Source: Burkholderiales bacterium (lineage in GTDB: Bacteria > Pseudomonadota > Gammaproteobacteria > Burkholderiales > Burkholderiaceae_C). From it: a stretch of 64,000 nucleotides of DNA. Below the pieces are notes generated by a model. The model made no database searches. It had not been told where the DNA came from and saw nothing but the letters and a program-made list of their open reading frames with translations. The stretch is taken from the NCBI GenBank assembly GCA_031380885.1, contig JANMXL010000064.1, positions 5,842 to 69,841 on the forward strand. Direction: 5' to 3'. Made by a program: the position numbers and the translations under genes. Below are positions 1-64,000 of the stretch, piece after piece; positions within the stretch are counted from its first letter, which is position 1; each line of letters starts with the position of its first letter.

Positions 1-1
1 C

Positions 2-616
2 GATGCCGAGGAAGGTTCTGCGGGGGCAGCGGAGTTCTTCGACGCGACGCTGAAATTCAGCGTGCGCTCGCCGAATACCGCCGACTTCATCATCGCGACG
101 CCGTGGGAAAACCTGCACCTGATGCAAGCCAGCGCGGCGCTGGATGAACTGCATGGCAAGTTGGAGAGTCGCCACAAGATCTACAAGCTGCGCGACGCGC
201 TGGTGGAGTTGGCCGACGACTACGACTCGATTTGGATCGACACGCCGCCCGCGCTGAATTTCTACACCCGCTCGGCACTGATCGCGGCCGAGGGCTGCCT
301 GATCCCGTTCGATTGCGACGACTTTTCACGCCGCGCGCTGTACGGCCTGCTGGAAAGCGTCAAGGAGATCCAGGCCGATCACAACCCGGACCTGCTGATC
401 GAGGGCATCGTCGTCAACCAGTTCCAGCCCCGCGCCAGCCTGCCACAGCGCACGGTGCAGGAACTGATCGCCGAGGGCCTGCCCGTGCTCGAGCCCTACC
501 TGAGCGCCAGCGTGAAGATCAAGGAGTCGCACGAGCTGGCGCGCCCGATGATCCACCTCGACCCGCGCCACAAGCTGACGCAGGAGTTTGTGGCGCTGTA
601 CGACACGCTGGCCTGA
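2..616 (+). CDS. ParA/MinD-family P-loop ATPase, C-terminal part (5' end outside the window)
   Basis: Frame is open from the window edge (ORF track 62..616). Motifs 'IWIDTPPALNFYT' and 'IEGIVVNQF' are typical of ParA/Soj-like ATPases. Confidence 0.8.
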   Translation, partial: DAEEGSAGAAEFFDATLKFSVRSPNTADFIIATPWENLHLMQASAALDELHGKLESRHKIYKLRDALVELADDYDSIWIDTPPALNFYTRSALIAAEGCLIPFDCDDFSRRALYGLLESVKEIQADHNPDLLIEGIVVNQFQPRASLPQRTVQELIAEGLPVLEPYLSASVKIKESHELARPMIHLDPRHKLTQEFVALYDTLA

Positions 617-736
617 GGTCGCGTTCGCCTGTTTCTGAAAGGTCCGACAAGCAGGATTCGACAGGCCTGATGAGCACATGCGTTGCAAGGCCTGCGTGCT
701 ATCTTCATCGCCCAAGCCATAACAGGATCGACACCC

Positions 737-1519
737 ATGAGCTACGACATCGATCTCTCCGGCCGCGTCGCGCTGGTCACCGGCGCCTCCAGCGGCCTCG
801 GCACGCAATTCGCGAAAACCTTGGCCAAGGCCGGTGCGGCCGTGGTGCTGGCCGGGCGCAACATGGAGCGGCTGAAAACGCTGCGCGCCGAAATCGAAGG
901 CGATGGTGGCGACGCGCACGTTGTCGTGCTCGACCCGACCGAGGTGGCGAGCATCCGCTCGGCCGTGGCACATGCCGAAACCGAGATGGGCACGATCGAC
1001 ATCCTGGTCAACAACTCCGGCGTCAGCACCACGCAGAAGCTGACCGAGGTGACCGAGGACGACTACGACTTCGTGTTCGACATCAACACCCGCGGCAGCT
1101 TCTTTGTTGCGCAGGAAGTCGGCAAGCGGATGATCGCGCGGGCCAAGGGCGCCGCGCCCGGCACCTACACCGGCGGGCGCATCGTCAACATCGCGTCGAT
1201 GGCTGGGCTGAAGGTGCTGAGCAAGATCGGCGTCTACAGCATGAGCAAGGCGGCAGTGATCCACATGACCCGCGCCATGGCGCTCGAATGGGGCAAGCAC
1301 GGCATCAACGTCAACGCGATCTGCCCTGGCTACATCGACACCGACATGAACCACCACGAGTGGCTGACCGACGCCGGCAAGCGGCTGGTCGACACGCTGC
1401 CGCGCAAGCGCATCGGCCAGCCAAAGGATCTGGACGTGGTGCTGATGATGCTGTGCGCCAACGAAAGCCATTTCGTCAATGGCGCCGTGATCCAGGCGGA
1501 CGACGGCTATGCGCTCTGA
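737..1519 (+). CDS. SDR-family short-chain dehydrogenase/reductase
   Basis: Internal ATG of ORF 683..1519. Has the 'VTGASSGLG' Rossmann motif and 'YSMSKAA' catalytic YxxxK. Confidence 0.9.
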   Translation: MSYDIDLSGRVALVTGASSGLGTQFAKTLAKAGAAVVLAGRNMERLKTLRAEIEGDGGDAHVVVLDPTEVASIRSAVAHAETEMGTIDILVNNSGVSTTQKLTEVTEDDYDFVFDINTRGSFFVAQEVGKRMIARAKGAAPGTYTGGRIVNIASMAGLKVLSKIGVYSMSKAAVIHMTRAMALEWGKHGINVNAICPGYIDTDMNHHEWLTDAGKRLVDTLPRKRIGQPKDLDVVLMMLCANESHFVNGAVIQADDGYAL

Positions 1520-1629
1520 GCCGCGGCCGTGCAGACGTCTCCAAGCCCTGCGCCCGGCGACGGCACAATCCGGAACCGGTGTGGCCAATTGACCGGTGGA
1601 CACGACTCTGAGTCCTGGAGAGGAATGCA

Positions 1630-2361
1630 ATGAACAAGGTGTATCCGAGCGCTGACGCGGCGCTCAAGGGCGTCGTTGCCGACGGCCAGTTGCTGGCCGT
1701 GGGCGGCTTCGGTCTGTGCGGCATTCCCGAGGCGCTGATCGCGGCACTGCGCGACAGCGGTGTCAAGAACCTGACGGTAATCTCGAACAACGCGGGCGTC
1801 GACGGATTCGGTCTGGGCCAGTTGCTGGAAACCCGCCAGATCAAGAAGATGATTTCCAGCTACGTCGGCGAGAACAAGGAGTTCGAGCGCCAGTACCTGG
1901 CGGGCGAACTGGAACTCGACTTCACGCCGCAAGGCACGCTGGCCGAGAAGCTGCGTGCCGGTGGCGCCGGCATCCCCGCGTTTTTCACCAAGACCGGTGT
2001 CGGCACGTTGGTGGCCGAAGGCAAGGAAACCCGCGAGTTCGACGGCTCGGTCTACGTGATGGAACGCGCGCTGTGCCCCGAGGTCAGCCTGGTGAAGGCC
2101 TGGAAGGCCGATGAGAGCGGCAACCTGCTGTTTCGCCGCACCGCGCGCAACTTCAACCCGGCGGTGGCGATGGCCGGCCGCATCACCATCGCCGAGGTCG
2201 AGGAGATCGTGCCGACTGGCACCTTCGACCCGGATTCGGTGCACCTGCCCGGCATCTATGTGCACCGCCTGGTGCTCAACAAGAACCCCGAGAAGCGCAT
2301 CGAGAAGCGCACGCTGACTGAGAAATCGACAGAGAAACCGGCACAGAAAGCGGGAGCCTGA
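1630..2361 (+). CDS. scoA: 3-oxoacid CoA-transferase subunit A
   Basis: '[10 protein letters not shown]' motif with family-typical length. Subunit B follows 3 nt downstream. Confidence 0.9.
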
Positions 2362-2363
2362 CC

Positions 2364-3002
<639 letters not shown>

Positions 3003-3147
3003 ACCGGCTGGGAATGTCAGAAATTCTGTGGGTGAGGCGGTTTTCTGAATTGGCTGTTGTCGCAGATGGCGTTGGTGCGGACATGGGGCGCAGTCGATCA
3101 GAGGCTGTTCAACGGGGTCACTCCACGAACAGCATCACCACAGATTT

Positions 3148-3669
3148 TCAGAACGACGGCGACGGTGTGCCGTCGGTGCACACGCCCTGGCGGGTGCGCA
3201 CGTTGGTGATCATCGGCGGCTCGGTGACGCCTTCGGGCAGCGGGTCGGTGCTGAATGACTTGCGCGTTGAGATCGAGAAGTACTTGCCGTTGGTGCGGTT
3301 GATCACAACGCCGGTGGCGTTGGCGCCGGTGCCGTTGGTCTTCGGGCCCGGCGCATCCTTGTTGTCCGGGTTGAAATCGGTCGCCGCGCCAAAGCTCATT
3401 TCCTTGTTGTCGATGGAGATCGGCGTCAGCTTGCCGGTGCGGGCGTTGGCGACACCTTTCTTCTCCAGGTCGATGGTGTATTCGATGCGAAAGTCGCCCT
3501 TGCGCGGTGGGTCTAGCTCGGTGCCGTAGATGATCTCGACGGTTTCCACGCCGCTGCACACCAGGTGCACTTTCGGCAGTGGGGCTGCCGCTTGGACCGA
3601 TGGGTTCAGCGAGAGCGCCAGCAGTGCGACGCAAGCCAGGCGCGGAATGGATGTCTCGAATGCCTTCAT
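3148..3669 (-). CDS. hypothetical exported protein
   Basis: Start moved to 'MKAFETSIPRLACVALLALSLNPSVQAAAP', a signal peptide. No family recognised. Lies 26 nt downstream of ppnP. Confidence 0.6.
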   Translation of the reverse strand: MKAFETSIPRLACVALLALSLNPSVQAAAPLPKVHLVCSGVETVEIIYGTELDPPRKGDFRIEYTIDLEKKGVANARTGKLTPISIDNKEMSFGAATDFNPDNKDAPGPKTNGTGANATGVVINRTNGKYFSISTRKSFSTDPLPEGVTEPPMITNVRTRQGVCTDGTPSPSF

Positions 3670-3695
3670 GCCCTGTTCTCCTTGGTGAGGGGCGT

Positions 3696-4007
3696 TCAAC
3701 CGAAATGACAGATGTAGTGCAGTGCGTCGCTGACGTCGATGTCGAACGACGACTGACCGGGCACGCTGAACGACTGGCCACCGGCGCAGTCGACCCAGTC
3801 ATTGCTGCCTGCGAGCTTCACCCGGCAGGCTCCTGCCACCAGCTCCATCACCTCGGGCGCGTCGGTGTTGAAAGTCAGGCTCGACGGCAGGATCACGCCG
3901 ACGCTCTTCTTCGTGCCGTCGGGCAGCGTGAGGCTGTGCGACACGCATTTGCCATCGAAGTACACATTGGCGCGGGTGGCGATGGAGGCGGTGATCTGAT
4001 CGGTCAT
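3696..4007 (-). CDS. ppnP: pyrimidine/purine nucleoside phosphorylase PpnP (DUF1255/YaiE family)
   Basis: About 100 aa. '[12 protein letters not shown]...' and C-terminal 'YICHF' are typical of PpnP. Confidence 0.85.
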
Positions 4008-4067
4008 GGCGGGGCAGTCGAGAGGTGCGTGATGGGTGTTCAGGGATGAATGCGGGCCGAGCGCAAC

Positions 4068-5471
<1,404 letters not shown>

Positions 5472-7562
5472 TCAGCCGCTATTCTCGTCGCCGCCGAGCT
5501 GCCGCCACAGGTAGGCAAATTCCATCGCTTGCAAATGCGCGCGCTGGGTGTTGTCGGCCGCGCCGCCGTGACCACCCTCGGTGTTTTCGTAGTAAAGCAG
5601 CGCATGGCCCAGTTCCATCATGCGGGCTGCCATCTTGCGGGCGTGTGCCGGGTGCACGCGGTCGTCACGGGTCGAGGTGGTGAACAGCACGAGTGGGTAA
5701 AGAGCGTCGGGCTTCAGGTTCTGATACGGGCTGTAGCGCGCGATGTGCGCCCAGTCTTCCAGAACGTCGGGGTTGCCGTACTCGGCCATCCACGAGGCGC
5801 CGGCCAGCAGCGTGTGGTAGCGCCGCATGTCGAGCAGCGGCACTTGGCAGACCACGGCGTTGAACAGCTCGGGCCGCCGGGTGAACACCGCGCCGACCAG
5901 CAGCCCGCCGTTGCTGCCGCCCATGATGCCGAGGTGCTTCGGACTCGTGACGCGCCGGTCGATCAGGTCTTCGGCCACCGCGATGAAGTCGTCGTAGCTG
6001 CGCTGCTTGTTTGCTCCGATGGCGGCTTGGTGCCAGGCCGGCCCGAACTCGCCGCCACCGCGGATGTTGGCCACCACCAGCGCGCCGCCACGTTCGAACC
6101 AGGCGCGGCCGTAGCTGCCGGAATACCACGGGTTCAGCGACACCTCGAAGCCGCCGTAGCCGTAGAGCAGCGTCGGCGTGCCGCCTTCGGCCTGCGCGTC
6201 GCGCGGCCAGACGATGAAGTAGGGCACGCGGGTGCCATCAGCGGACGTTGCGAAGCGCTGCTCGGTGCGCAGGCGGGTGGCGTCGAACAGCGCAGGGCGT
6301 GCTTTCAGCGGTTCGAGTGCGGGTTCACCGATCGGTGGCTGAGTGTGACCGAGCAGCACCGAATCGGGGGTAAGGAAATCGGTGTAGCCCAACATGAATC
6401 GCTCGGCCAGAAGGTCGTCGGCCTGCACCGGGTCGCACAGGCTGCGCACGCCGAGCGTGCCGGGGTGGGGTGCCTCGATGGCCCGTGCCTCGAAGCCGCC
6501 CGGCGTGCGCCGCCACAGTTCGAGCCGGCTCGCCACGTTGTCGAGCAGGTTGACGATGAGGTGCGTGCGCGTCGTCGAAAACCCGGCCAGCGAGCGCGTG
6601 GCGGTGGGCTCGAACAGCAGCGTGAAGACGCGCTCGCCTGCGAGATAGGCCGTCGCATCGGCGGCCAGCAGCGAGCCGCTCCGGTAGGTCGAACCCGCCA
6701 CCGTCCAGTCGCTGCGCAGCTCGATCAGCAGCGTGTCGATCGCATCGCCCGCGTGGTTCCAGAAGCTGAACGAGGCGTCGCTCGGCAGGTCGAACGGGAT
6801 CAGCCGATCACCGTCCAGCAGCACGTGCTGCTGGTGATAGAAATCGAGCGAACGGCTGAAGATCGTGCGTTCGTGGCCGGGCGTCAGATCGACCGACACG
6901 CTGACCGACACGTCGGTCGCTTCGCCCTCGAACACCGTGACGGCCGACGCCAGCGGCGTGCCGCGCGTCCAGCGCTGGACGAGGCGCGGGTAGCCGGAGT
7001 CGGTCAGGCTGCCGGGGCCGACATCGGTCCCGACGTACAGCGTGTTCATATCGACCCAGGTCACCTGTGACTTGGCTTCGGGCAGCGTGAAGCCGCCTTC
7101 GACGAATTGCTTCGCGGCGGTGTCGAACTCGCGCGTCACCGTCGCGTCGGCGCCGCCACGCGACAGTGACACCAGGCAGCGGTGTGGCTCCGTGTCGAGT
7201 GCGTTCGCACTGGCCCAGACCCAGTTCTCGCCCTCGGCCGCGGCCAGCGCGTCGATGTCGAGCACCGTCTCCCACGCCGGGTTCGGCGTGCGGTACTCGG
7301 CCAGCGTCGTGCGGCGCCACAGACCGCGCGGGTGCGTGTCGTCACGCCACAGGTTGTAGAAGTGATCGCCGCGCCGCGACACCTGCGGGATGCGCTCCTG
7401 CGAGTTCAGCACGTCCAGCAACTGCAGACGGATCGGTGCGTATTCGGGTCGCGCGGTCAGCAGGCCTTCGCTCTCGGCGTTGCGTTCGCGCACCCAGGCC
7501 AGTGCGCGTTCGCCGAGCACGTCTTCCAGCCAGCGATAGGGGTCGTCTTCGGTCGGGAGCAT
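5472..7562 (-). CDS. prolyl oligopeptidase family (S9) serine peptidase
   Basis: 696 aa. Nucleophile motif 'GGSNGGLL' and N-terminal 'DPYRWLED'. Confidence 0.9.
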   Translation of the reverse strand: MLPTEDDPYRWLEDVLGERALAWVRERNAESEGLLTARPEYAPIRLQLLDVLNSQERIPQVSRRGDHFYNLWRDDTHPRGLWRRTTLAEYRTPNPAWETVLDIDALAAAEGENWVWASANALDTEPHRCLVSLSRGGADATVTREFDTAAKQFVEGGFTLPEAKSQVTWVDMNTLYVGTDVGPGSLTDSGYPRLVQRWTRGTPLASAVTVFEGEATDVSVSVSVDLTPGHERTIFSRSLDFYHQQHVLLDGDRLIPFDLPSDASFSFWNHAGDAIDTLLIELRSDWTVAGSTYRSGSLLAADATAYLAGERVFTLLFEPTATRSLAGFSTTRTHLIVNLLDNVASRLELWRRTPGGFEARAIEAPHPGTLGVRSLCDPVQADDLLAERFMLGYTDFLTPDSVLLGHTQPPIGEPALEPLKARPALFDATRLRTEQRFATSADGTRVPYFIVWPRDAQAEGGTPTLLYGYGGFEVSLNPWYSGSYGRAWFERGGALVVANIRGGGEFGPAWHQAAIGANKQRSYDDFIAVAEDLIDRRVTSPKHLGIMGGSNGGLLVGAVFTRRPELFNAVVCQVPLLDMRRYHTLLAGASWMAEYGNPDVLEDWAHIARYSPYQNLKPDALYPLVLFTTSTRDDRVHPAHARKMAARMMELGHALLYYENTEGGHGGAADNTQRAHLQAMEFAYLWRQLGGDENSG

Positions 7563-7589
7563 TCGAGGGGTGTCGGCGGGAGAGGTCGC

Positions 7590-7904
7590 TCAGGCGCGCA
7601 GATCGTCGGTGTCCGCATGCCGCTGCATGTAGACCCGCACATACGAGCACAGCGGGTTGACCTTCAGGCCGTGCTCGCGCGCATGCGCCAAAGCGAACCG
7701 CACCAGCGCGGCCGCAATGCCACGGCCTTCGAGCGCAGGCGGCACCTCGGTGTGATCGATGTGCATCACGCTGTCGATCAATCGGTAGTCGATGACGCAG
7801 CGCAGGCCATCGACTGTGCATTCAAAGCAGGACTGCGCGGCGTCGTGGTGGATCTCGAGGGCAGTGGCGCGAACGTGCGGGCGGGGTGGTTTCATCCGGT
7901 CCAT
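7590..7904 (-). CDS. GNAT-like N-acetyltransferase (YjdJ type)
   Basis: 'HTEVPPALEGRGIAAALV...PLCSYV' matches the small YjdJ-type acetyltransferase fold. Start is uncertain (7904 or 7895). Confidence 0.75.
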   Translation of the reverse strand: MDRMKPPRPHVRATALEIHHDAAQSCFECTVDGLRCVIDYRLIDSVMHIDHTEVPPALEGRGIAAALVRFALAHAREHGLKVNPLCSYVRVYMQRHADTDDLRA

Positions 7905-7923
7905 TCTGGCCCCGATCGGCGGG

Positions 7924-8475
7924 TCAGGGGTTGAGCCGCACCGGCCGCACCTCGACCGAGCGCTCGCCTTCGCCGATCCAGACCACACCGTCTTGAACCG
8001 TCACCTGCAGCTGCATGCTGCGTTGGGCGAGCGCGGCCAGCGCCTGGCTCTGCTCGGTCTCGATCTGCCACACCGCGACATTGCGAGTGCGGGTGATGCG
8101 CGTTTCCAGGCCTTTCCACCACACCGGCGTGCTGTGGCTGAAGCTGATCACCGTGACCCGATCCGCGCGCGGGGCGGACTTCAGGATGCGCCGCTCATCG
8201 GGCTGGCCCACATCGATCCAGTGCACGATCTGGCCGGTCAGGTCCTTCTGCCAGAGGTCGGGCTCGTCGGTGTCCCACAGGCTCTTGGCCAGCTCCAGCG
8301 TGCCGTTGCGCGGGTCGGCCGGTACGTTCAACGCATAGGCCAGCACGCGGATCATCATCCGCTCGTCGGTCTCCGACGGATGGCGCGCGATGGTGAGTGC
8401 ATGCTCGCCATAGACGTTGCGGTCCATGTCGCTCAACTGCAGGCTGGCTTTGTGGATGGTGGCCTTCAGTGCCAT
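7924..8475 (-). CDS. yaeQ: YaeQ family protein
   Basis: Internal start 'MALKATIHKASLQLSDMDRNVY...' is the characteristic YaeQ N-terminus. Confidence 0.85.
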   Translation of the reverse strand: MALKATIHKASLQLSDMDRNVYGEHALTIARHPSETDERMMIRVLAYALNVPADPRNGTLELAKSLWDTDEPDLWQKDLTGQIVHWIDVGQPDERRILKSAPRADRVTVISFSHSTPVWWKGLETRITRTRNVAVWQIETEQSQALAALAQRSMQLQVTVQDGVVWIGEGERSVEVRPVRLNP

Positions 8476-8510
8476 GGATGCGTCCTGGTTGGCGCGAAGG
8501 AATTCAGCGC

Positions 8511-8548
8511 AGCCCTCGATTGTCGAGCACGCACGACAATCGAGGGCT
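8511..8548. promoter_or_regulatory. perfect 15-bp inverted repeat (AGCCCTCGATTGTCG-N8-CGACAATCGAGGGCT) in a divergent intergenic region
   Basis: Read directly and cross-checked codon by codon against ORF 8417..8869. Lies between the yaeQ start (8475) and the 8582 ORF start. Confidence 0.4.
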
Positions 8549-8581
8549 CGCGAACCCTCGCAGCGCACAGAGCACGACACC

Positions 8582-8869
8582 ATGAGCATGAAGAAAACCG
8601 ATCTGGTCAAGCACCTGGCCAGGAAGATCGACGGGCAGATGAAGGGGGTCGCGGTGCCCGGCCGCTTCGGGCAGCCCGCAAGCGGGGCGGTCGACAAGCG
8701 CGAGCAGCGCCGGCTCGACGCACAGGCCGGCCTGCTGCCGTTCGCCTGCAAGCTGCCGGCCGAACTGGTGCGGCAGCTGCACGACCGCGCGGTGGGTCAT
8801 GATGGCGGGCTTAACGCGCTGATCGCACAACTGCTGGGCCAGTCCATGCAGGGTGACGCCACGAAGTAA
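8582..8869 (+). CDS. hypothetical small protein
   Basis: Internal ATG 'MSMKKTDLVKHLARK...' of ORF 8417..8869. Followed by a terminator. No family recognised. Confidence 0.5.
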   Translation: MSMKKTDLVKHLARKIDGQMKGVAVPGRFGQPASGAVDKREQRRLDAQAGLLPFACKLPAELVRQLHDRAVGHDGGLNALIAQLLGQSMQGDATK

Positions 8870-8883
8870 TTCGGCGCGGACAT

Positions 8884-8910
8884 AAAAAAACGCGGCCGAA
8901 GCCGCGTTTC
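8884..8910. terminator. bidirectional rho-independent terminator
   Basis: A7 run, then CGCGGC-cgaa-GCCGCG, then TTT. Lies between the convergent 8582 ORF and cspA. Confidence 0.6.
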
Positions 8911-8932
8911 GAAAGCTGATATCGCAGCGCTT

Positions 8933-9142
8933 TTACAGCACGCGAATGTTGGCAGCTTGCAGGCCCTTCTGGCCTTGCTTGACTTCGAATTCGACCTTCT
9001 GGTTTTCAACCAGGGTCTTGAAGCCGCTGCCGGTGATGTCACGGAAGTGGGCGAAGAGGTCAGCACCACCCGCGTCTTGAGCGATGAAGCCGTAGCCTTT
9101 GCTCTCGTTGAACCACTTCACGGTACCTGTTTGCGTCGTCAT
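8933..9142 (-). CDS. cspA: CspA-family cold-shock protein
   Basis: '[15 protein letters not shown]' RNP1 motif, 69 aa. Start moved to 'MTTQTG'. Confidence 0.9.
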
Positions 9143-9424
9143 GGACGGTTTCCTATCAAATAACAAAATGATGCGACTGCACATGCAACCGCATGCAGAG
9201 ACACTCAAGAGCAACTGGGGATTTCTTGCGATCCCGCTTCAGAACAGAAGCGGGTAGATGATCACTAGCAACCACGGTCTTGCGTATACCTGTCAAAGTA
9301 ATGTACCCCATCGTGAAGGCAGGCGCATGCGTGTTTTTGGCGGGGGTGCCTCGATGACACAAAATCACGCTCCCCTGATCCCGATCACCTGAACCACCCG
9401 AGGGTGGGTTGAGATTGATACCCG

Positions 9425-9682
9425 ATGGAATTGATCGATTTCGAATTGCGCGGTGAGCACATCACGCTGGACGCCTTGCTGAAGGCCACCGGCGTGTCGC
9501 AGAGCGGCGGTGCGGCGAAGGCGCTGGTGGCCGCTGGCGGCGTGCAGGTCGATGGCCGCGATGAGTTGCGCAAGACCTGCAAGATCAGGGCAGGCCAGGT
9601 GGTCGCGGTGGCCGGCTGCCGCATCAAGGTGGCCGCAGCGTCCGCGTCTGTTTCGGCTCCCGCACCGCAGGCGCTGCCGTGA
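9425..9682 (+). CDS. S4-domain RNA-binding protein (YbcJ-like)
   Basis: 'ITLDALLKATGVSQSGGAAKALVAAGGVQVDG...' is a typical YbcJ pattern. Confidence 0.8.
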   Translation: MELIDFELRGEHITLDALLKATGVSQSGGAAKALVAAGGVQVDGRDELRKTCKIRAGQVVAVAGCRIKVAAASASVSAPAPQALP

Positions 9683-10428
9683 CGTCGCCGTTGCCGCCAT
9701 CGATCACGGCCGACGCGTTGCCGCAGGCCTTGCGCACCGTCGGCCATGCGGTGCTGGCGCCCGACGCCTTGCGCACGTTGATCGATGTCGACGCGGTGCC
9801 GCTGACGGCGCTGGTACCCAGCTGGTCTGACCTGCCGCCCGACGCCTTCCTGCGTGACGGTGGCCGCTACCGGCGCCGTCGACATTCTTGCTTCATCGTC
9901 GATGGCGCGCGGGTGACGCAGGTGCCTCACCGGCCCCACTGGCAGCCGCTCGAATACAACGCGCTGCATGGCGGGCTCGAACGCATCTTCGAGCCGATGC
10001 GCGCTGACATCACAAATCAACCTGCGTGGGCAGCGCTGCTGCACGGTCTGGCGGCCGTGTGCTCGCAGATCAAGGGCGCGCAGCTGTGGTTCGTCGAGGC
10101 GCACCAGTTCCGCATCGACACCACCGACGGCATCGGCCGGCCGACGCCGGAAGGCGCGCACCGCGACGGTGTCGATTTCGTCGTCGTCGTGTTGGTTGAT
10201 CGCCGCGGCGTGAAAGGCGGCGAGACGCGGGTCTTCGACGCCGACGGGCCGACCGGCATCCGCTTCACGATGGGCGAGCCATGGACGCTGCTGATGCTCG
10301 ACGACGCGCGGGTGATCCACGAAACCACGCCGATCCAGCCACTGCACGCGAGCCACCTGGACGGCCACCGCGACACGCTGGTGCTGACCTTCCGGCGTGG
10401 CGGTTTCCAGGGCCCGGGCAGCGCCTGA
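9679..10428 (+). CDS. 2OG-Fe dioxygenase family protein
   Basis: 'GGRYRRRRHSCF' and 'HRDGVDFVVVVLVDRRGVKGGET' are typical of the family. GTGA start/stop overlap with the upstream gene. Confidence 0.8.
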   Translation: MTSPLPPSITADALPQALRTVGHAVLAPDALRTLIDVDAVPLTALVPSWSDLPPDAFLRDGGRYRRRRHSCFIVDGARVTQVPHRPHWQPLEYNALHGGLERIFEPMRADITNQPAWAALLHGLAAVCSQIKGAQLWFVEAHQFRIDTTDGIGRPTPEGAHRDGVDFVVVVLVDRRGVKGGETRVFDADGPTGIRFTMGEPWTLLMLDDARVIHETTPIQPLHASHLDGHRDTLVLTFRRGGFQGPGSA

Positions 10429-10493
10429 CACGGCAGCGGTGGCTGGCTCAGACCAGCCGGATACAGCCTCGGATTCTGGCGCGGTCGTGGCCC

Positions 10494-11165
10494 TCAGAAC
10501 GGCGCTGCGCTCACCAGCGTCAAGGCTTGCGATGTGACCGGATGCCGCAGTTCGAGTCGCGTTGCGTGCAGCATCAGCCTGTCGGCAGTGGGCATCTCGC
10601 CTTTCGCATACAGCGCGTCGCCCGCGATCCGATGCCCGATCGCCAGCAGGTGCACCCGCAGCTGGTGCGTGCGCCCGGTCAGCGGCTGCAAGGTGAGCCG
10701 TGTGGTGCGCGTGGCCGCATCGCGCTGCAGCACGCGATAGCGCGTCAGCGAGGGCTTGCCCTGCAGCCGATCGACCTTCTGCCGCGGGCGCTGCGGCCAG
10801 TCAGCGAGCAGCGGCAGATCGATCTCGCCCTCATCGTGCTCGACCAGGCCTTCGACCACGGCCTCGTAGTGCTTGACGACTTCGCGCGCCTCGAACATCG
10901 CACTCAGCACGCGTTGCATCGGGGCGCCGCGGGCGAACAGCAGAAGCCCCGACGTCGCCATGTCGAGCCGGTGCACGGTTTGTGCATCGTGGAATTGCGC
11001 CTGCACTCGCGTCGCGGCGCAGTCGGCCTTGTCGGCCCCGCGACCCGGCACCGACAGCAGGCCGGCGGGCTTCTCGATCGCGACCAGCGCGTCGTCGGCA
11101 TGGACGATCACCAGCGGCGACAACGAAGGGAAACTCGGGGCGGAGGACACCCGGTCATCATGCAT
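10494..11165 (-). CDS. RluA-family pseudouridine synthase
   Basis: Catalytic 'HRLDMATSGLLLFA' motif. Confidence 0.9.
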   Translation of the reverse strand: MHDDRVSSAPSFPSLSPLVIVHADDALVAIEKPAGLLSVPGRGADKADCAATRVQAQFHDAQTVHRLDMATSGLLLFARGAPMQRVLSAMFEAREVVKHYEAVVEGLVEHDEGEIDLPLLADWPQRPRQKVDRLQGKPSLTRYRVLQRDAATRTTRLTLQPLTGRTHQLRVHLLAIGHRIAGDALYAKGEMPTADRLMLHATRLELRHPVTSQALTLVSAAPF

Positions 11166-11182
11166 CGGCTACGCTTGTGCGG

Positions 11183-13066
<1,884 letters not shown>

Positions 13067-13101
13067 AACATGCGCCCACCACCGCAGCCAGACCTATCCT
13101 G

Positions 13102-13412
13102 ATGAAGATCGCCACCATCCACCCACCACTGGCCGTGAACATCAAGGACGAGTCGTTCTTCAAGCAGCTGGGCACCCGCATCGCCCTGGCTCGCAAGGAA
13201 CGCAACATCACGCAGGTGCAGCTGGCCGCCACGCTCGGCATCGCTCAGCAGCCGCAATGGCGCATTGCGAGGGCGGACGGCTGCGGCTACCGGCTTCGCT
13301 GCTGCCCGCGTTGGCGCAGGAGTTGCAATTTCCTGTTGAAGGCCTGCTCGGGCAGTCCAACATCGCCAAGACCCGCAGCAAGCGCGCTGAGAACCTCAGG
13401 AGTCCGCAATGA
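13102..13412 (+). pseudogene. XRE-family HTH regulator, frameshifted
   Basis: The N-terminal HTH half ('RKERNITQVQLAATLGIAQQ') is in one frame. The continuation ('..MAHCEGGRLRLPASLLPALAQELQFPVEGLLG..*') is in another frame, ending at 13412 with an ATGA overlap onto the antitoxin. The frames switch near 13250-13258. Confidence 0.6.
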
Positions 13413-13660
13413 CAGCTATCGAAGTTCAGTTGATCGAGCGGTTGAAGAAGCTGCCCCCCAACCGCGTGGCCGAGGTGGTGGATTTTGTGGAGTTCCTGGC
13501 CTCGCGCGAGGAACGCGCGGCAGCGGCGCAGCGGCTCACCGAAGGGCTGGCCAGGCTCGATGCACTGAAGCTGCCGACGATCTCAGAAGATGAGATCGAG
13601 GAAGAGATTCAGGCCAGTCGCAAGGACAGGCAGAAGCGGCGCAGCAAGCAAGGCGCCTGA
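13409..13660 (+). CDS. type II antitoxin (small, acidic C-terminus)
   Basis: 83 aa, 'LIERLKKLPPNRVAEVVDFVEFL'. Lies 3 nt upstream of the PIN gene. Confidence 0.7.
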   Translation: MTAIEVQLIERLKKLPPNRVAEVVDFVEFLASREERAAAAQRLTEGLARLDALKLPTISEDEIEEEIQASRKDRQKRRSKQGA

Positions 13661-13663
13661 TCG

Positions 13664-14095
13664 GTGCGCTTCGGCCTCGACACGAATCTGCTCGTCTCGG
13701 CCGTCATCGCCGCTGGGCTGCCGCGCCGGCTGGTTGATGGCGCCAAAGCAGGAGAGTTCGAGTTTTGCACGAGCGAGGGGCTGCTGGCGGAGTTGCTCGA
13801 CGTGCTTTCGCGCAGCAAGTTCGCTGCGCGGCTCAGCCAGGCCGGCCTCACTCAGCAGGGCATCGTCGATGACTTGCGGCGCATCGCCGTCATCGTGTCT
13901 CCGGCGGACACGCCCCGGGTCGTGCCCACCGATCCCGACGACGATCACGTCATCGCCGCAGCACTCGCCGGCGCCGCCGATCTCATCGCCTCGGGCGACA
14001 AGCGCGATCTGCTGCCGATGGGCAGTTTCAACGGCATCGCCATCGTGACGGCGCGTGAGGCAGTCAAGCGGTTGGAGGCGCGGCGCGAAGGCTGA
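13664..14095 (+). CDS. PIN-domain toxin
   Basis: 'GLDTNLLVSAV', 'DPDDDHVIAAAL' and 'IASGDKRDL' supply the acidic PIN residues. GTG start. Confidence 0.8.
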   Translation: MRFGLDTNLLVSAVIAAGLPRRLVDGAKAGEFEFCTSEGLLAELLDVLSRSKFAARLSQAGLTQQGIVDDLRRIAVIVSPADTPRVVPTDPDDDHVIAAALAGAADLIASGDKRDLLPMGSFNGIAIVTAREAVKRLEARREG

Positions 14096-14134
14096 AGCGG
14101 ATCAACCAAGCGCGGGCTGCGCGGTGGTCAGTAG

Positions 14135-14350
14135 CTCACCATCAATCGACAACTCTGGGTCTGCACCGACAACCGCGAAGCGAAGACCGAGGCGCTGGCC
14201 ATGAGCCACGACACCTTCAGCCGCAACACGCGCAATCAGCTCAAGCAGGTCTTCGATGCGCTGCGCGAGCTGATGACGCCGCCCGATCCACCCAAGCGGC
14301 CGATTGGGTTCGTCACGCCAGACGAGAAGGGGAAGAAGGGTTCTGACTCG
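14135..14350 (+). pseudogene. possible C-terminal remnant of an ORF6N/KilA-N-type mobile-element protein
   Basis: '..[41 protein letters not shown]' resembles from memory the conserved tail of ORF6N-domain proteins. No N-terminal domain and no proper start. The end coordinate is arbitrary. Confidence 0.3.
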
Positions 14351-14593
14351 GGAAGAGGCAGCCGTCTGTGCGGCTCGCGCCGCTTCGACTCCATGCTCGA
14401 CGGAACGCGCGCCCTTGAGCGCCTGCCAAACCCCTGGCACCGGGCTGACAACACCCAGCGTGCTCAACGCAACGTCGGCTACTGCGGCACCGACCCCAGC
14501 GCCACCGTACACCGCGACGCCGAGCGTGCCCAGATCCGGTGTTGCCGGTGGCAACAACTGCGGAATAAGTGCAGAACAGAGTGGTGCAGCGCG

Positions 14594-15397
14594 CTAGTGC
14601 CGCTGCAGCTCGAAGGTTCGTGTGTTGACGCGCTGAAACGCACCGCGCTCGGTGCTGAAATCCCAGCGCTCGATGGCACAGCGGGCGGCATCTGCAGCCT
14701 CTTGCCGGATCACGTTCACCGAGTTGGCCACGCCGCGGCGCACCCGGCTCGACACGGCCGTGCCGGCCTGCGCGATGACGATGCGCGCGCCGTGGGCACC
14801 GGCGGGCGTCAGCTCGGCCACATAGGGCAGGTGGATGTGCCCGCCCAGCACGACATCGGCACCGGCCTCGGCCCAGCGCGCCAGTGCGGCACCGCGGCCG
14901 CGCAGCAGGTGCCGTGCCTCAGCCTCGCCTTCGACATGCAGCGGCTGGTGCACGACCACCACCCGCAGCTGTTCGGGCCGCGCGCGGCGCAGCCGCGCGG
15001 CCACGCGCTCCACCTGCGCGGCGTTGACTTCGCCTTCAATATGGCGCCACCAGCGCGTGGTCTTCACGCACTGCACCAGCAGCCCGGCGCTCTCGTGCAC
15101 CGGCTCCATCACGTCGCCGAACGCACGGCGGTAGCCGGCGTACGGCGCCAACAGCCGCGCCAAGGGGTTCACCACCGTCAGGTCATGGTTGCCGGGGATG
15201 CTGACAAAGGGCAGGGCCAGGCGATCGATGAAGCGCCGGGCGGCGGCGAACTGCGCTGTGCGCGCACGCTGGGTGATGTCGCCCGACAGCACCAGCAGAT
15301 CGGGTGACAGTTGACCTGCCAGCGTCGCCAGCGCCTCGACCACGGGCGCTTGTTCGGTGCCGAAGTGGGTGTCGGAGATGTGCAGCAGCGTCGTCAC
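14594..15397 (-). CDS. metallophosphoesterase
   Basis: 'ISDTHFG', 'GDITQ', 'GNHD' and 'GGHIH' motifs. The GTG start overlaps the upstream stop (GTGA). Confidence 0.85.
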   Translation of the reverse strand: MTTLLHISDTHFGTEQAPVVEALATLAGQLSPDLLVLSGDITQRARTAQFAAARRFIDRLALPFVSIPGNHDLTVVNPLARLLAPYAGYRRAFGDVMEPVHESAGLLVQCVKTTRWWRHIEGEVNAAQVERVAARLRRARPEQLRVVVVHQPLHVEGEAEARHLLRGRGAALARWAEAGADVVLGGHIHLPYVAELTPAGAHGARIVIAQAGTAVSSRVRRGVANSVNVIRQEAADAARCAIERWDFSTERGAFQRVNTRTFELQRH

Positions 15398-16311
15398 TGC
15401 GTCTGCTGGATGCCTGCGATGGCCCACTGGCCGCCGACGTTGGGCTTGACCAAATTCCAGACCTCGTCGAACGCCGTCACCGGGCCGTCGGCCTGCTCGC
15501 GGATCGTGCCGTGGTAGCGCACGCTGACCACCTGGCGCTCGGCCTCCTCGACGACATCGATCACCTCGGCATCGACGTGAATCACCTCGGTGTGCTGTTC
15601 GCCGTGCAGCCGGTCTTGCAGGTCGAGCTTGATCGCGGCGTACATCTCCGGCGTGGTGAACTGGCGCAGGTCGACCAGGTCGGCCGTGTCGTTGGCAGCC
15701 TGCATGCGGATGAAGGTCAGCTTGGCGATGCGTTCGAACGCCGCTTGATCGAAGCCGGGCGGCAGCATCGAAGGGGGCGCGAAGGTCTGTGCGTTGGCAG
15801 CCGCTGGCGGTGCCGCCGCAGAGGCGCTCCAACCCGAGCCCGAACTGGCGCCTGCCGCGGGAGCGTCGCCTGCAAAGCGCAGACCGTTGTAGCCCGCGGA
15901 CGATGGTCGGGCCCGTGAGCCAGCCATGCGGCTCATCACGAAACGGATCGCCACGAAGGCGACGATGCCCAGCAGCACCATCATGATCAGGTTGCCGAAT
16001 TCGGCGCCCATGCCGAAATGGCTCATCAACGCGGCAATGCCCAGCCCGGCGGCCAGACCGGCGATGGGGCCCATCCACGAGCGCTTGGGCGCTGGGGCGG
16101 CCGGCGCACCGGCGGTAGGCGGTGTCATCGGGGCGGCCTGCCCAGGCTTGGTAGGGGCCGGTGCTGGCGCCACATTCGGCGTGCTGCGCGGTGGCAGCTG
16201 GCGCTGCATGCCCGAGAAGCCACCGCCACCGAGGCGCTTGGCATCGACGTCAGAGGGGGTGAAGCCGGTCGCCAGCAGCGCCAGCGACAAAGCCAGGATC
16301 CAGGATTTCAT
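15394..16311 (-). CDS. Tim44-domain membrane protein
   Basis: Signal/TM N-terminus 'MKSWILALSLALLATG', a Pro/Ala-rich linker, then a C-terminal Tim44-like domain ending 'WAIAGIQQ'. Confidence 0.8.
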   Translation of the reverse strand: MKSWILALSLALLATGFTPSDVDAKRLGGGGFSGMQRQLPPRSTPNVAPAPAPTKPGQAAPMTPPTAGAPAAPAPKRSWMGPIAGLAAGLGIAALMSHFGMGAEFGNLIMMVLLGIVAFVAIRFVMSRMAGSRARPSSAGYNGLRFAGDAPAAGASSGSGWSASAAAPPAAANAQTFAPPSMLPPGFDQAAFERIAKLTFIRMQAANDTADLVDLRQFTTPEMYAAIKLDLQDRLHGEQHTEVIHVDAEVIDVVEEAERQVVSVRYHGTIREQADGPVTAFDEVWNLVKPNVGGQWAIAGIQQTQ

Positions 16312-16497
16312 CGGGTGCTCCTTCAATAGTGCCTCTGCGCAATGTGCGGGTCGGCGTGGTGAACACAAGAGGTGATTGTCTGCGGCCGCCGAACAGCTCG
16401 AAAAATCGGAAAAAACGCCCGATCGCTCTCACAATCGCGCTGCCGTTACCGAACGCTGCATCCTGCGGCTTTCGCTTCGGCCTGGGAGCCGCGCTCG

Positions 16498-17946
16498 ATG
16501 ACACACGCTTTGATCGTTGACGACGATGTGGATTCGGCGTCCACCCTGAAGGCGCTGATCATGGCCGAGCACTGCACCGTCGCCGTAGCCCACAACCTGC
16601 GCGATGCGCGGCGCCAAATCGTGTTGCAGCAACCGGAACTGGTGCTGCTCGATCTGCAACTGCCCGACGGCAATGGCCTGGACCTGTTCTCCGAGCCCGA
16701 GCTGCTGGCCGATTCCGAGGTGGTGCTGATCACCGGGCATGCCTCGCTGGACACCTCGATCCAGGCGCTGCGCCTTGGCGCGGCGGATTACCTGGTCAAG
16801 CCGATCAACCTTCGTCAACTGCAAGGCGTGCTGTCGCGGGTCACAAAGCCGGCGCTGTTGAAAGCCGAGGTCGAGACGCTGGCCGCGCAGGTGGCACCCA
16901 GCGGCCACTTCGGGGCGCTGTGGGGCCGCACGCCGGCGATGCTGCGGCTCTACGAGCAGATCGCCCGCGTGGCGCTGACCAGCGTCACCGTGTTTATTAC
17001 CGGCGAGAGCGGCAGCGGCAAGGAGGTGGTGGCGCAGACGGTGCATGACCTGAGCCGCCGCCGCAAGCAGCCTTTCCTCGCCGTCAACTGCGGTGCGATC
17101 TCGCCCAACCTGATCGAGAGCGAGATCTTCGGCCACGAGAAAGGCAGCTTCACCGGCGCCGACCGGCAGCACCTGGGCTTTTTCGAGCGCGCCAGCGGCG
17201 GCACGCTGTTTCTCGATGAAATCACCGAGATGCCGATGGAGCTGCAAGTCAAGCTGCTGCGCGTTCTGGAAACTGGCTGCTTCATGCGGGTGGGCTCGAC
17301 GCAGATGCAGGCGGCCGATGTGCGCGTGCTCGCCGCCACCAACCGCCGCCCGGATGAAGCGGTGGCCACCGGCAAGCTGCGCGAAGACCTGCTGTACCGG
17401 CTGAATGTGTTCCCGATCGAGCTGCCGCCGCTGCGTGATCGGCTCAGCGATGTGGGCCTGCTGGCGCAGCATTTCCTCAGCTCCTTCGGAGTGCAGGAAG
17501 GCCAGGCCAAGCACTTCAGCGCGGCTGCGCTCGAGCGGCTCGCGCAGTACCGCTGGCCGGGCAATGTGCGCGAGCTGCGCAACGCGGTGCAGCGCGCCTA
17601 TGTGATGGCTGCCGGTGACGTCATCGACGCGCAGTGGCTGCCGCAGCCGTCGCCCGCCGTTGTGGGCGCCATGGCGGGCGCCACCGCCTCGGTGACGCCG
17701 CTGCCCGCGGCGTCAGTGGCACGACGACCGGCCTCGGCATCGGACGAGGCGTTCGAACAGGAGTCGATCATGCTGCCCATCGGCACATCGCTGGCTTCGG
17801 CCGAGCGCACGCTGATCCTCGCCACCTTGCGCCACCACCATCACCAGAAGGAACGCACCGCCGCAGCGCTCGGCATCAGCCTGAAAACGCTCTACAACCG
17901 GCTCAAGGAATACGCCGCCGACGGCCTGGAGCATCCAGTGGCCTGA
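16498..17946 (+). CDS. sigma-54-dependent response regulator (REC, AAA+, Fis-type HTH)
   Basis: REC 'LIVDDD..LLDLQLPDGNG', Walker A 'GESGSGKE', sigma-54 contact loop 'GSFTGA', C-terminal HTH. No adjacent kinase. Confidence 0.9.
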   Translation: MTHALIVDDDVDSASTLKALIMAEHCTVAVAHNLRDARRQIVLQQPELVLLDLQLPDGNGLDLFSEPELLADSEVVLITGHASLDTSIQALRLGAADYLVKPINLRQLQGVLSRVTKPALLKAEVETLAAQVAPSGHFGALWGRTPAMLRLYEQIARVALTSVTVFITGESGSGKEVVAQTVHDLSRRRKQPFLAVNCGAISPNLIESEIFGHEKGSFTGADRQHLGFFERASGGTLFLDEITEMPMELQVKLLRVLETGCFMRVGSTQMQAADVRVLAATNRRPDEAVATGKLREDLLYRLNVFPIELPPLRDRLSDVGLLAQHFLSSFGVQEGQAKHFSAAALERLAQYRWPGNVRELRNAVQRAYVMAAGDVIDAQWLPQPSPAVVGAMAGATASVTPLPAASVARRPASASDEAFEQESIMLPIGTSLASAERTLILATLRHHHHQKERTAAALGISLKTLYNRLKEYAADGLEHPVA

Positions 17947-17985
17947 CGCACAGCCCGCGCAGGCAGCCGAGTGAGGTGCGTTTGC

Positions 17986-18630
17986 TCAGCCGCTCGCCGA
18001 TTGCGCGCGATCGCTGGCGGGATGGAGTCTGCTGTGGTCGGCCAGGATCAGCGGCGTCACCGCCTCCCAGCGGCTGCAGCGACTGTGCGGGGTGCGAAGC
18101 GGCGAGCGGCGCCATTCGGTCTCGCCGCCGGTGTCCAGCAGCAGCGTGCGACAGCCCGCGCGGCGGCCCGCTTCGACATCGTCGAGCGTGTCGCCGACCA
18201 TCCATGACGCTGCCAGATCGATGCGGTGTGCCCGTGCCGCACGGATCAGCATGCCCGGTGCGGGTGTGCGGCACAGGCAGGCCGGCTGGCCGTCGGGCGC
18301 CGGCGTGTGCGGGCACACCACGAAATCGGTCAGCGCGATGCCGGCCGCCTCGCCCAGCTGACGCTCCAGCGCCGCCTGCAACTGCGAGAACTGCCAGCGC
18401 GTGAAGTAGCCCAGCGACAGGCCGCTCTGGTTGGTGACCACGATCAGCGCCAGGCCAGCTGCCGCCAGCGCCGCCAGTGATTCGAGCGCGCCGGGCTGGA
18501 AGCGCAGCAGCGTCGGGTCGGCGTTGTGGGGCACGCTGTCGAGCAGCGTGCCGTCTTTGTCGATGAACACGGCTGTTCGCGCTGCAGCCGGGGGGCTGTC
18601 AACAGGGCGGATGGGCGCGGTGGCGATCAT
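17986..18630 (-). CDS. HAD-IIIA phosphatase, GmhB-like
   Basis: 'FIDKDGTLL', 'VVTNQSG' and 'CPH..(9)..CLCRTPAPGM', a GmhB-type Zn motif. Confidence 0.8.
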   Translation of the reverse strand: MIATAPIRPVDSPPAAARTAVFIDKDGTLLDSVPHNADPTLLRFQPGALESLAALAAAGLALIVVTNQSGLSLGYFTRWQFSQLQAALERQLGEAAGIALTDFVVCPHTPAPDGQPACLCRTPAPGMLIRAARAHRIDLAASWMVGDTLDDVEAGRRAGCRTLLLDTGGETEWRRSPLRTPHSRCSRWEAVTPLILADHSRLHPASDRAQSASG

Positions 18631-18668
18631 GGTGTGGGTGAGATGGGGCTGGACATGCCGCGGTGATG

Positions 18669-18682
18669 GCAAACGGCATGCC
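18669..18682 (-). promoter_or_regulatory. putative sigma-54 promoter core GGCATgccgtTTGC (minus strand), upstream of the GmhB-like gene
   Basis: Exact GG-N10-GC spacing with the TTGC -12 element. The -12 GC is 39 nt from the start codon. Confidence 0.55.
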
Positions 18683-18713
18683 GATCGCGCTCGAAGTGGG
18701 AAATGCCTCCACG

Positions 18714-18727
18714 GGCACAACGTTTGC
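18714..18727 (+). promoter_or_regulatory. putative sigma-54 promoter core GGCACaacgtTTGC, upstream of the L,D-transpeptidase gene
   Basis: Canonical GGCAC-N5-TTGC, 36 nt from the annotated TTG start. Back-to-back with the 18669 site. Confidence 0.55.
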
Positions 18728-18762
18728 CGTGAAGTGGGTCTCGTCCCGCTGCCACTCACGCC

Positions 18763-19425
18763 TTGACGCCCAACACCTGCACCGTCGATTCGATACCCCA
18801 GCGTGCGCGACGCTGGTTGATCACCGCTGTCCTGGCGTGTTTTGCCGCATCGGCCCCGGCCGCGCCGGAGGTGGCGTTGTCGAATGACGCCCAAGCCCTG
18901 GTGAAGCAGGTGGCGCTGTCGAACGATCACCAGGGTGCACCGTTCCTCGTGCTCGATAAACACCAGGCCCGCCTCTGGGTGTTCGACACCCAGGCGCGCC
19001 TGCAGGGAAGCACCCCGGTGCTGCTCGGCCTGGCGATCGGCGACGACACCGCGCCTGGCGTTGCCGAGCTGCCGCTGGCGCAGATCGCCGATGCCGCGCG
19101 CACCACGCCGGCCGGGCGCTTCGTCATCGAGCCCGGGCGCAACCTGCATGGCGACGAGATCCTGTGGATCGACTATGCCGCGGCGGTGTCGATGCACCGC
19201 GTGCGTTCGGTGAATGCGGGTGAACGTCGATTGCAACGGTTGGCGTCACCCATCCCGGCTGACAGGCGCATTTCCTATGGCTGCATCAACGTGCCGGTGG
19301 CCTTCTTCAACCGCGTGCTGACGCCGTTTCTTCAGCAGTCGCGGGCCATCGCCTACGTGCTGCCGGAAACGCGGCCGATGGAGGCGGTGTTCCCGTTCAT
19401 GGGAACGCAGGTGACTGGCCGCTGA
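18763..19425 (+). CDS. L,D-transpeptidase family protein
   Basis: YkuD-type catalytic 'SYGCINV' and signal-like 'WLITAVLACFAASAPA'. The TTG start is uncertain. Confidence 0.8.
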   Translation: MTPNTCTVDSIPQRARRWLITAVLACFAASAPAAPEVALSNDAQALVKQVALSNDHQGAPFLVLDKHQARLWVFDTQARLQGSTPVLLGLAIGDDTAPGVAELPLAQIADAARTTPAGRFVIEPGRNLHGDEILWIDYAAAVSMHRVRSVNAGERRLQRLASPIPADRRISYGCINVPVAFFNRVLTPFLQQSRAIAYVLPETRPMEAVFPFMGTQVTGR

Positions 19426-19434
19426 ATTGCCGAA

Positions 19435-19463
19435 CAGAGAAGGTGCACGCGGCACCTTCTCTG
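19435..19463. terminator. bidirectional hairpin terminator (12-bp stem)
   Basis: CAGAGAAGGTGC-acgcg-GCACCTTCTCTG between convergent genes. No long T run. Confidence 0.5.
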
Positions 19464-19469
19464 CATCGC

Positions 19470-19895
19470 TCAACCGCGGTCGCGGCGAGCGGCTCGGGTC
19501 ATTGGGGCCGGTGTTGTGGTGTCGTTCATCGAGTCGGTGGAACCGCTCGAGCCGGTGGAACCGTTGGAACGGTTGCGCATCATCTCGTCGGCCTGCATCG
19601 TGGTGCTGGTGCCGTTGGTTGTGCCAGAACGTGCATTGCCCGCAGGATCCGCCATGCCGCCTTCATTGCGCATCGTGCGGCTCGAACCGGTGCCGGTGCC
19701 GGGGGTCTGCGTGCCGGTCGCCGAGTTCGGCGTGCCGTCGGCGGGTCGGGTCTGCAGCGGGTTCGGGCTGGTGGTGGAATTCATCATGCCCGGCTTCGAG
19801 GGCGCGGTGTCGGATGCGGTCTGTGCGCCGGCCAGGCCGGTAGCAACAAGGAGGGCCGCGGCAAGGGCGGTCTTGCAATTGATGATGTGATGCAT
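19470..19895 (-). CDS. secreted low-complexity (Ser/Thr/Gly/Asn/Met-rich) protein
   Basis: Start 'MHHIINCKTALAAALLVATGLAGAQT' is a signal peptide. The rest is compositionally biased. Confidence 0.55.
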   Translation of the reverse strand: MHHIINCKTALAAALLVATGLAGAQTASDTAPSKPGMMNSTTSPNPLQTRPADGTPNSATGTQTPGTGTGSSRTMRNEGGMADPAGNARSGTTNGTSTTMQADEMMRNRSNGSTGSSGSTDSMNDTTTPAPMTRAARRDRG

Positions 19896-19972
19896 GTGTG
19901 TCTCCGTGGGGTTGAACGGGTCGCCGGTCTGCGCCGAAGATCGGGTTTGAGCAGCGTCGTGCAGCCCACCGG

Positions 19973-19986
19973 GCAAGCCGCGTTCC
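19973..19986 (-). promoter_or_regulatory. possible sigma-54-type core GGAACgcggcTTGC (minus strand)
   Basis: Correct spacing, but the -24 element is GGAAC rather than GGCAC. 78 nt upstream of the 19895 start. Confidence 0.35.
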
Positions 19987-20043
19987 TGACATCGCAACTG
20001 CCCGCCGCAGCCGCCTCCACCCACAACACGCCTGACGCGTTCA

Positions 20044-20057
20044 GGCATCCCGCTTGC
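20044..20057 (+). promoter_or_regulatory. putative sigma-54 promoter core GGCATcccgcTTGC, upstream of the GlsB/YeaQ-like gene
   Basis: GGCAT-N5-TTGC, 58 nt upstream of ATG 20115. Confidence 0.5.
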
Positions 20058-20114
20058 CCCACTCTTTCGGCAGAGCGCACGTCGCGCATCTGCGCACTTC
20101 ACAAGGACAATTTC

Positions 20115-20387
20115 ATGATCAATCTCATCGTCTGGCTCGTCATCGGCGGGCTCATCGGCTGGGTTGCCAGCATGCTGATGAAAACCGATGGACAACAGGG
20201 CATGTTCCTGAACATCGTTGTCGGCATCGTCGGCGCGGCACTTGGTGGCTGGTTCATCTCCCCACTGGTCGGCATTGCCAGCATCAACGACGGCAACTTC
20301 AGCATCGGCGCACTCGTCGTCTCGCTGATCGGCGCAGTCATCTTGCTGGCCATCGTCAACCTCTTTCGGCGCGGCTCCGCACGTTAA
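20115..20387 (+). CDS. GlsB/YeaQ/YmgE-family stress membrane protein
   Basis: 90 aa with three TM segments. 'LVIGGLIGWVASML' is typical of the family. Confidence 0.85.
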   Translation: MINLIVWLVIGGLIGWVASMLMKTDGQQGMFLNIVVGIVGAALGGWFISPLVGIASINDGNFSIGALVVSLIGAVILLAIVNLFRRGSAR

Positions 20388-20435
20388 GCGCCGCCGAGTC
20401 ACGCCCCAGCACTCATCAACCATCACCCGCGAAAG

Positions 20436-20687
20436 ATGTTGATGACAACAATGAATACCCCCGATGCCACCGACGGCCTGCGGTGCACGGTGTGGGGCAA
20501 CCCGCCGGGCGCATGGGTGACCGACTTTGCCAAGCCACCATTGGGGGTGGACTTCGACCTCGACTTGAATCCCAGTGACGATCCGAACGCAGGCTTCGTT
20601 TATGTGGAACGCGACACGGTCGATACCGAAGCTGCGGTGTTCGATGTGCTGTCTCGCGAGGTTGTGGATGGGGCCGAAGCTGACTGA
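20436..20687 (+). CDS. hypothetical acidic small protein
   Basis: ORF only. No recognisable family or strong RBS. Confidence 0.35.
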   Translation: MLMTTMNTPDATDGLRCTVWGNPPGAWVTDFAKPPLGVDFDLDLNPSDDPNAGFVYVERDTVDTEAAVFDVLSREVVDGAEAD

Positions 20688-20706
20688 GTGAGGTGGTCTT
20701 GCCGCC

Positions 20707-21987
20707 TCACTGATTCGTCGGCAACTTCGATCGGCGCTGCTTGTATGCACGCATCAGCGGCGTGGCTGACACACCGTGCAACACGATCGACAGCGCCACG
20801 CAGGCCAGCGTGGCCGAGGTGAGTGTTGTCGCGAGTGGACCGGACACACCGTGCTCCAGTGCGAACACCAGGTAGAACAGCGAGCCGATGCCGCGGATGC
20901 CGAACCAGCCGACCAGCCGGCGTTGGGCCTGCGGCATGTCGGTGCGGCGCACCACCGCCATCACCGACGCAGGTCGCACCCCAATCAGCAGCAACAGCGC
21001 GAAGCCCAGTTCGCGCCAACCGACGCCCACGCTGGCGAGCGCAGCGCCCACCGCCAGCACCAACGCCGCTTCGATCAAGCGTTCAATGCGCCCGCCGAAG
21101 GCATGCAATCGTTCGGTCAGGCGATCACCGGCTGATCCCGCTGGTGCGTCGCGCAGCGGCAGCAACAGGGTGGTGCCGGCTGCGAAGGCGACGATGAAAC
21201 TCGACGCGTTCAATGCGCGTGCCAGGCCGTATGACAGCACCACCACACCGACGTAGATGAACTCGTCGCGCAGCACGCGGTCGCCGTGCAGCAGAAGGCG
21301 TTTGAGCGCCAGCCCGATCAGCCAGCCCAACGCGCTCCCGACCACCGCACCGCCCGCGATGGGCCATGTGAAATCCGCCCACCACCAACGCGCGCCGCCT
21401 TCGCCCAGGCCATGCAAACCGAGCAGGCCGAGTGCCAGCATGACGCCCGGCAGCGCACCGCCGTCGTTCATGCCACCTTCTGCGGTCAGCGACAAACGCA
21501 CCGCATCGCGGTCTTCGCTGGATTCGATCTGCACATCGGACGCGAGCACGGGGTCGGTCGGCGCCACCACGCTGGCCAGCAGCAGCGCGGCGGGCCAGGG
21601 CAGGCCCAGCACCAGATGAGCGGCCAGCATCGCCAGCACGATCGTCACCACCATGCCGGGCCCGGCCAGCAGCAGGGCGACGCGCCATGCCTTGAAGGTC
21701 GGTGGCAGCGCCAGGCGCAACCCCACGGCAAAGAGTGACACCAGCACCGCCAGTTCGGTGACGAAAACGCCTGACGCTGCATGCTGCGTCAGCGTCTCGA
21801 TCCCCGGCCCGCCCAGCCACGTGGCGCCTGCCCAGCCGACCACCATGTAGATCAATGCTGGCGACATGGGCCACGGTCTGACGCTTCGCTCTGACAGCGC
21901 CAGCAGAAGCAGCACGCCGCCCAGCAGCAACAGCGCAGCGGTCAGCACTGGGCGTCCTCCGAATTGACGGGGCTGGCAGGGCCGCAA
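20707..21987 (-). CDS. cation:proton antiporter (CPA1-like Na+/H+ exchanger family)
   Basis: 426 aa, polytopic. 42 nt downstream of the hybrid kinase, so probably co-transcribed. Confidence 0.8.
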   Translation of the reverse strand: MRPCQPRQFGGRPVLTAALLLLGGVLLLLALSERSVRPWPMSPALIYMVVGWAGATWLGGPGIETLTQHAASGVFVTELAVLVSLFAVGLRLALPPTFKAWRVALLLAGPGMVVTIVLAMLAAHLVLGLPWPAALLLASVVAPTDPVLASDVQIESSEDRDAVRLSLTAEGGMNDGGALPGVMLALGLLGLHGLGEGGARWWWADFTWPIAGGAVVGSALGWLIGLALKRLLLHGDRVLRDEFIYVGVVVLSYGLARALNASSFIVAFAAGTTLLLPLRDAPAGSAGDRLTERLHAFGGRIERLIEAALVLAVGAALASVGVGWRELGFALLLLIGVRPASVMAVVRRTDMPQAQRRLVGWFGIRGIGSLFYLVFALEHGVSGPLATTLTSATLACVALSIVLHGVSATPLMRAYKQRRSKLPTNQ

Positions 21988-22028
21988 AATGTCAACGTCG
22001 ACTGCAGCAGCATGTCTTGCAGCAGGCC

Positions 22029-23909
22029 TTACCGATGGGCTGCAACACCTTCCATCGCGTCGTGCAGCGCGATCACCAGCGCGCCCGGCGGGCAGGGTTT
22101 GGCAAGCACGACGAAAAATTCGTCGGCCGATGTCAGCGCGGCATAGCCGCTCAGCAGCACCACCGGCAGGTCGGGGCAGTAATCACGCAGCACGCGCGCC
22201 AAGCCCAGGCCGTCCATGCCGCCAGGCATCCTGATGTCCGACAGCACCACATCGAACGCGGGTTCGTCGGCGATCAGCCGCAGTGCGCCCTGCGAATCAG
22301 CGGCACGCCGCACCTCGCAGCCCAGCTTCCTCAACAGCACCGCGGTCATGTCGGCCAGGTCGTCGTTGTCCTCCACCAGCAGCAGTCGGGTGCCGTCGAT
22401 CGAAGGTGCCCCGCCATTGAGCGCCGCCGGGGCGACGATGGCAGCCGGTTCGTCGCGCGCTGGCAGCAGCAGCGACACCGTGGTGCCCAACCCCTCGGTG
22501 CTGGTCAGCCGCGCGGTGCCGCCGGCTTGCTTGCAGAAACCCAGCACCTGGGCCAGGCTGAGCCCGGTGCCCTGGCCGACTTCCTTGGTGGTGAAAAAAG
22601 GCTCGAACACCTGCCCGGCCACGTTGTCGTCAATGCCCAGGCCGTCATCGCTGATGGTGATCAGCACATAGTCGCCGGCCGGCAGGTCGGGCACCTCGTC
22701 GTCGTGCGCGCGGCGTGCCTGCAGGTTCAGGTGACCGCCCAGCGGCATCGCGTCGCGGGCGTTTAGCGTCAGGTTGGTCAGCGCCAGTTCGAGTTCGTTG
22801 GTGTCGATGGTGACGCGCGGCGTGTCAGGCGCCACGGCCACCGTGACCTCGATGCGCGCGCCCAGCACGGTCTGCATCAGGTCCTGCAACTCGGGCAGCG
22901 CGCGCGCCAGATCGACCGGCTGCGCACTGACCGGCTGCTGCGCGGCGAAGCGCAGCAACCGCTGCGTCAGTCGGCTGCCCACCGCCACCGCGCGCAGCGT
23001 CGCGGCCAGCGGCGCCTGCAACTCGGCGGCGCTGCTCTGACGCTGCATCAGGTGGGCGCTGTTGCTGATCACGCCGAGCAGGTTGTTGAAGTCGTGCGCC
23101 ACGCCGCCGGTCAGCCGACCGAGCGCCTCGATGTGCTGGCTGCGTGAGATGCGCTGTTCGGCCTCGCGGGTGCGCGTGACGGCTTCGGCGACCCGGCGTT
23201 CGAGTTCGCTGCGGGAGTGCCTCAGCGCGTCGGCAGCGGTGGTCAGCGCTGTGGCCACCTCATCGTACTCGGCGATGCCGGTGCTGTGTCCTGTCACTGG
23301 CTCACCCCCCTGCATGCCGCTCGCAGCGCGCTGGAGTGCATGCACCGGCTCAACAATTCGGCGCGCCGCCCACAACGCGCCGAACACCGCGACCCCCAGC
23401 AACAGCAGCGAACCCAGCACCACCTTCTGCACCGCAGGCGGCATGGCAGCAACCAGCGTCGGCTGCGGCAGCGCACTGACCAGCGTCCAGCCGCTCACCG
23501 TGGTGTGGAGGTAGGCGCTCATCGCCCGGCCGTCCGCCCCGGTGGCCTCGAATGCCAGCTCGCGGCCAGGGGCCAGCTGTTGCCGCACCTCGGGCGTCAA
23601 GCGGGGCGCGGCGTTGGCGAGCCCCCCGGGTTGCACCACCACGATCTCGCCGCCCGGCGCCATCACCTGAACCACCCAATCCGGTGGCAGGCCTTGCCGG
23701 GCGATCAACCGCTGCAACTCGGCGGGGCGCTGCGGGGTCGCCAGGTCGATCGCCGTCGCCAGCGCACGGGTGGTCTCGCTCAGCTGGCGATCGAGTGCCT
23801 GTCGCTCCGCGTGGTAGGTCTGGTTGATGATCCAAAGCGCCGCCACCACGCCCGGCACCAGCACCGACAGCACGAGCAGCAACAGGCGGGAGCGGATGGA
23901 AACGGGCAT
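22029..23909 (-). CDS. hybrid sensor histidine kinase/response regulator
   Basis: Two TM segments with a periplasmic loop, H-box 'AHDFNNLL', ATPase 'GTGLSLA', C-terminal REC 'LLVEDNDD...DIRMPGGMDG'. Confidence 0.9.
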   Translation of the reverse strand: MPVSIRSRLLLLVLSVLVPGVVAALWIINQTYHAERQALDRQLSETTRALATAIDLATPQRPAELQRLIARQGLPPDWVVQVMAPGGEIVVVQPGGLANAAPRLTPEVRQQLAPGRELAFEATGADGRAMSAYLHTTVSGWTLVSALPQPTLVAAMPPAVQKVVLGSLLLLGVAVFGALWAARRIVEPVHALQRAASGMQGGEPVTGHSTGIAEYDEVATALTTAADALRHSRSELERRVAEAVTRTREAEQRISRSQHIEALGRLTGGVAHDFNNLLGVISNSAHLMQRQSSAAELQAPLAATLRAVAVGSRLTQRLLRFAAQQPVSAQPVDLARALPELQDLMQTVLGARIEVTVAVAPDTPRVTIDTNELELALTNLTLNARDAMPLGGHLNLQARRAHDDEVPDLPAGDYVLITISDDGLGIDDNVAGQVFEPFFTTKEVGQGTGLSLAQVLGFCKQAGGTARLTSTEGLGTTVSLLLPARDEPAAIVAPAALNGGAPSIDGTRLLLVEDNDDLADMTAVLLRKLGCEVRRAADSQGALRLIADEPAFDVVLSDIRMPGGMDGLGLARVLRDYCPDLPVVLLSGYAALTSADEFFVVLAKPCPPGALVIALHDAMEGVAAHR

Positions 23910-24008
23910 CGCAACGGTGTCGGAAGTGAATCAATTCGGCATGCGAGCCGTGTCGGCTCGCATGGCGCCCTCTGCAGTCATCGCAAGTCGCATCGGACCC
24001 CGACGATG

Positions 24009-24022
24009 GCAATTGTCGTTCC
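24009..24022 (-). promoter_or_regulatory. possible sigma-54-type core GGAACgacaaTTGC (minus strand), upstream of the hybrid kinase
   Basis: Correct spacing with a GGAAC -24 variant. A 10-bp-stem hairpin (23940..23964) lies in the would-be leader, which weakens the call. Confidence 0.3.
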
Positions 24023-24066
24023 CGGCCTGCACGCCGGTGCAGCGCGTGCAGGTCTTTCTCGTGGGG

Positions 24067-24954
24067 TCAGCGTGCAGCGAGGCGCCCTTCGGCATCGGAG
24101 AACAGCACCTCGACCCGGCGGTTGCGCTGCCGCCCGGCTGCACTGCCGTTGTCGGCCACCGGATTGGCCTCGCCCCAGGCACGCACCTCGATGCGCCCGG
24201 CCGCGACACCGCCGCTCATCAGCTCGCGCTGGAAGGCCTGGGCACGGCGCTGTGACAGCTGCAGGTTCATCTCATCGCTGCCCACGCTGTCGGTGAAGCC
24301 TTCAATCAGCACCCGGCGCTCGGGGTGATGGGTCAGCACCTGCACCAGCTGCGCGACGCTGCGCTGCGCGCCCGGTAGCAGGGTGGATTTGCCGGTGTCG
24401 AACAGCACATCACCCAGCGTCACCACCATGCCACGGTCGGTTTTTTGGGCCTTCAGGTCGGCCAGATCGCGCTCCAGCCCCTCGGCACGACCGGCTTGTT
24501 GCAAAGCGAGCATGGCCGCGGCATCAGCTTGCTGTTTCGACATCTGTGCATCGGCTTGCGCGGCACGGGCATCGGCGGTTGCCATGTCGGCCTCCTGGGT
24601 GCGGGCCTGCAGCCTCACCTTTTCGCGCTCGGCAGTGAACTGCTGAACGCGCTCGTCGGACTGCGCCTGCATGCCGACCGCCATCGCGATCTCGGCGCGC
24701 TGGCGCGCCAGGTAGGCGAGGTGGCGTGTCTGATCGACATCGCGGTCGGCGGCCCAGGCCGTCTCGGCGCGGGTCAGCGCCTGCTGCGCGTTTTGCAGCT
24801 CGACCGCGCCGCTGCGCGCGACGTAGGTGTTGCTGCGCGCCTGCTCCAGCGAACTGCGCGCGGCAGCAATGTCGGGGTTCAGTTCGGGGGTGGTCTGGCA
24901 GGCGGCGAGTGCCATCACGGTGGCGGTGGCGATCAGGGTGCGGGTGGTGTTCAT
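24067..24954 (-). CDS. OmpA-family lipoprotein with N-terminal DUF4398-like coiled coil
   Basis: Lipobox 'MALAAC', helical N-terminal half, C-terminal OmpA domain 'NRRVEVLF'. Confidence 0.85.
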   Translation of the reverse strand: MNTTRTLIATATVMALAACQTTPELNPDIAAARSSLEQARSNTYVARSGAVELQNAQQALTRAETAWAADRDVDQTRHLAYLARQRAEIAMAVGMQAQSDERVQQFTAEREKVRLQARTQEADMATADARAAQADAQMSKQQADAAAMLALQQAGRAEGLERDLADLKAQKTDRGMVVTLGDVLFDTGKSTLLPGAQRSVAQLVQVLTHHPERRVLIEGFTDSVGSDEMNLQLSQRRAQAFQRELMSGGVAAGRIEVRAWGEANPVADNGSAAGRQRNRRVEVLFSDAEGRLAAR

Positions 24955-24981
24955 GGTGTGCTCCGGAAGTGCATGCAGGGG

Positions 24982-25368
24982 TCAGGGCGTCGGGCGGGGG
25001 GCTTGCTTGGCGGCCGCACGGTTGAGCTCGTCGCGCAGCGTTTGCAGGCCGGTCTCCAGCTCGGTGACCGCGAGCCGCGAGCGTTCAGAGCCTGCCTTGG
25101 CGCGAGCCAGCTGCGCATCGACATCGGCTTGCTCGGCCATGCGCAGCGCGCCGCGGTCGTCGCCGGCAGCGGCCAGCGCGCGGGCTTTCTCCAGCTTGCT
25201 GCGCGCTTCACTCAAGTTGACAGAGTCCAGTTCCGGCGCACCGGCCGAGCGGGCGGCTTCGACCGAGGCCGCACTGGCGGCGATCGAAGGCGCCGATGAC
25301 TCGGTGGTGCCGCAGCCGGCCGCAACGGCGCAAGCGCCCAACAGCGCGGTGAGGGTGAATGGGTTCAT
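24982..25368 (-). CDS. DUF4398-like lipoprotein
   Basis: 'MNPFTLTALLGACAVAAGCG' lipobox, then a helical Ala/Arg/Glu-rich domain similar to the N-terminus of the downstream OmpA protein. Confidence 0.7.
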   Translation of the reverse strand: MNPFTLTALLGACAVAAGCGTTESSAPSIAASAASVEAARSAGAPELDSVNLSEARSKLEKARALAAAGDDRGALRMAEQADVDAQLARAKAGSERSRLAVTELETGLQTLRDELNRAAAKQAPRPTP

Positions 25369-25448
25369 TCGGTGTCTCCATGAGGTGTTCGACATTGAGT
25401 GAACCTCTCAGGCAAGCGACGCGCCCACATCGCCAGCGTGATCGACCG

Positions 25449-25462
25449 GGAACAGTCTTTGC
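25449..25462 (+). promoter_or_regulatory. possible sigma-54-type core GGAACagtctTTGC
   Basis: Correct spacing with a GGAAC variant. 78 nt upstream of ATG 25540. Confidence 0.35.
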
Positions 25463-25539
25463 CACCCTGCGCGAGCACGGCTGTTGACATCTGCGCTTGC
25501 TTTTTTCTCCCACCCACCGCCCTTACTGAAAGCGATGCC

Positions 25540-25902
25540 ATGAAAGACGAACCGATCTACAACACCAGCCAGCCGTTCATGAAGCTGGTCCAGTCCAACA
25601 TGGAACTGGTCAACCAGATGATGCCGAAACCGGAAGCGCTGTCGAACTCGATTGCCACTGGTGGCAAGTCGCTGTATCAACCCTCCGCGTTGACGAGCCC
25701 CTTCAACCAGGGCGCAGCATTTGGTCAGATGATGCAATCGATGATCAGGAACTACGCCGTCTTTCTGACCGAGTGGGGTCAGTGCTCGATGAACGCCATC
25801 GTGCACAGCCAGCAGGCTTTCCAGCACAGCGCCCAGCAGGCCGCCGACATGGCAATCGAAGCAAGCCGCAGCGCCGAAAAAATCAGAGCCAAAGCGGCTT
25901 GA
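25540..25902 (+). CDS. hypothetical protein, possibly phasin-like
   Basis: 'PFMKLVQSNMELVNQMM' resembles phasin N-termini. This is a weak family call. Confidence 0.5.
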   Translation: MKDEPIYNTSQPFMKLVQSNMELVNQMMPKPEALSNSIATGGKSLYQPSALTSPFNQGAAFGQMMQSMIRNYAVFLTEWGQCSMNAIVHSQQAFQHSAQQAADMAIEASRSAEKIRAKAA

Positions 25903-25915
25903 CGGCCCGCGCTTT

Positions 25916-25940
25916 GAAGGCCACATCCGGTGTGGCCTTC
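25916..25940. terminator. hairpin terminator between convergent genes
   Basis: GAAGGCCACA-tccgg-TGTGGCCTTC. Confidence 0.5.
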
Positions 25941-25947
25941 GAGCGCC

Positions 25948-27609
25948 TCAAGTCGTCTCGACAGGCCCTGGCGGGGCCGCCGGTTGGCCGGTCACCGGCA
26001 GCGTGATCGTGAACTCGCTGCCCAGGCCCTGACCTTCGCTGTGCGCCCTGACACTGCCACCGTGGGCGGCCACAAGTTCGCGCACCACCGTCAGGCCCAG
26101 GCCGAGGCCGTTGCCGTTGAAGGCGGCGGCATGCGTGTCCTGCACGAACGGGTCGAAGATGTGCGGCAGCGTGCGTGGGCTGATGCCGATGCCGTTGTCG
26201 CGCACCGTCAGCACCACGCTGTCGCCCACAGTCGCCATCGTCAGCGTGATGACACCTGCAGAAGGCGTGTACTTCGAGGCGTTGTCGAGCAGGTTGCGCA
26301 GCACCTGGGCCAGCCGCATCGGGTCGCCGTTGAGCAACAGTTCAGCCGTGGGCATATGAATCACGAGCTGCTGCCGTCGCTTGTCCATTGCCGGACGGCA
26401 GCTGTCGACCACCTCTTCGATCAGCGCGTGCATGTCCAGCTGCTGCCGCTCCAGCCGCAGCTTGCCGCCGTTGATGCGCGACACATCCAGCAGGTCGCCG
26501 ACCAGCCGCGACAGCTGCGCCACCTGCCGCTCGATGACGGCATTCATTCGCGGCAACATCGGATCGCTGCTGCCGCTGCGGCCCATCACTGCCGACGCGG
26601 TGCGGATCGACATCAGCGGCGATCGCAATTCGTGCACCGCCCGCACCATGTTTTCGGTGTGCCGTTGCAGCGCACGTTCGGCGCTGGTCTGCGAGGCCTT
26701 GGCATCAAGGGCGCTCAGCAGCAGGTGCTCGTTGGCCTCCTGCAACTGCGCCTGCCGTTGGACTTGGTCGCCGGGTGTGTTCGGTGTCGACACCAGCGTT
26801 CGACGCATCGAATCGGGTGGTGCGGCCGGCGACTCCAGTTCGGCAAAGTTGCTCCGGTCAAAGAACATGCGGTGGCTCTGGTCGAGCCGCTTTGCGCGGT
26901 ACATCGCGGCATCGGCCCGGTCGATCAGCGTGCACGCCTCATCGCCGTCGTCGGGGAAGAGGCTGATGCCGATGCTCGCCTTCAGGCTCAGCACTCGCTC
27001 GCCGATGCGGGTGGGCCGCGCCAGCGCCAGGTTGATCTTGTCGGCGATGGCCGCCGCGTCGCTGGCCTGCGCCACCTCGTCCAGCAGGATCAGGAATTCG
27101 TCGCCGCCGTGCCGACTGACGGTGTCCGATGCCCGTACCGACTCCACCATGCAGCGGGCGGCCAGCTTCAGCACCTCGTCACCCAGGGCGTGCCCGAAGG
27201 TGTCGTTGATCTGCTTGAAATGGTCGAGGTCGAGAAACAGCAGCGCCATGCGGGCGTTGCGGCGCCGCTTGCCGGCAATCGCCTGCGTGAAGCGGTCGAG
27301 AAACAGCATGCGGTTGGGCAGCTGCGTCAGCGCGTCGAGCTCGGCGACGCGCGAGACTTCCATCAACGCGCGCATCGCGCCTTCGGCATCGGTCTTCGCC
27401 TGCAGCACCGAGATCACCAGCCGCTCATTGGCCTCTAGCAGGTCAGCCACATGCGTCGACTTCAGCTGTGCCGACGCCGCGACGACACAGGCCTGCAATT
27501 GCGCCAGCACCCCCCGCGTGTGGTCTACCTCGGCACGCAACTCGGTGAGCTCACGTGTGGCGCGAGCGATTGCAGCGTCTGCGTCGTCGGGAGGGGCCGG
27601 CGTGTTCAC
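25948..27609 (-). CDS. GGDEF diguanylate cyclase fused to a histidine kinase (coiled coil, GGDEF, HisKA, HATPase)
   Basis: 'RHGGDEFLILL' preceded by 'RASD' at I-site spacing. H-box 'VHELRSPL'. ATPase 'GNGLGLGL'. GTG 27609 chosen because it is 22 nt after the kaiC stop; the longer ORF would overlap kaiC by 176 nt. Confidence 0.8.
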   Translation of the reverse strand: MNTPAPPDDADAAIARATRELTELRAEVDHTRGVLAQLQACVVAASAQLKSTHVADLLEANERLVISVLQAKTDAEGAMRALMEVSRVAELDALTQLPNRMLFLDRFTQAIAGKRRRNARMALLFLDLDHFKQINDTFGHALGDEVLKLAARCMVESVRASDTVSRHGGDEFLILLDEVAQASDAAAIADKINLALARPTRIGERVLSLKASIGISLFPDDGDEACTLIDRADAAMYRAKRLDQSHRMFFDRSNFAELESPAAPPDSMRRTLVSTPNTPGDQVQRQAQLQEANEHLLLSALDAKASQTSAERALQRHTENMVRAVHELRSPLMSIRTASAVMGRSGSSDPMLPRMNAVIERQVAQLSRLVGDLLDVSRINGGKLRLERQQLDMHALIEEVVDSCRPAMDKRRQQLVIHMPTAELLLNGDPMRLAQVLRNLLDNASKYTPSAGVITLTMATVGDSVVLTVRDNGIGISPRTLPHIFDPFVQDTHAAAFNGNGLGLGLTVVRELVAAHGGSVRAHSEGQGLGSEFTITLPVTGQPAAPPGPVETT

Positions 27610-27631
27610 GTTTTGAATCCGGCCAGATGTC

Positions 27632-29170
27632 TCAGCGCGCTGGCTCTGGTGCGGTGGGCACGGGGTCGGCGCTGTGGGGCGCTGGTGAGCCCTTGCGGGT
27701 CGGGCGGCCGCCCAGCAGGCCTTCGTGATCGGGCAGCATGCTGCCGACGACGATGCCTCTGTCATCGATGACGAATTCGCGCAACTCGTCGGAGTGCGCG
27801 CTGGCACGCACCTTGACCACCGCCATCACGCGGCGCAGGCGGCTCGCGACCTCGATGTAGCGCTGCACGATGATCGCGTCGGTCATGAACGCCGTGCCAT
27901 ACGGGCTGAAGCGCAGGTCGGTGTAGCGGTCTTCCAGCTCCGAGGTCATCAGCACCGTGACGCCGACATCCGTCATGGCCTTGACCAGACGCGACAGCGA
28001 TTCACGGAAGTCTTCGCGGAAGGTCGGCGCCACCGACAGCTCGAAGCCCGACAGCGAGTCGATGACGACACGGGTGGCGCCGCGGCGGTGGATCTCTTCG
28101 AGCAGCAGCACGATGATCTCGTCGATCGACAGATCAGGCGCGCGGCTGTCGACCACGCCAACCAGACCGGCCTCGACCAGATCGGCAACCACCCGATTGC
28201 GCGAGCGATTCGGGTGCTGCTCGAACACCGCGATCACGCCAGCCTCGCCGAGGCGTGCGCCTTCGGCCAGGAAGGCGGCTGCCAGGATGCTCTTGCCCGA
28301 CCCCGATGGCCCGGCCACCAGCAGTGAGTAGCCGCGCGGCAAGCCGCCGCCCAGCATGTCGTCGAGCGCGGGCACGCCGGTCAGTGCTCGCTGTGGCGTG
28401 AAGTGCGCCGACCCGTTGGCGACGCCATTCGCTGTCATGGTGGCGCCAGCAATTGACCGCGCGGCGGGTGGCGCGAAGATGCGCACGCCGCCGCTGTCGA
28501 TGCGAAAGGTGTGCAGGCCCGGCAGAGTGGGCTGGCCGCGCATTTTCATGATTTCCATCTTGCGAACGACCGAGTTGCGCAGCGCGCTTTGGCGCAGCCA
28601 GATCAGCCCGTCGGCGACGGTGAACACCGGGTTCGCGTCGGTCTCGACGAAGTACTCGCCGAGCAGGAAGGTGGTGGCCTGCCAGCTCGTCATCAGCATG
28701 CCGAGCTGTTGCACGAACTGCTGCAGGTTGTTGTGCGGGCTCGGCACCTGGCTGGCCGATTCGCTGGCCAGGATCACCGAGCGGAACGAGTCGACGAACA
28801 CCAGCGCCGGGCTATGGGTGGTGACTTCCTCCACGATGCGGCGCAGCACGCGGTCGAGGTCGCCGACCATCGCTTCCTCGGACAGGTTGATGAAGCGGAT
28901 CGAGGTGTTGACCACTTCGTTGTCGAAAAAGCCGAATTGCTGTTGGTAACGCAGCATCTTCAGCGGCGGCTCGCCGAGCACGGTGAAGTACAGCGCCGGG
29001 CGCTCGGGCGTGGCCAGCGCGAACATGATCTGGTGCGCCAGCGTGGTCTTGCCGCAGCCGGGTTGGCCCGCGATCAGGTTGAACGAGAACTCGGGCAGCC
29101 CTCCGCCCAACACTTCGTCCAACCCCGGCACGCCGGTGGCCAGGCGGTTGATGGTCACTTTGGCACTCAT
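27632..29170 (-). CDS. kaiC: KaiC-family double-domain RecA-like ATPase
   Basis: Two KaiC domains with Walker A 'GQPGCGKTT' and 'GPSGSGKS'. 'GVPGLDEVLGGGLP' and 'GVPALDDMLGGGLP' repeats. 512 aa. Confidence 0.9.
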   Translation of the reverse strand: MSAKVTINRLATGVPGLDEVLGGGLPEFSFNLIAGQPGCGKTTLAHQIMFALATPERPALYFTVLGEPPLKMLRYQQQFGFFDNEVVNTSIRFINLSEEAMVGDLDRVLRRIVEEVTTHSPALVFVDSFRSVILASESASQVPSPHNNLQQFVQQLGMLMTSWQATTFLLGEYFVETDANPVFTVADGLIWLRQSALRNSVVRKMEIMKMRGQPTLPGLHTFRIDSGGVRIFAPPAARSIAGATMTANGVANGSAHFTPQRALTGVPALDDMLGGGLPRGYSLLVAGPSGSGKSILAAAFLAEGARLGEAGVIAVFEQHPNRSRNRVVADLVEAGLVGVVDSRAPDLSIDEIIVLLLEEIHRRGATRVVIDSLSGFELSVAPTFREDFRESLSRLVKAMTDVGVTVLMTSELEDRYTDLRFSPYGTAFMTDAIIVQRYIEVASRLRRVMAVVKVRASAHSDELREFVIDDRGIVVGSMLPDHEGLLGGRPTRKGSPAPHSADPVPTAPEPAR

Positions 29171-29601
29171 GTCGTCAAGTCCTTTGCGGTGGGGCCGCTC
29201 GAAGCAGCGGCCCACACGGAACGCAGCAATCGTTCAGTAAGAGATGGTCCGACCATGCTGACCAGCAGGTCGTGGAAAGTTTCGAAAAGCAGGGCCGCGC
29301 CGGCTGTGGCCTCCAAATGCGATTGCTGCTTGAACACCGAATTCAGGTCGGACAGATTGACCGATGCCAGCGCGTGGTCATGCACCTCCATCAGCCACGG
29401 ATGGCCCTGCGCCGCCACATACACACTGCGCTTGTAGAGGGCCGCGAAACCGCGCGGGCCAACGATGGGTGTCAAGGCCGCATCGATCTCCTGCCATGCC
29501 ACAACGACAGCATCAGCGAGCCGGCCGGCATCTGCATAGGCGCTCACGCGGTGTGCTAAAGGGGGGGCGAGCGAGCCACTCGCAGGGCTTTCCATAGACA
29601 T
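29167..29601 (-). CDS. hypothetical protein, first gene of the kaiC operon
   Basis: ATGA overlap with the kaiC start. No family recognised and not KaiA/KaiB-like. The start may be 29595, 29601 or 29706. Confidence 0.55.
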   Translation of the reverse strand: MSMESPASGSLAPPLAHRVSAYADAGRLADAVVVAWQEIDAALTPIVGPRGFAALYKRSVYVAAQGHPWLMEVHDHALASVNLSDLNSVFKQQSHLEATAGAALLFETFHDLLVSMVGPSLTERLLRSVWAAASSGPTAKDLTT

Positions 29602-29780
29602 GTCCAGTGAACGTTCCTCATGGAGAGAGTGATGGTATGCCCCGTTTGTGGCAATCGCGTTCCACAACTCGATCAGGCGGCCGCTGACGCCGGGCGGCCG
29701 CTTCATCGAGGCTGTCGCTCAAGGCCGTGCTGGCGTGACATGGGAGTGGCTTGGTAGAGAGGGTGCATTGCGCAATCTTG

Positions 29781-29794
29781 GCAAGCGGTGTGCC
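29781..29794 (-). promoter_or_regulatory. putative sigma-54 promoter core GGCACaccgcTTGC (minus strand), upstream of the kaiC operon
   Basis: Canonical GGCAC-N5-TTGC. 75 nt from ATG 29706, or 180 nt from 29601. Confidence 0.55.
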
Positions 29795-29798
29795 CAAT

Positions 29799-29814
29799 GG
29801 ACACCGCGGTGTCC
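29799..29814. promoter_or_regulatory. perfect 16-bp palindrome GGACACCGCGGTGTCC
   Basis: Read directly. Lies 5 bp upstream of the -24 element of the kaiC-operon promoter and 130 bp upstream of the rpoN promoter. Confidence 0.4.
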
Positions 29815-29943
29815 TGACCGGCAAGGCGTGAACGCGCCTGATCGGCAAAATTTACCGTAATGCAGGCCGCATCGGTAAGGCGACCCGAGTGGCCCGGCGA
29901 GCGGGCCTGTCGCTTGCCCGGGCAGTTGCGCCTGGCGCGGCAC

Positions 29944-29957
29944 GGCACGGGGGTTGC
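29944..29957 (+). promoter_or_regulatory. putative sigma-54 promoter core GGCACgggggTTGC, upstream of the rpoN copy
   Basis: Canonical spacing. 37 nt upstream of GTG 29994, with AGGAG at 29981-29985. Confidence 0.55.
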
Positions 29958-29993
29958 GAACGCTCGGTGCAGACCCCTTGAGGAGCGGCCGCT

Positions 29994-31457
29994 GTGGTGA
30001 CCCTGAATTTTCAAACCGATACCCGTCAAGTGCAAGCCCTGTCGCCGCGTTTCCAGCATGCGGTGCGGCTGCTGCAGCTGTCGTCGATGGACTTTGCTGC
30101 CACGGTGCGCGACGTGCTGGGCCAGAACCCGTTTCTGGAGATCGAGGACGGCGTGGCGGAGGGCGAGGGCGCCGACGTCGATGCGTTGGACGGTGACAGT
30201 GCTGAGGCCTTGGCTTCAGCTGCGATGCCGTTCGACGACCACGCGATGTCGTCGGACGCGGAGGGCCTTGCCGACGACCGCGGCGACGATCGCGACCTGT
30301 GGCTGGTCGAAGGCTCGTCGTCGCAGCGGCAGGCGGGCGATGGCGACGTGTCGGCGCTGGACCTGATGGCGGTTGATCTTCCGCTGAATGCGCACCTGAA
30401 TGCCCAGCTCGATCTGCAACCGTTGGCGACCCGCGAGCTGTGGATGGCGCGCGCCATCGTCGAATCGCTCGACGACGACGGCTACCTGCGCACCCCGCTG
30501 GCCGAGCTGTGCGAACTGGTACCGCTGAATCCACCGGTGGACGCCGCCGAGATGCAAACGGCCTTGCAGCGCGTGCAGGCGTTGGACCCGGCGGGCGTGG
30601 GCGCTCGCAGCGTGGCCGAATGCCTCACGCTGCAGCTGCCGGCGATCGAATGCCCGCTGCTGCGCGGGCTGGCTGAGCGCATCGTGACCGAGCACCTGAC
30701 GCTGCTGGCGGCGCGCGATGTGAACGCGCTGGCGCGTGCGCTCGGCGAACCGGCGTTGCGGGTGCAGCAGGCGTGCGATCGCATCCGCCGCTTCGATCCG
30801 CGGCCTGGCTGGCGTTTCAGCTCGATTCGCACCGCCTATGTGGTGCCCGATGTGGTGGTGAAAAAGGTGCGCGGCGAATGGCGGGTGCAGCTGAACCCGG
30901 CGGTGATCCCGCGGGTGCGCCTGAACCAGGTTTATGCCGCGCTGTTCAAGCGCCACCGCAGCACCGCCAACGCCGACATGGCCGGCCACCTGCAGGAAGC
31001 GCGCTGGACGGTGAAGAACGTCGAGCAACGCTTCTCGACCATCCTCGACGTGGCCGAAGCGATCGTCAAGCGGCAGCGTCACTTCCTGGAATTCGGGCCG
31101 ATGGCGATGAAGCCGCTGGGCCTGAAGGAGATCGCCGATGAACTCGGCATCCACGAGTCCACCGTTTCGCGGGTCACCAACAACAAATTTATCGCCACCC
31201 CCAGCGGTGTGTTCGAACTGAAGCATTTTTTCTCGCGGGTGATGGTCACGGCCAACGGCAGCGCCTGTTCGGGCACGGCCATCCGCGGGTTGCTGAAAGA
31301 CTTGATCGCCGCCGAGGCACCCGATGCGCCGCTGTCCGATGCCGAAATCACCCGGCAGCTGGCCCAGCAGGGGCTGGTGGTGGCGCGGCGCACCGTCACC
31401 AAATACCGTCAGCTGCTGCGCATCGACGCGGTGGGACGGCGCCGCCGCCAGGCCTGA
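29994..31457 (+). CDS. rpoN: RNA polymerase sigma-54 factor outside the canonical rpoN context (likely paralog)
   Basis: Region I 'RLLQLSSMDF', acidic region II, C-terminal RpoN box 'ARRTVTKYR'. No lptB/hpf/ptsN neighbours. Confidence 0.9.
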   Translation: MVTLNFQTDTRQVQALSPRFQHAVRLLQLSSMDFAATVRDVLGQNPFLEIEDGVAEGEGADVDALDGDSAEALASAAMPFDDHAMSSDAEGLADDRGDDRDLWLVEGSSSQRQAGDGDVSALDLMAVDLPLNAHLNAQLDLQPLATRELWMARAIVESLDDDGYLRTPLAELCELVPLNPPVDAAEMQTALQRVQALDPAGVGARSVAECLTLQLPAIECPLLRGLAERIVTEHLTLLAARDVNALARALGEPALRVQQACDRIRRFDPRPGWRFSSIRTAYVVPDVVVKKVRGEWRVQLNPAVIPRVRLNQVYAALFKRHRSTANADMAGHLQEARWTVKNVEQRFSTILDVAEAIVKRQRHFLEFGPMAMKPLGLKEIADELGIHESTVSRVTNNKFIATPSGVFELKHFFSRVMVTANGSACSGTAIRGLLKDLIAAEAPDAPLSDAEITRQLAQQGLVVARRTVTKYRQLLRIDAVGRRRRQA

Positions 31458-31479
31458 CCTTGTGGCAGAAACCGCTTGC

Positions 31480-31493
31480 GGCACGTCGCTTGC
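31480..31493 (+). promoter_or_regulatory. putative sigma-54 promoter core GGCACgtcgcTTGC, upstream of the 31576-35336 operon
   Basis: Canonical GGCAC-N5-TTGC, 83 nt upstream of ATG 31576. Confidence 0.55.
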
Positions 31494-31575
31494 CATTAGT
31501 TACATCACCGGCGGCACCGTTTCGCTGTTGCAGCGCCGGACGGCTGTGCGCCGTGTGAACCTTGGAGCCACGTTT

Positions 31576-32166
31576 ATGAATATCGACATGAATCTGATCA
31601 AGCGCTGGCCGCGGCCGGTCTCGCTCGACATCGCGATCCACTACGAACGCAGCGTGCCGGATCGGCGCGCCTATCGCCTGGCGCCATGTGACGGCACGTC
31701 GCAAGTTCGGGTGCAGCTCCCGCAGCACGGCGCCATGCCGCTCGAAGTGCAGAGCATGGATTGGTCTCAGCTGCCGGGCAATACGCTGTATCTGCGCAGC
31801 CTCAGTGTGCTCGCCGTGCACCTGTTCGGCGCGGTGGCGATGCCGCCGCGTGTGTGCGGCGCACCGCTGTGGCAGCACATCAATGTTGGCATCTCGACCG
31901 ATGACCACAGCGCACACCCGCTGTATTTCGAGCTGGACGCCATCGACGACAGGCGCGCGGTGCTGCGTTACCGCTTTCAGCATCATCAGCCGCTGGTTCG
32001 CCGCGCGCTGGCTCTCGACCGGCTCGACGCCGACCCGTTACGTGCGCTGTTGCGTGTGGGAGCGACGCGCGTGCGCCCTGGTCTGACGCGAAACGCGGAG
32101 CCGATGCGCTCCGCGCCGCCGCCACGACACGTTCACGCGGCGGCCGACATGGCGCTGCGCGCGTGA
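31576..32166 (+). CDS. hypothetical protein
   Basis: ATG preceded by GGAG at 31564-31567. 196 aa. No family recognised. Confidence 0.55.
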   Translation: MNIDMNLIKRWPRPVSLDIAIHYERSVPDRRAYRLAPCDGTSQVRVQLPQHGAMPLEVQSMDWSQLPGNTLYLRSLSVLAVHLFGAVAMPPRVCGAPLWQHINVGISTDDHSAHPLYFELDAIDDRRAVLRYRFQHHQPLVRRALALDRLDADPLRALLRVGATRVRPGLTRNAEPMRSAPPPRHVHAAADMALRA

Positions 32167-32191
32167 GTGCAGCCACTGTGATCACGCGGCC

Positions 32192-32893
32192 ATGATTGCG
32201 GTCATCGTTCCGGTGCATAACGAGGAGGCGTACCTCGCCGCCTGCCTGCGTTCGGTACGCGAGGCCTCGCGGCGCCGGCGCCTGGACGGCGAGCCCGTGC
32301 TGCGGGTGGTGGTGCTCGACAACTGCAACGACGGCAGTGCGGACATCGCCCGCGTCTGCGGCGCCCACACGCTGCGCTTGCAGGCCTGCAACGTGGGCGC
32401 GGCACGGGCACTTGGTGCACAGTGGGCCATCGATCGAGGCGCACGCTGGTTGGCCTTCACCGATGCCGATTCAGTGGTTGCGCCCGAATGGTTGTCGTCA
32501 CAATTGGCGCTGCGCAGCGATGCGGTGTGTGGCACGGTCGCGGTCAGCAACTGGGGCGATTACGGTGAGCGCATGCGCCGCCATTACGACGCCACCTACA
32601 CCGATGCCGACGGCCACCATCACATCCACGGCGCGAATCTGGGCGTTAGCACGGCGGCGTACTGCCGCGCCGGGGGCTTTCAGCCGTTGACCAGCAGCGA
32701 AGACGTGGCGCTGGTGCGTGCGCTGCAAGCCAGCGGCGCTGCGATCGCCTGGTCAGCCGCGCCCCGCGTGACGACGAGTGCGCGGCAGCTCTACAAAGCG
32801 CCACTGGGCTTCGGAGCCACCCTGCAGCGCATCGATGCCGAGAGCCGGTACCGTGCCGAGGGCCGTGAAATAGGCGCTGCCACTGCGTCATGA
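32192..32893 (+). CDS. family 2 glycosyltransferase (short, soluble type)
   Basis: 'VIVPVHNEE', 'VLDNCNDGS' and 'FTDADS' (DxD). Confidence 0.85.
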   Translation: MIAVIVPVHNEEAYLAACLRSVREASRRRRLDGEPVLRVVVLDNCNDGSADIARVCGAHTLRLQACNVGAARALGAQWAIDRGARWLAFTDADSVVAPEWLSSQLALRSDAVCGTVAVSNWGDYGERMRRHYDATYTDADGHHHIHGANLGVSTAAYCRAGGFQPLTSSEDVALVRALQASGAAIAWSAAPRVTTSARQLYKAPLGFGATLQRIDAESRYRAEGREIGAATAS

Positions 32894-33972
32894 GCACCGC
32901 CAGTGCTGCCGTCAGGATGGTGTCGCCAACGCTGCTGATCCGCCTGCGCCGCGCGCTGGCCGATCAGGACCCGCAGGCTGAAGCTTGCGATCGGCTGAAC
33001 GCACTGGTGGCTGCTGGCTTCGGCGATTTGCCACAGCCTGGTGGCGGCCAGACGCTGCTGCGCTGGCAGGCGCTGGCGGCGGTCTCCGAACACGATCTGT
33101 CGCTGGGCAAACTGTATGAAGGCCACACCGATGCGCTTGCGGTGATGCGCGAGTTGGCGCTGGACCGCGACATCGCTGCCGACAGCACCTGGGGGATGTG
33201 GGCGGCCGAGGGATCTGGCGCGCGCGCCACGGTGAAGTCCCGGCCCGACGGCCGAGTGTCGCTGCACGGCGCCAAGACGTGGTGCTCGGGGGCGGCGCGC
33301 TTGAGCCATGGGCTGCTGACCGCCTGGCCCACGAATGATGTCGGGCCACAGCTGGTGCGCGTGGTCATGAATCAAGACGGGGTGACGGTTGATGGCAGCA
33401 CTTGGCGTGCTGTTGGCATGGCAGGCAGCGCCAGCGTGGATGTGTCGTTTTCAGGCGCGGTGGGTGATGCGGTCGGCGCACCCGGCGACTATCTGTCCCG
33501 GCCCGGCTTCTGGCAGGGCGGCGCGGGCATCGCGGCGTGCTGGTACGGCGGGGCGCGCGCGCTCGGCGTGGCGCTGCGCCACTCGGTCGCGCGCACGACC
33601 GACGCCACCCGCAGCCTGTTCGGCCCCTTGGCGGTCGGCCGTGTCGATGTGGCGCTGCACAGCACCGCGGCGCTGCTGCGCGATGCGGCGCAATGGATAG
33701 ACGCCCATCCGCTGGCCGATGCCAGTGAGGTGGCGCTGCGCACCCGGCTCGCGGCCGAGTTGTGCGCCAAGGTGTTGCTGGACGAGGCAGGTCGTGCCCT
33801 GGGCGCCGCGGCCTACTGTCGCGACCGGCACTTTGCACGCATGGCCGCTGATTTGCCGGTGTTCGTGCGGCAAAGCCATGCCGAGCGGGACTTCGCCGCA
33901 CTGGGCGAGCGGGTGGCGGCACCGCTGCCAGCCTCCCGCCATGGCACCGACGACAGCCCATGGGCGCTCTGA
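32890..33972 (+). CDS. acyl-CoA dehydrogenase-like protein
   Basis: ACAD-like middle and C-terminal pattern ('GAKTWCSGA', 'GGAGIAACWYGGA'). 4-nt overlap with the GT2 gene. Confidence 0.7.
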   Translation: MSTASAAVRMVSPTLLIRLRRALADQDPQAEACDRLNALVAAGFGDLPQPGGGQTLLRWQALAAVSEHDLSLGKLYEGHTDALAVMRELALDRDIAADSTWGMWAAEGSGARATVKSRPDGRVSLHGAKTWCSGAARLSHGLLTAWPTNDVGPQLVRVVMNQDGVTVDGSTWRAVGMAGSASVDVSFSGAVGDAVGAPGDYLSRPGFWQGGAGIAACWYGGARALGVALRHSVARTTDATRSLFGPLAVGRVDVALHSTAALLRDAAQWIDAHPLADASEVALRTRLAAELCAKVLLDEAGRALGAAAYCRDRHFARMAADLPVFVRQSHAERDFAALGERVAAPLPASRHGTDDSPWAL

Positions 33973-34721
33973 CCGCTCGACGTGCCATCGAAGGCGTCGG
34001 CTGCACCGAATCGGTGTGGCGCGAGTGGCTGGATGCCCTGGACGTGCCGACGCTGGCGTGGAACGACTGGCTGCCCGCAACGGCACGGCTGGTGGTGGTT
34101 GCGCCGCACCCCGACGACGAGGTGCTGGCCTGCGGCGCGCTGCTGGCGATGCATGCGGCGCGCGGTGGTGAGTGCTGCGTCGTGGCGGTCACTGACGGCG
34201 AAGGCAGCCACCCCGGATCGAAGCGGTGGACCCCCCAGCAGCTGACAGCTGTTCGCCGCGCCGAAAGAGCCGAAGGCCTGCTGCGGCTCGGCCTGGGTGG
34301 CGCGTCGCTGCATGGCCTGGGGCTGCCTGACGGTGCGGTGCAGACACAGGCCGACGTGCTCCGATTGCGCCTGACCGACTTGTTGCGGCCTGCCGATGTG
34401 GTGGTCACCACCTGGCCGCTCGACGGCCACCCCGACCACGATGCCTGCGGTGCCGCCGCCGTGCAGACCTGCGCTGCCGTGGGGTGCCGCTTGCTCACTG
34501 CGCCGGTGTGGATGTGGCATTGGGCCGCGCCCGGGGATGCGCGTGTGCCCTGGCATCGGCTGCGCGCGCTGCAAGTCGATTCGGCAGCGCTGCAGCGCAA
34601 GCAGGCGGCACTGGAGGCGCATGTGTCGCAGCGCACCGCGCGGGAAGGCGGGCAGGGCCCGGTGCTCGGCGCTGAAATCCTGGCCCGGGCGGCACGCGAG
34701 CGCGAATACTTTTTCGTTTGA
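33960..34721 (+). CDS. PIG-L/LmbE-family deacetylase
   Basis: 'VVAPHPDDEVLACG' Zn motif and 'HPDHDA'. Confidence 0.85.
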   Translation: MGALTARRAIEGVGCTESVWREWLDALDVPTLAWNDWLPATARLVVVAPHPDDEVLACGALLAMHAARGGECCVVAVTDGEGSHPGSKRWTPQQLTAVRRAERAEGLLRLGLGGASLHGLGLPDGAVQTQADVLRLRLTDLLRPADVVVTTWPLDGHPDHDACGAAAVQTCAAVGCRLLTAPVWMWHWAAPGDARVPWHRLRALQVDSAALQRKQAALEAHVSQRTAREGGQGPVLGAEILARAAREREYFFV

Positions 34722-34736
34722 ACCGAGGCCGCCACG

Positions 34737-35336
34737 ATGTCGCACACACCTGCCTATTTCGACTCGATGTTCCATGCCGACAGCGATCCGTGGAAGTTCC
34801 GCACGCGCTGGTACGAGGTGCGCAAACGCGCACTCACCCTGGCGTGCTTGCCGAAGTCTCACTACGACGCGGCCTACGAGCCGGGTTGCGCCAACGGCGA
34901 GCTGTCGGCCGCGTTGTCCGAGCGTTGCTCGCGCCTGCTCGTTTCCGATGGGTCGGCCCCGGCGGTGCAGTTGGCCCGACAACGCCTGGCGGGGCTTGCG
35001 CATGTTGAAGTGCGGCAGGCCTGGGTGCCGACGCAATGGCCAGACGAGCAGTTCGACCTGATCGTCATCAGCGAGCTGGCCTACTTTCTGACCGCCGGCG
35101 CACTGGACGCCATGATCGGAAAAATCAAGGCGTCCCTGAGTTCGGGCGGCACCGTGTTGGCGTGCCATTGGCGACGGCGCAGCGACGACTGCGAATTCAG
35201 CGGTGACCGGCTGCACCGCCAGCTGGGCAGCGGGCTCGGTTTGCCGCACCTGAGCCGCTTGATCGAGCCCGATGTGCGCGTCGATGTGTGGAGCGCCGAC
35301 CCGCGCTCGGTGGCGCAGCAGGAGGGTTTCGCGTGA
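34737..35336 (+). CDS. class I SAM-dependent methyltransferase (NodS-like)
   Basis: 'YFDSMFHADSDPWKFRTRWYEVRKR' N-terminus and 'EPGCANGELS' motif I. Confidence 0.85.
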   Translation: MSHTPAYFDSMFHADSDPWKFRTRWYEVRKRALTLACLPKSHYDAAYEPGCANGELSAALSERCSRLLVSDGSAPAVQLARQRLAGLAHVEVRQAWVPTQWPDEQFDLIVISELAYFLTAGALDAMIGKIKASLSSGGTVLACHWRRRSDDCEFSGDRLHRQLGSGLGLPHLSRLIEPDVRVDVWSADPRSVAQQEGFA

Positions 35337-35345
35337 TGCGCCCGG

Positions 35346-36095
35346 CTACAGGCTCAGCAGCTGTGACAGCAACGCGTTGACCTGAGATTGCGCGCCGAGC
35401 CGAAAGCGCGCGCAGCTGCTTGTGCCCACCGGCGCGATGCGCACGCTGACGCAGCCCGCACCGGCGCGGGCGAACGCCGGCTCGTCGTTCACGTCATCGC
35501 CAACGATCAAGGCGTTCGGTGCGCCGCATTCGTGCATCAGCTGCACCAGCGCGTCACCCTTGTTCGGCGCATTTGACGGGGTGATGTTCAGCACACTGTG
35601 GCCGTGTGCCGCGGCGATGCCGGGCCCGTGCGCTGCGGTCAGGCTGTCGAGCCAGCGGCGCACCGAGGCGACGTCTGCCGATCGCCGGTAGTGCCATGCC
35701 AGTGATGCGCCCTTGTCTTCGACATCGACGCCGCGCTCATCGAACACCCGGGCCCACTGCCGCGCCTGCTCGCGACAGCCGGCGAGCGCGTGGTGCGGTG
35801 CCGGGAATGAGGTGCTGCCGGCCCGCTCGGCACCGTGATTGCCCACCAGGAAGCGCGGCTCGAAGCCGAGGCGAAGCCGGGCGTCGGCCACCGCCCGACC
35901 GGTGATCACTGCCACCGGCCAGCGCCGCGCCAGCGCTTGCAGCCGTGCGGCGGTGATGCGCGAGACCGCCGCATCGCTCGGCCGCATGACGAGCGGTGCC
36001 AGTGTGCCGTCGAGGTCGAAGGCAAGCAACGCATGCCTGTGGCTGAGTCGCCGCAAGGCCCGCAGCCCTTGCGGTGAGAAGAGCGATGCGGTCAT
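35346..36095 (-). CDS. otsB: trehalose-phosphatase
   Basis: 'LAFDLDGTLAP' HAD motif and 'VGDDVNDEPAF'. ATGA overlap with otsA. Confidence 0.85.
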   Translation of the reverse strand: MTASLFSPQGLRALRRLSHRHALLAFDLDGTLAPLVMRPSDAAVSRITAARLQALARRWPVAVITGRAVADARLRLGFEPRFLVGNHGAERAGSTSFPAPHHALAGCREQARQWARVFDERGVDVEDKGASLAWHYRRSADVASVRRWLDSLTAAHGPGIAAAHGHSVLNITPSNAPNKGDALVQLMHECGAPNALIVGDDVNDEPAFARAGAGCVSVRIAPVGTSSCARFRLGAQSQVNALLSQLLSL

Positions 36096-37681
36096 GTCCC
36101 CGTCATGGTCTGCGCATGGCGGTGGTGCGGCGCGTGGTGAGCCAAGCTGGTCGGGTGGTGCGATGCATCGAGCGGATGCTGCGCCGTGGCCTCCTGCAGC
36201 AGGCTTGCCGCCCAGTGCTCTGCACTGTGCCGCTGCACCGTGGCGCGCAGGGCGAGCATCCGCGCGTGCTGCTCCGCGGGCAGCATGGTCAGCCCCTGGT
36301 GCAGGGCCTCGGCCACCTGCGCCAAGTGGTAAGGATTCACACACAGCGCGTCGATCAACTCGGCCGCCGCACCGGCGTGTTCACTGAGCACCAGCACCCC
36401 TTGTTTGTCGTCACGTGCGGCGATGAATTCCTTGCAGACCAGGTTCATGCCGTCGTGCAGCGGGGTGACCAGGCAGACGTCAGCGGCACGGTAGGCGGCT
36501 GTCACGGCGACGCGGTCATGGCAGGTGTCCAGCAGCAACACCGGTGTCCACCCCGGCCGCACATAGCGCGCGTTGATGCGTGCGACTTCGTCGTGCACCT
36601 CCGCCTGGAACGCGGAATACGCGGGCAGTGTCGACCGGGTGGGTGCGGCGATCTGCACGAAGCGCAGTCGGCCTACCCATTCGGGATGCCTGACCAGCAG
36701 CTGCTCGACCGCACGCAGCCGCTCGATCAGGCCTTTGGTGTAGTCGAAACGGTCGATGCCGACGATCAGCTTGCCGCCCACCGGCACCGACCAGCGCTGC
36801 GCAGCTTCGCGCCGGCTGTGCGCAACGGTCGGCATCGCCCCCACCTGTGCTGCAGTCGGCCAGGCGACCGACACCGCACAGTCGCGCACCTCGGTGAGCG
36901 AGCCCGCACGTTCCACTGGCCCGCTGACATCGGCGTCTAGCTGCAAACCGGCGCGCTGCACGCTGGCGTTGAAGTGATGCCTGTGAGTGGCCGTCTGGAA
37001 AGCCAGCGTGTCGCAGCCCAGCAATCCGGCAATCAGCTCACTCAGCCACGGGCAGATTTCCATTTGTTCCGGGTGTCCCCACGGGATGTGCCAGAAGCCC
37101 AGAATCCGCGCCTGCGGCAGGCGCTGCCGCACCAGCGCAGGGACCAGCGCGAGCTGGTAGTCGTGGACCCAGACGATCGGGTTGGCTCGCTGCGCTTCGT
37201 GCACCACCGCATCGGCGAAGCGCTGGTTCACGCGGCGATAGACAGCCCAGTCACTGTCGGTGAACGTCGGGCGCACATGAACCATGTGACACAAGGGCCA
37301 CAACCCGCTGTTGGCGGCGCCGTCGCGGTAGCCGCGCTGCTCGTCGGCGCTGAGCCACAGATAACGCAACCGATAGCCGCCGAATAGATGCCCCGCGGTG
37401 GTGACTTGCCAGGTGTCGTCGGCGTCGGTGAATTGGCGGTCGGCATTGCCGCTGCCGTGGGCAATCCAGGTCCGGCTGCCGGCACCTCTTTGCATCACCG
37501 GCTCGATGGCGCTGACCAGACCGCTGGCCGGCTGCACCGCCTGAACGCCGTCACCTGCACGTTGAAGCGACCACGGTGCGCGGTCGGAGACGACGATCAG
37601 TTGCCGGTCGGGCAGCGTCGTGCCGGGCAAATGTCGCCATGGCGAACTGGCGGCTCGGGTCGTCTCGGCAAAGCGCGTCAT
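36092..37681 (-). CDS. otsA: alpha,alpha-trehalose-phosphate synthase (GT20)
   Basis: '[12 protein letters not shown]' and 'GMNLVCKEF' motifs. Start moved to 'MTRFAETT'. Confidence 0.9.
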
Positions 37682-38012
37682 GGGTAGTGCATGCGGTGGT
37701 GGAGGGCGGCCAATTCGGGCAATCGAGATACCCGCGCCCATCACCCAGCGGGCTGGCATCGGAATTGCCGCCTTTTCTGATTGAGCACCCGACGTTGGCG
37801 CGATTGCGCGACAGCCTTTGCGCAGATCTGCCCCAGAGGAATGTGGTGCACGCTGCCTCTGCGGGTTTGCTCACGGCGTTCGGCCGTGAACCCGTGGTGA
37901 CGGACATGGGCGCTCTGCAAGAGCCTGCAGCGTCGGCAGCGCCGTTCGCCATGCCCGCACAGGCGCCACACGCCATGGGGTGCGCCGAGAACGTTGGTGC
38001 GTTGGTAGCCCG

Positions 38013-38339
38013 TCAGCGGGCGCGGCGCAATAGGTCGCGTCGGCGAGTGTCGTCCAGTCCGGCGGTCGCGCGCAGATCGGTGTCGACCAGGCCCGCGTCC
38101 AGGTCCTTCTTCGCCTGCACCATCACATCCTGCGGGTGTGGGTTGACTTCGCCGGGCCTCTCATCGCGTTCGCTGGGCATCGGCAACCGTTGACCGTCCT
38201 GGGCCGGACGGGATCCTGGTGCGGTGGGCGACCGGGCCACGCCGACATGGGCGTTGGGCTTTTGGGTCCGCGCCGATCGTTTGGCTGGCGGGGCCGAGTT
38301 GACGGTGGTGGGAGGCTGCGGTGCGGTCTGGCGTTTCAT
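38013..38339 (-). CDS. hypothetical small basic/Pro-rich protein
   Basis: The C-terminal 'DVMVQAKKDLDAGLVDTDLR' looks like a conserved small-protein tail. No family name known to me. Confidence 0.5.
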   Translation of the reverse strand: MKRQTAPQPPTTVNSAPPAKRSARTQKPNAHVGVARSPTAPGSRPAQDGQRLPMPSERDERPGEVNPHPQDVMVQAKKDLDAGLVDTDLRATAGLDDTRRRDLLRRAR

Positions 38340-38408
38340 CGGAAATCCTGTCGGTAAGTCTTGCCAGGGAGCGTGGCAAATCGTGCGCCCGCAGGGCGAA
38401 TCGCTGTC

Positions 38409-40454
38409 TCAGCCGGCGCCGCTGACGCGGTGCTGCCAAGCGGCGAGCCTGTCGATCAGCGCCTGCGGATCGACAGGCTTGGTGTAGTGGTGGTCGAAGC
38501 CTGCGGCCTGCGAGCGGCGCTGGTCTTCTTGCTGCCCCCAACCGGTGAGCGCCACGATCAGCATGTCGGCGCCCCACGGTTCGCGGCGCAGGCGGCGTGC
38601 CACCTCGTGGCCGTCGAGCCCCGGCATGCCGATGTCGAGCAGCGCCACCTGCGGGCGCACCTGCGAGGCCAGCGCCAGCGCGCTCGGGCCATCGCTGGCC
38701 ACATGCACCGTGTGGTGCTCCAGGCCCAGCAGCATCGCCAGGCTGTCGGCCGCATCCTGGTTGTCGTCGGCAATCAGGATCGACAGTGCAGCCTTCGGTT
38801 CTGTCGTGCTGCCAGTGTGCTGTGGCGCCGCCACGTCGAGCGGCACGGGCTTCGATCCGGTGAGCCTGACAGGCAGCAGCAGGCTGAAGGTGCTGCCGCA
38901 GCTAAGCCCGGCGCTCGCCGCGACCAGGCGCCCGCAGTGCAATTCGACCAGGCCGCGTGACAGTGCCAGCCCGATGCCCAAGCCGCCGTGCGCGTGGTGG
39001 CTGGCGTTTCGCAACGGCGAAAACATGTCGAACACATAGGGCAGCTGTTCGGGCGTAATGCCGACGCCGTTGTCGCTGATGGCGATCGCCAGGGTGTCGG
39101 CATCGACCTGCGCGGTGATGCCGATGCGGCCACCAGGCTCGGTGTACTTCGCGGCGTTGAGCAGCAGGTTGGCCAGCACTTGCGACAGGCGCACCTCGTC
39201 GACCTCGACATCGATCGACGGCAAGTCGATGTGCAGCGTGTGGCGCTTCTCGTCGAGCAGGGGCCGGGCGGTCTCGATGGCCGTCTGCACCACCTCACGC
39301 AGAGGCTGCTCACGCAGGCTCAGCTCCAGCCGACCGGCCGAGATGCGCGAGATGTCCAGCAGGTCGTCGAGCAGCCAAGCCATGTGCCGGACCTGCCGGT
39401 TGATGATGTCCCGGCTGGCAGCCAGTTCGTCGGGGGTCAGGCCCGGGTGGCCGAGCACCGAAGCCGCGCTGCGGATCGGCGCCAGCGGGTTGCGCAGCTC
39501 GTGCGCAAGGATCGCCAGGAATTCGTCCTTGCGTCGATCGGCTTCGCGCAGCGCTTCAGACGCTTGCCGCGCCTCGGTCACGTCGATGTGCACACCGACC
39601 CATTCGCGCACCGACCCGTCGATGTCCAACACCGGCACCGCGCGCACCGCATAGCGCCGCCAGCTGCCATCGAGGCTGCACACGCGGTGCTCCCATTCGA
39701 AGTTTCGCTGCTGGGCCACGGCCTGCTTCCAGGCTGCCAGCGTCGGTGCTGCGTCGTCAGGATGGACGGCGGCCGCCCAGCCATGGCCCTGGTACTGCGC
39801 CAGCGTCTGTCCACTGATGGCCGCCCAGCCGGGCTGCTCGCCGACCATTTCACCCTGCGCGGTGTTGGTCCACATCAGGCCAACGGCGCGCACGGCAGCC
39901 TTGAAGCGCTCCTCGCTCAGGCGGCGGGACGATTCGGCCAGCTGCAGCCGGGCCTGGGCCTCGTCACGCAGGCGTTGCTCGATGCGCAGCGTGGCGCAGA
40001 TGCAGAACAGGCCGACCACCGCGCCAGCGTCGTCGCGCACCGGGTGGTAGCTGAAGGAAAAACGGGTTTCAACCGGCACGCCGTCGCGCTGCACCGTCAA
40101 CCGCAGGTCGTCGATCTGCACGCTGTGACCGGCATCGACCCGGTCGAACAGCGGGCTGATGATCTGCCAAAGCTCGGGCCAAACCTGCCGCATCGGCTGA
40201 CCGAGCGCTGCCGGATGACGCGTGCCGAGGATCGGTGCGTAGGCGTCGTTGTAGAAAAAAATCCGCTGCGGGCCCCATGCGACGAACATCGCTTCGCTGG
40301 CGCCGAGGATCAGGCCGGTCAACAGCCGCAATTCGGCCGGCCAGTCGGCGGGCGCACCGAGCGCCGCGACGGCGGCGCTGTCGACACCGTCGCGCAGCAG
40401 CCGTGCCGAGGCCCCGGGGTGATCGAGGAACGCAGGCGTTGGCGAGACGGGCAT
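38409..40454 (-). CDS. PAS-domain hybrid sensor histidine kinase/response regulator (cytoplasmic)
   Basis: Two PAS-like regions, H-box 'AHELRNPL', ATPase 'GGLGIGL', REC 'ILIADDNQD...DIGMPGLDG'. Start at 'MPVSPTPAF'. Confidence 0.9.
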   Translation of the reverse strand: MPVSPTPAFLDHPGASARLLRDGVDSAAVAALGAPADWPAELRLLTGLILGASEAMFVAWGPQRIFFYNDAYAPILGTRHPAALGQPMRQVWPELWQIISPLFDRVDAGHSVQIDDLRLTVQRDGVPVETRFSFSYHPVRDDAGAVVGLFCICATLRIEQRLRDEAQARLQLAESSRRLSEERFKAAVRAVGLMWTNTAQGEMVGEQPGWAAISGQTLAQYQGHGWAAAVHPDDAAPTLAAWKQAVAQQRNFEWEHRVCSLDGSWRRYAVRAVPVLDIDGSVREWVGVHIDVTEARQASEALREADRRKDEFLAILAHELRNPLAPIRSAASVLGHPGLTPDELAASRDIINRQVRHMAWLLDDLLDISRISAGRLELSLREQPLREVVQTAIETARPLLDEKRHTLHIDLPSIDVEVDEVRLSQVLANLLLNAAKYTEPGGRIGITAQVDADTLAIAISDNGVGITPEQLPYVFDMFSPLRNASHHAHGGLGIGLALSRGLVELHCGRLVAASAGLSCGSTFSLLLPVRLTGSKPVPLDVAAPQHTGSTTEPKAALSILIADDNQDAADSLAMLLGLEHHTVHVASDGPSALALASQVRPQVALLDIGMPGLDGHEVARRLRREPWGADMLIVALTGWGQQEDQRRSQAAGFDHHYTKPVDPQALIDRLAAWQHRVSGAG

Positions 40455-40519
40455 GCCCGATGGTATGCGCCGCTCATATTCGACCGCAAGTTGATGCGAA
40501 GGCAAATTGGCGTCGGTCC

Positions 40520-40533
40520 GGCACGCCGTTTGC
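40520..40533 (+). promoter_or_regulatory. putative sigma-54 promoter core GGCACgccgtTTGC, upstream of the Crp/Fnr-family gene
   Basis: Canonical GGCAC-N5-TTGC, 51 nt upstream of ATG 40584. Confidence 0.55.
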
Positions 40534-40583
40534 CGATGGGTGGCATGAAATGCCTTTGCGAATCTCCTCCTCGACGCTTTGCG

Positions 40584-41336
40584 ATGCCGATCCCGATGCC
40601 GCTGCACAGCGCGGCGCTGGACATCAGCCAGAGTGCCCACAGGAACGGCCTGCTGGCGCGGTTGCCCGAGGCGGCGTGGCAGCGCTGGCTGCCACAGCTC
40701 GAATGGGTCGACCTGCCGCAGGGCCACGTGCTGCATGAATCGGGCACGTCGCTCGCGCACGCCTACTTCCCGACCACCGCCATCGTGTCGCTGCTCAATG
40801 TGACGCAGGACGGCGCTTCGACTGAGATCGCTGCGGTCGGCAATGAAGGCGTGGTCGGGGTGTCACTGTTCATGGGCGGGGTGTCGGCCTGCAGCCGTGC
40901 CGTCGTTCAAAGCGCCGGCTTCGGGTTGCGGCTGAAGGCGCATGCGATGCGCGCCGAGTTCGAACGTTCCTCGGAAGTGATGCAGGTGCTTCTGCGCTAC
41001 ACCCAGGCCCTGATGACGCAGATGGGGCAGACGGCGGTGTGCAATCGCCACCACTCGATCGACCAGCAGCTGTGCCGCTGCCTCCTGCTGAACCTGGACC
41101 GGCTGGGCGGCAACGAGATCGTGATGACGCACGAGCTGATCGCAGGCACCCTGGGCGTGCGCCGCGAAGGCGTTACCGAGACGGCGCTGAAGTTGCAAGC
41201 GGCCGGATTGATCCGCTATGCGCGCGGGCACATCACCGTGCTCGACCGTGGTGGTCTGGAGCGCCGCGCCTGTGAGTGCTATTCGGTGGTGAGAAAGGAA
41301 TACGACAGCCTTCTGACCGACCAACTGGCAGCCTGA
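40584..41336 (+). CDS. Crp/Fnr-family transcriptional regulator
   Basis: cNMP-binding-like N-terminus and C-terminal HTH 'HELIAGTLGVRREGVTE'. This is the C-terminal part of an artefactually long ORF. Confidence 0.85.
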   Translation: MPIPMPLHSAALDISQSAHRNGLLARLPEAAWQRWLPQLEWVDLPQGHVLHESGTSLAHAYFPTTAIVSLLNVTQDGASTEIAAVGNEGVVGVSLFMGGVSACSRAVVQSAGFGLRLKAHAMRAEFERSSEVMQVLLRYTQALMTQMGQTAVCNRHHSIDQQLCRCLLLNLDRLGGNEIVMTHELIAGTLGVRREGVTETALKLQAAGLIRYARGHITVLDRGGLERRACECYSVVRKEYDSLLTDQLAA

Positions 41337-41495
41337 TGCCCTCCAGCCCGCCGCGTTGCATTCGGCCGCGGAACTTCGCTGCACCGCGGTGACGCCCTGG
41401 TCGGTGCCCGTCGCCCCTCTATCATTGGCGATGCTCGGGCGATGCCGCCGCCACCGCGGTTGTAGCTCAGCCTGAGATTGCCTCTTTTACCGCCC

Positions 41496-42794
41496 ATGCC
41501 GCGCCCGATCACTGCTGCTGCCTCCCGCTTTTTCACCGCCGCATGGGCCGCCCTGGCGGTTTCATTGACGGTCATCCCCGCCGCACAGGCCCAGCTTCGG
41601 GTCGAGATGTCGGGGGTCGGCGCCTCCCAGGTGCCGATTGCGGTGGTGGGCTTCCGGCATGAGGAAACCCTCGCGCAGCCGCTGTCGCAGATCGTGCGGG
41701 CCGACCTGGAGCGCAGCGGCCTGTTTCGCGCGGTCGATGCACCGGGCGTGCTCGACGAGGCCGCCCAACCGGCCATGGCCGACTGGCGGCGCCGCGCCGC
41801 CGATGCGCTGGTCGGCGGCTCGGTGACGCGGCTGGCCGACGGCCGCTACGACGTGCGCTTCAAACTGTGGGACGTGGTCAAGGGCGCTGAGCTGGGCGCA
41901 CAAAGCACGGTGGTCGCGGCCGCCGACCTGCGGCTGGCAGCGCACCGCATCGCCGACTTCATCCATGAAAAGCTGACCGGTCAGAAGGGCGTGTTCTCAA
42001 CGCGCATCGCCTACGTCACCCGGATGGGCAAGCGCTACACGCTGAACATCGCCGATGCCGATGGCGAAGGCGGGCAGATCGCCTTGAACAGCGCCGAGCC
42101 GATCATTTCGCCGGCCTGGTCACCCGATGGCCGCGAACTGGCCTATGTGTCGTTCGAGACCCAGAAGGCGGTGGTCTACGTGCAGGACGTGGCCAACGGC
42201 AAGCGGCGACCAGTCGCGAATTTTCGCGGCTCGAACAGCGCACCGGCCTGGTCGCCCGATGGCCAGACGCTGGCGGTGACCTTGTCGCGCGACGGTGGCT
42301 CGCAGATCTACCTGATGGGGCGCAACGGCGACAACGTTCGCCGGCTCACGCAAAGCATCGGCATCGACACCGAGCCGGTGTTCTCGCCCGACGGCCGCAG
42401 CATCTACTTTGTCAGCGACCGCAGTGGTGGGCCGCAGGTGTACCGCATCCCGACGGGTGGCGGCGCGGCCGAGCGGATCACCTTTGCGGGCAGTTACAAC
42501 ATCAGCCCGGCGATCAGCCCTGACGGGCGCACCCTGGCCTATGTGTCGCGCGAAGGCAATGCCTTCCGGCTGTATGTGCAGGACCTGTCCGGCGGCGCGC
42601 CGATGTCGGTCAGCAACACCACCGACGACGAGAGCCCGAGCTTTGCACCGAACGGCCGTTCGATCATCTATGCGTCGCGCGCGCAGGGCCGCGATGTGTT
42701 GCTGACCACCTCGCTGGACGGCAAGATCAGATCGCGCCTGGTGTCGTCGTCGGCCGATGTGCGCGAGCCGGTCTGGGGGCCTTACGGGCGCTGA
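41496..42794 (+). CDS. tolB: Tol-Pal system beta-propeller protein TolB
   Basis: Signal peptide and repeated 'SPDG..LAYVS' and 'SPDGR' beta-propeller motifs. Confidence 0.9.
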   Translation: MPRPITAAASRFFTAAWAALAVSLTVIPAAQAQLRVEMSGVGASQVPIAVVGFRHEETLAQPLSQIVRADLERSGLFRAVDAPGVLDEAAQPAMADWRRRAADALVGGSVTRLADGRYDVRFKLWDVVKGAELGAQSTVVAAADLRLAAHRIADFIHEKLTGQKGVFSTRIAYVTRMGKRYTLNIADADGEGGQIALNSAEPIISPAWSPDGRELAYVSFETQKAVVYVQDVANGKRRPVANFRGSNSAPAWSPDGQTLAVTLSRDGGSQIYLMGRNGDNVRRLTQSIGIDTEPVFSPDGRSIYFVSDRSGGPQVYRIPTGGGAAERITFAGSYNISPAISPDGRTLAYVSREGNAFRLYVQDLSGGAPMSVSNTTDDESPSFAPNGRSIIYASRAQGRDVLLTTSLDGKIRSRLVSSSADVREPVWGPYGR

Positions 42795-42887
42795 TGGCTG
42801 CCTCCGGTTGGCCGTCGTCGATGCGCCTACTCAGTTGTTCTGCTGTCCCGTACCACTGATAATTTGTTCACTTCACAAGGAGTCCTC

Positions 42888-43445
42888 ATGAACACGAATT
42901 CCATGCCATTTCGCCCGACTCAACGACTGCTCTGGGCTGCGCTGTGCGCTATGGCGCTGGAGGGCTGCGGTTCCAACGTGAAGCTCGACGACAAGAACGT
43001 GCCGGTGGAAACGCGCAGTGGCACCGGCGTCGACACCAGCTCGGCAGGCACGCCGCAATCGCAGGTCACCCCGGTCGATTTGACGAAAAACAGCGGTGGC
43101 ACTGGTTTGTTCGCCAGCACCGGCAAGGTGGTGTACTTCGACTTCGACAGCTACACCGTGCGCGACGACGCCCGCCCGGTGATCGACGCGAACGCCAAGG
43201 TGCTGGCGGCGAACAAGACGGCGAAACTGGCCGTCGAAGGCCACACCGACGAACGCGGCGGTCGCGAATACAACCTGTCGCTGGGTCAGAAGCGCGCTGA
43301 AGCGGTGGTGCGTGCGCTGACCCTGGCGGGTGCGACCGATGGCCAGCTGGAAGCCACCAGCTTCGGCAAGGAGCGCCCGGCCGTCGCCGGCAGCGACGAA
43401 GCGGCTTATGCGAAGAACCGCCGCGTCGAGCTGGTCGCCCGTTGA
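42888..43445 (+). CDS. pal: peptidoglycan-associated lipoprotein Pal
   Basis: Lipobox 'ALEGCGS' and OmpA-like 'EGHTDERG..YNLSLGQKRA..NRRVEL'. The start was derived by frame arithmetic from the ORF track. Confidence 0.9.
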   Translation: MNTNSMPFRPTQRLLWAALCAMALEGCGSNVKLDDKNVPVETRSGTGVDTSSAGTPQSQVTPVDLTKNSGGTGLFASTGKVVYFDFDSYTVRDDARPVIDANAKVLAANKTAKLAVEGHTDERGGREYNLSLGQKRAEAVVRALTLAGATDGQLEATSFGKERPAVAGSDEAAYAKNRRVELVAR

Positions 43446-43455
43446 GGGCGTGCCG

Positions 43456-44241
43456 ATGAGCGCCGCGCCGGTCAGGCGGAACACGGGGGTGGCGCCTTGG
43501 ACGACCGCTGCCTGTTTGGTGCTGGCGCTGTCGGCACCGGCTGCACAGGCTGGGCTGTTCGATGACGACGAGGCGCGCCGCGCGATCCTCGACCTGCGCC
43601 AGAAGATCGAGCAGAGCAACGAGCAGGCCCGTGCGGCCCAGGCCGAGCAGATTGCGCAGCTGCGTGCCAGCCTGGCCGACCTGAGTCGGCAGCTTGACCT
43701 GATGCGCACCGAAAACGCCAGCCTGCGCGGCCAGGTCGAGCAAATGGCGCGCGACGTCAGCCTGATGCAGGTCCAGATGAAAGATCTGAAGCAAGGCTAC
43801 GACGAGCGCCTCGCCCGCGTCGAGCCGCAGAAGGCCTCGGTCGATGGCCGCGAGTTCACGGCCGACGCCGAGGAAATTCGTCGATACGACGCCGCGATGG
43901 CACAGGTGCGCAGTGGTGACTTCGCCGCTGCCGCCACCTCGCTGGCGGTGTTTCGCAGCCGCTACCCGAGCAGCGGCTACGGCCAGTCGGTGCTGTTCTG
44001 GCTGGGCAATGCGCAGTACGGCAAACGCAGCTATGCCGACGCCATTTCGTCGTTCCGCAGTTTCGCCACCAGCTACCCCGGCGACCTGCGTGCGCCCGAG
44101 GCGCTGCTGGCGATCGCGAACTGCCAGTTCGAGCTGAAAGACACGAGGGCCGCGCGCCGGGCGCTTGATGAGCTGTTCAAGACCTATCCGGACTCCGAGG
44201 CAGCGCAAGCGGGCAAGGCACGTCTCGCTGCGCTGAAGTGA
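43456..44241 (+). CDS. cpoB: Tol-Pal cell-division coordinator CpoB (YbgF)
   Basis: Signal peptide, coiled coil, then C-terminal TPR 'YGQSVLFWLGNAQY'. Confidence 0.85.
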   Translation: MSAAPVRRNTGVAPWTTAACLVLALSAPAAQAGLFDDDEARRAILDLRQKIEQSNEQARAAQAEQIAQLRASLADLSRQLDLMRTENASLRGQVEQMARDVSLMQVQMKDLKQGYDERLARVEPQKASVDGREFTADAEEIRRYDAAMAQVRSGDFAAAATSLAVFRSRYPSSGYGQSVLFWLGNAQYGKRSYADAISSFRSFATSYPGDLRAPEALLAIANCQFELKDTRAARRALDELFKTYPDSEAAQAGKARLAALK

Positions 44242-45065
44242 ACGCGCCGCAGGCCATCGACGACGCGCCGGTGGCCGATCTCGAACGCCGCTTTGGCGGT
44301 CTGCGCCGGCTGCACGGCGATGCGGCCTACGACCGTTTGCGCGCGGCCCGCATCGCGGTGGTCGGCCTCGGTGGCGTGGGCTCCTGGGCTGCCGAAGCGC
44401 TGGCGCGCTGTGGCGTGGCGGAGTTGACGCTGATTGACCTGGACCATGTGTCGGAAGGCAACATCAACCGCCAGGTGCAGGCGCTAGGGTGCACGGTCGG
44501 CCAGTCCAAGGCGCTGGCGTTGTGCGAGCGCCTGGCCGACATCCATCCCGGCTGCGTGTTGCGGCCGATCGAGGAATTTGTCGAGGCGGGCAACTGGCCG
44601 GCGCTGCTGTCGCAGCCGGTCGATGCGGTGATCGACGCTTGTGACCAGGTGCGTGCCAAGGCGGTGCTCGCCGCCTGGGCGATCGGTACGGGTACCGCCT
44701 TTGTCAGCGTCGGCGCCGCCGGCGGAAAGCAACACCCGCAGGCTGTCGAGGTCAGTGATCTGACTGATGTGACGCACGATCCGTTGCTGGCCTCGCTGCG
44801 CCAGCGCCTGCGTCAGCACCATGGCGCCGCGCGCCACGGGCCCATCGGCATCCGCTGTGTCTACTCTCGTGAAGCAGTGCGTCAGCCGACCGCGTCCTGC
44901 GACACCGAAGGCAACCTGAACTGCCATGGCTACGGATCGAGCGTGACAGTGACCGCGACCTTCGGCATGGTCGCCGCAAGCGAGGTCGTGCGTGCCTGGT
45001 TGAGTCGCCAAGTGCCGCCGCTGCGCACACACGCGCCGCCAACAGGCGCGGAAGTCGGGCTATAA
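44238..45065 (+). CDS. tcdA: tRNA threonylcarbamoyladenosine dehydratase (ThiF/E1-like)
   Basis: 'VVGLGGVGSWAAEALARCGV..LIDLD' Rossmann motif. GTGA overlap with cpoB. Confidence 0.85.
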   Translation: MNAPQAIDDAPVADLERRFGGLRRLHGDAAYDRLRAARIAVVGLGGVGSWAAEALARCGVAELTLIDLDHVSEGNINRQVQALGCTVGQSKALALCERLADIHPGCVLRPIEEFVEAGNWPALLSQPVDAVIDACDQVRAKAVLAAWAIGTGTAFVSVGAAGGKQHPQAVEVSDLTDVTHDPLLASLRQRLRQHHGAARHGPIGIRCVYSREAVRQPTASCDTEGNLNCHGYGSSVTVTATFGMVAASEVVRAWLSRQVPPLRTHAPPTGAEVGL

Positions 45066-45080
45066 TTCCAGGTTGTTCCG

Positions 45081-45156
45081 GGGTTGTTAGCTCAGTTGGT
45101 AGAGCAGCGGACTTTTAATCCGTAGGTCGTGGGTTCGAGTCCCGCACAACCCACCA
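45081..45156 (+). tRNA. tRNA-Lys (anticodon UUU)
   Basis: 76 nt. Acceptor GGGTTGT/ACAACCC, D arm GCTCAGTTGGTAGAGC, anticodon loop CT-TTT-AA, T arm GTGGGTTCGAGTCCCGC, encoded CCA. Confidence 0.95.
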
Positions 45157-45194
45157 CCGGCACACATCGTTTTCATCCGAAGGCGTCAAGCTTC

Positions 45195-45270
45195 GGGCTC
45201 TTAGCTCAGTTGGTAGAGCAGCGGACTCTTAATCCGTAGGTCGAGTGTTCGAGTCACTCAGGGCCCACCA
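45195..45270 (+). tRNA. tRNA-Lys (anticodon CUU)
   Basis: 76 nt. Acceptor GGGCTCT/AGGGCCC, anticodon loop CT-CTT-AA, T arm GAGTGTTCGAGTCACTC, encoded CCA. Confidence 0.95.
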
Positions 45271-45290
45271 AAAATTAAGTGTTGAAGATC

Positions 45291-45324
45291 AACGGCCTGG
45301 CGGAAACGCTAGGCCGTTTTGTTT
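45291..45324 (+). terminator. rho-independent terminator after tRNA-Lys(CUU)
   Basis: AACGGCCTGGCG-gaaa-CGCTAGGCCGTT followed by TTGTTTGT. Confidence 0.6.
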
Positions 45325-45466
45325 GTGTCGACGACCTCGCGAGACCGCGATGTTCATGGCATCAGCACAGAATCGGCACGCGCTGAGACTGGTGCCGACA
45401 GCCACGCGCTATGGTCAACCGGCAGGTTGCGAATCGATGCAAAGAAGGCGACATTCGACGCCGAAT

Positions 45467-46069
45467 ATGCATCAATCTTTGCCCTCCCTGCTGTTCCCTG
45501 AGTACCGGCGCCGCGTGCTGGGGCTTTTGCTGCTTCGCCCAGATGAGGCTCTGCATGGGCGTGAAATCGCGCGTCGGACAGGCCTGGCCCCAGGCACCAT
45601 CACCCGCGAGCTGACGAGGCTCGCAGAAGTGGGTTTGCTCAAACGCGAGAAGCGCGGCAACCAGCAGCTGTACAGCGCCGACACCGGCGGGCCAATCTTC
45701 GCGGAACTGGCGAGCATCTTGCGCAAGACCTCCGGCATGGCCGACGTGCTCGTTCAAGCGCTCGCGCCGGTGGCTCCGAAACTTCGTCTTGCATTCGTGT
45801 TCGGCTCGACAGCACAGGGACGCGAAACTGCTGGCAGCGACATCGACCTCATGCTGATTGGCGACATCAGCTTCCGAGAGGTTGTGGCGCTTCTCTACTC
45901 CGTTCAAACGACGCTTGGCCGCGAGGTGAATCCGAAGGTGTACTCGGCCATCGAGTTTTCTTCGAAGGCATCGGTGGAGCCGTTTCTCGCCGACGTGCTG
46001 GCCAAGCCAAAAATATTCTTGATCGGGAACGCGCATGATCTTGAAGAACTTGCTGGGCGTCAGCCTTGA
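45467..46069 (+). CDS. wHTH plus minimal nucleotidyltransferase (MNT-type antitoxin-like)
   Basis: N-terminal wHTH 'GREIARRTGLAPGTITRELTRLAEVGLL' and NTase 'FGSTAQGRETAGSDIDLML'. Confidence 0.8.
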   Translation: MHQSLPSLLFPEYRRRVLGLLLLRPDEALHGREIARRTGLAPGTITRELTRLAEVGLLKREKRGNQQLYSADTGGPIFAELASILRKTSGMADVLVQALAPVAPKLRLAFVFGSTAQGRETAGSDIDLMLIGDISFREVVALLYSVQTTLGREVNPKVYSAIEFSSKASVEPFLADVLAKPKIFLIGNAHDLEELAGRQP

Positions 46070-46472
46070 CGCCGTTGCCGCCGACAAGGTGTCGGTGGGA
46101 GTGCTCGTCGCTGCCGCCGAGCGCAACATTGCCGATGCACAGCTCCAAGGGCTGAGCAGCGAGAACCGGTTCGACGCCGCACACAAAGCGATCATGCAAA
46201 TGGCGATGGTGGCCTTGAACGCGAATGGCTACCGGACGCTGAGGAGCAAACCCGGGCATCACCAGACGGCGATCTAGACGCTATCGCTCACCGTGGGTCT
46301 TCCGCAGCCGAAGGTCATCGTTGTTGATGCGCTGCGCAAACAACGCAATCTTTCGGACTACTCTGGTGATTTGGTGCCCGACGCGGCGGCGGCAGAGTGC
46401 GTAATGAGCGCGAAGGAGCTGCTGGCCCACGTCAGGTCATGGCTCAAGGCGAACAGACCCGACCTGCTTTGA
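46035..46472 (+). pseudogene. HEPN-domain toxin-like gene interrupted by an in-frame TAG (46275-46277)
   Basis: ORF 46035..46277 continues in the same frame after the TAG as 'TLSLTVGLPQPKVIVVDALRKQRNLSDYSGDLV...LKANRPDLL*' to 46472. Together they make about 145 aa with a HEPN-like 'RN..DY' motif. Confidence 0.6.
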
Positions 46473-46522
46473 TGATGGTCCAACACTGGCACAAATTTGG
46501 CTGACCGCAGGCGCTGAATTTC

Positions 46523-46569
46523 GACTCTTTATCCGTAGGTCGAGTGTTCGAGTCACTCAGGGCCCACCA
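46523..46569 (+). repeat. direct repeat of the anticodon-loop-to-CCA part of tRNA-Lys(CUU) (att-like)
   Basis: 46 of 47 nt identical to 45224..45270 at a constant offset of 1299 nt. The single mismatch is at the tRNA position 37 equivalent. Confidence 0.9.
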
Positions 46570-46577
46570 GTCAAAAC

Positions 46578-46605
46578 AACGGCTTGCCAGCAATGGCAGG
46601 CCGTT
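46578..46605 (+). terminator. hairpin terminator after the tRNA fragment
   Basis: AACGGCTTGCCA-gcaa-TGGCAGGCCGTT. The stem resembles the terminator at 45291. Confidence 0.55.
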
Positions 46606-46619
46606 TGTCATTTGTAAAA

Positions 46620-46660
46620 CGACACATGGTTTGAGGCTTCAGACCGCCTGTCGTTTTTTT
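46620..46660 (+). terminator. rho-independent terminator (compound hairpin plus T7 run)
   Basis: ACGACA..GGTTTGA-ggct-TCAGACC..TGTCG followed by TTTTTTT. Confidence 0.55.
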
Positions 46661-46988
46661 CTTGTTTTGGTGCAACTGTGCTTCAGCGCAGAGCCAACCG
46701 GTCAGACCTTCGGCACCGAGACGCTGGCGTTCACCAGGCTCAATCTGCTGCGCGCAGTGGAGCAGTGACAGCAGTCAATCTGCGGCTGAGCCAGATCACC
46801 ATCGAGCGGCTTCTGGACTGGGCCGATTGCATCGCCCGATACGACCGGCTGCACGCCCTTTTTCTACCTCGCCGGCCGTATTTCTCGACCGCTGGCTATG
46901 GGCTGGAATTCAGCGCGAAACAGGTTCACCGGGTGTTCAGCCGGGACTGCCGATTTGCCTGCATGCGAAGGGTGCGGTTCAGAAGGCA

Positions 46989-47873
46989 TCAAGCCCCCAG
47001 CTTCCACCCCAGCCACTCCCGCAGCACCAGCCGCACCCGCTCGAAGCCGGCCGAGGTTGGCAACCACGCCAGCTGCGGAATGTCGGCCTTCGTGGCCAGC
47101 CCCATCGGCGCGGCTTCGATGCGGATGCCGCTTTCGGCCGCCGCTGCGTCGAACAGCGCCTTGGCGCGCTGCATGTGCCAGCCGCGCGTCACCAGCAACA
47201 CATGGCGCACGCCTGCGGCCTGCAGCAGTGGCAGGCTGCGCACGGCGTTCTCACGGGTGTCGCGTGACTCGGCCTCGACCCAGCGCAGCGGGCGGCCGTA
47301 TTCCTGCGTGGCGATTCGCGCGGCCACGTCGGCCTCGGCCGCACCGCTTCCGTTGCCCCAACCGGTGCCGCCGCTGAAGCCGACCGGCCAGCCGGTTTCG
47401 CGGCCGAGCCACAGGCCGTAGCGCAGGCTCTCCAGCGAGTAATGCGACAGGCTGCTCATGCCGTATTCCGGCGCATACGGCTCGACCCCGCCACCCAGCA
47501 CCAGGATCGCGACCTCGCTGCGGCCATTGCGGTTGCTGGCGGCAGAAGCACCGGTTGCTGAGCGGCCCTCTGCACGCAGCGCGGCGATGCGCTCTGATCG
47601 CAGCGGTGGCGAGGCGGCGAGCAGCAGCGGCTCGATCACGTGGGCGAAGCCGGTGCAGGCGGTCAGCCACAGCCCGGCAACGCTGAGAGACACCACCAGC
47701 CAGCCCCAGCCACGGCGCGCCGGCATCAGCCGCGCACCGATCAGCACCGCCAGCAGCAGCGGCACCGGCGGCAGCAGCAGGGCGGTCAGCACGGGCTTCC
47801 AGGTCTCGATGCCGAGCAGGTTGATGAGGTCGTGCAAGCGGGGTTCCTTGGCCTCTGCGGGGACAATCTTCAT
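46989..47873 (-). CDS. YdcF/ElyC-family (DUF218) membrane protein
   Basis: N-terminal TM segments and a DUF218 core ('ILVLGGG', 'ESRDTRENA', 'LLVTRGWHMQRA'). Confidence 0.85.
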   Translation of the reverse strand: MKIVPAEAKEPRLHDLINLLGIETWKPVLTALLLPPVPLLLAVLIGARLMPARRGWGWLVVSLSVAGLWLTACTGFAHVIEPLLLAASPPLRSERIAALRAEGRSATGASAASNRNGRSEVAILVLGGGVEPYAPEYGMSSLSHYSLESLRYGLWLGRETGWPVGFSGGTGWGNGSGAAEADVAARIATQEYGRPLRWVEAESRDTRENAVRSLPLLQAAGVRHVLLVTRGWHMQRAKALFDAAAAESGIRIEAAPMGLATKADIPQLAWLPTSAGFERVRLVLREWLGWKLGA

Positions 47874-47952
47874 TGTGAGCGAGCGTGAGCGCATGACACG
47901 ATAGGCAGCTGGGCCCGTGGCATCGCTCGGTTGATGTGGCAGGAGACAAGCA

Positions 47953-50900
47953 GTGAAGTGGTTTCGGCGTTTCGGTTGGGCGGGTGGGGCGTTGACCGTG
48001 TTGTGGGTGCTGGCGTGGGCGATCGTGCCGCCGGTGCTGAAGTCGCAGGCGCAGCAACGCCTCGGTGAAGCGCTCGGTCGCAGCGTGACGCTGGGCGGGG
48101 TCAGCTTCAGCCCCTGGTCGCTCGAACTGACGCTGCGCGACATCGTGATCGGCGGCGCGCCCGGTGACGCGAAGGCGCTGCCGCTGCTCAAGGTGGCGCG
48201 GCTGTATGTCAACGCCGACATCAGTTCGCTGCTGCACGCCGCGCCGGTGGTCGAGGCGTTCGAGATCGACGCCCCCGAACTGCGCGTTGCGCGCACCGCA
48301 CCGGGCCACTACGACATCGACGACCTGATCGCTCGCCTTCAAGCCACCACGCCCGAGCCGCCGCCCTCGGAGCCGTTGCGCTTCGCCCTCTACAACTTGA
48401 AGGTCAGCAATGCGGCGGTGTACGTCGATGACCGCCCGGTGCATCAGCAGCACAGGCTCGAAGCACTGAACCTGGGGCTTCCCTTCCTCGCCAACCTGCC
48501 GTCGACGATCGATGTGAAGGTCGAGCCGCGGCTCGCTTTTCGCTTCAACGGCACCCCGTTCGACACCGGCGCGCAGGCCACACCGTTCGCGCAGACCCGG
48601 CAGGCGACGCTGCAGTTGAAGATGGGCGAGCTCGACCTGCTGCCCTACATCGGCTACCTGCCCGAATCGCTGCCGGTGCGTTTGCGCGGCGGCAGCGTCG
48701 CGGCTGATCTGGTGCTGGACTTCGCGATGCCGCTCCATGCCGAGCCCAGCGCCGCCCTGCGTGGCAGTGTCGGCGTCAACAACCTGGCGCTGGACGACGC
48801 TGCGGGCGCGCCGCTGCTGGAATGGAAACGTCTGGCGGTGGCGTTGCGCGAAGTCAGGCCGCTGCACCGCGAGCTGGCTTTCGGTGCCATCGAACTCGAC
48901 GCGCCCACATTGCATGTGAACCGCGACGCGGCGGGCCGCTTGAACCTGGCCACACTTGCTGGCACGCCATCGAAGGCCGCTGCGGCGCCTGCGGTCGTGG
49001 CTTCGGCTGTCACGACATCGCGCGCACACGCCGCGCCATGGAAGGTGCAGGTCGATGCCTTGCGGCTCAACGGCCTGAACGTGCTGTGGGCCGATGCGAG
49101 CGTGTCGCCACCGGCCGCGCTGGCGCTGCAAGCGGTTGATTTGAAGGCCGGTCCGCTGGCCTATCCCTTCGCAGCGGATGGCGCGATGCCGCTGAGCCTG
49201 CAAGCCACGCTGGCCGGGTCGGCGGCGGGTGCACCAGCACAGGGCAGCCTCACGGTTGATGGGCGCGCCAGCGACCGGCAGGCGCAGCTCGATGTCAAGC
49301 TGAGCGCATTCGCATTGGAGGCCTTGGCGCCTTACGTGTCGCAGTCGCTGCCAGCCCAGGTGAGTGGCAGGCTGGCCGCATCGGCGCAGCTGAACTGGGC
49401 AGCGGGCGACGCGCCCAAGCTCACGGTCGCGCATGGCGAGATCACGCTCGACGATCTGCAGATTGCCGATCGCGTCGTCGCGCCCGCCAAGGGCAAGCCA
49501 GCCTCGACGCCGCCCGCCATTGCGTTGAAGCAGTTCGCGGTGCAGGGTGCGGATGTCGATGTGCTGGCGCGCAGCGTCACGCTGGCCAGCGTCAAGGTCA
49601 CGCAGCCAGCGCTGGCGATGTCGCGTGACCGCGAAGGCGTGTGGAATGCGCAGCGCTGGATCAAGACCACTGCACCGGCCGCTGCGCCAGCACGCCCTGT
49701 CGCTGCTTTTGCGACGACACCTGCGTCGGCACCCGCGCCTGCACCGGCGTCGGGAGGCGATGTCGGCTGGCGCGTCGATCTGCGCGATGTCGGCATCGAT
49801 GGCGGATCGTTGCGCCTCGACGATGCTTATGTGGTCGGCCTTCCCGACACCGAGCCGGTGCGCATCGATGTGCGCGCGATCCAGCTCGCCGTGCAAGCCT
49901 TGACGCTGAACGGCGCCCGCACCATCGCACCAGCCAAGGTGCAGTTCAGCGCCCGCCTGCTCGGCCCGCGCGACATCGATCAGGCGGCCAGCCAGGCCAG
50001 CGACAAATCGCCGGCGGTGGCGCTGGGCGCCGCGACGTCGGGCGTGCTGGACTGGCGCGGCCAGCTCGGCCTGCAGCCGCTGATGGCCAAGGGCGCGCTG
50101 ACGCTCGATCGCTTTCCGTTGCAGGCGTTCGAGCCCTATGTGCGCGACCAGTTGCCAGTGCGCCTGCTGCGTGCCGAGACGGGCATCAAGGCCAGTGTGT
50201 CGGTCAAGGCGCTGCCCGCGGGGCTGGACATTGGTGTCACCGGCGACGTGCTGCTGGCCGACGTGCTGGTGCACAGTCGGCCGGCTGCTGGCGCCAAGCC
50301 TGGGTTCGGCAACACTGATGAGCTGCTGAGTTGGCAGTCGCTCAAGCTCAGTGGCGTCACCCTGGCGATGGCGCCCGGGCGCGCGCCGGTGATCGACATC
50401 ACTGAAGCAGCGCTGGCCGATTTCTATTCCCGTCTGGTGATCACCGAAGACGGGCGCTTCAACCTGCAGGACATGTCGGCGAGCCGGGCTGCGGCGCCGG
50501 GTGACGCGGCCAGTGCGCCGGTGGCAACGCAGGCACCACCCGCGCCCTCTGCCGTGACCGCGAGCCCCGCGGCTTCGGCCGCTTCCGGTGTGGCCGCCAT
50601 CGCCGCGACCCCGGCGACGCCGATGCAGCTGAGCATCGGTGCGACCCAGCTCGCCAACGGCCGCGTCGACTTCAGCGATCACTTCGTTCGGCCCAACTAC
50701 AGCGCCGAGCTGACCGAACTGAACGGCAGCCTGGGCGCGTTCCGTTCGGGCTCGCGCGAGATGGCCACGCTGGCGCTGCACGGCCGCGCGGCTGGCACCG
50801 CGCTGCTCGACATCTCCGGGCAGCTGAACCCGACGGCCCAGCCGCTGGCGCTGAACATCCGCGCGAAAGCGACCGACCTCGAACTGGCACCGTTCTCGCC

Positions 50901-51840
50901 GTACGCGGGCAAGTACGCCGGCTACGCGATCGAGCGCGGCAAACTCAGCATGGACGTGTCGTACGCGATCACTGCCGATGGCCGCCTGGAGGCGAAGAAC
51001 CAGGTGATCCTGAACCAGCTGACCTTCGGCGAGCGCATCGACAGCCCAAGCGCCACCAAGCTGCCGGTGCTGCTGGCGGTGGCGCTGTTGACCGACCGCC
51101 ACGGCGTGATCGACCTCAACCTGCCGATCAGCGGCTCGCTGAACGACCCACAGTTCAGCGTCGCCGGCATCATCGTCAAGGTCATCTTCAACCTGATCGA
51201 AAAAGCCATTACCGCGCCTTTCTCGCTGATGTTCGGTGGCGGCAGTGAAGACCTCAGCGAAGTGGCCTTCGGTGTCGGCGTGCCGTATGTCACCGAGTCC
51301 GGTGCCGCGGCGCTGGACAAGGTGGCGCAGGCACTGGCCGATCGGCCCTCGCTGAAGATGACGGTGACCGGCGTGTCCGATCCGGCCACCGATCGCGACG
51401 GCTATGTGCAGGCGGCGCTCAATGCGCGCCTGGCGCAGGAACGCAAGAAGGAGGCGGCGCGCTCCGGTGCGGCAGCCACGGCGGCCCCTGCGCCCACGGC
51501 GCCGGTGGTCGCTTTGGTATTCGGCGCGGGCGAGCGCGATGAGCTGCTGAAGGCGGTCTACAAGGACACCGACATCCCGGACAAGCCGCGCAACCTGGTC
51601 GGGCTGGCCAAGAGTCTGCCACCTGCTGAAATGGAAGCCTTGCTGAAATCGACCATCGAAGTCACGTCCGATGCGATGCGCCAGCTGGCGCTGCAACGCG
51701 GCCTGGCGGTGCGCGATGCGCTGGTCGCCAAGGGCTTGCCGAGCGAGCGGCTGTTCATCGCGGCGCCGAAGGTGCGCAGCGCGGCCGACGGTGCCGAAGC
51801 CTGGCTGCCGAGCGCCAAGCTGTCGCTGACCAATGACTGA
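47953..51840 (+). CDS. very large DUF748-family exported/membrane-anchored protein (AsmA-like architecture)
   Basis: 1295 aa. N-terminal anchor 'GGALTVLWVLAWAIV', repetitive beta-rich body, DUF748-like 'FSDHFVRPNYSAELTELNG'. Confidence 0.75.
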   Translation: MKWFRRFGWAGGALTVLWVLAWAIVPPVLKSQAQQRLGEALGRSVTLGGVSFSPWSLELTLRDIVIGGAPGDAKALPLLKVARLYVNADISSLLHAAPVVEAFEIDAPELRVARTAPGHYDIDDLIARLQATTPEPPPSEPLRFALYNLKVSNAAVYVDDRPVHQQHRLEALNLGLPFLANLPSTIDVKVEPRLAFRFNGTPFDTGAQATPFAQTRQATLQLKMGELDLLPYIGYLPESLPVRLRGGSVAADLVLDFAMPLHAEPSAALRGSVGVNNLALDDAAGAPLLEWKRLAVALREVRPLHRELAFGAIELDAPTLHVNRDAAGRLNLATLAGTPSKAAAAPAVVASAVTTSRAHAAPWKVQVDALRLNGLNVLWADASVSPPAALALQAVDLKAGPLAYPFAADGAMPLSLQATLAGSAAGAPAQGSLTVDGRASDRQAQLDVKLSAFALEALAPYVSQSLPAQVSGRLAASAQLNWAAGDAPKLTVAHGEITLDDLQIADRVVAPAKGKPASTPPAIALKQFAVQGADVDVLARSVTLASVKVTQPALAMSRDREGVWNAQRWIKTTAPAAAPARPVAAFATTPASAPAPAPASGGDVGWRVDLRDVGIDGGSLRLDDAYVVGLPDTEPVRIDVRAIQLAVQALTLNGARTIAPAKVQFSARLLGPRDIDQAASQASDKSPAVALGAATSGVLDWRGQLGLQPLMAKGALTLDRFPLQAFEPYVRDQLPVRLLRAETGIKASVSVKALPAGLDIGVTGDVLLADVLVHSRPAAGAKPGFGNTDELLSWQSLKLSGVTLAMAPGRAPVIDITEAALADFYSRLVITEDGRFNLQDMSASRAAAPGDAASAPVATQAPPAPSAVTASPAASAASGVAAIAATPATPMQLSIGATQLANGRVDFSDHFVRPNYSAELTELNGSLGAFRSGSREMATLALHGRAAGTALLDISGQLNPTAQPLALNIRAKATDLELAPFSPYAGKYAGYAIERGKLSMDVSYAITADGRLEAKNQVILNQLTFGERIDSPSATKLPVLLAVALLTDRHGVIDLNLPISGSLNDPQFSVAGIIVKVIFNLIEKAITAPFSLMFGGGSEDLSEVAFGVGVPYVTESGAAALDKVAQALADRPSLKMTVTGVSDPATDRDGYVQAALNARLAQERKKEAARSGAAATAAPAPTAPVVALVFGAGERDELLKAVYKDTDIPDKPRNLVGLAKSLPPAEMEALLKSTIEVTSDAMRQLALQRGLAVRDALVAKGLPSERLFIAAPKVRSAADGAEAWLPSAKLSLTND

Positions 51841-53992
51841 CGCCTTGAACGTGCGCCGCGTCTTCAGGCTTCGCATTCAGGCAGTGCTGTCGGGTGCCGC
51901 TGTGCTCGCGTTGGTGTGCGATGCCCACGCTCAAGCGGGCCCGCCCGCCACGGTGCTTGACACTGTCGTTATCTCGGGCCAGCGGGCGCGCGAGCCCTCG
52001 TTCGACGTGCCCTCGGCGATCTCGGCTGTGACCCGTGACGCGATCGAGAACGCCGGCCCGCAGGTCAGTCTGGCCGAGGTGTTGAACCGGGTGCCGGGCA
52101 TCTCGGTGTTGAACCGCAACAACGACGCGCAGGATCTGCAGATGTCGATCCGCGGCTTCGGCGCGCGCTCGACCTTCGGCATCCGCGGCGTCAAGGTGCT
52201 GGTCGATGGCATCCCGGCGACGATGCCCGACGGCCAGGGCCAGGTGTCGAATGTGGCGCTGGGTTCTGTCGGGCGCATCGAGGTGCTGCGCGGCCCGTTG
52301 GCGCAGCTGTACGGCAATGCCGCCGGTGGCGTGGTGCAGGTGTTCACCGAGGACGATGCGCTGGTGCCGACGGGCACGTTCAGCGCCACGCGCAGCCGCT
52401 TTGGGCTGTGGAAGCTCGGCGTCAAGGCCAGCACCAGCACGCCCGCTTACGGCTTGACGATCGAAGGCGCCGAATTCCACACCGATGGGTTCCGCCCGCA
52501 CAGCGAGTCCACGCGGCGCCAGCTGAATGCGCGCTGGCAAAGCCAATGGACAGCCGACACCCATGTCGCCGTGGTGCTCAACGTGCTCGACCAGCCGATG
52601 TCGAAAGACCCGCTGGGCTTGACCGCCGCGCAGTTCCGCAGCCACCGCGCGGGCAGCAACCCGGCCTACCTCGCGGCGCTGGCGCAGGACCCGCGCAAGA
52701 CGGTGCGGCAGCAGCAGGTGGGCACCTCGATCGAGCACCGCTTGAGCGACGCCACTGCGCTGTCGGCGCGGGTCTACATCGGCTCGCGCGAGCTGGCGAA
52801 CGCGCTGTCGATCCCGATCGCGGCGCAGGGCACGCCGACGTCGAGCGGCGGCATCGTGGACTTCGACCGCACCTACGGCGGCGCGGCGCTTCAGGGCAAC
52901 CACCGCATCGCACTCGGCGACGGCCGCGCTTTGAAGCTGACCGCAGGCGTCGAGGTGGAAACCTACCGCGAAGACCGCCAGGGCTACGTCAACACGCGTG
53001 GCGAGCGCGGTGCCCTGAAGCGCGACGAGGTCAACACCGTGCGCAGCACCGATGTGTTCGTGCAAGCGGCCTACGACCTGACCTCCACGTGGACGCTGAC
53101 CGCCGGCGCGCGGCACAGCCATGTCAGGTTCGACTCCGCCGACCGCTACATCGCTGCGGGCAACCCCGACGACAGCGGCCGGCTCGCTTTCAGCGCGACC
53201 AACCCGGTGGCAGGCCTCGCCTGGAAGGCGACGCCGACGCTCAATCTGTACGCCAATATCGGCCGCGGTCTCGAGACGCCGACCGTCAATGAGCTGTCGT
53301 ACCGACCGGGTGGCCAGACGGGTCTCAACACCGACTTGAAAGCCTCGCGCAGCCGCCACGCCGAGGTCGGCGCGAAGTGGAAGATCAGCAACTACCAGCG
53401 CCTTGATGTGGCGGTGTTCGACATCGAGACCGACGACGAGCTCGTCGTTGCCAGCAACGCAGGCGGCCGCTCGACCTTCAAGAACGCCGGGCGCACCTCG
53501 CGGCGCGGCATCGAGCTGTCGCACGATGCCCAGCTCAGCGACACCTTGCACAGCGTCGTCAGCCTGACCGCGCTGCGCGCACGCTTCGACGACGCGTTCG
53601 TCAGCGGCTCGGGCAGCGGCGCTGCCCTGGTGCGCGCCGGCAACCGATTGCCCGGCACGCCTGATCGCCATCTGTACGCCGAACTCGCCTGGACCCCGAA
53701 TCAGCCCTGGGGCGGCTTCAGCGCTGCGGCCGAAGGGGTGCACACCGGCCGGCTGTACGTCAACGACACGAACACCGACGCCACCTCGACCCGCACGCTG
53801 TTCAACCTGCGCGCCCGCTGGAAGCAGACCGTCGGTGGCTGGCAGTTCAGCGAGCTGTTGCGCATCGACAACCTGACGAATCGGTATGACGCCGGATCGG
53901 TCATCGTCAACGAAGGCGCTGGTCGCTACTTCGAGACCGCACTGCCGCGCACCTGGACCGCCGGCATCACCGCGACGTACGCCTGGCAGTGA
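51833..53992 (+). CDS. TonB-dependent receptor
   Basis: Signal peptide, plug 'LDTVVISGQR' and 'IEVLRGP', C-terminal aromatic 'TATYAWQ'. 8-nt overlap with the DUF748 gene. Confidence 0.9.
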   Translation: MTDALNVRRVFRLRIQAVLSGAAVLALVCDAHAQAGPPATVLDTVVISGQRAREPSFDVPSAISAVTRDAIENAGPQVSLAEVLNRVPGISVLNRNNDAQDLQMSIRGFGARSTFGIRGVKVLVDGIPATMPDGQGQVSNVALGSVGRIEVLRGPLAQLYGNAAGGVVQVFTEDDALVPTGTFSATRSRFGLWKLGVKASTSTPAYGLTIEGAEFHTDGFRPHSESTRRQLNARWQSQWTADTHVAVVLNVLDQPMSKDPLGLTAAQFRSHRAGSNPAYLAALAQDPRKTVRQQQVGTSIEHRLSDATALSARVYIGSRELANALSIPIAAQGTPTSSGGIVDFDRTYGGAALQGNHRIALGDGRALKLTAGVEVETYREDRQGYVNTRGERGALKRDEVNTVRSTDVFVQAAYDLTSTWTLTAGARHSHVRFDSADRYIAAGNPDDSGRLAFSATNPVAGLAWKATPTLNLYANIGRGLETPTVNELSYRPGGQTGLNTDLKASRSRHAEVGAKWKISNYQRLDVAVFDIETDDELVVASNAGGRSTFKNAGRTSRRGIELSHDAQLSDTLHSVVSLTALRARFDDAFVSGSGSGAALVRAGNRLPGTPDRHLYAELAWTPNQPWGGFSAAAEGVHTGRLYVNDTNTDATSTRTLFNLRARWKQTVGGWQFSELLRIDNLTNRYDAGSVIVNEGAGRYFETALPRTWTAGITATYAWQ

Positions 53993-54077
53993 CCACCGGA
54001 AAGAATGCCCGGCCCACGGCGACCCAGGGTCTTGGATTGCTTCCGATAATCCGCACATCAGATCGAAGGAGATGGTC

Positions 54078-54614
54078 ATGGCACAAGAAGTCATCACACT
54101 GGGCGGCGGTTGTTTCTGGTGCACCGAGGCGGTGTTTGAGCAGGTTGAAGGCGTCACCGCGGTCGAATCGGGCTACAGCAATGGCCAAGTCGCCAGGCCC
54201 ACGTACGAGCAGGTCTGCAGTGGCAACACCGGCTGCGTCGAGGTGATCCGCGTGGCTTTCGACAACGAGCGCATCAGCCTGCGCGAGGTGCTGGAGATCT
54301 TCTTCGTGATCCACGACCCGACCACGCTGAACCGCCAGGGTGCCGACACCGGCACCCAGTACCGCTCGGGCATCTACTTCCATCGGCCGGAGCAAGAGGC
54401 CGTGGCCCGCGAGGTGATGGACGAGGTCGACCAGAAGGTGGCCGGCAAGCTGGTCACCGAGCTGCTGCCGGTGGCCGACTATTCACGCGCCGAGGATGAC
54501 CACCAGCACTACTACGCGAACCACCCGACCCAGGGCTATTGCGCGATGGTCGCTGCGCCGAAGATCGAGAAATTCCGCAAGACCTTCGCCAGCCGGGTCA
54601 AGCAGACCGCGTGA
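54078..54614 (+). CDS. msrA: peptide-methionine (S)-S-oxide reductase
   Basis: 'GGGCFWCTEAVF' active site. AAGGAG sits 6 nt upstream of the chosen ATG. Confidence 0.95.
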   Translation: MAQEVITLGGGCFWCTEAVFEQVEGVTAVESGYSNGQVARPTYEQVCSGNTGCVEVIRVAFDNERISLREVLEIFFVIHDPTTLNRQGADTGTQYRSGIYFHRPEQEAVAREVMDEVDQKVAGKLVTELLPVADYSRAEDDHQHYYANHPTQGYCAMVAAPKIEKFRKTFASRVKQTA

Positions 54615-55018
54615 TGAAGACCGCCTGGCCCCGCGTGGCCTTCGCTGCGGCGCTGTGGTTAAGCGCGCTGCTGGTGCAATCGATCGGGTTGCTGCACGGC
54701 TATGTGCATCCGCAGGGCGGATACGCCCACCAGGCCGGGCAGGCGCAGGCCGGTGTGCGCCTCGGCGCTGACCCCGAGGCGATCACGGCAGCGCAGCCAG
54801 CGCACGGCTGGCTGCAGGCGATGTTTGCCGGTCACCACGGCGGCAGCGCCGGTTGCACCCTGTTCGATCAGCTGACGCACGCCGACCTCCTGCACGACCT
54901 GCCGGTGCTTGCCCTCGCCTTTGCGGCGCCGGTTCAACCCGACGCCGTCCATGCCGCGTGGCACCACGCCACGCAAGTCACGGGCTTCCTCGCCCGCGCA
55001 CCGCCCGCGATCGGCTGA
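54614..55018 (+). CDS. small exported His-rich protein, DUF2946-like
   Basis: Signal/TM N-terminus, several His and a single Cys ('GHHGGSAGCTLFDQL'). Positioned ahead of a TonB-dependent receptor, as I recall DUF2946 genes usually are. The family call is tentative. Confidence 0.45.
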   Translation: MKTAWPRVAFAAALWLSALLVQSIGLLHGYVHPQGGYAHQAGQAQAGVRLGADPEAITAAQPAHGWLQAMFAGHHGGSAGCTLFDQLTHADLLHDLPVLALAFAAPVQPDAVHAAWHHATQVTGFLARAPPAIG

Positions 55019-55180
55019 ATGGCGCTTGCCCGGCCGCTGGCCGGGCTCACACGCGCGTTCTGACTCCCTCACGCACGCCGCTGTCCGCGACGGACCGCGG
55101 TGTCACCTTATTCAAAGCGTCATCGGTGCGCCGGGCCTTCAGGTCGCGCGTCGGTGTTCGCATGTTCCGAGTTCCTCATC

Positions 55181-57292
55181 ATGCACCCACGTTTTCATCC
55201 TCCGCGCAGCGCGCTGGCGCTGTCCTTGAGCCTGGTCTTTGCGGCCGTTGTTCCGCGGCTCGCTCAGGCGCAGAGCCGCGCCGATGCACCCTCTGCGGCC
55301 ACCACAGCGCCGCCGTCACGCACCCTCGACACCGTCGTGATCACCGGCAACCCGCTGGGCAGCGTGCAGATCGCGGCACCGGTGTCGGTGCTCGCAGGCG
55401 ACGGCCTGGTGCTGCGACGCGGCAGCTCGCTCGGCGACACGCTGTCCGGTCTGCCCGGTGTCTCGTCGACCTACTTCGGGCCCAACGCCAACCGGCCAGT
55501 GATCCGCGGGCTCGACGGCGACCGCGTGCGCATCCTCAGCAACGCGGGCGCCTCGATCGACGCCTCGTCATTGAGCTACGACCATGCGGTGCCAATCGAC
55601 CCGCTGATCGTCGACCGCATCGAGGTGCTGCGCGGCCCGGGCGCGCTGTTCTACGGCGGCAGCGCGGTCGGCGGTGTCGTCAACACGCTGGACAACCGGA
55701 TTCCGCGTGCGCCACTGTCCGGCTTCTCCGGTGCGGCCGAAGCCCGGCTGGGCGGCGCCGCCCGCGAGCGCAGCGGTGCGGCGCTGATCGAGTCCGGCAA
55801 CGACCGCTTTGCCGTTCATGCCGATGTGTTCGGCCGCGACACCTCGAACCTGCGCGTGCCGCGCTACACGCCGGTGGCGGATGGCGTGCCATTGGACCGC
55901 AGCCGACGCGTGCGCAATTCAGCGGCCGAGACAAGTGGTGGTGCGCTCGGTGGATCGCTGTTCTTTGGTGGCGGAGCCGAGCCCATGCGAGGCCACATCG
56001 GCTTGTCGGTGGACACCTATGACAGCGACTACGGCATCACCGCCGAGCCCGATGTGAAGATCAAGCTGAAGCGCGACCATGTCGGTTTCGCCAGCGAGCT
56101 CAAGATCACCGACGGCCCGCTGCGGGCCCTGCGGCTGAATGCCAACTACACCGACTACCAGCACAAGGAAATCGAAGGCAGCGGCGCGGTTGGCACGGTG
56201 TTCAGCAGCACAGGCTACGACCTGCGCCTGGAGGCCGAACACGCCCAGGTCGGCCCGCTGCGCGGCGTGGTCGGCGTGCAGCACGAGGACTTCGATTTCT
56301 CGGCGCTGGGCGAGGAGGCGTTCGTGCCGAAGACGACTACCCGCAAGACCGGGCTGTTCGCACTCGAAGAGCTGGCCTGGGTCGGCGGCACGCTGTCCAC
56401 AGGCGCGCGATTCGAGTACGCCGAAGTCGATTCCAGAGGCGATGTCGGCGCGGGCTCGCCGAAGTTCGGCAACGCGCTTCAACGCAACTTCTCCTTGCAC
56501 AGCTTTTCGCTCGCCAACGTCACCCCGCTGTCATCCACGTGGTCGTTGACCGGAACGCTCGGCACCACCGAGCGCGCGCCCACCTACTTTGAGCTGTACG
56601 CCAATGGCGTTCATGCCGCGACCGGATCCTACGAGCAGGGCAACACCCGCTTGAAGGCCGAGCGCGGCAGCAACCTCGATCTGGCGTTGCAATGGAAGAC
56701 GGAAACCGATCAGCTGCGCCTGGGCACGTTCTATTCACGCTTCTCGCGCTTCATCTCGCTCGATGCGTCGGGCGAGCGGGTGGATGAGTCCGGCACGGTG
56801 GTGCCCGACGGCACACCCGACAGCGTTCCGTTCTATCGCTTCAACTCGGTCAAAGCGCGCTTGTACGGCGTCGAGATCGAAGGCCGCAAACGCCTGCTCG
56901 ATGTGCCGTGGACGCTGGATGGCACGACGAAATTCGACGCCACCCGCGCCACCAACCGCACGACCAGCGAGCCGCTGCCGCGCGTTGCGCCGTGGCGGCT
57001 GAACCTCGGACTCGATGCGGCACGGGGCCCGTGGGCGGCGCGCTTCGAGGTCGATCATTCGGCGCGTCAAAGCCGGGTGCCCGACACCGACCGGCCGACG
57101 GCGGGCCATACCCTGGTCAACCTGTCTCTGTCGCAGCGCATCAGCGTGAACCTGGCTGACGCGATCTGGTTCGTCAAGTTGACCAACCTGGGCAACGAGC
57201 GGGCGTTCAGCGCCTCGACGATCCAGACGATCCGTGGCCTGTCGCCGTTGCCGGGGCGTGCGCTGCAGGTGGGGATGCGCGTGAGCTTCTGA
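55181..57292 (+). CDS. TonB-dependent receptor
   Basis: Signal peptide, plug 'LDTVVITGNP' and 'IEVLRGP', C-terminal 'GMRVSF'. Confidence 0.9.
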   Translation: MHPRFHPPRSALALSLSLVFAAVVPRLAQAQSRADAPSAATTAPPSRTLDTVVITGNPLGSVQIAAPVSVLAGDGLVLRRGSSLGDTLSGLPGVSSTYFGPNANRPVIRGLDGDRVRILSNAGASIDASSLSYDHAVPIDPLIVDRIEVLRGPGALFYGGSAVGGVVNTLDNRIPRAPLSGFSGAAEARLGGAARERSGAALIESGNDRFAVHADVFGRDTSNLRVPRYTPVADGVPLDRSRRVRNSAAETSGGALGGSLFFGGGAEPMRGHIGLSVDTYDSDYGITAEPDVKIKLKRDHVGFASELKITDGPLRALRLNANYTDYQHKEIEGSGAVGTVFSSTGYDLRLEAEHAQVGPLRGVVGVQHEDFDFSALGEEAFVPKTTTRKTGLFALEELAWVGGTLSTGARFEYAEVDSRGDVGAGSPKFGNALQRNFSLHSFSLANVTPLSSTWSLTGTLGTTERAPTYFELYANGVHAATGSYEQGNTRLKAERGSNLDLALQWKTETDQLRLGTFYSRFSRFISLDASGERVDESGTVVPDGTPDSVPFYRFNSVKARLYGVEIEGRKRLLDVPWTLDGTTKFDATRATNRTTSEPLPRVAPWRLNLGLDAARGPWAARFEVDHSARQSRVPDTDRPTAGHTLVNLSLSQRISVNLADAIWFVKLTNLGNERAFSASTIQTIRGLSPLPGRALQVGMRVSF

Positions 57293-57321
57293 CGCCGCGA
57301 GCTTTCTCAAAAACCGCCGGA

Positions 57322-57957
57322 TCAGGGGGCCAGCCGCTCCCTGATCCACCGTTGCTCTTGCAATTGGTATCGCAGCCGGTCGTGCAGCCGCGACCGGCGG
57401 CCTTGCCAGAACTCCCAGCGGTCAGGCACCAGGCGATAGCCGCCCCAGTGCGGCGGGCGCGGCGGGTTCAGCAGGTACTGCGCGCCGTAGGTCGCGGCAT
57501 TCGTGACCAGCACGCTGCGCGAGGCGATCACTTCGCTTTGCGGCGAGGCCCAGGCGCCGATGCGCGAATCGAGCGGGCGCGAGGCGAAGTAGGCATCCGA
57601 CTCGGCCGCATCGACCTTCTCGACCCGGCCTTCGATGCGCACGACCCGCTCCAGCTCGACCCAGTGGAACTGCAGCGCGGCCTGCGGCTGCGCCGCGAGC
57701 TCGTGGCCCTTGCGGCTGTCGTAGTTGGTGTACCAGACGATGCCGCGTGCGTCGCAGCCCTTGATCAGCACCACGCGCGTCGAGGGCCGCCCATCGGCGC
57801 CGACGGTGGCCAGCGTCATCGCATTCGGCTCGGGCAGCTCGCCGCTCAAGGCCTGCTGCAGCCACAGCTCGAACTGCGCCAGCGGGTCGGCGAGCGACGC
57901 GCTCTCGTCGAGTTCGGCACGTTCATAGCTCTTGCGGAGATCGGCGATGTGGCTCAT
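57322..57957 (-). CDS. pdxH: pyridoxamine 5'-phosphate oxidase
   Basis: '[17 protein letters not shown]' and 'RVVLIKG' motifs. 211 aa. Confidence 0.95.
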
Positions 57958-58069
57958 CGGTCAAGTATAGAAAGCCCCCCTGTCCGATGTCAGTGATGCC
58001 CCTCTGGTGCGCCGGACGCGTTGCCTGCATCCTCGGAATCTGGTTCTTCAGAACGACAGGACACAGACG

Positions 58070-58717
58070 ATGACTTCCGGGCCCGCGATCATTGTGTTGG
58101 CGGCTGGCCTCGGCTCCCGCTTCCAGGACGCCGGACACAAGCTGAGCCAGCCCTTGGGCGGCACCAGTGTGCTCGGCGCCACGCTGGCCCAAGCGATCGG
58201 CAGCGGGCTGCCGCTGGTGGTGATCACCACCGAGGCGCTGGTGGCGGAAGCGGCTCGCCATGTCGCCCGCCAGGACATCGTGGTGCTCGAAGCGGCGTCA
58301 AGGTTGGTCGAAGGCCGCAGCGACCTGCGCGCGGTCAACGCCCGGCTCGGCATGGGCGCATCGATCGCTGCCGGAGTCGCTGCACGCTCGAACGCCGATG
58401 GCTGGCTGGTGCTGCCGGGCGACATGCCCTTGGTGCAACCGGCCACGCTTTTGCAGGTGGCCGCCGCGCTGCGCGATCACACGATTGCTTACGCCCAGCT
58501 CCACGGGCAGCGCGGTCACCCGGTCGGCTTCAATGCCGAGCTGTATTCCGAGCTGGTCACGCTGCAAGGCGACGAGGCCGCGCGCCGCATGGTGTCGCGC
58601 TACCCGGCGCACCCGGTCGAGGTCGACGACCCGGGTGTGCTGGTCGATGTGGACACCGTGGCCGACCTGGCGCGGGTGCGCGTGTTGTGGGCGCGCGAGG
58701 AGGCGGTGCCGCAATAG
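58070..58717 (+). CDS. MobA/MocA-like nucleotidyltransferase family protein
   Basis: 'IVLAAGLGSRF' NTP-binding loop and 'LPGDMPLV'. Confidence 0.8.
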   Translation: MTSGPAIIVLAAGLGSRFQDAGHKLSQPLGGTSVLGATLAQAIGSGLPLVVITTEALVAEAARHVARQDIVVLEAASRLVEGRSDLRAVNARLGMGASIAAGVAARSNADGWLVLPGDMPLVQPATLLQVAAALRDHTIAYAQLHGQRGHPVGFNAELYSELVTLQGDEAARRMVSRYPAHPVEVDDPGVLVDVDTVADLARVRVLWAREEAVPQ

Positions 58718-59043
58718 ACCGCTTGTTTTCGTCACATTGGGCATCGCGCTCGCCATGGGGTCAGTGTCATGACCCGCAAGCAACGAAACACGATTCCGCT
58801 CTTGTCACCGCCGATCGATGCACGTAGGCGTTGGAAGCGGTCACGGTTTTGGGCTGTCTGCGCCCGCATCGCCTGTCTTTCTGGATGTGGCTGCGATTCA
58901 GTCGGTGATCGACTGCATCCAGATTTGAACTTATCTCGTAAGTGGTACAGCGCAACTCGACTCCCCGGAGCGGGCACGCCATTCAGGTCGCAGCACCTTG
59001 GTGCTGCGCGTGAACCCCACAACCTAGAAATGAGACACCACCC

Positions 59044-60783
59044 ATGAAAACAACACAGACGCCATCCACTCGCCTGCTGCCGATCATCGGCGCGCTGGCC
59101 GCTGCCTACGGACTCAGTGCGGCGCTGCCGGCGCACGCTTCCAGCCACCGCGAGGCACCGTCGATCGGAGGCTCGTCGCGCGTCGATGCGACCGACTTTT
59201 ACATGTTTAACAGCTATGAGACCGGCCGCGGCGACTTCGTCTCGATCATGGCGAACTACCAGCCATTCCAAGATCCATACGGCGGCCCGAACTTCTTCCC
59301 GCTCGACCCGAACGCGCTGTACGAAATCCACATCGACAACAACGGCGACGGCAAAGAAGACATCACCTTTCAGTTCCACTTCAAGAACAACTTGAAAGGC
59401 ACTGCCGCATCGCCAGGCATTCAGATTCCGATCCCACCCACCGCGAGCACACCGTTGGTGGCGATTCCGCTGACTCAGGCCGGTGGAGTCACCGTGCCGA
59501 ATTCGCCCAATCTGAATGTGAATGAAACCTTCACCGTCGACATCATCCGCGGTAACCGTCGTACCGGCACCAAGGCCGCGATCACCAACGTGGCGGGCGG
59601 CTCGGCCACCTTCGACAAGCCTGCGGACAACATTGGCAGCAAGACCATCCCCGACTACACCGCTTACGCCAATCAGCATATCTACAGCGTCAACATCCCT
59701 GGCTGCTCGATACCGGGCAAGGTGTTCGTCGGTCAGCGCAAAGACCCGTTCGCCGTCAACGTGGGGGTGATTTTCGATCTGGTGAACGTGCCTTTGTCCG
59801 TCATCACCAACCCAGCGTTGAAAAATGCCGCGCGCGACCCGGCGAACAACGCTGGTAAAGATGTCCTCGAAGACAAGAACGTCACCACCCTGGCCATCGA
59901 AGTGCCGAAGTCTTGTCTGACCTCCGGCACCGATCCTGTCATCGGCGGCTGGACGACGGCCAGCCAGCGCCAAGGCCGCCTGCTGAACCCGATTCCACGT
60001 CGCGGCCACGGCACCACAGCCGTCAACGGCGGCGCCTGGACCCAGGTGTCGCGCCTGGGCATGCCCCTGGTCAACGAGGTGGTTATCGGCTTGCCTGACA
60101 AGGATCGTTTCAACGGCTCTAAGCCAGCGGGGGATGTGCAATTCGCCACGTACGTGACGAATCCGACGCTGCCGCGCCTGCTTGAGATTGCTTTCGCCAC
60201 GCCCGCCGGCGCGATTGCCCCGACCAACCTGCCGCGCACCGACTTGTTGAACGTGTTCTTGAACGGCATCGCAGGGGTCAACCGGCCGACCACCAGCCTG
60301 ACCTCGGCTGGCCTCGTTCCGGCTGAAATGCTGCGCCTGAACACTGCCAACGCTGCAGTGCCCTTGGCTTCGCAAAACCGCTTGGGCGTGGCCGGTGAGC
60401 TGGTGCGTGTGGGCGGTGCAGCCAACCTTGGCAGCGCCGTGGACTTGGCCGGGTTCCCGAACGGTCGCCGTCCGAATGACGACGTGGTCGACATTTCGTT
60501 GATCGCTGTGGCGGGTGGGCTTTGCCTGGCCAACAGCGTCGGCAATCTGTCGGCGATCAACGCCACCAACAACGCCAACGTGCTGGGCTTGAACACCTTC
60601 ACCATTCCCGGCGCCACGCCGACAGTGTTGTCTTCGACTTGCAATGTCGCCGCCGTGCCGCAAGGTGCCACCGCACTTTCGCTGCATGACGGTATCGACC
60701 AAGCAGTCGACACGCCGAACTATGTGCGCACCAGCACCTTCCCGTACTTTGCCAAGCCGATTCCCGGCGCCGGCACGAACTAA
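59044..60783 (+). CDS. DUF4331-family secreted protein
   Basis: A signal peptide ending 'PAHA' is followed by the family-typical 'SSHREAP' and 'DATDFYMF'. 579 aa. Confidence 0.85.
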   Translation: MKTTQTPSTRLLPIIGALAAAYGLSAALPAHASSHREAPSIGGSSRVDATDFYMFNSYETGRGDFVSIMANYQPFQDPYGGPNFFPLDPNALYEIHIDNNGDGKEDITFQFHFKNNLKGTAASPGIQIPIPPTASTPLVAIPLTQAGGVTVPNSPNLNVNETFTVDIIRGNRRTGTKAAITNVAGGSATFDKPADNIGSKTIPDYTAYANQHIYSVNIPGCSIPGKVFVGQRKDPFAVNVGVIFDLVNVPLSVITNPALKNAARDPANNAGKDVLEDKNVTTLAIEVPKSCLTSGTDPVIGGWTTASQRQGRLLNPIPRRGHGTTAVNGGAWTQVSRLGMPLVNEVVIGLPDKDRFNGSKPAGDVQFATYVTNPTLPRLLEIAFATPAGAIAPTNLPRTDLLNVFLNGIAGVNRPTTSLTSAGLVPAEMLRLNTANAAVPLASQNRLGVAGELVRVGGAANLGSAVDLAGFPNGRRPNDDVVDISLIAVAGGLCLANSVGNLSAINATNNANVLGLNTFTIPGATPTVLSSTCNVAAVPQGATALSLHDGIDQAVDTPNYVRTSTFPYFAKPIPGAGTN

Positions 60784-60796
60784 GGAGCCCACCATC

Positions 60797-61054
60797 ATGG
60801 CCAAGCAAACCTTGCTATTGATGAGCTTCGCATCGGTGCTGTTGACCGCTTGCGGAGGTGGTGGTGGTGGTGGTGGATCCATCCCGGTCACTGAAGCGGT
60901 GCCTGCGGCCGCGTCCAGCGACCCAGTGGCGGCCACCAACTATGTCACCGCGTTGACGGCAGTGCCTGCGACAACGACCGACACGCTGGAGCCAGTCACG
61001 GTTCCCGACACGCTGGCCTCCAGCGACACGACCGAGCCGGCTGCCATCCCCTGA
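60797..61054 (+). CDS. small lipoprotein with a Gly8 linker
   Basis: AAGGAG RBS, lipobox 'LLTAC' followed by GGGGGGGG. 85 aa. Confidence 0.6.
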   Translation: MAKQTLLLMSFASVLLTACGGGGGGGGSIPVTEAVPAAASSDPVAATNYVTALTAVPATTTDTLEPVTVPDTLASSDTTEPAAIP

Positions 61055-61149
61055 CGAACGGTAAGAGAGGGTAAGAGAGAATCCCGGCGCGATGCCCCTT
61101 GCGGGGCAGCGCGCCGGTTTTTTGAGTGAGTCCCACAGGAGCGAGGGCG

Positions 61150-62319
61150 ATGTTTCAAGTTTCAGCCTGGCGCTTCGCTATGGTGCTGGCCGGTGGCGTG
61201 CTGGCGGTGTGGTGGAGCCAGGGCGCGCATGCCGAGCCGCTGAACCCGACCCGGGACACCGAAGTGATCGAGATACTGCCCGCCGGTGGCAGCTCAGCCG
61301 AAGACCGGCAACTGAGGCGCTTGTGGGTCAATCACCCCACCGACGTGGCAACGGCCGTGTCGTTGGCCCGGCGCTACCTTTCGCGGGCGCGTGATCTGGG
61401 CGACCCACGCTACGCCGGGCAGGCGCTGGCCGTCCTGCAATCGTGGCCGAATGCGAAAACCGCACCCGACGATGTGTTGCTGTTGCAGGCCACGGTGCAG
61501 CAGTACCTGCATGAGTTCGATATTTCGGCCGGTCACCTGGAGATGCTGGTGGCGCGCCAACCCGACCACGCGCAGGCGTGGTTGACGCTGGCCACGGTGC
61601 GCCGTGTGCAGGGCCGTTATGCCGCCTCCAACGCGGCCTGCCTGGGTCTGCAAGCGGCCGGCGCGCGCCTCGAATCGCAAGCCTGCCTGGCCGAAAACGC
61701 CAGCCTGCGCGGTGACAACGAGTCGGCGCGCAGCATGCTGCAGCAGCTGCTGACGCCGCCACGCTTGCCCGCATCGACAAAGTCCTGGCTGCTGACCACG
61801 CTGGCCGAGCTGGAGCAGCGTGATGGCAAGCCCGAAGCGGCTGAAGCGGACTTCAAGAAAGCACTCGAAGCCGAGACCGGTGGCTACACGCTGCTGACCT
61901 ACATCGACTTTCTGTTCGAACAGGGCCGTGAAGACGAAGCCCTGGCGTTGCTGGTGCCGCAGCCGCGCACCGACGCGGTGATGCTGCGGCTGGCGATGGC
62001 CGGTGCACGGCTGAAAACGCCGAACGCGGCCGTCGATGCCCGACTCGTGCGCGACGCGATGGCGCAGGCCAATCTGCGACCGGGTGCGCGCGGCACGCAT
62101 GCCCGCGAGCAAGCCATGTTCGCCTTGTGGGTCGATGGCAAACCCGCCGCTGCGCTGGCACTGGCGCGTGAGAACGTGCGCAAGCAGCGCGAACCGCTGG
62201 ACCTGCTGGTGCTGGCGCATGCCGCGCGCGCCGCGGGCGACGCCAAGGCGATCCGCGAAGCCGATCAACTGCGCAAGGAGATGGGTCTGCACGACCAGCG
62301 CCTCGATGCCTTGCTCTGA
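61150..62319 (+). CDS. exported tetratricopeptide-repeat protein
   Basis: Signal peptide 'VLAGGVLAVWWSQGAHA' and TPR-like helical repeats. Confidence 0.7.
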   Translation: MFQVSAWRFAMVLAGGVLAVWWSQGAHAEPLNPTRDTEVIEILPAGGSSAEDRQLRRLWVNHPTDVATAVSLARRYLSRARDLGDPRYAGQALAVLQSWPNAKTAPDDVLLLQATVQQYLHEFDISAGHLEMLVARQPDHAQAWLTLATVRRVQGRYAASNAACLGLQAAGARLESQACLAENASLRGDNESARSMLQQLLTPPRLPASTKSWLLTTLAELEQRDGKPEAAEADFKKALEAETGGYTLLTYIDFLFEQGREDEALALLVPQPRTDAVMLRLAMAGARLKTPNAAVDARLVRDAMAQANLRPGARGTHAREQAMFALWVDGKPAAALALARENVRKQREPLDLLVLAHAARAAGDAKAIREADQLRKEMGLHDQRLDALL

Positions 62320-62320
62320 G

Positions 62321-63550
62321 GTGTCGGTGACATCGATCGTTCGACGCAAGTGGCGGGCTCTGGCATGGCTGGTCTGCGGTCTGGTGGCCGGCCCGGCAAT
62401 GGCGCACAAGGGCAGCGATGCCTACCTGCAGCTGAAGCTGGGCGGAGCGGCATCGACGCTGCGTGTCGATCTGGCGCTGCGCGATCTCGACGCGGTGCAA
62501 GACATCGATGCCGATGCCAATGGCCAGCTGACTTGGGGCGAGGTGAAGGCCGCACTCCCGGCCATCGAGCGCTATCTCGCGGCCCGGGTGCTGGTCGATG
62601 GCTGCCAGTGGCAGTCGGTGGCGACGGGTCTCGAACGTCGCGCCGATGGCGTTTATGCGGCGCTGACCTGGTCGGGCAGCTGTGCGGTCGACGCCACGTT
62701 GCCGACGATCCGCTACAGCGCGCTGCGCGAGATCGACCCGACGCACCGCGCCATCGCCAAGATCGAGCGGCCTGGCAGCGATCCGGTGGTGCAGGTGCTC
62801 GACCCGACCAAGGTGTTGCCGCCGGCGGCGAAGGCCGCTGCGTCGGCTGCGGGCGTGGGCGTTGCCGCAGCGGTGTCGGCTGGTGTCACAGCGAGCGGCC
62901 CTGAGGCCGGTGTGACGGCGGCTGCTCAGCCGGAGCCGACAGCGTCTGCTGGCTTCGTCAGGGAAGGCATGCGCCACATCCTCGGCGGCTACGACCATGT
63001 GCTGTTTCTGCTGGCGCTGCTGCTGCCTGCGGTGATGCGCCGAACGACGACGGGTTGGCAGCCGGTGGAGCGCCTGGCGCAGGCCATCATGCCGGTGGCG
63101 GTGATCGTGACCGCGTTCACCGTCGCGCATTCGGTGACATTGACGCTGGCCGGCTTGAAGCTGGTGTCGCTGTCGTCGGCGTTCATTGAACCCGCGATCG
63201 CGGTGACCATCGTGCTCGCCGCGATAGACAACCTGACGCCGATTTTCCGCGGGCGCCGGGCCGTCGTGACCTTCTTGTTCGGCCTGATCCACGGTTTCGG
63301 TTTCGCCGGCGTGCTGGGCGAGCTGAACCTGCCGACGGTGCAGTTCGCCTGGGCGCTGTTTCAGTTCAACCTGGGCATCGAGTTGGGGCAGTTGTTCATC
63401 GTCGCGATTGCTGTCACCGCGCTGTTCGCATTTCGACGACAGGCCTGGTATCCGTTCGTGGTGATCCGCGGTGGCTCGGCGGTGGCCATCGTCATCGGCT
63501 CGCTCTGGTTCATCGACCGCACGGCCAACCTGGCGATCCTGCCGTTTTGA
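62321..63550 (+). CDS. HupE/UreJ-family membrane protein with an N-terminal periplasmic extension of about 190 aa
   Basis: C-terminal half has 'HILGGYDHVLFLLALLLP' and 'FGLIHGFGFAG' HupE-type motifs. GTG start at 62321 or 62327. Confidence 0.8.
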   Translation: MSVTSIVRRKWRALAWLVCGLVAGPAMAHKGSDAYLQLKLGGAASTLRVDLALRDLDAVQDIDADANGQLTWGEVKAALPAIERYLAARVLVDGCQWQSVATGLERRADGVYAALTWSGSCAVDATLPTIRYSALREIDPTHRAIAKIERPGSDPVVQVLDPTKVLPPAAKAAASAAGVGVAAAVSAGVTASGPEAGVTAAAQPEPTASAGFVREGMRHILGGYDHVLFLLALLLPAVMRRTTTGWQPVERLAQAIMPVAVIVTAFTVAHSVTLTLAGLKLVSLSSAFIEPAIAVTIVLAAIDNLTPIFRGRRAVVTFLFGLIHGFGFAGVLGELNLPTVQFAWALFQFNLGIELGQLFIVAIAVTALFAFRRQAWYPFVVIRGGSAVAIVIGSLWFIDRTANLAILPF

Positions 63551-63585
63551 CGCTTAAAATTTCCGGCTGCACAGGTTCAAACAGG

Positions 63586-63614
63586 GCGCGGTTGTGGACC
63601 GCGCTTTTTCTTTT
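63586..63614 (+). terminator. rho-independent terminator
   Basis: GCGCGGT-tgtgg-ACCGCGC followed by TTTTTCTTTT. Confidence 0.65.
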
Positions 63615-63628
63615 CCGACGGAGCTTTG

Positions 63629-64000
63629 ATGATCTCGATTCAGTTGCCCGATGGCTCACAGCGCCAGTTCCCAGGCCCGGTGACGGTGGCCGAGGTGGCT
63701 GCGTCCATCGGTAGCGGGCTGGCCAAGGCGGCACTGGCCGGGCGGGTGGGCAGCGGGGCTGCGGCCAAGGTGGTCGATACCAGCCACCTGATCGAGCACG
63801 ACACGGCGCTGGCCATCATCACCGAGAAAGATGCCGACGGGCTCGACGTCATCCGCCACTCGACGGCGCACTTGCTGGCGCATGCTGTGAAAGAGCTCTA
63901 CGCGGATGCGCAGGTGACGATCGGCCCGGTGATCGAGAACGGCTTCTTCTACGACTTCTCATACAAGCGCCCGTTCACGCCGGACGACTTGGCTGCGATC
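63629..64000 (+). CDS. thrS: threonine--tRNA ligase, N-terminal (TGS domain) part; 3' end outside the window
   Basis: Not in the ORF track because it runs off the window. My own translation gives '[40 protein letters not shown]...[15 protein letters not shown]'. GGAG lies upstream. Confidence 0.9.

What the first reader, a model, noticed from the sequence alone, without database searches (positions are those of the whole stretch)
31480..35336. Sigma-54-promoted five-gene operon: unknown protein, GT2, acyl-CoA-dehydrogenase-like, PIG-L deacetylase, NodS-like methyltransferase
The genes are translationally coupled. GT2 and the ACAD-like gene overlap by 4 nt. The ACAD-like and PIG-L genes overlap by 13 nt. 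The other two gaps are 25 and 15 nt. The operon is preceded by GGCACgtcgcTTGC, directly downstream of the rpoN copy. The enzyme set suggests a pathway: make a glycoside, N-deacetylate it (PIG-L enzymes act on GlcNAc conjugates such as mycothiol, bacillithiol and GPI precursors), then N-methylate it (NodS-type enzyme), with an acyl-chain-modifying flavoprotein. This formally resembles Nod-factor or thiol-cofactor tailoring, but no product is known to me for this gene set. It ends 9 nt from the convergent trehalose genes otsBA, so a stress-induced small glycoconjugate or compatible solute is a reasonable guess. The first gene (31576-32166) has no recognisable domain.
Basis: inference. Interest (0 to 1): 0.7.

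Follow-up and report, generated by a model that had tools for sequence, protein, structure and literature searches.

The report
Stress-linked amino-sugar cassette behind sigma-54 promoter
The five genes are real and probably co-transcribed, but they are two units joined together: a sigma-54-driven orphan gene from a regulatory island, followed by a widespread, uncharacterised four-enzyme cassette that repeatedly sits beside trehalose and catalase stress genes and probably makes an unknown modified amino-sugar compound.

Summary
All five ORFs, their overlaps and gaps, the domain calls and the GGCACGtcgcTTGC motif are at the stated coordinates.

The interpretation needs revision in three ways.

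1. Gene 1 and the sigma-54 promoter do not belong to the enzyme set. Gene 1 follows the rpoN paralog in all 9 lineages examined. Only 2 of those carry the full cassette, 1 has a deletion remnant and 5 have none. Gene 1 is absent from all 80 other cassette loci, and those loci show no sigma-54 motif enrichment.

2. The four enzymes (GT2, ACAD-fold protein, PIG-L, NodS-like methyltransferase) form a self-contained cassette. It occurs in at least 503 species-representative genomes of Proteobacteria and Actinobacteria, in two gene orders. In Cellulomonas, PIG-L and the methyltransferase are fused. The cassette lies next to otsBA, treY/glgX or katE in independent arrangements.

3. The "acyl-CoA dehydrogenase" lacks the catalytic glutamate. 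Its closest solved relatives are the oxygenases DszC, KijD3 and DnmZ, so it is more likely a heteroatom oxygenase than an acyl-chain enzyme.

I found no published function. The proposed chemistry (glycosylate, de-N-acetylate, oxidise, methylate) is inference only.

The parts
31480..31493 (+). Sigma-54-type promoter (-24 GG / -12 GC) of g1. The predicted transcript start is near 31505, giving a 5' UTR of about 70 nt.
   Evidence: Exact core GGCACGN4TTGC. It is an invariant block in 6 lineages while the flanks diverge.
31576..32166 (+). g1: an orphan 196-aa soluble protein. Residues 170-196 are a disordered tail. It is tied to the rpoN paralog, not to the enzymes.
   Evidence: No Pfam or NCBIfam hit. 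41 relatives. 32 cluster representatives among 1.84 billion proteins. AF2 pLDDT 84 with no PDB match (best E = 5e-3, TM 0.19). Context.
32192..32893 (+). Small soluble GT2 (GT-A fold) glycosyltransferase, first gene of the cassette.
   Evidence: PF00535, E = 2e-17. D91-A92-D93 is invariant in 80 orthologs. No TM segment.
32890..33972 (+). ACAD-fold flavoenzyme, probably a heteroatom oxygenase rather than an acyl-CoA dehydrogenase.
   Evidence: Profile against PDB: TdsC/DszC 8e-9, MsuC, DnmZ. Foldseek top hit KijD3 at 3.5e-11. R-Q-S-H replaces the ACAD I-Y-E-G.
33960..34721 (+). PIG-L/LmbE-family metal-dependent de-N-acetylase.
   Evidence: PF02585, E = 5e-28. H50-P-D-D-E and H157-x-D-H are invariant, including in fused forms. 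Nearest structures are TT1542, diacetylchitobiose deacetylase and MshB.
34737..35336 (+). NodS-like class I SAM methyltransferase.
   Evidence: PF05401, E = 8e-12. PDB 4ISC at 1e-46 and NodS 3OFJ at 8.5e-8. SAM motif G303-C-x-x-G and D324 are invariant.
35346..37681 (-). otsB (35346-36095) and otsA (36092-37681), convergent on the cassette. They belong to the same variable block.
   Evidence: Pfam. Gene calls on L081. Present or absent together with the cassette in g1 lineages.
29944..31457 (+). rpoN paralog (29994-31457) with its own conserved sigma-54-type promoter (29944-29957).
40520..41336 (+). Third conserved sigma-54-type promoter (40520-40533) and a Crp-family regulator gene. In relatives that lack the cassette, this gene directly follows g1.
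   Evidence: Contexts.
16363..17946 (+). NtrC-type enhancer-binding protein (REC, sigma-54 interaction domain, HTH_8). It is a candidate activator of the three promoters.
   Evidence: A similar gene sits at the matching position in L085.

Best explanation
The region is a composite transcription unit.

(a) The promoter and g1. The sigma-54 promoter and g1 belong to a conserved signalling island: a KaiC-like ATPase, a GGDEF-histidine kinase, an rpoN paralog, g1 and a Crp-family regulator. The last three each have a conserved sigma-54 promoter, and an NtrC-type activator lies nearby.

(b) The variable block. In this lineage a block of four enzyme genes plus otsBA lies between g1 and the next island gene, 25 nt after g1 with no terminator. 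The enzymes are therefore most likely read through from the g1 promoter (inferred).

(c) The cassette. The four enzymes form an autonomous, widely distributed cytoplasmic cassette associated with general-stress, osmotic and desiccation genes.

Proposed chemistry (inferred, low confidence):
1. GT2 puts an N-acetylhexosamine on an unknown small acceptor.
2. PIG-L removes the acetyl group and exposes the amine.
3. The ACAD-fold enzyme acts as a flavin-dependent oxygenase on that amine or another heteroatom.
4. The NodS-like enzyme methylates it.

The product would be an unknown modified aminoglycoside-type metabolite deployed together with trehalose.
For: Composite architecture:
- g1 follows the rpoN paralog in 9 of 9 distinct lineages.
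- The full cassette is present in 2 of them (the window and L088).
- L093 keeps GT2 plus a 75-aa remnant of the ACAD-like N-terminus.
- L084-L087 and L092 have no cassette.
- g1 is absent from all 80 cassette loci.
- The three sigma-54 promoters are conserved.
- Other cassettes show no sigma-54 motif enrichment.

Cassette as a unit:
- At least 503 genome matches.
- Gene orders: GAPM in 39 loci, APMG in 22 and APM in 7.
- It is present in Acinetobacter, Streptomyces, Kitasatospora and Cellulomonas.
- Many PIG-L::MT fusions exist.

Stress link:
- glgX/treY lie directly upstream on the same strand in 8 Pseudomonas loci.
- katE lies directly upstream in 7 loci.
- otsBA is adjacent in 5 loci plus an Acinetobacter plasmid.
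- Other neighbours are cls, CsbD, YqjD, DUF892 and BON-domain genes.

Enzymes look active: catalytic motifs are invariant.

Oxygenase reading. The K-x-W-C-S-G stretch aligns with K-x-F-C-S-G of TdsC and DszC.
Against: - No transcript data, so co-transcription from the g1 promoter is inferred.
- Canonical ACADs follow closely in Foldseek (E about 1e-9) and have slightly higher TM-scores, 0.72-0.76 against 0.70. The oxygenase assignment therefore rests on weak profile hits and a missing Glu.
- The cassette encodes no flavin reductase.
- GT2 is missing or detached in about 10% of loci, so it may not supply the substrate.
- PIG-L enzymes also act on non-sugar amides.
- Most cassette loci (about 67 of 80) have no trehalose gene within the fetched flanks.
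- Donor, acceptor and product are all unknown.
Confidence: 0.55

Rival explanations
1. A dedicated five-gene sigma-54 operon makes a glycoside that is de-N-acetylated, N-methylated and given a modified acyl chain, like a Nod factor.
For: Tight coupling and the promoter. NodS-family hit. ACAD fold.
Against: g1 and the promoter separate from the enzymes in other genomes. The catalytic Glu is absent. No acyltransferase, NodA, NodB or NodC is present. The GT2 is a 233-aa soluble protein. The NodS equivalog score is 55.8 against a cutoff of 300.
Confidence: 0.08
2. The cassette tailors trehalose, trehalose-6-phosphate or alpha-glucan itself, for example making an amino- or N-methylamino-glycosylated derivative. 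It would then be an extension of the trehalose pathway.
For: It lies next to two different trehalose routes: otsBA in Comamonadaceae and Acinetobacter, and treY/glgX in Pseudomonas with gaps of 27-99 nt on the same strand.
Against: Most loci have no trehalose genes nearby. katE and other general-stress genes are equally frequent neighbours, which fits co-regulation as well as a shared substrate.
Confidence: 0.2
3. The cassette makes or modifies a low-molecular-weight thiol or redox cofactor of the bacillithiol/mycothiol type. The DszC-like enzyme would act on sulfur.
For: PIG-L is closest to BshB and MshB among named families. The ACAD-fold relatives DszC and MsuC are sulfur oxygenases. katE is a frequent neighbour.
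Against: No Cys ligase and no GT4 are present. BshB and MshB equivalog scores are far below their cutoffs, 49 against 182 and 28 against 224.
Confidence: 0.1
4. The cassette modifies an envelope component (LPS, EPS or a lipid head group), or it detoxifies or modifies an exogenous amino-sugar compound such as an antibiotic.
For: GT2 shows weak similarity to EPS and polyprenyl-phosphate glycosyltransferases. Cardiolipin synthase is a neighbour in 9 loci. The cassette is plasmid-borne in Acinetobacter and Pandoraea. PIG-L relatives deacetylate teicoplanin.
Against: All proteins lack TM segments. No flippase, polymerase or exporter is conserved, and no neighbour family occurs in more than 8 of 80 loci in the clustering.
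Confidence: 0.12

Closest known systems
MshA/MshB (mycothiol), BshA/BshB (bacillithiol), PIG-A/PIG-L (GPI)
   Same: A glycosyltransferase is paired with a PIG-L-family zinc de-N-acetylase. The H-P-D-D and H-x-x-H motifs are conserved.
   Different: Here the transferase is GT2, not GT4. There is no Cys ligase. An ACAD-fold enzyme and a methyltransferase are added. Equivalog scores are far below their cutoffs.
NodC/NodB/NodS steps of Nod-factor synthesis
   Same: GT2, then de-N-acetylation, then a NodS-family methyltransferase (Pfam NodS above cutoff; NodS structure 3OFJ at 8.5e-8).
   Different: The GT2 is small, soluble and unlikely to be processive. The deacetylase has the PIG-L fold, not the NodB type. 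There is no NodA. The context is stress genes, not nod genes.
ACAD-fold flavin monooxygenases: DszC/TdsC, MsuC, and the amino-sugar N-oxygenases KijD3, DnmZ and ORF36
   Same: Best profile and Foldseek matches. Shared K-x-[FW]-C-S-G stretch. No ACAD catalytic Glu.
   Different: Only 15-19% identity. The protein is shorter, at 345-360 aa. No reductase partner is in the cassette. Canonical ACADs score almost as well structurally.
PDB 4ISC, deposited only as 'Methyltransferase'
   Same: Ortholog of the cassette methyltransferase: 1e-46 to the window protein and 4e-60 to a Pseudomonas cassette copy.
   Different: No function is attached to the entry name, so it adds a structure but no chemistry.

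Membership tests
Sigma-54-dependent promoter | GG and GC elements 10 nt apart, matching TGGCACG-N4-TTGCW | tested here: met
   The core GGCACGtcgcTTGC is exact. The two flanking consensus bases mismatch.
Sigma-54-dependent promoter | Conserved in orthologous intergenic regions | tested here: met
   Invariant block in 6 lineages.
Sigma-54-dependent promoter | Sigma-54 and an enhancer-binding protein are available | tested here: met
   rpoN at 29994-31457. bEBP at 16363-17946.
Sigma-54-dependent promoter | Mapped transcript start and dependence on rpoN | not testable with these tools
   Needs RNA data.
Glycosyltransferase family 2 (GT-A) | Pfam PF00535 above cutoff and a DXD motif | tested here: met
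   63.9 bits against a cutoff of 23.3. D91-A-D93 is invariant in 80 sequences.
PIG-L / LmbE deacetylase | PF02585 above cutoff; metal and catalytic motifs H-P-D-D and H-x-x-H | tested here: met
   98.7 bits against a cutoff of 28.2. The motifs are invariant.
BshB / MshB equivalogs | NCBIfam score above the curated cutoff | tested here: not met
   49.3 against 182.5 for BshB1; 27.6 against 224 for MshB.
NodS | Pfam NodS family membership | tested here: met
   45.8 bits against a cutoff of 24.
NodS | NodS equivalog score and a nodABC context | tested here: not met
   55.8 against 300. No nod genes were seen in any locus examined.
Acyl-CoA dehydrogenase | Pfam N-terminal, middle and C-terminal ACAD domains above cutoff | tested here: not met
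   Only the middle domain is found, at 24.9 bits against a cutoff of 33.3.
Acyl-CoA dehydrogenase | Catalytic glutamate in the Y-E-G motif | tested here: not met
   V-F-V-R-Q-S-H aligns to the position of ACAD V-F-T-I-Y-E-G. The CarC alignment ends at VFT, and the continuation I-Y-E-G is from my knowledge of ACADs. R-Q-S-H is conserved in at least 93% of 88 sequences.
Acyl-CoA dehydrogenase | ACAD three-domain fold | tested here: met
   AF2 pLDDT 82. Foldseek TM 0.7-0.76 to ACAD-fold proteins.
ACAD-fold (group D) flavin monooxygenase | Closer to DszC and KijD3 than to dehydrogenases | tested here: inconclusive
   These are the top hits by profile and by Foldseek, but the margins are small.
ACAD-fold (group D) flavin monooxygenase | Partner flavin reductase; O2-dependent activity | not testable with these tools
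   No reductase is in the cassette. Biochemistry is needed.

The most novel reading that the evidence does not exclude
The four-enzyme cassette makes a previously unknown N-oxidised and/or N-methylated amino-sugar glycoside. This compound would serve alongside trehalose as a widespread stress or desiccation protectant, or as an antioxidant, in Proteobacteria and Actinobacteria, including Acinetobacter baumannii and plant-associated Pseudomonas. In this lineage it would have been placed under a dedicated sigma-54-paralog/KaiC-like regulatory island.
Probability: 0.25. Interest if true: 0.8.

Novelty: new variant of a known kind. Interest (0 to 1): 0.55.

Why it matters
An uncharacterised enzyme cassette found in hundreds of species keeps turning up beside trehalose and catalase genes. 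The species include a hospital pathogen known for surviving drying and several plant-associated bacteria. That pattern points to a missing stress metabolite.

The work gives concrete handles for finding it:
- tractable hosts for deletion;
- a solved methyltransferase structure (4ISC);
- predicted intermediates for each single-gene mutant.

It also corrects the routine 'acyl-CoA dehydrogenase' annotation. Separately, it identifies a small regulon of three conserved sigma-54 promoters around an rpoN paralog.

Tried and rejected
- Literature: all ten full-text searches found nothing on this gene set. The terms covered enzyme-name combinations, PSPTO and A1S locus tags, Acinetobacter desiccation and older JGI product names. 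The P. aeruginosa PIG-L protein DnpA is in a different locus. The A1S_2216-2218 hits returned biofilm and pellicle papers that I did not read; from my own knowledge these tags are the csu pili operon, not the cassette. Freeman 2010 is not held, so my recollection that P. syringae PSPTO_3131-3134 are this cassette is unverified.
- Loose sigma-54 consensus with 2 mismatches: not enriched. I replaced it with the exact core plus conservation.
- g1: no hit by Pfam or NCBIfam and no hit by Foldseek against the PDB.
- A universal neighbour of the cassette: none found. The largest neighbour family covers 8 of 80 loci.
- A sigma-54 motif upstream of other cassettes: none above background.
- Look-up of fusion protein P0233: not on record.


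Full report
**1. The observation**

The window is 66.7% G+C. Five + strand ORFs lie at 31576-32166 (g1), 32192-32893 (GT2), 32890-33972 (ACAD-like), 33960-34721 (PIG-L) and 34737-35336 (methyltransferase). Independent gene calls on public contigs that carry the same locus agree.

Pfam confirms GT2 (2e-17), PIG-L (5e-28) and NodS-family (8e-12). The "ACAD" call rests on the middle domain only, and that hit is below Pfam's cutoff. g1 matches nothing. Upstream is a complete sigma-54 gene. Downstream are otsB and otsA. None of the five proteins has a hydrophobic segment.

**2. The promoter is real but belongs to a regulatory island**

A loose consensus search is not enriched. The exact core GGCACGN4TTGC occurs three times against 0.64 expected. 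All three copies are intergenic and lie just upstream of + strand genes:
- the rpoN paralog (29944);
- g1 (31480);
- a Crp-family regulator (40520).

Each copy is the conserved block in alignments of 6 to 8 lineages whose flanks have diverged. An NtrC-type enhancer-binding protein lies at 16363-17946. No terminator-like or sigma-70-like site lies between 31480 and 35336. Read-through from the g1 promoter into the enzyme genes is therefore likely, but it is inferred.

**3. g1 is not part of the enzyme set**

g1 belongs to a very small family: 41 relatives and 32 cluster representatives among 1.84 billion proteins. Its confident model (pLDDT 84, disordered tail from residue 170) has no PDB match.

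In every context recovered, g1 directly follows the rpoN paralog. That paralog sits divergent from an operon of an unknown gene, a KaiC-like ATPase and a GGDEF-histidine kinase. The table shows what follows g1 in each distinct lineage.

| Lineage | What follows g1 |
|---|---|
| Window (L081-83), L088 | Four enzymes plus otsBA |
| L093 | GT2 and a 75-aa remnant of the ACAD-like N-terminus, then Crp/tolB |
| L084, L092 | Crp directly |
| L085-L087 | The PAS kinase |

Conversely, none of the 80 other loci that carry the enzymes has g1. Only 2 of 78 have a sigma-54-like motif upstream, below the 3.9% background. The enzymes plus otsBA are therefore a variable block inside the island. The block was gained in one clade and later lost, wholly or partly, in some members.

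**4. The four enzymes are an autonomous, widespread cassette**

The ACAD-like protein has thousands of relatives and at least 503 confirmed matches among species-representative genomes. In the best 80 loci the genes stay together in the orders shown below.

| Gene order | Loci |
|---|---|
| GT2-ACAD-PIGL-MT | 39 |
| ACAD-PIGL-MT-GT2 | 22 |
| ACAD-PIGL-MT only | 7 |

The same cassette occurs in several other groups:
- on Acinetobacter plasmids and the A. baumannii chromosome;
- in Pandoraea;
- in Streptomyces and Kitasatospora;
- in Cellulomonas, where PIG-L and the methyltransferase are one 452-aa protein flanked by the ACAD-like gene and GT2.

Many such fusions exist, and NCBI names at least one of them [quoted passage not shown]. 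Catalytic motifs are invariant: DXD in GT2, H-P-D-D and H-x-D-H in PIG-L, and the SAM motif in the methyltransferase.

**5. Context points to stress**

No neighbour is universal, but the recurrent ones share a theme:
- glgX and treY directly upstream on the same strand in 8 Pseudomonas loci (gaps 27-99 nt);
- catalase HPII directly upstream in 7 loci;
- otsBA adjacent in 5 loci;
- cardiolipin synthase in 9 loci.

An Acinetobacter ursingii plasmid carries a catalase, DUF2171, the cassette, an MFS transporter and otsA-otsB together. Pandoraea has CsbD and YqjD nearby. Two betaproteobacterial loci have DUF892 and BON-domain genes, with an rpoN paralog within 6 kb. The cassette thus lies next to two different trehalose routes in separate lineages, which is unlikely by chance. 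It fits either co-regulation or a shared substrate.

**6. The "acyl-CoA dehydrogenase" is probably an oxygenase**

A family profile finds TdsC/DszC (8e-9), MsuC and the nitrososynthase DnmZ. Only one dehydrogenase appears, at 0.006. The K-x-W-C-S-G stretch aligns with K-x-F-C-S-G of TdsC and DszC.

The AF2 model (pLDDT 82) hits the amino-sugar N-oxygenase KijD3 first (3.5e-11), then TdsC and DnmZ. Canonical dehydrogenases follow within one order of magnitude and have slightly higher TM-scores.

In the C-terminal domain, V-F-V-R-Q-S-H aligns where dehydrogenases have V-F-T-I-Y-E-G (the I-Y-E-G continuation is from my knowledge of ACADs). R-Q-S-H is conserved in at least 93% of 88 sequences. The catalytic glutamate is therefore absent. 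I put the oxygenase reading at about 0.55.

**7. Proposed mechanism (inference)**

1. GT2 makes a HexNAc glycoside of an unknown cytoplasmic acceptor.
2. PIG-L exposes the amine.
3. The ACAD-fold enzyme oxidises it, or another heteroatom.
4. The NodS-like enzyme methylates it.

The fusion and the fixed order ACAD-PIGL-MT suggest these three act consecutively. GT2 is more loosely attached. Confidence is high for the architecture, moderate for the stress role and low for the chemistry.

**8. Comparison with known systems and novelty**

The glycosyltransferase-plus-PIG-L logic is shared with mycothiol, bacillithiol and GPI synthesis. The GT2, deacetylase and NodS order formally mirrors Nod-factor synthesis. 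Equivalog scores fail for all of these, and their other defining genes are absent.

The methyltransferase has a solved ortholog, 4ISC, deposited only as "Methyltransferase". Ten literature searches found no assigned function. I rate this a new variant of a known kind, of moderate interest.

Noticed in passing
window 22029-31457; also L084-L088, L092, L093: A conserved island: hybrid histidine kinase, OmpA/DUF4398, DUF4398, GGDEF-histidine kinase, double-domain KaiC-like ATPase and an unknown 140-180-aa protein (29167-29706, no Pfam hit). It is divergent from an rpoN paralog. Some relatives add hemerythrin or catalase.
   Followed up: partly
window 40520-40547: The third conserved sigma-54 motif has its -12 GC at 40532-40533. 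A conserved in-frame ATGAARTGC starts at 40545, about where transcription should start. The Crp-family gene may therefore be translated from a leaderless mRNA, starting 39 nt upstream of the start called on public contigs.
   Followed up: partly
window 29944-29957: The rpoN paralog itself has a conserved sigma-54-type promoter, which suggests autoregulation or control by the housekeeping sigma-54.
   Followed up: partly
L093 7617-8533: A relative keeps GT2 and a 75-aa fragment matching the N-terminus of the ACAD-like protein, followed directly by Crp and tolB. This is a deletion scar and shows that the cassette, otsBA and kinase block can be lost.
   Followed up: yes
L091 8986-13279 (A. baumannii chromosome): The cassette lies between the gabT-gabD-gabP genes and a YgiW/BOF gene plus a BLUF photoreceptor gene. 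The BLUF gene may be blsA (my inference). No literature on these genes was found.
   Followed up: partly
window 38013-38339 (- strand): A 108-aa ORF with no domain hit lies between the PAS hybrid kinase and otsA on the same strand. It is also called on public contigs and present in L088.
   Followed up: no
window 13661-14095 and 47935-51840: A PIN-domain gene, and a 1301-aa AsmA/DUF748 protein. Both are unrelated to the finding.
   Followed up: no

Follow-up and report, generated by a model that had tools for sequence, protein, structure and literature searches.

The DUF4331 gene and the three genes downstream of it in the window (the whole 64,000-nt stretch analyzed) form a genuine module that is conserved across bacterial phyla. 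The four-gene arrangement is far beyond chance and was met again in dozens of independent loci. On balance, if only just, we judge it probable that the module acquires a transition metal outside the cytoplasm and is expressed from an ECF18-type (SigK-like) promoter. The captured metal is most likely Ni(II) or Co(II), since the partner permeases come from Ni/Co families, with Cu(II) as the main alternative.

Organization and conservation of the cluster

Four same-strand genes with gaps of 13, 95 and 1 nt, as given in a preliminary description of this DNA, were confirmed from the ORFs at 59044-63550 (Table 1), and all four products were exported or membrane proteins, as it had stated. It had also put forward a recurring neighborhood of DUF4331, TPR and HupE-like genes; a neighborhood analysis of PF14224 found this synteny to be real and conserved. 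Among Burkholderiales loci with enough downstream DNA, 39 of 62 carried DUF4331 followed by TPR and HupE genes. This order was also found in Gammaproteobacteria, Alphaproteobacteria and Nitrospirota; individual loci with it came from Pseudoalteromonas, Marinobacter, Lichenicola, Nitrospiraceae, Agitococcus and Chitinimonas, and the gammaproteobacterial locus L091 had it too. At locus L092, which had DUF4331, a small gene and HupE, a SnoaL_2 protein replaced the TPR gene. Of 30 distant metagenomic loci, probably actinobacterial, 28 had a TPR gene after DUF4331 and 22 had the complete DUF4331-TPR-permease order. Counting against an uptake module, approximately one-third of the Burkholderiales loci had DUF4331 and the lipoprotein gene without an adjacent permease.

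In the lipoprotein, the lipobox was followed by a Gly8 linker, for which a (GGT)n tract codes, and the C-terminal part carried the acidic motif SDTTEP. It had no family match, and no His, Cys or Met was conserved among its homologues. These homologues (cluster c1) were located directly 3′ of DUF4331 in 39 Burkholderiales loci, some of them without TPR and HupE genes, and unannotated genes of 74-83 aa occupied the same position in Paracoccus, Marinobacter, Nitrospiraceae, Agitococcus and Chitinimonas.

Table 1. Features of the DUF4331 cluster and its flanks (positions in the window)
Feature	Position	Strand	Details
Intergenic leader	58718..59043	+	326 nt, from MobA-like gene to DUF4331 gene
ECF18-type promoter	58914..58940	+	-35 TGCATCC 58914-58920; 16-nt spacer; -10 CGTA(AG) 58937-58940
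DUF4331 gene	59044..60783	+	579 aa; PF14224 match
Small lipoprotein gene	60797..61054	+	85 aa; lipobox LLTAC; 13-nt gap after DUF4331 gene
Internal terminator-like element	61084..61123	+	14-bp GC-rich hairpin 61084-61117, then U6 61118-61123
TPR-like protein gene	61150..62319	+	389 aa; 95-nt gap after lipoprotein gene
HupE_UreJ_2 permease gene	62321..63550	+	409 aa; PF13795 match
Terminator-like site	63583..63617	+	11-bp stem with 6 GC pairs at 63583-63607, then T-run
thrS start	~63629		Beyond permease gene and terminator-like site

The permease and the TPR protein

The permease matched PF13795 over residues 212-373 (E 1.5e-45); we know of no characterized member of this family. Its predicted layout was a signal peptide ending in PAMA, an extracytoplasmic N-domain beginning with the His encoded at 62405, an Ala-rich linker and six transmembrane segments. 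Hydropathy likewise gave six hydrophobic segments after an N-terminal domain of ~185 residues, which upheld the extra extracytoplasmic domain reported earlier. Translation possibly starts at GTG 62327 (GAGG 5 nt upstream) rather than at 62321. Mature His1 was present in all 41 HupE-type homologues and also in NicO-type proteins (AAA/HPLGNF and ADA/HPLGNF, the slash marking cleavage). At least 90% of the 41 homologues kept H1, S4, D5, Y7, D27, D35, W44, E46, C67, C93, D111 and H114 in the N-domain, and H191, D197, H198, H242, E262, H296 and E326 in the membrane domain, where the HupE signature H-x3-G-x-D-H was accompanied by further invariant His and Glu residues. The N-domain contained an EF-hand-like loop, DADANGQLTWGE, with EF-hand and DUF6702 matches below threshold.

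In Actinobacteria and Cyanobacteria, the partner of DUF4331 was a NicO/DsbD_2-type permease rather than HupE_UreJ_2, as counted in 22 of the 30 metagenomic loci; those of Streptomyces, another Streptomycetaceae strain and Nostoc had long His-rich loops and an N-domain of their own of ~250 residues. This alternation between two Ni/Co-type families favors a metal substrate. Homology between the HupE-type and NicO-type N-domains was not detectable (hhalign probability 2.8%), which counts against uptake. Copper-related neighbors in several loci (CopCD, Cu-ATPase, Cu/Zn-SOD and DUF305) speak against a firm Ni/Co assignment and keep Cu a candidate.

The TPR protein, with a signal peptide ending at AHA/EPLNP and an alternative GTG start at 61126, gave TPR matches only below threshold (best E 2e-4; weak TPR_19, TPR_16 and PrsT-like). 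Its homologues always accompanied the permease gene (cluster c3 with c2, and in plasmid and genome loci).

The amino terminus of DUF4331

The first gene product matched PF14224 (E 6e-138, 461 bits, profile 1-421 on residues 33-572). Its predicted signal peptide (residues 1-32, ending in LPAHA) leaves a mature protein beginning Ser-Ser-His-Arg-Glu-Ala-Pro, encoded from 59140. Cleavage was predicted exactly two residues before an invariant His, and a mature X-X-His was obtained for 83 of 83 full-length representatives taken from 50%-identity clusters, with A, G or S at position -1 in 82 and P in one. SSHREAP was invariant in alignments A1 and A3, was retained in Bacteroidota and opens the Pfam model; H35 was invariant in the diverse alignment A2 and in alignments that take in Actinobacteria and Nostoc. 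As read from sequence, NH2-Ser-Ser-His is a predicted ATCUN-type Cu(II)/Ni(II) motif, and the REAP residues next to the His are conserved as well, which suggests that the segment does more than form a minimal ATCUN site. Structure prediction, which had been proposed as a check, gave a confident AlphaFold2 model (pLDDT 85.5, pTM 0.90) with residues 1-11 flexible; the low confidence of the X-X-His tail is a point against the ATCUN reading. No relative of DUF4331 was found in the PDB by fold or by sequence, and Foldseek comparisons with P19 and FetP were insignificant (E 0.17-0.37, TM ≤ 0.14). In the literature searched, DUF4331 is a large protein family without a dedicated study: it was named only in passing, in an ECF-classification supplement, and no experiment or structure tied it to metal.

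A nonmetal function is a reading that we hold to be unlikely but not negligible. DUF4331 would then be an extracytoplasmic enzyme, binding or surface protein of a SigK/ECF18-type envelope or redox-stress regulon, to which fasciclin, DUF4394 and DUF3455 proteins also belong, the LysE-superfamily protein would move a small organic solute, and SSHREAP would have a part in folding, in docking (to the TPR protein, for instance) or in catalysis. Consistent with this, many Asp, Arg, Asn and Gln residues were invariant (NGRRPxDDVVD), as in an enzyme or a Ca-stabilized secreted protein, DUF4331 was sortase-attached in Actinobacteria and carried a T9SS tail in Bacteroidota, and TPR proteins bind peptide termini. 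The known ECF18 neighbors DUF4394, fasciclin and DUF3455 occurred near DUF4331 in Streptomyces and Marinobacter, and the ECF18/19 signal is unknown or redox-linked. However, both permease partners belong to families with characterized members that carry Ni/Co, and their membrane His/Asp/Glu motifs and His-rich loops were kept. The fixed cleavage before His in DUF4331 (83/83), together with His1 of the permease (41/41), points to coordination by the N-terminal amine, and the receptor linked to DUF4331 in other genomes has invariant plug histidines.

Promoter and transcript

The leader, earlier described as 327 nt long, exists but measures 326 nt. No sigma-70-like promoter was found in it, no Rfam family reached threshold and no riboswitch was found. 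The preliminary description had overlooked two elements of the cluster, namely an ECF18-type promoter in this leader and an internal terminator-like hairpin.

The promoter, approximately 100 nt upstream of the DUF4331 start codon, was the sole match to GCATCC-N14-19-CGTA in the window. It fits the published ECF18 consensus xGCATCC / xxCGTATx (PMC13492112, Table 4) and the consensus TGCATCTT-Xn-CGTA (bioRxiv 10.1101/2019.12.11.873521, supplement); the latter survey places DUF4331 beside ECF18s13 and ECF214s1. The strict motif was present in 56 of 87 DUF4331 upstream regions, and a relaxed motif ([ACG]ATCC-N15-18-CGT[AT]) in 76 of 87, compared with 2.5 expected from shuffles. Many related loci had an adjacent SigK-like sigma gene, which scored best against SigK-type models, with an RskA-type anti-sigma gene (RskA_C domain) or, in some loci, a ChrR-like one (Cupin_7). 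No sigma gene for the cluster was located in the window. The leader sequence indicates that the cluster is transcribed from a stress-type, ECF18-type promoter under the control of an ECF sigma and anti-sigma pair. Control by an ECF group whose signals are unknown or redox-type differs from that of classical Ni, Co and Zn uptake, and is a point against uptake.

The internal hairpin, which a simple terminator scan had overlooked, was located in the 95-nt gap downstream of the lipoprotein gene, and the start codon of the TPR gene followed after 26 nt. The RNA fold of 61055-61135 had an energy of -37.5 kcal/mol (z -4.1), and none of 200 shuffles was as stable. A comparable hairpin and U-run followed the lipoprotein gene at locus L012 and at 4 of 24 related loci. 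Because of this strong hairpin and U6, the cluster may not be a simple four-gene transcript. Downstream of the permease gene, the stem of the "strong terminator" reported earlier was clear, but the fold energy of the surrounding 75 nt was ordinary (z -1.05).

TonB-dependent receptors and direction of transport

A dedicated subfamily of TonB-dependent receptors adjoined DUF4331 in other genomes (31-44% identity over the full length, from Bacteroidota to Nitrospirota), with the invariant plug residues DHGTD and HxHGxGY. It was tied to the module in four phyla, and in one case TonB was encoded beside it. This association argues for uptake.

Transport in the opposite direction appears improbable. 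The permease would export metal like RcnA, an exporter of the LysE superfamily, DUF4331 would be a periplasmic or extracellular sink, and envelope or metal stress would induce the genes through the ECF sigma factor, for detoxification, sequestration or efflux. Control by an ECF sigma/anti-sigma pair typically goes with stress responses and with Ni/Co resistance (CnrH), the His-rich loops of the NicO-type partners recall RcnA, and metal-resistance genes (Cu-ATPase, CopCD and the chromate-resistance genes ChrA and ChrB) were found near some loci. Nevertheless, receptors of the kind linked to DUF4331 import, characterized HupE/UreJ proteins are, to our knowledge, importers, and scavenging is a better fit than efflux for an abundant secreted protein with a high-affinity capture motif at its N-terminus.

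The two TonB-dependent receptors upstream of the cluster exist as described, but their link to it failed: they belong to the wrong subfamily, have no ECF18-type promoter and are separated from it by unrelated genes. When tried as members of the DUF4331-linked subfamily, they gave either no match or one confined to ~110-270 residues at 23-28% identity. It is very improbable that the cluster belongs to a larger copper or metal island including these receptors, msrA and a small His-rich gene (54611-55018). These genes are within 7 kb of each other, the receptor at 55100-57292 is partly similar to ZnuD and copper receptors, His is abundant in the small upstream protein, and MsrB (SelR) is a listed ECF18 neighbor (bioRxiv 10.1101/2019.12.11.873521). 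Against this, pdxH (on the opposite strand) and the MobA-like gene intervene, the window has no second ECF18-type promoter, and the island genes never recurred beside DUF4331 in 80 related loci, so that synteny largely refutes the island. The "DUF2946-like" label given to the small gene found no family support: searches of Pfam and NCBIfam relaxed to E ≤ 5 gave no match.

Proposed pathway

The preliminary interpretation was partly supported overall. Its idea of metal capture and delivery was strengthened by the permease switch, X-X-His, His1 and the dedicated receptor, yet it stays conditional. We infer metal binding, metal identity, transport direction, hand-over between proteins, and the roles of the TPR protein and lipoprotein as follows. 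Export and cleavage of DUF4331 would expose NH2-Ser-Ser-His on a flexible tail, and this ATCUN-type site would capture a divalent metal. The metal would be handed to the His1 domain of the inner-membrane HupE_UreJ_2 permease and imported through its His/Asp/Glu-lined membrane site. The exported TPR protein may act as an adaptor between DUF4331 and permease, and the small lipoprotein may tether DUF4331 or be a partner to it. Through the hairpin that follows the lipoprotein gene, the first two products, DUF4331 and the lipoprotein, would stay more abundant than the TPR protein and permease. In the complete modules of many other genomes, which have sigma and anti-sigma genes in or beside the operon, the dedicated receptor would carry the metal across the outer membrane, or metal-loaded DUF4331 would deliver it.

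Comparison with known systems

HupE/UreJ proteins, such as Rhizobium leguminosarum HupE and cyanobacterial HupE, are secondary Ni/Co permeases. The cluster permease resembles them in its HupE_UreJ_2-matching membrane domain, six transmembrane segments, H-x3-G-x-D-H in the first of these, further conserved His, and a mature N-terminal His after the signal peptide. It differs in matching PF13795 instead of the classical PF04955, in the ~185-residue extracytoplasmic domain with its Cys pair and EF-hand-like loop, in being unlinked to hydrogenase or urease genes and always linked to the TPR protein and DUF4331, and in being under an ECF promoter with no riboswitch found.

In CopC/CopD and YcnI/YcnJ copper uptake, an exported protein binds Cu(II) through its mature N-terminal His or amine and works with a membrane permease. 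DUF4331 and its permease likewise have N-terminal motifs that need exact signal-peptide cleavage, but there is no relation in sequence or fold, DUF4331 has X-X-His rather than His1, and the permease superfamily differs. FetMP, FtrABCD (P19) and EfeUOB, which carry iron, pair a periplasmic metal-binding protein with a LysE-superfamily or ILT permease. They share with the cluster the architecture of a soluble extracytoplasmic protein gene beside a secondary permease of the wider LysE superfamily, but have neither a TPR partner nor an ECF18 promoter. ATCUN motifs (NH2-X-X-His) occur in albumin and in the ectodomain of human Ctr1, where the motif feeds a transporter. The predicted S-S-H of DUF4331 lacks Pro at position 2 and lies on a flexible tail; unlike those motifs, it would be followed by invariant R-E-A-P and be borne by a folded protein of 547 residues.

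Among TonB-dependent metal-ion receptors and secreted protein metallophores, ZnuD, OprC with azurin and MnoT with TseM offer a parallel: other genomes encode a receptor with invariant plug His beside DUF4331, which is secreted or surface-attached in some phyla. The window differs in having no receptor of that subfamily and no linked secretion system, and hand-over would be hypothetical. The promoter (TGCATCC-N16-CGTA) fits the ECF18 consensus of SigK-RskA/ECF18 systems (M. tuberculosis SigK, P. putida RpoT and C. metallidurans RpoP), whose known regulons (mpt70/83, the ttgGHI pump and hemT) are without DUF4331.

Organization of the gene cluster

The four same-strand open reading frames of the preliminary description were found again, separated by 13, 95, and 1 nt and preceded by a leader of 326 nt; the terminator proposed after them corresponds to a terminator-like stem followed by a T-run, beyond which lies thrS. 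The window, which comes from a Burkholderiales bacterium, is GC-rich (63-70% GC). For the last gene, GTG at 62327, preceded by GAGG, is a possible alternative start codon to 62321.

Features of the window, and DUF4331-linked receptors in related loci of other genomes (L numbers; c20, clustered gene family)
Feature	Location	Strand	Remarks
tRNA-Lys	45081-45156		anticodon TTT
tRNA-Lys	45195-45270		anticodon CTT
TonB-dependent receptor	51833-53992		most PqqU-like, 578 bits, under cut-off of 1200
msrA	53886-54614		PMSR, E 2e-60
Small His-rich exported ORF	54611-55018		no family match
Second TonB-dependent receptor	55100-57292		partly like ZnuD and copper receptors
ECF18-type promoter motif	58914-58940		single copy
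DUF4331 protein	59044-60783	+	PF14224, E 6e-138, 461 bits against cut-off of 27, profile 1-421 of 421
Lipoprotein, 85 residues	60797-61054	+	lipobox LLTAC then Gly8; no family match
Perfect (GGT)6.7 tract	60857-60876		encodes Gly8
Perfect 10-nt tandem duplication	61060-61079		GGTAAGAGAG x2, just after lipoprotein stop codon
GC-rich hairpin, 14 bp, then U6	61084-61123	+	between lipoprotein and TPR genes
Exported TPR-like protein	61150-62319	+	TPR matches all sub-threshold
HupE_UreJ_2 permease	62321-63550	+	PF13795, E 1.5e-45, residues 212-373; 155 bits against cut-off of 24.5
Terminator-like stem and T-run	63583-63617
thrS	63629 onward		immediately 3′ of the module
DUF4331-linked receptors	L088:12322-14358; L089:5601-7697; L085:4113-6377	L089 and L085, -
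DUF4331-linked receptors	cluster c20 in L028, L048, L051, L056, L080

Conservation of the neighborhood

The recurring association of DUF4331 with TPR and HupE-like genes, suggested in the preliminary description, was confirmed and extends beyond the order. We retrieved 80 loci of other genomes by DUF4331 alignment, all from Burkholderiales, predicted their genes from third-position GC, and grouped these by clustering; the nearest relatives of the window protein were from Rhizobacter, Roseateles, Leptothrix, and Methylibium. A homolog of the small lipoprotein directly followed DUF4331 in 39 of these 80 loci. Sixty-two of the Burkholderiales loci had 3 kb or more of sequence downstream, and in 39 of them DUF4331 was followed by TPR and HupE genes (phmmer). 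The TPR and HupE genes were never apart in the Burkholderiales loci, and the pair of DUF4331 and lipoprotein sometimes occurred without them, adjoining unrelated genes such as lipA and lipB.

Beyond Burkholderiales, the Pseudoalteromonas locus carries, in this sequence, an ECF sigma factor, an anti-sigma factor, DUF4331, an Ig-like lipoprotein, the TPR protein, and HupE_UreJ_2. The arrangement also occurred in Marinobacter, a Nitrospiraceae genome, Agitococcus, Chitinimonas, and a gammaproteobacterial locus (L091), and in Lichenicola, but without an annotated small gene; a SnoaL_2 protein takes the TPR position in a pseudomonadotal locus (L092). In Marinobacter adhaerens HP15 the module lies on plasmid pHP-187, under locus tags HP15_RS21315 to HP15_RS21330. 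In two Streptomycetaceae plasmids and Nostoc punctiforme the order of DUF4331, TPR, and permease was kept with a different type of permease, of 488-626 residues, which combines a NicO/DsbD_2 membrane domain with long His-rich loops and an N-terminal domain of its own, of ~250 residues. A metagenome scan seeded with a Streptomycetaceae protein yielded 30 loci with sufficient downstream DNA: the TPR gene was present in 28, the TPR gene together with the NicO-type permease in 22, and in seven a gene for a class F sortase separated DUF4331 from TPR. The DUF4331 protein of Adhaeribacter (Bacteroidota) has a T9SS sorting tail, and its gene has a TonB-dependent receptor gene and a TPR gene as neighbors. 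The module is almost certainly a functional unit.

Two further arrangements concern the location of the protein. In Actinobacteria (L084:6875-9267, L093:7860-10525, and the seven metagenomic loci, e.g., L099, L110, and L116), the DUF4331 protein has a C-terminal sorting signal and its gene precedes one for a class F sortase, so that DUF4331 may be a natural class F sortase substrate. In a Paracoccus plasmid (L081, 6914-15548), DUF4331 and the small lipoprotein adjoin the type II secretion genes gspE, F, J, K, L, and M, with neither TPR nor permease gene; DUF4331 could thus be secreted in some Proteobacteria.

The DUF4331 protein

DUF4331 is a large family (4330 clusters at 50% identity, E ≤ 0.001) found in Proteobacteria, Actinobacteria, Cyanobacteria, Bacteroidota, and Nitrospirota, with neither an assigned function nor a solved structure and with a literature that is close to nil. 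Its most constant feature is the predicted mature N-terminus. The first residues of the PF14224 model are exactly SSHREAP; the His of this motif was invariant in alignments covering Proteobacteria, Actinobacteria, and Nostoc, and the Bacteroidota member retains SSHREAP. All 83 cluster representatives with a retained N-terminus had a predicted mature start of the form X-X-H (SSH in 76, ASH in five, SGH in one, and AGH in one). The residue at -1 to the motif was A, G, or S in 82 of the 83, and position -3 was small or aliphatic. Predicted cleavage falls between AHA and SSH in the window protein, in agreement with the -3/-1 rule, and between ALA and SDH in Nostoc. The length of the signal peptide was variable, yet predicted cleavage was always exactly two residues before the invariant His, as would be expected if the free alpha-amine and His3 acted jointly in the manner of an ATCUN site, the amino-terminal Cu(II)/Ni(II)-binding motif. 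The predicted N-terminus has the sequence features of such a site: His at mature position 3, a free alpha-amine, and a residue other than Pro at position 2.

The AlphaFold2 model of the mature chain (146 sequences) had a pLDDT of 85.5 and a pTM of 0.90, and its sole disordered segment was residues 1-11; a run on a 17-sequence alignment was discarded (pLDDT 49). Foldseek returned no PDB relative of the model (best E 0.02, TM ≤ 0.14), and weak matches to P19 and FetP were dismissed as noise. Sequence and profile searches of solved structures found no relative of the DUF4331 protein, the permease, a diverse DUF4331 alignment, or the profile of the permease N-domain, the sole matches being EF-hand-like and sub-threshold. 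Literature searches for DUF4331, PF14224, IPR025566, PF13795, and HupE_UreJ_2 found no papers, one ECF-classification supplement excepted; none joined HupE UreJ with anti-sigma factors, and searches for class F sortase, sortase F, and HupE gave nothing relevant.

The permease

In the permease, ~185 additional residues follow the signal peptide, ahead of six hydrophobic segments. It belongs to HupE_UreJ_2 by the H-x3-G-x-D-H motif of the first transmembrane segment, which reads HILGGYDH in 41 of 41 homologs; the classical PF04955 model found no match in the window permease at E ≤ 0.01, and only the Pseudoalteromonas homolog matched it, below threshold (E 5.7e-4, 19.9 bits against a cut-off of 23). 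The predicted mature protein starts with His in all 41 HupE-type homologs (AMA before HKGSD in the window), and the predicted mature starts of the NicO-type partners are likewise HPLGNF, after AAA or ADA. Residues are numbered here from this mature His. Conserved in the N-domain were H1, S4, D5, Y7, D27, D35, W44, E46, the pair C67 and C93, D111, and H114, together with an EF-hand-like loop (DADANGQLTWGE; EF-hand and DUF6702 matches were sub-threshold). Conserved in the membrane domain were H191-x3-G-x-D197-H198, H242, E262, H296, and E326. No Cys or Met of this domain was conserved among the 41 homologs, which would suit a divalent cation of borderline character better than Cu(I).

The N-domains of the HupE-type and NicO-type permeases showed no significant similarity (profile-profile probability 2.8%), and we therefore do not claim that they are the same domain. 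A search with the N-domain alone returned only 24 fragments, which showed no architecture. No hydrogenase or urease genes, B12 or Ni regulator, or riboswitches were found adjacent to the cluster, either here or in any related locus examined.

The lipoprotein, the TPR protein, and the internal hairpin

The small protein has the signal peptide and lipobox expected of a bacterial lipoprotein (pattern [LVI][ASTVI][GAS]C; here MAKQTLLLMSFASVLLTAC, with GGG after the cleavage site), and the lipobox was kept in 42 aligned homologs. Its acidic C-terminal motif is conserved, and the alignment contained no conserved His, Cys, or Met. Linker length varied among the homologs, and the repeat tract that encodes the glycine run may be prone to slippage. 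Five TPR models matched the window TPR protein at E 2e-4 to 7e-3, each under its cut-off, and its homologs pass the cut-offs of TPR_14, ANAPC3, and TPR_19.

The hairpin region upstream of the TPR gene had a folding energy of -37.5 kcal/mol (z -4.1) and was not picked up by a simple terminator scan. Comparable elements occurred in L012 and in four of 24 related loci. The hairpin divides the cluster where the two evolutionary sub-modules meet; it is probably an internal attenuator or terminator of transcription, which would probably leave DUF4331 and the lipoprotein in excess over the TPR protein and permease.

Promoter and sigma factors

A dyad search of 87 DUF4331 upstream regions recovered TGCATCC(A/G)-N16-(G)CGTA(A/T). 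The strict motif was present in 56 of the 87 loci, 140-270 nt upstream of the SSH codon, and the relaxed motif (including TGAATCC and xCATCC variants) in 76, against 2.5 expected by chance; the relaxed form also occurred in Pseudoalteromonas, Agitococcus, Chitinimonas, the Nitrospiraceae locus, and Adhaeribacter. With -35 GCATCC, -10 CGTA, a spacing of ~16 nt, and conservation before orthologs, the element has the features of an ECF18-dependent promoter, and the published ECF18 consensus is the motif found here (PMC13492112 Table 4; supplement to bioRxiv 10.1101/2019.12.11.873521). In the same supplement, DUF4331 appears at +2 of ECF18s13 and in the genomic context of ECF214s1. An ECF11-type promoter (GTGATC-N-CGTA) was sought before DUF4331 with zero matches. 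No sigma-70-like promoter was found in the leader, and no riboswitch or known RNA was found in the leader of the window or of nine distant loci.

Related loci carry genes for a SigK-like sigma factor and an RskA_C-type or ChrR-like (Cupin_7) anti-sigma factor beside or inside the operon; pairs of an ECF18 sigma and an RskA anti-sigma factor adjoin the cluster in L082, L089, L090, and others. Loci with ChrR-like anti-sigma factors had TGAATCC or ACATCC variants or no motif. Neither an ECF sigma gene nor an anti-sigma gene was found in the 64-kb window, which would place the sigma factor elsewhere in the genome. With the module, ECF18/SigK-like sigma factors gain a target promoter that is conserved and simple to assay, together with a plausible physiological theme.

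Genes for DUF4394, fasciclin, and DUF3455 proteins were observed within a few kilobases of DUF4331 in the two Streptomycetaceae plasmids (L084 and L093) and in a Marinobacter plasmid (L083). Published surveys place the same families next to ECF18 sigma factors, a hint that these exported proteins share one SigK-type regulon. In a single instance (L092:5698-6585, minus strand), a gene for DUF4198, which we take to be a CbiK/NikK-like periplasmic Ni/Co component, adjoins an ECF sigma and ChrR-like anti-sigma pair facing the DUF4331 operon.

TonB-dependent receptors

The receptors beside DUF4331 in the Nitrospiraceae locus, Agitococcus, Adhaeribacter, and five Burkholderiales loci form one subfamily, with 31-44% identity over ~650 residues and the invariant plug motifs FLRGFxxDHGTD and HxHGxGY. 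It co-occurs with DUF4331 across Bacteroidota, Nitrospirota, and Proteobacteria and matched no specific NCBIfam model. The two window receptors aligned with it over ~110-270 residues at 23-28% identity or had no match. The proposed link between these upstream receptors and the cluster was accordingly abandoned: they are of the wrong subfamily, a MobA-like gene and, on the opposite strand, pdxH intervene, and the only ECF18-type motif stands before DUF4331. A larger island that takes in the receptors, for which their proximity had been one argument, is very improbable. The small ORF between them, earlier labeled DUF2946-like, matched no Pfam or NCBIfam model even at E ≤ 5. The first receptor, msrA, this ORF, and the second receptor are four genes in a row, apparently unrelated to the DUF4331 module.

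Inferred function of the module

The finding is real, and the existing literature does not explain it. It conforms to a familiar scheme, that of a binding protein and a permease, sometimes joined by an outer-membrane receptor, under the control of an ECF sigma factor; the new element is an uncharacterized protein family without a structural relative in the PDB. The earlier proposal of periplasmic metal capture and delivery is partly supported: the neighborhood is conserved, the links to the upstream receptors and to DUF2946 failed, and the metal function is inferred. The most economical reading is that a transition metal is captured outside the cytoplasm and imported. In support of it, the two alternative partner permeases are both of Ni/Co-type families, both extracytoplasmic partners have predicted N-terminal amine/His motifs, the dedicated TonB-dependent receptor has conserved plug histidines, and DUF4331 is surface-attached or secreted in single-membrane bacteria and Bacteroidota. 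The permease families and their His-rich loops favor Ni(II) or Co(II). The case for Cu(II) is also serious, since ATCUN and N-terminal His sites bind this ion best and copper-related genes (CopCD, Cu-ATPase, Cu/Zn-SOD, and DUF305) lie near several loci.

Other observations weigh against a metal function. Control by an ECF sigma factor is atypical for metal uptake, and the inducing signals of the ECF18/SigK-like group are given in the literature as unknown or redox-linked; a non-metal function in envelope stress, against which the Ni/Co-type partners stand, is unlikely. The adjacent permease is also missing in many loci. That the module serves efflux or sequestration, in place of the import to which permease and receptor point, is distinctly improbable.

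Under the preferred reading of metal uptake, the module would add a new class of extracytoplasmic metal-capture protein and give a first functional handle on the uncharacterized HupE_UreJ_2 permeases and their N-terminal domain. As a tentative and rather doubtful whole, DUF4331 could be an extracytoplasmic metallochaperone or protein metallophore with a new fold, its predicted Ser-Ser-His site binding Ni(II) or Cu(II); it would be periplasmic here, anchored by a sortase in Actinobacteria, and secreted through the T9SS in Bacteroidota. It would be a principal output of SigK/RskA-type ECF sigma factors (ECF18, ECF19, ECF214, and ChrR-type relatives), whose signal would be envelope metal availability, and would form, with the dedicated receptor and the Ni/Co-type permease, an unrecognized metal-uptake route in at least five phyla. 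The metal reading makes sharp predictions that are cheap to check: an S-S-H mature end, His3-dependent Ni/Cu binding, and a metal-responsive promoter.

Flanking genes

As in the window, thrS directly follows the module in 22 Burkholderiales loci, out of the 62 that have 3 kb or more downstream, so the insertion site is conserved in the lineage; infC, rplT, and pheST come after thrS in longer loci. Farther upstream in the window, the two tRNA-Lys genes are adjacent.
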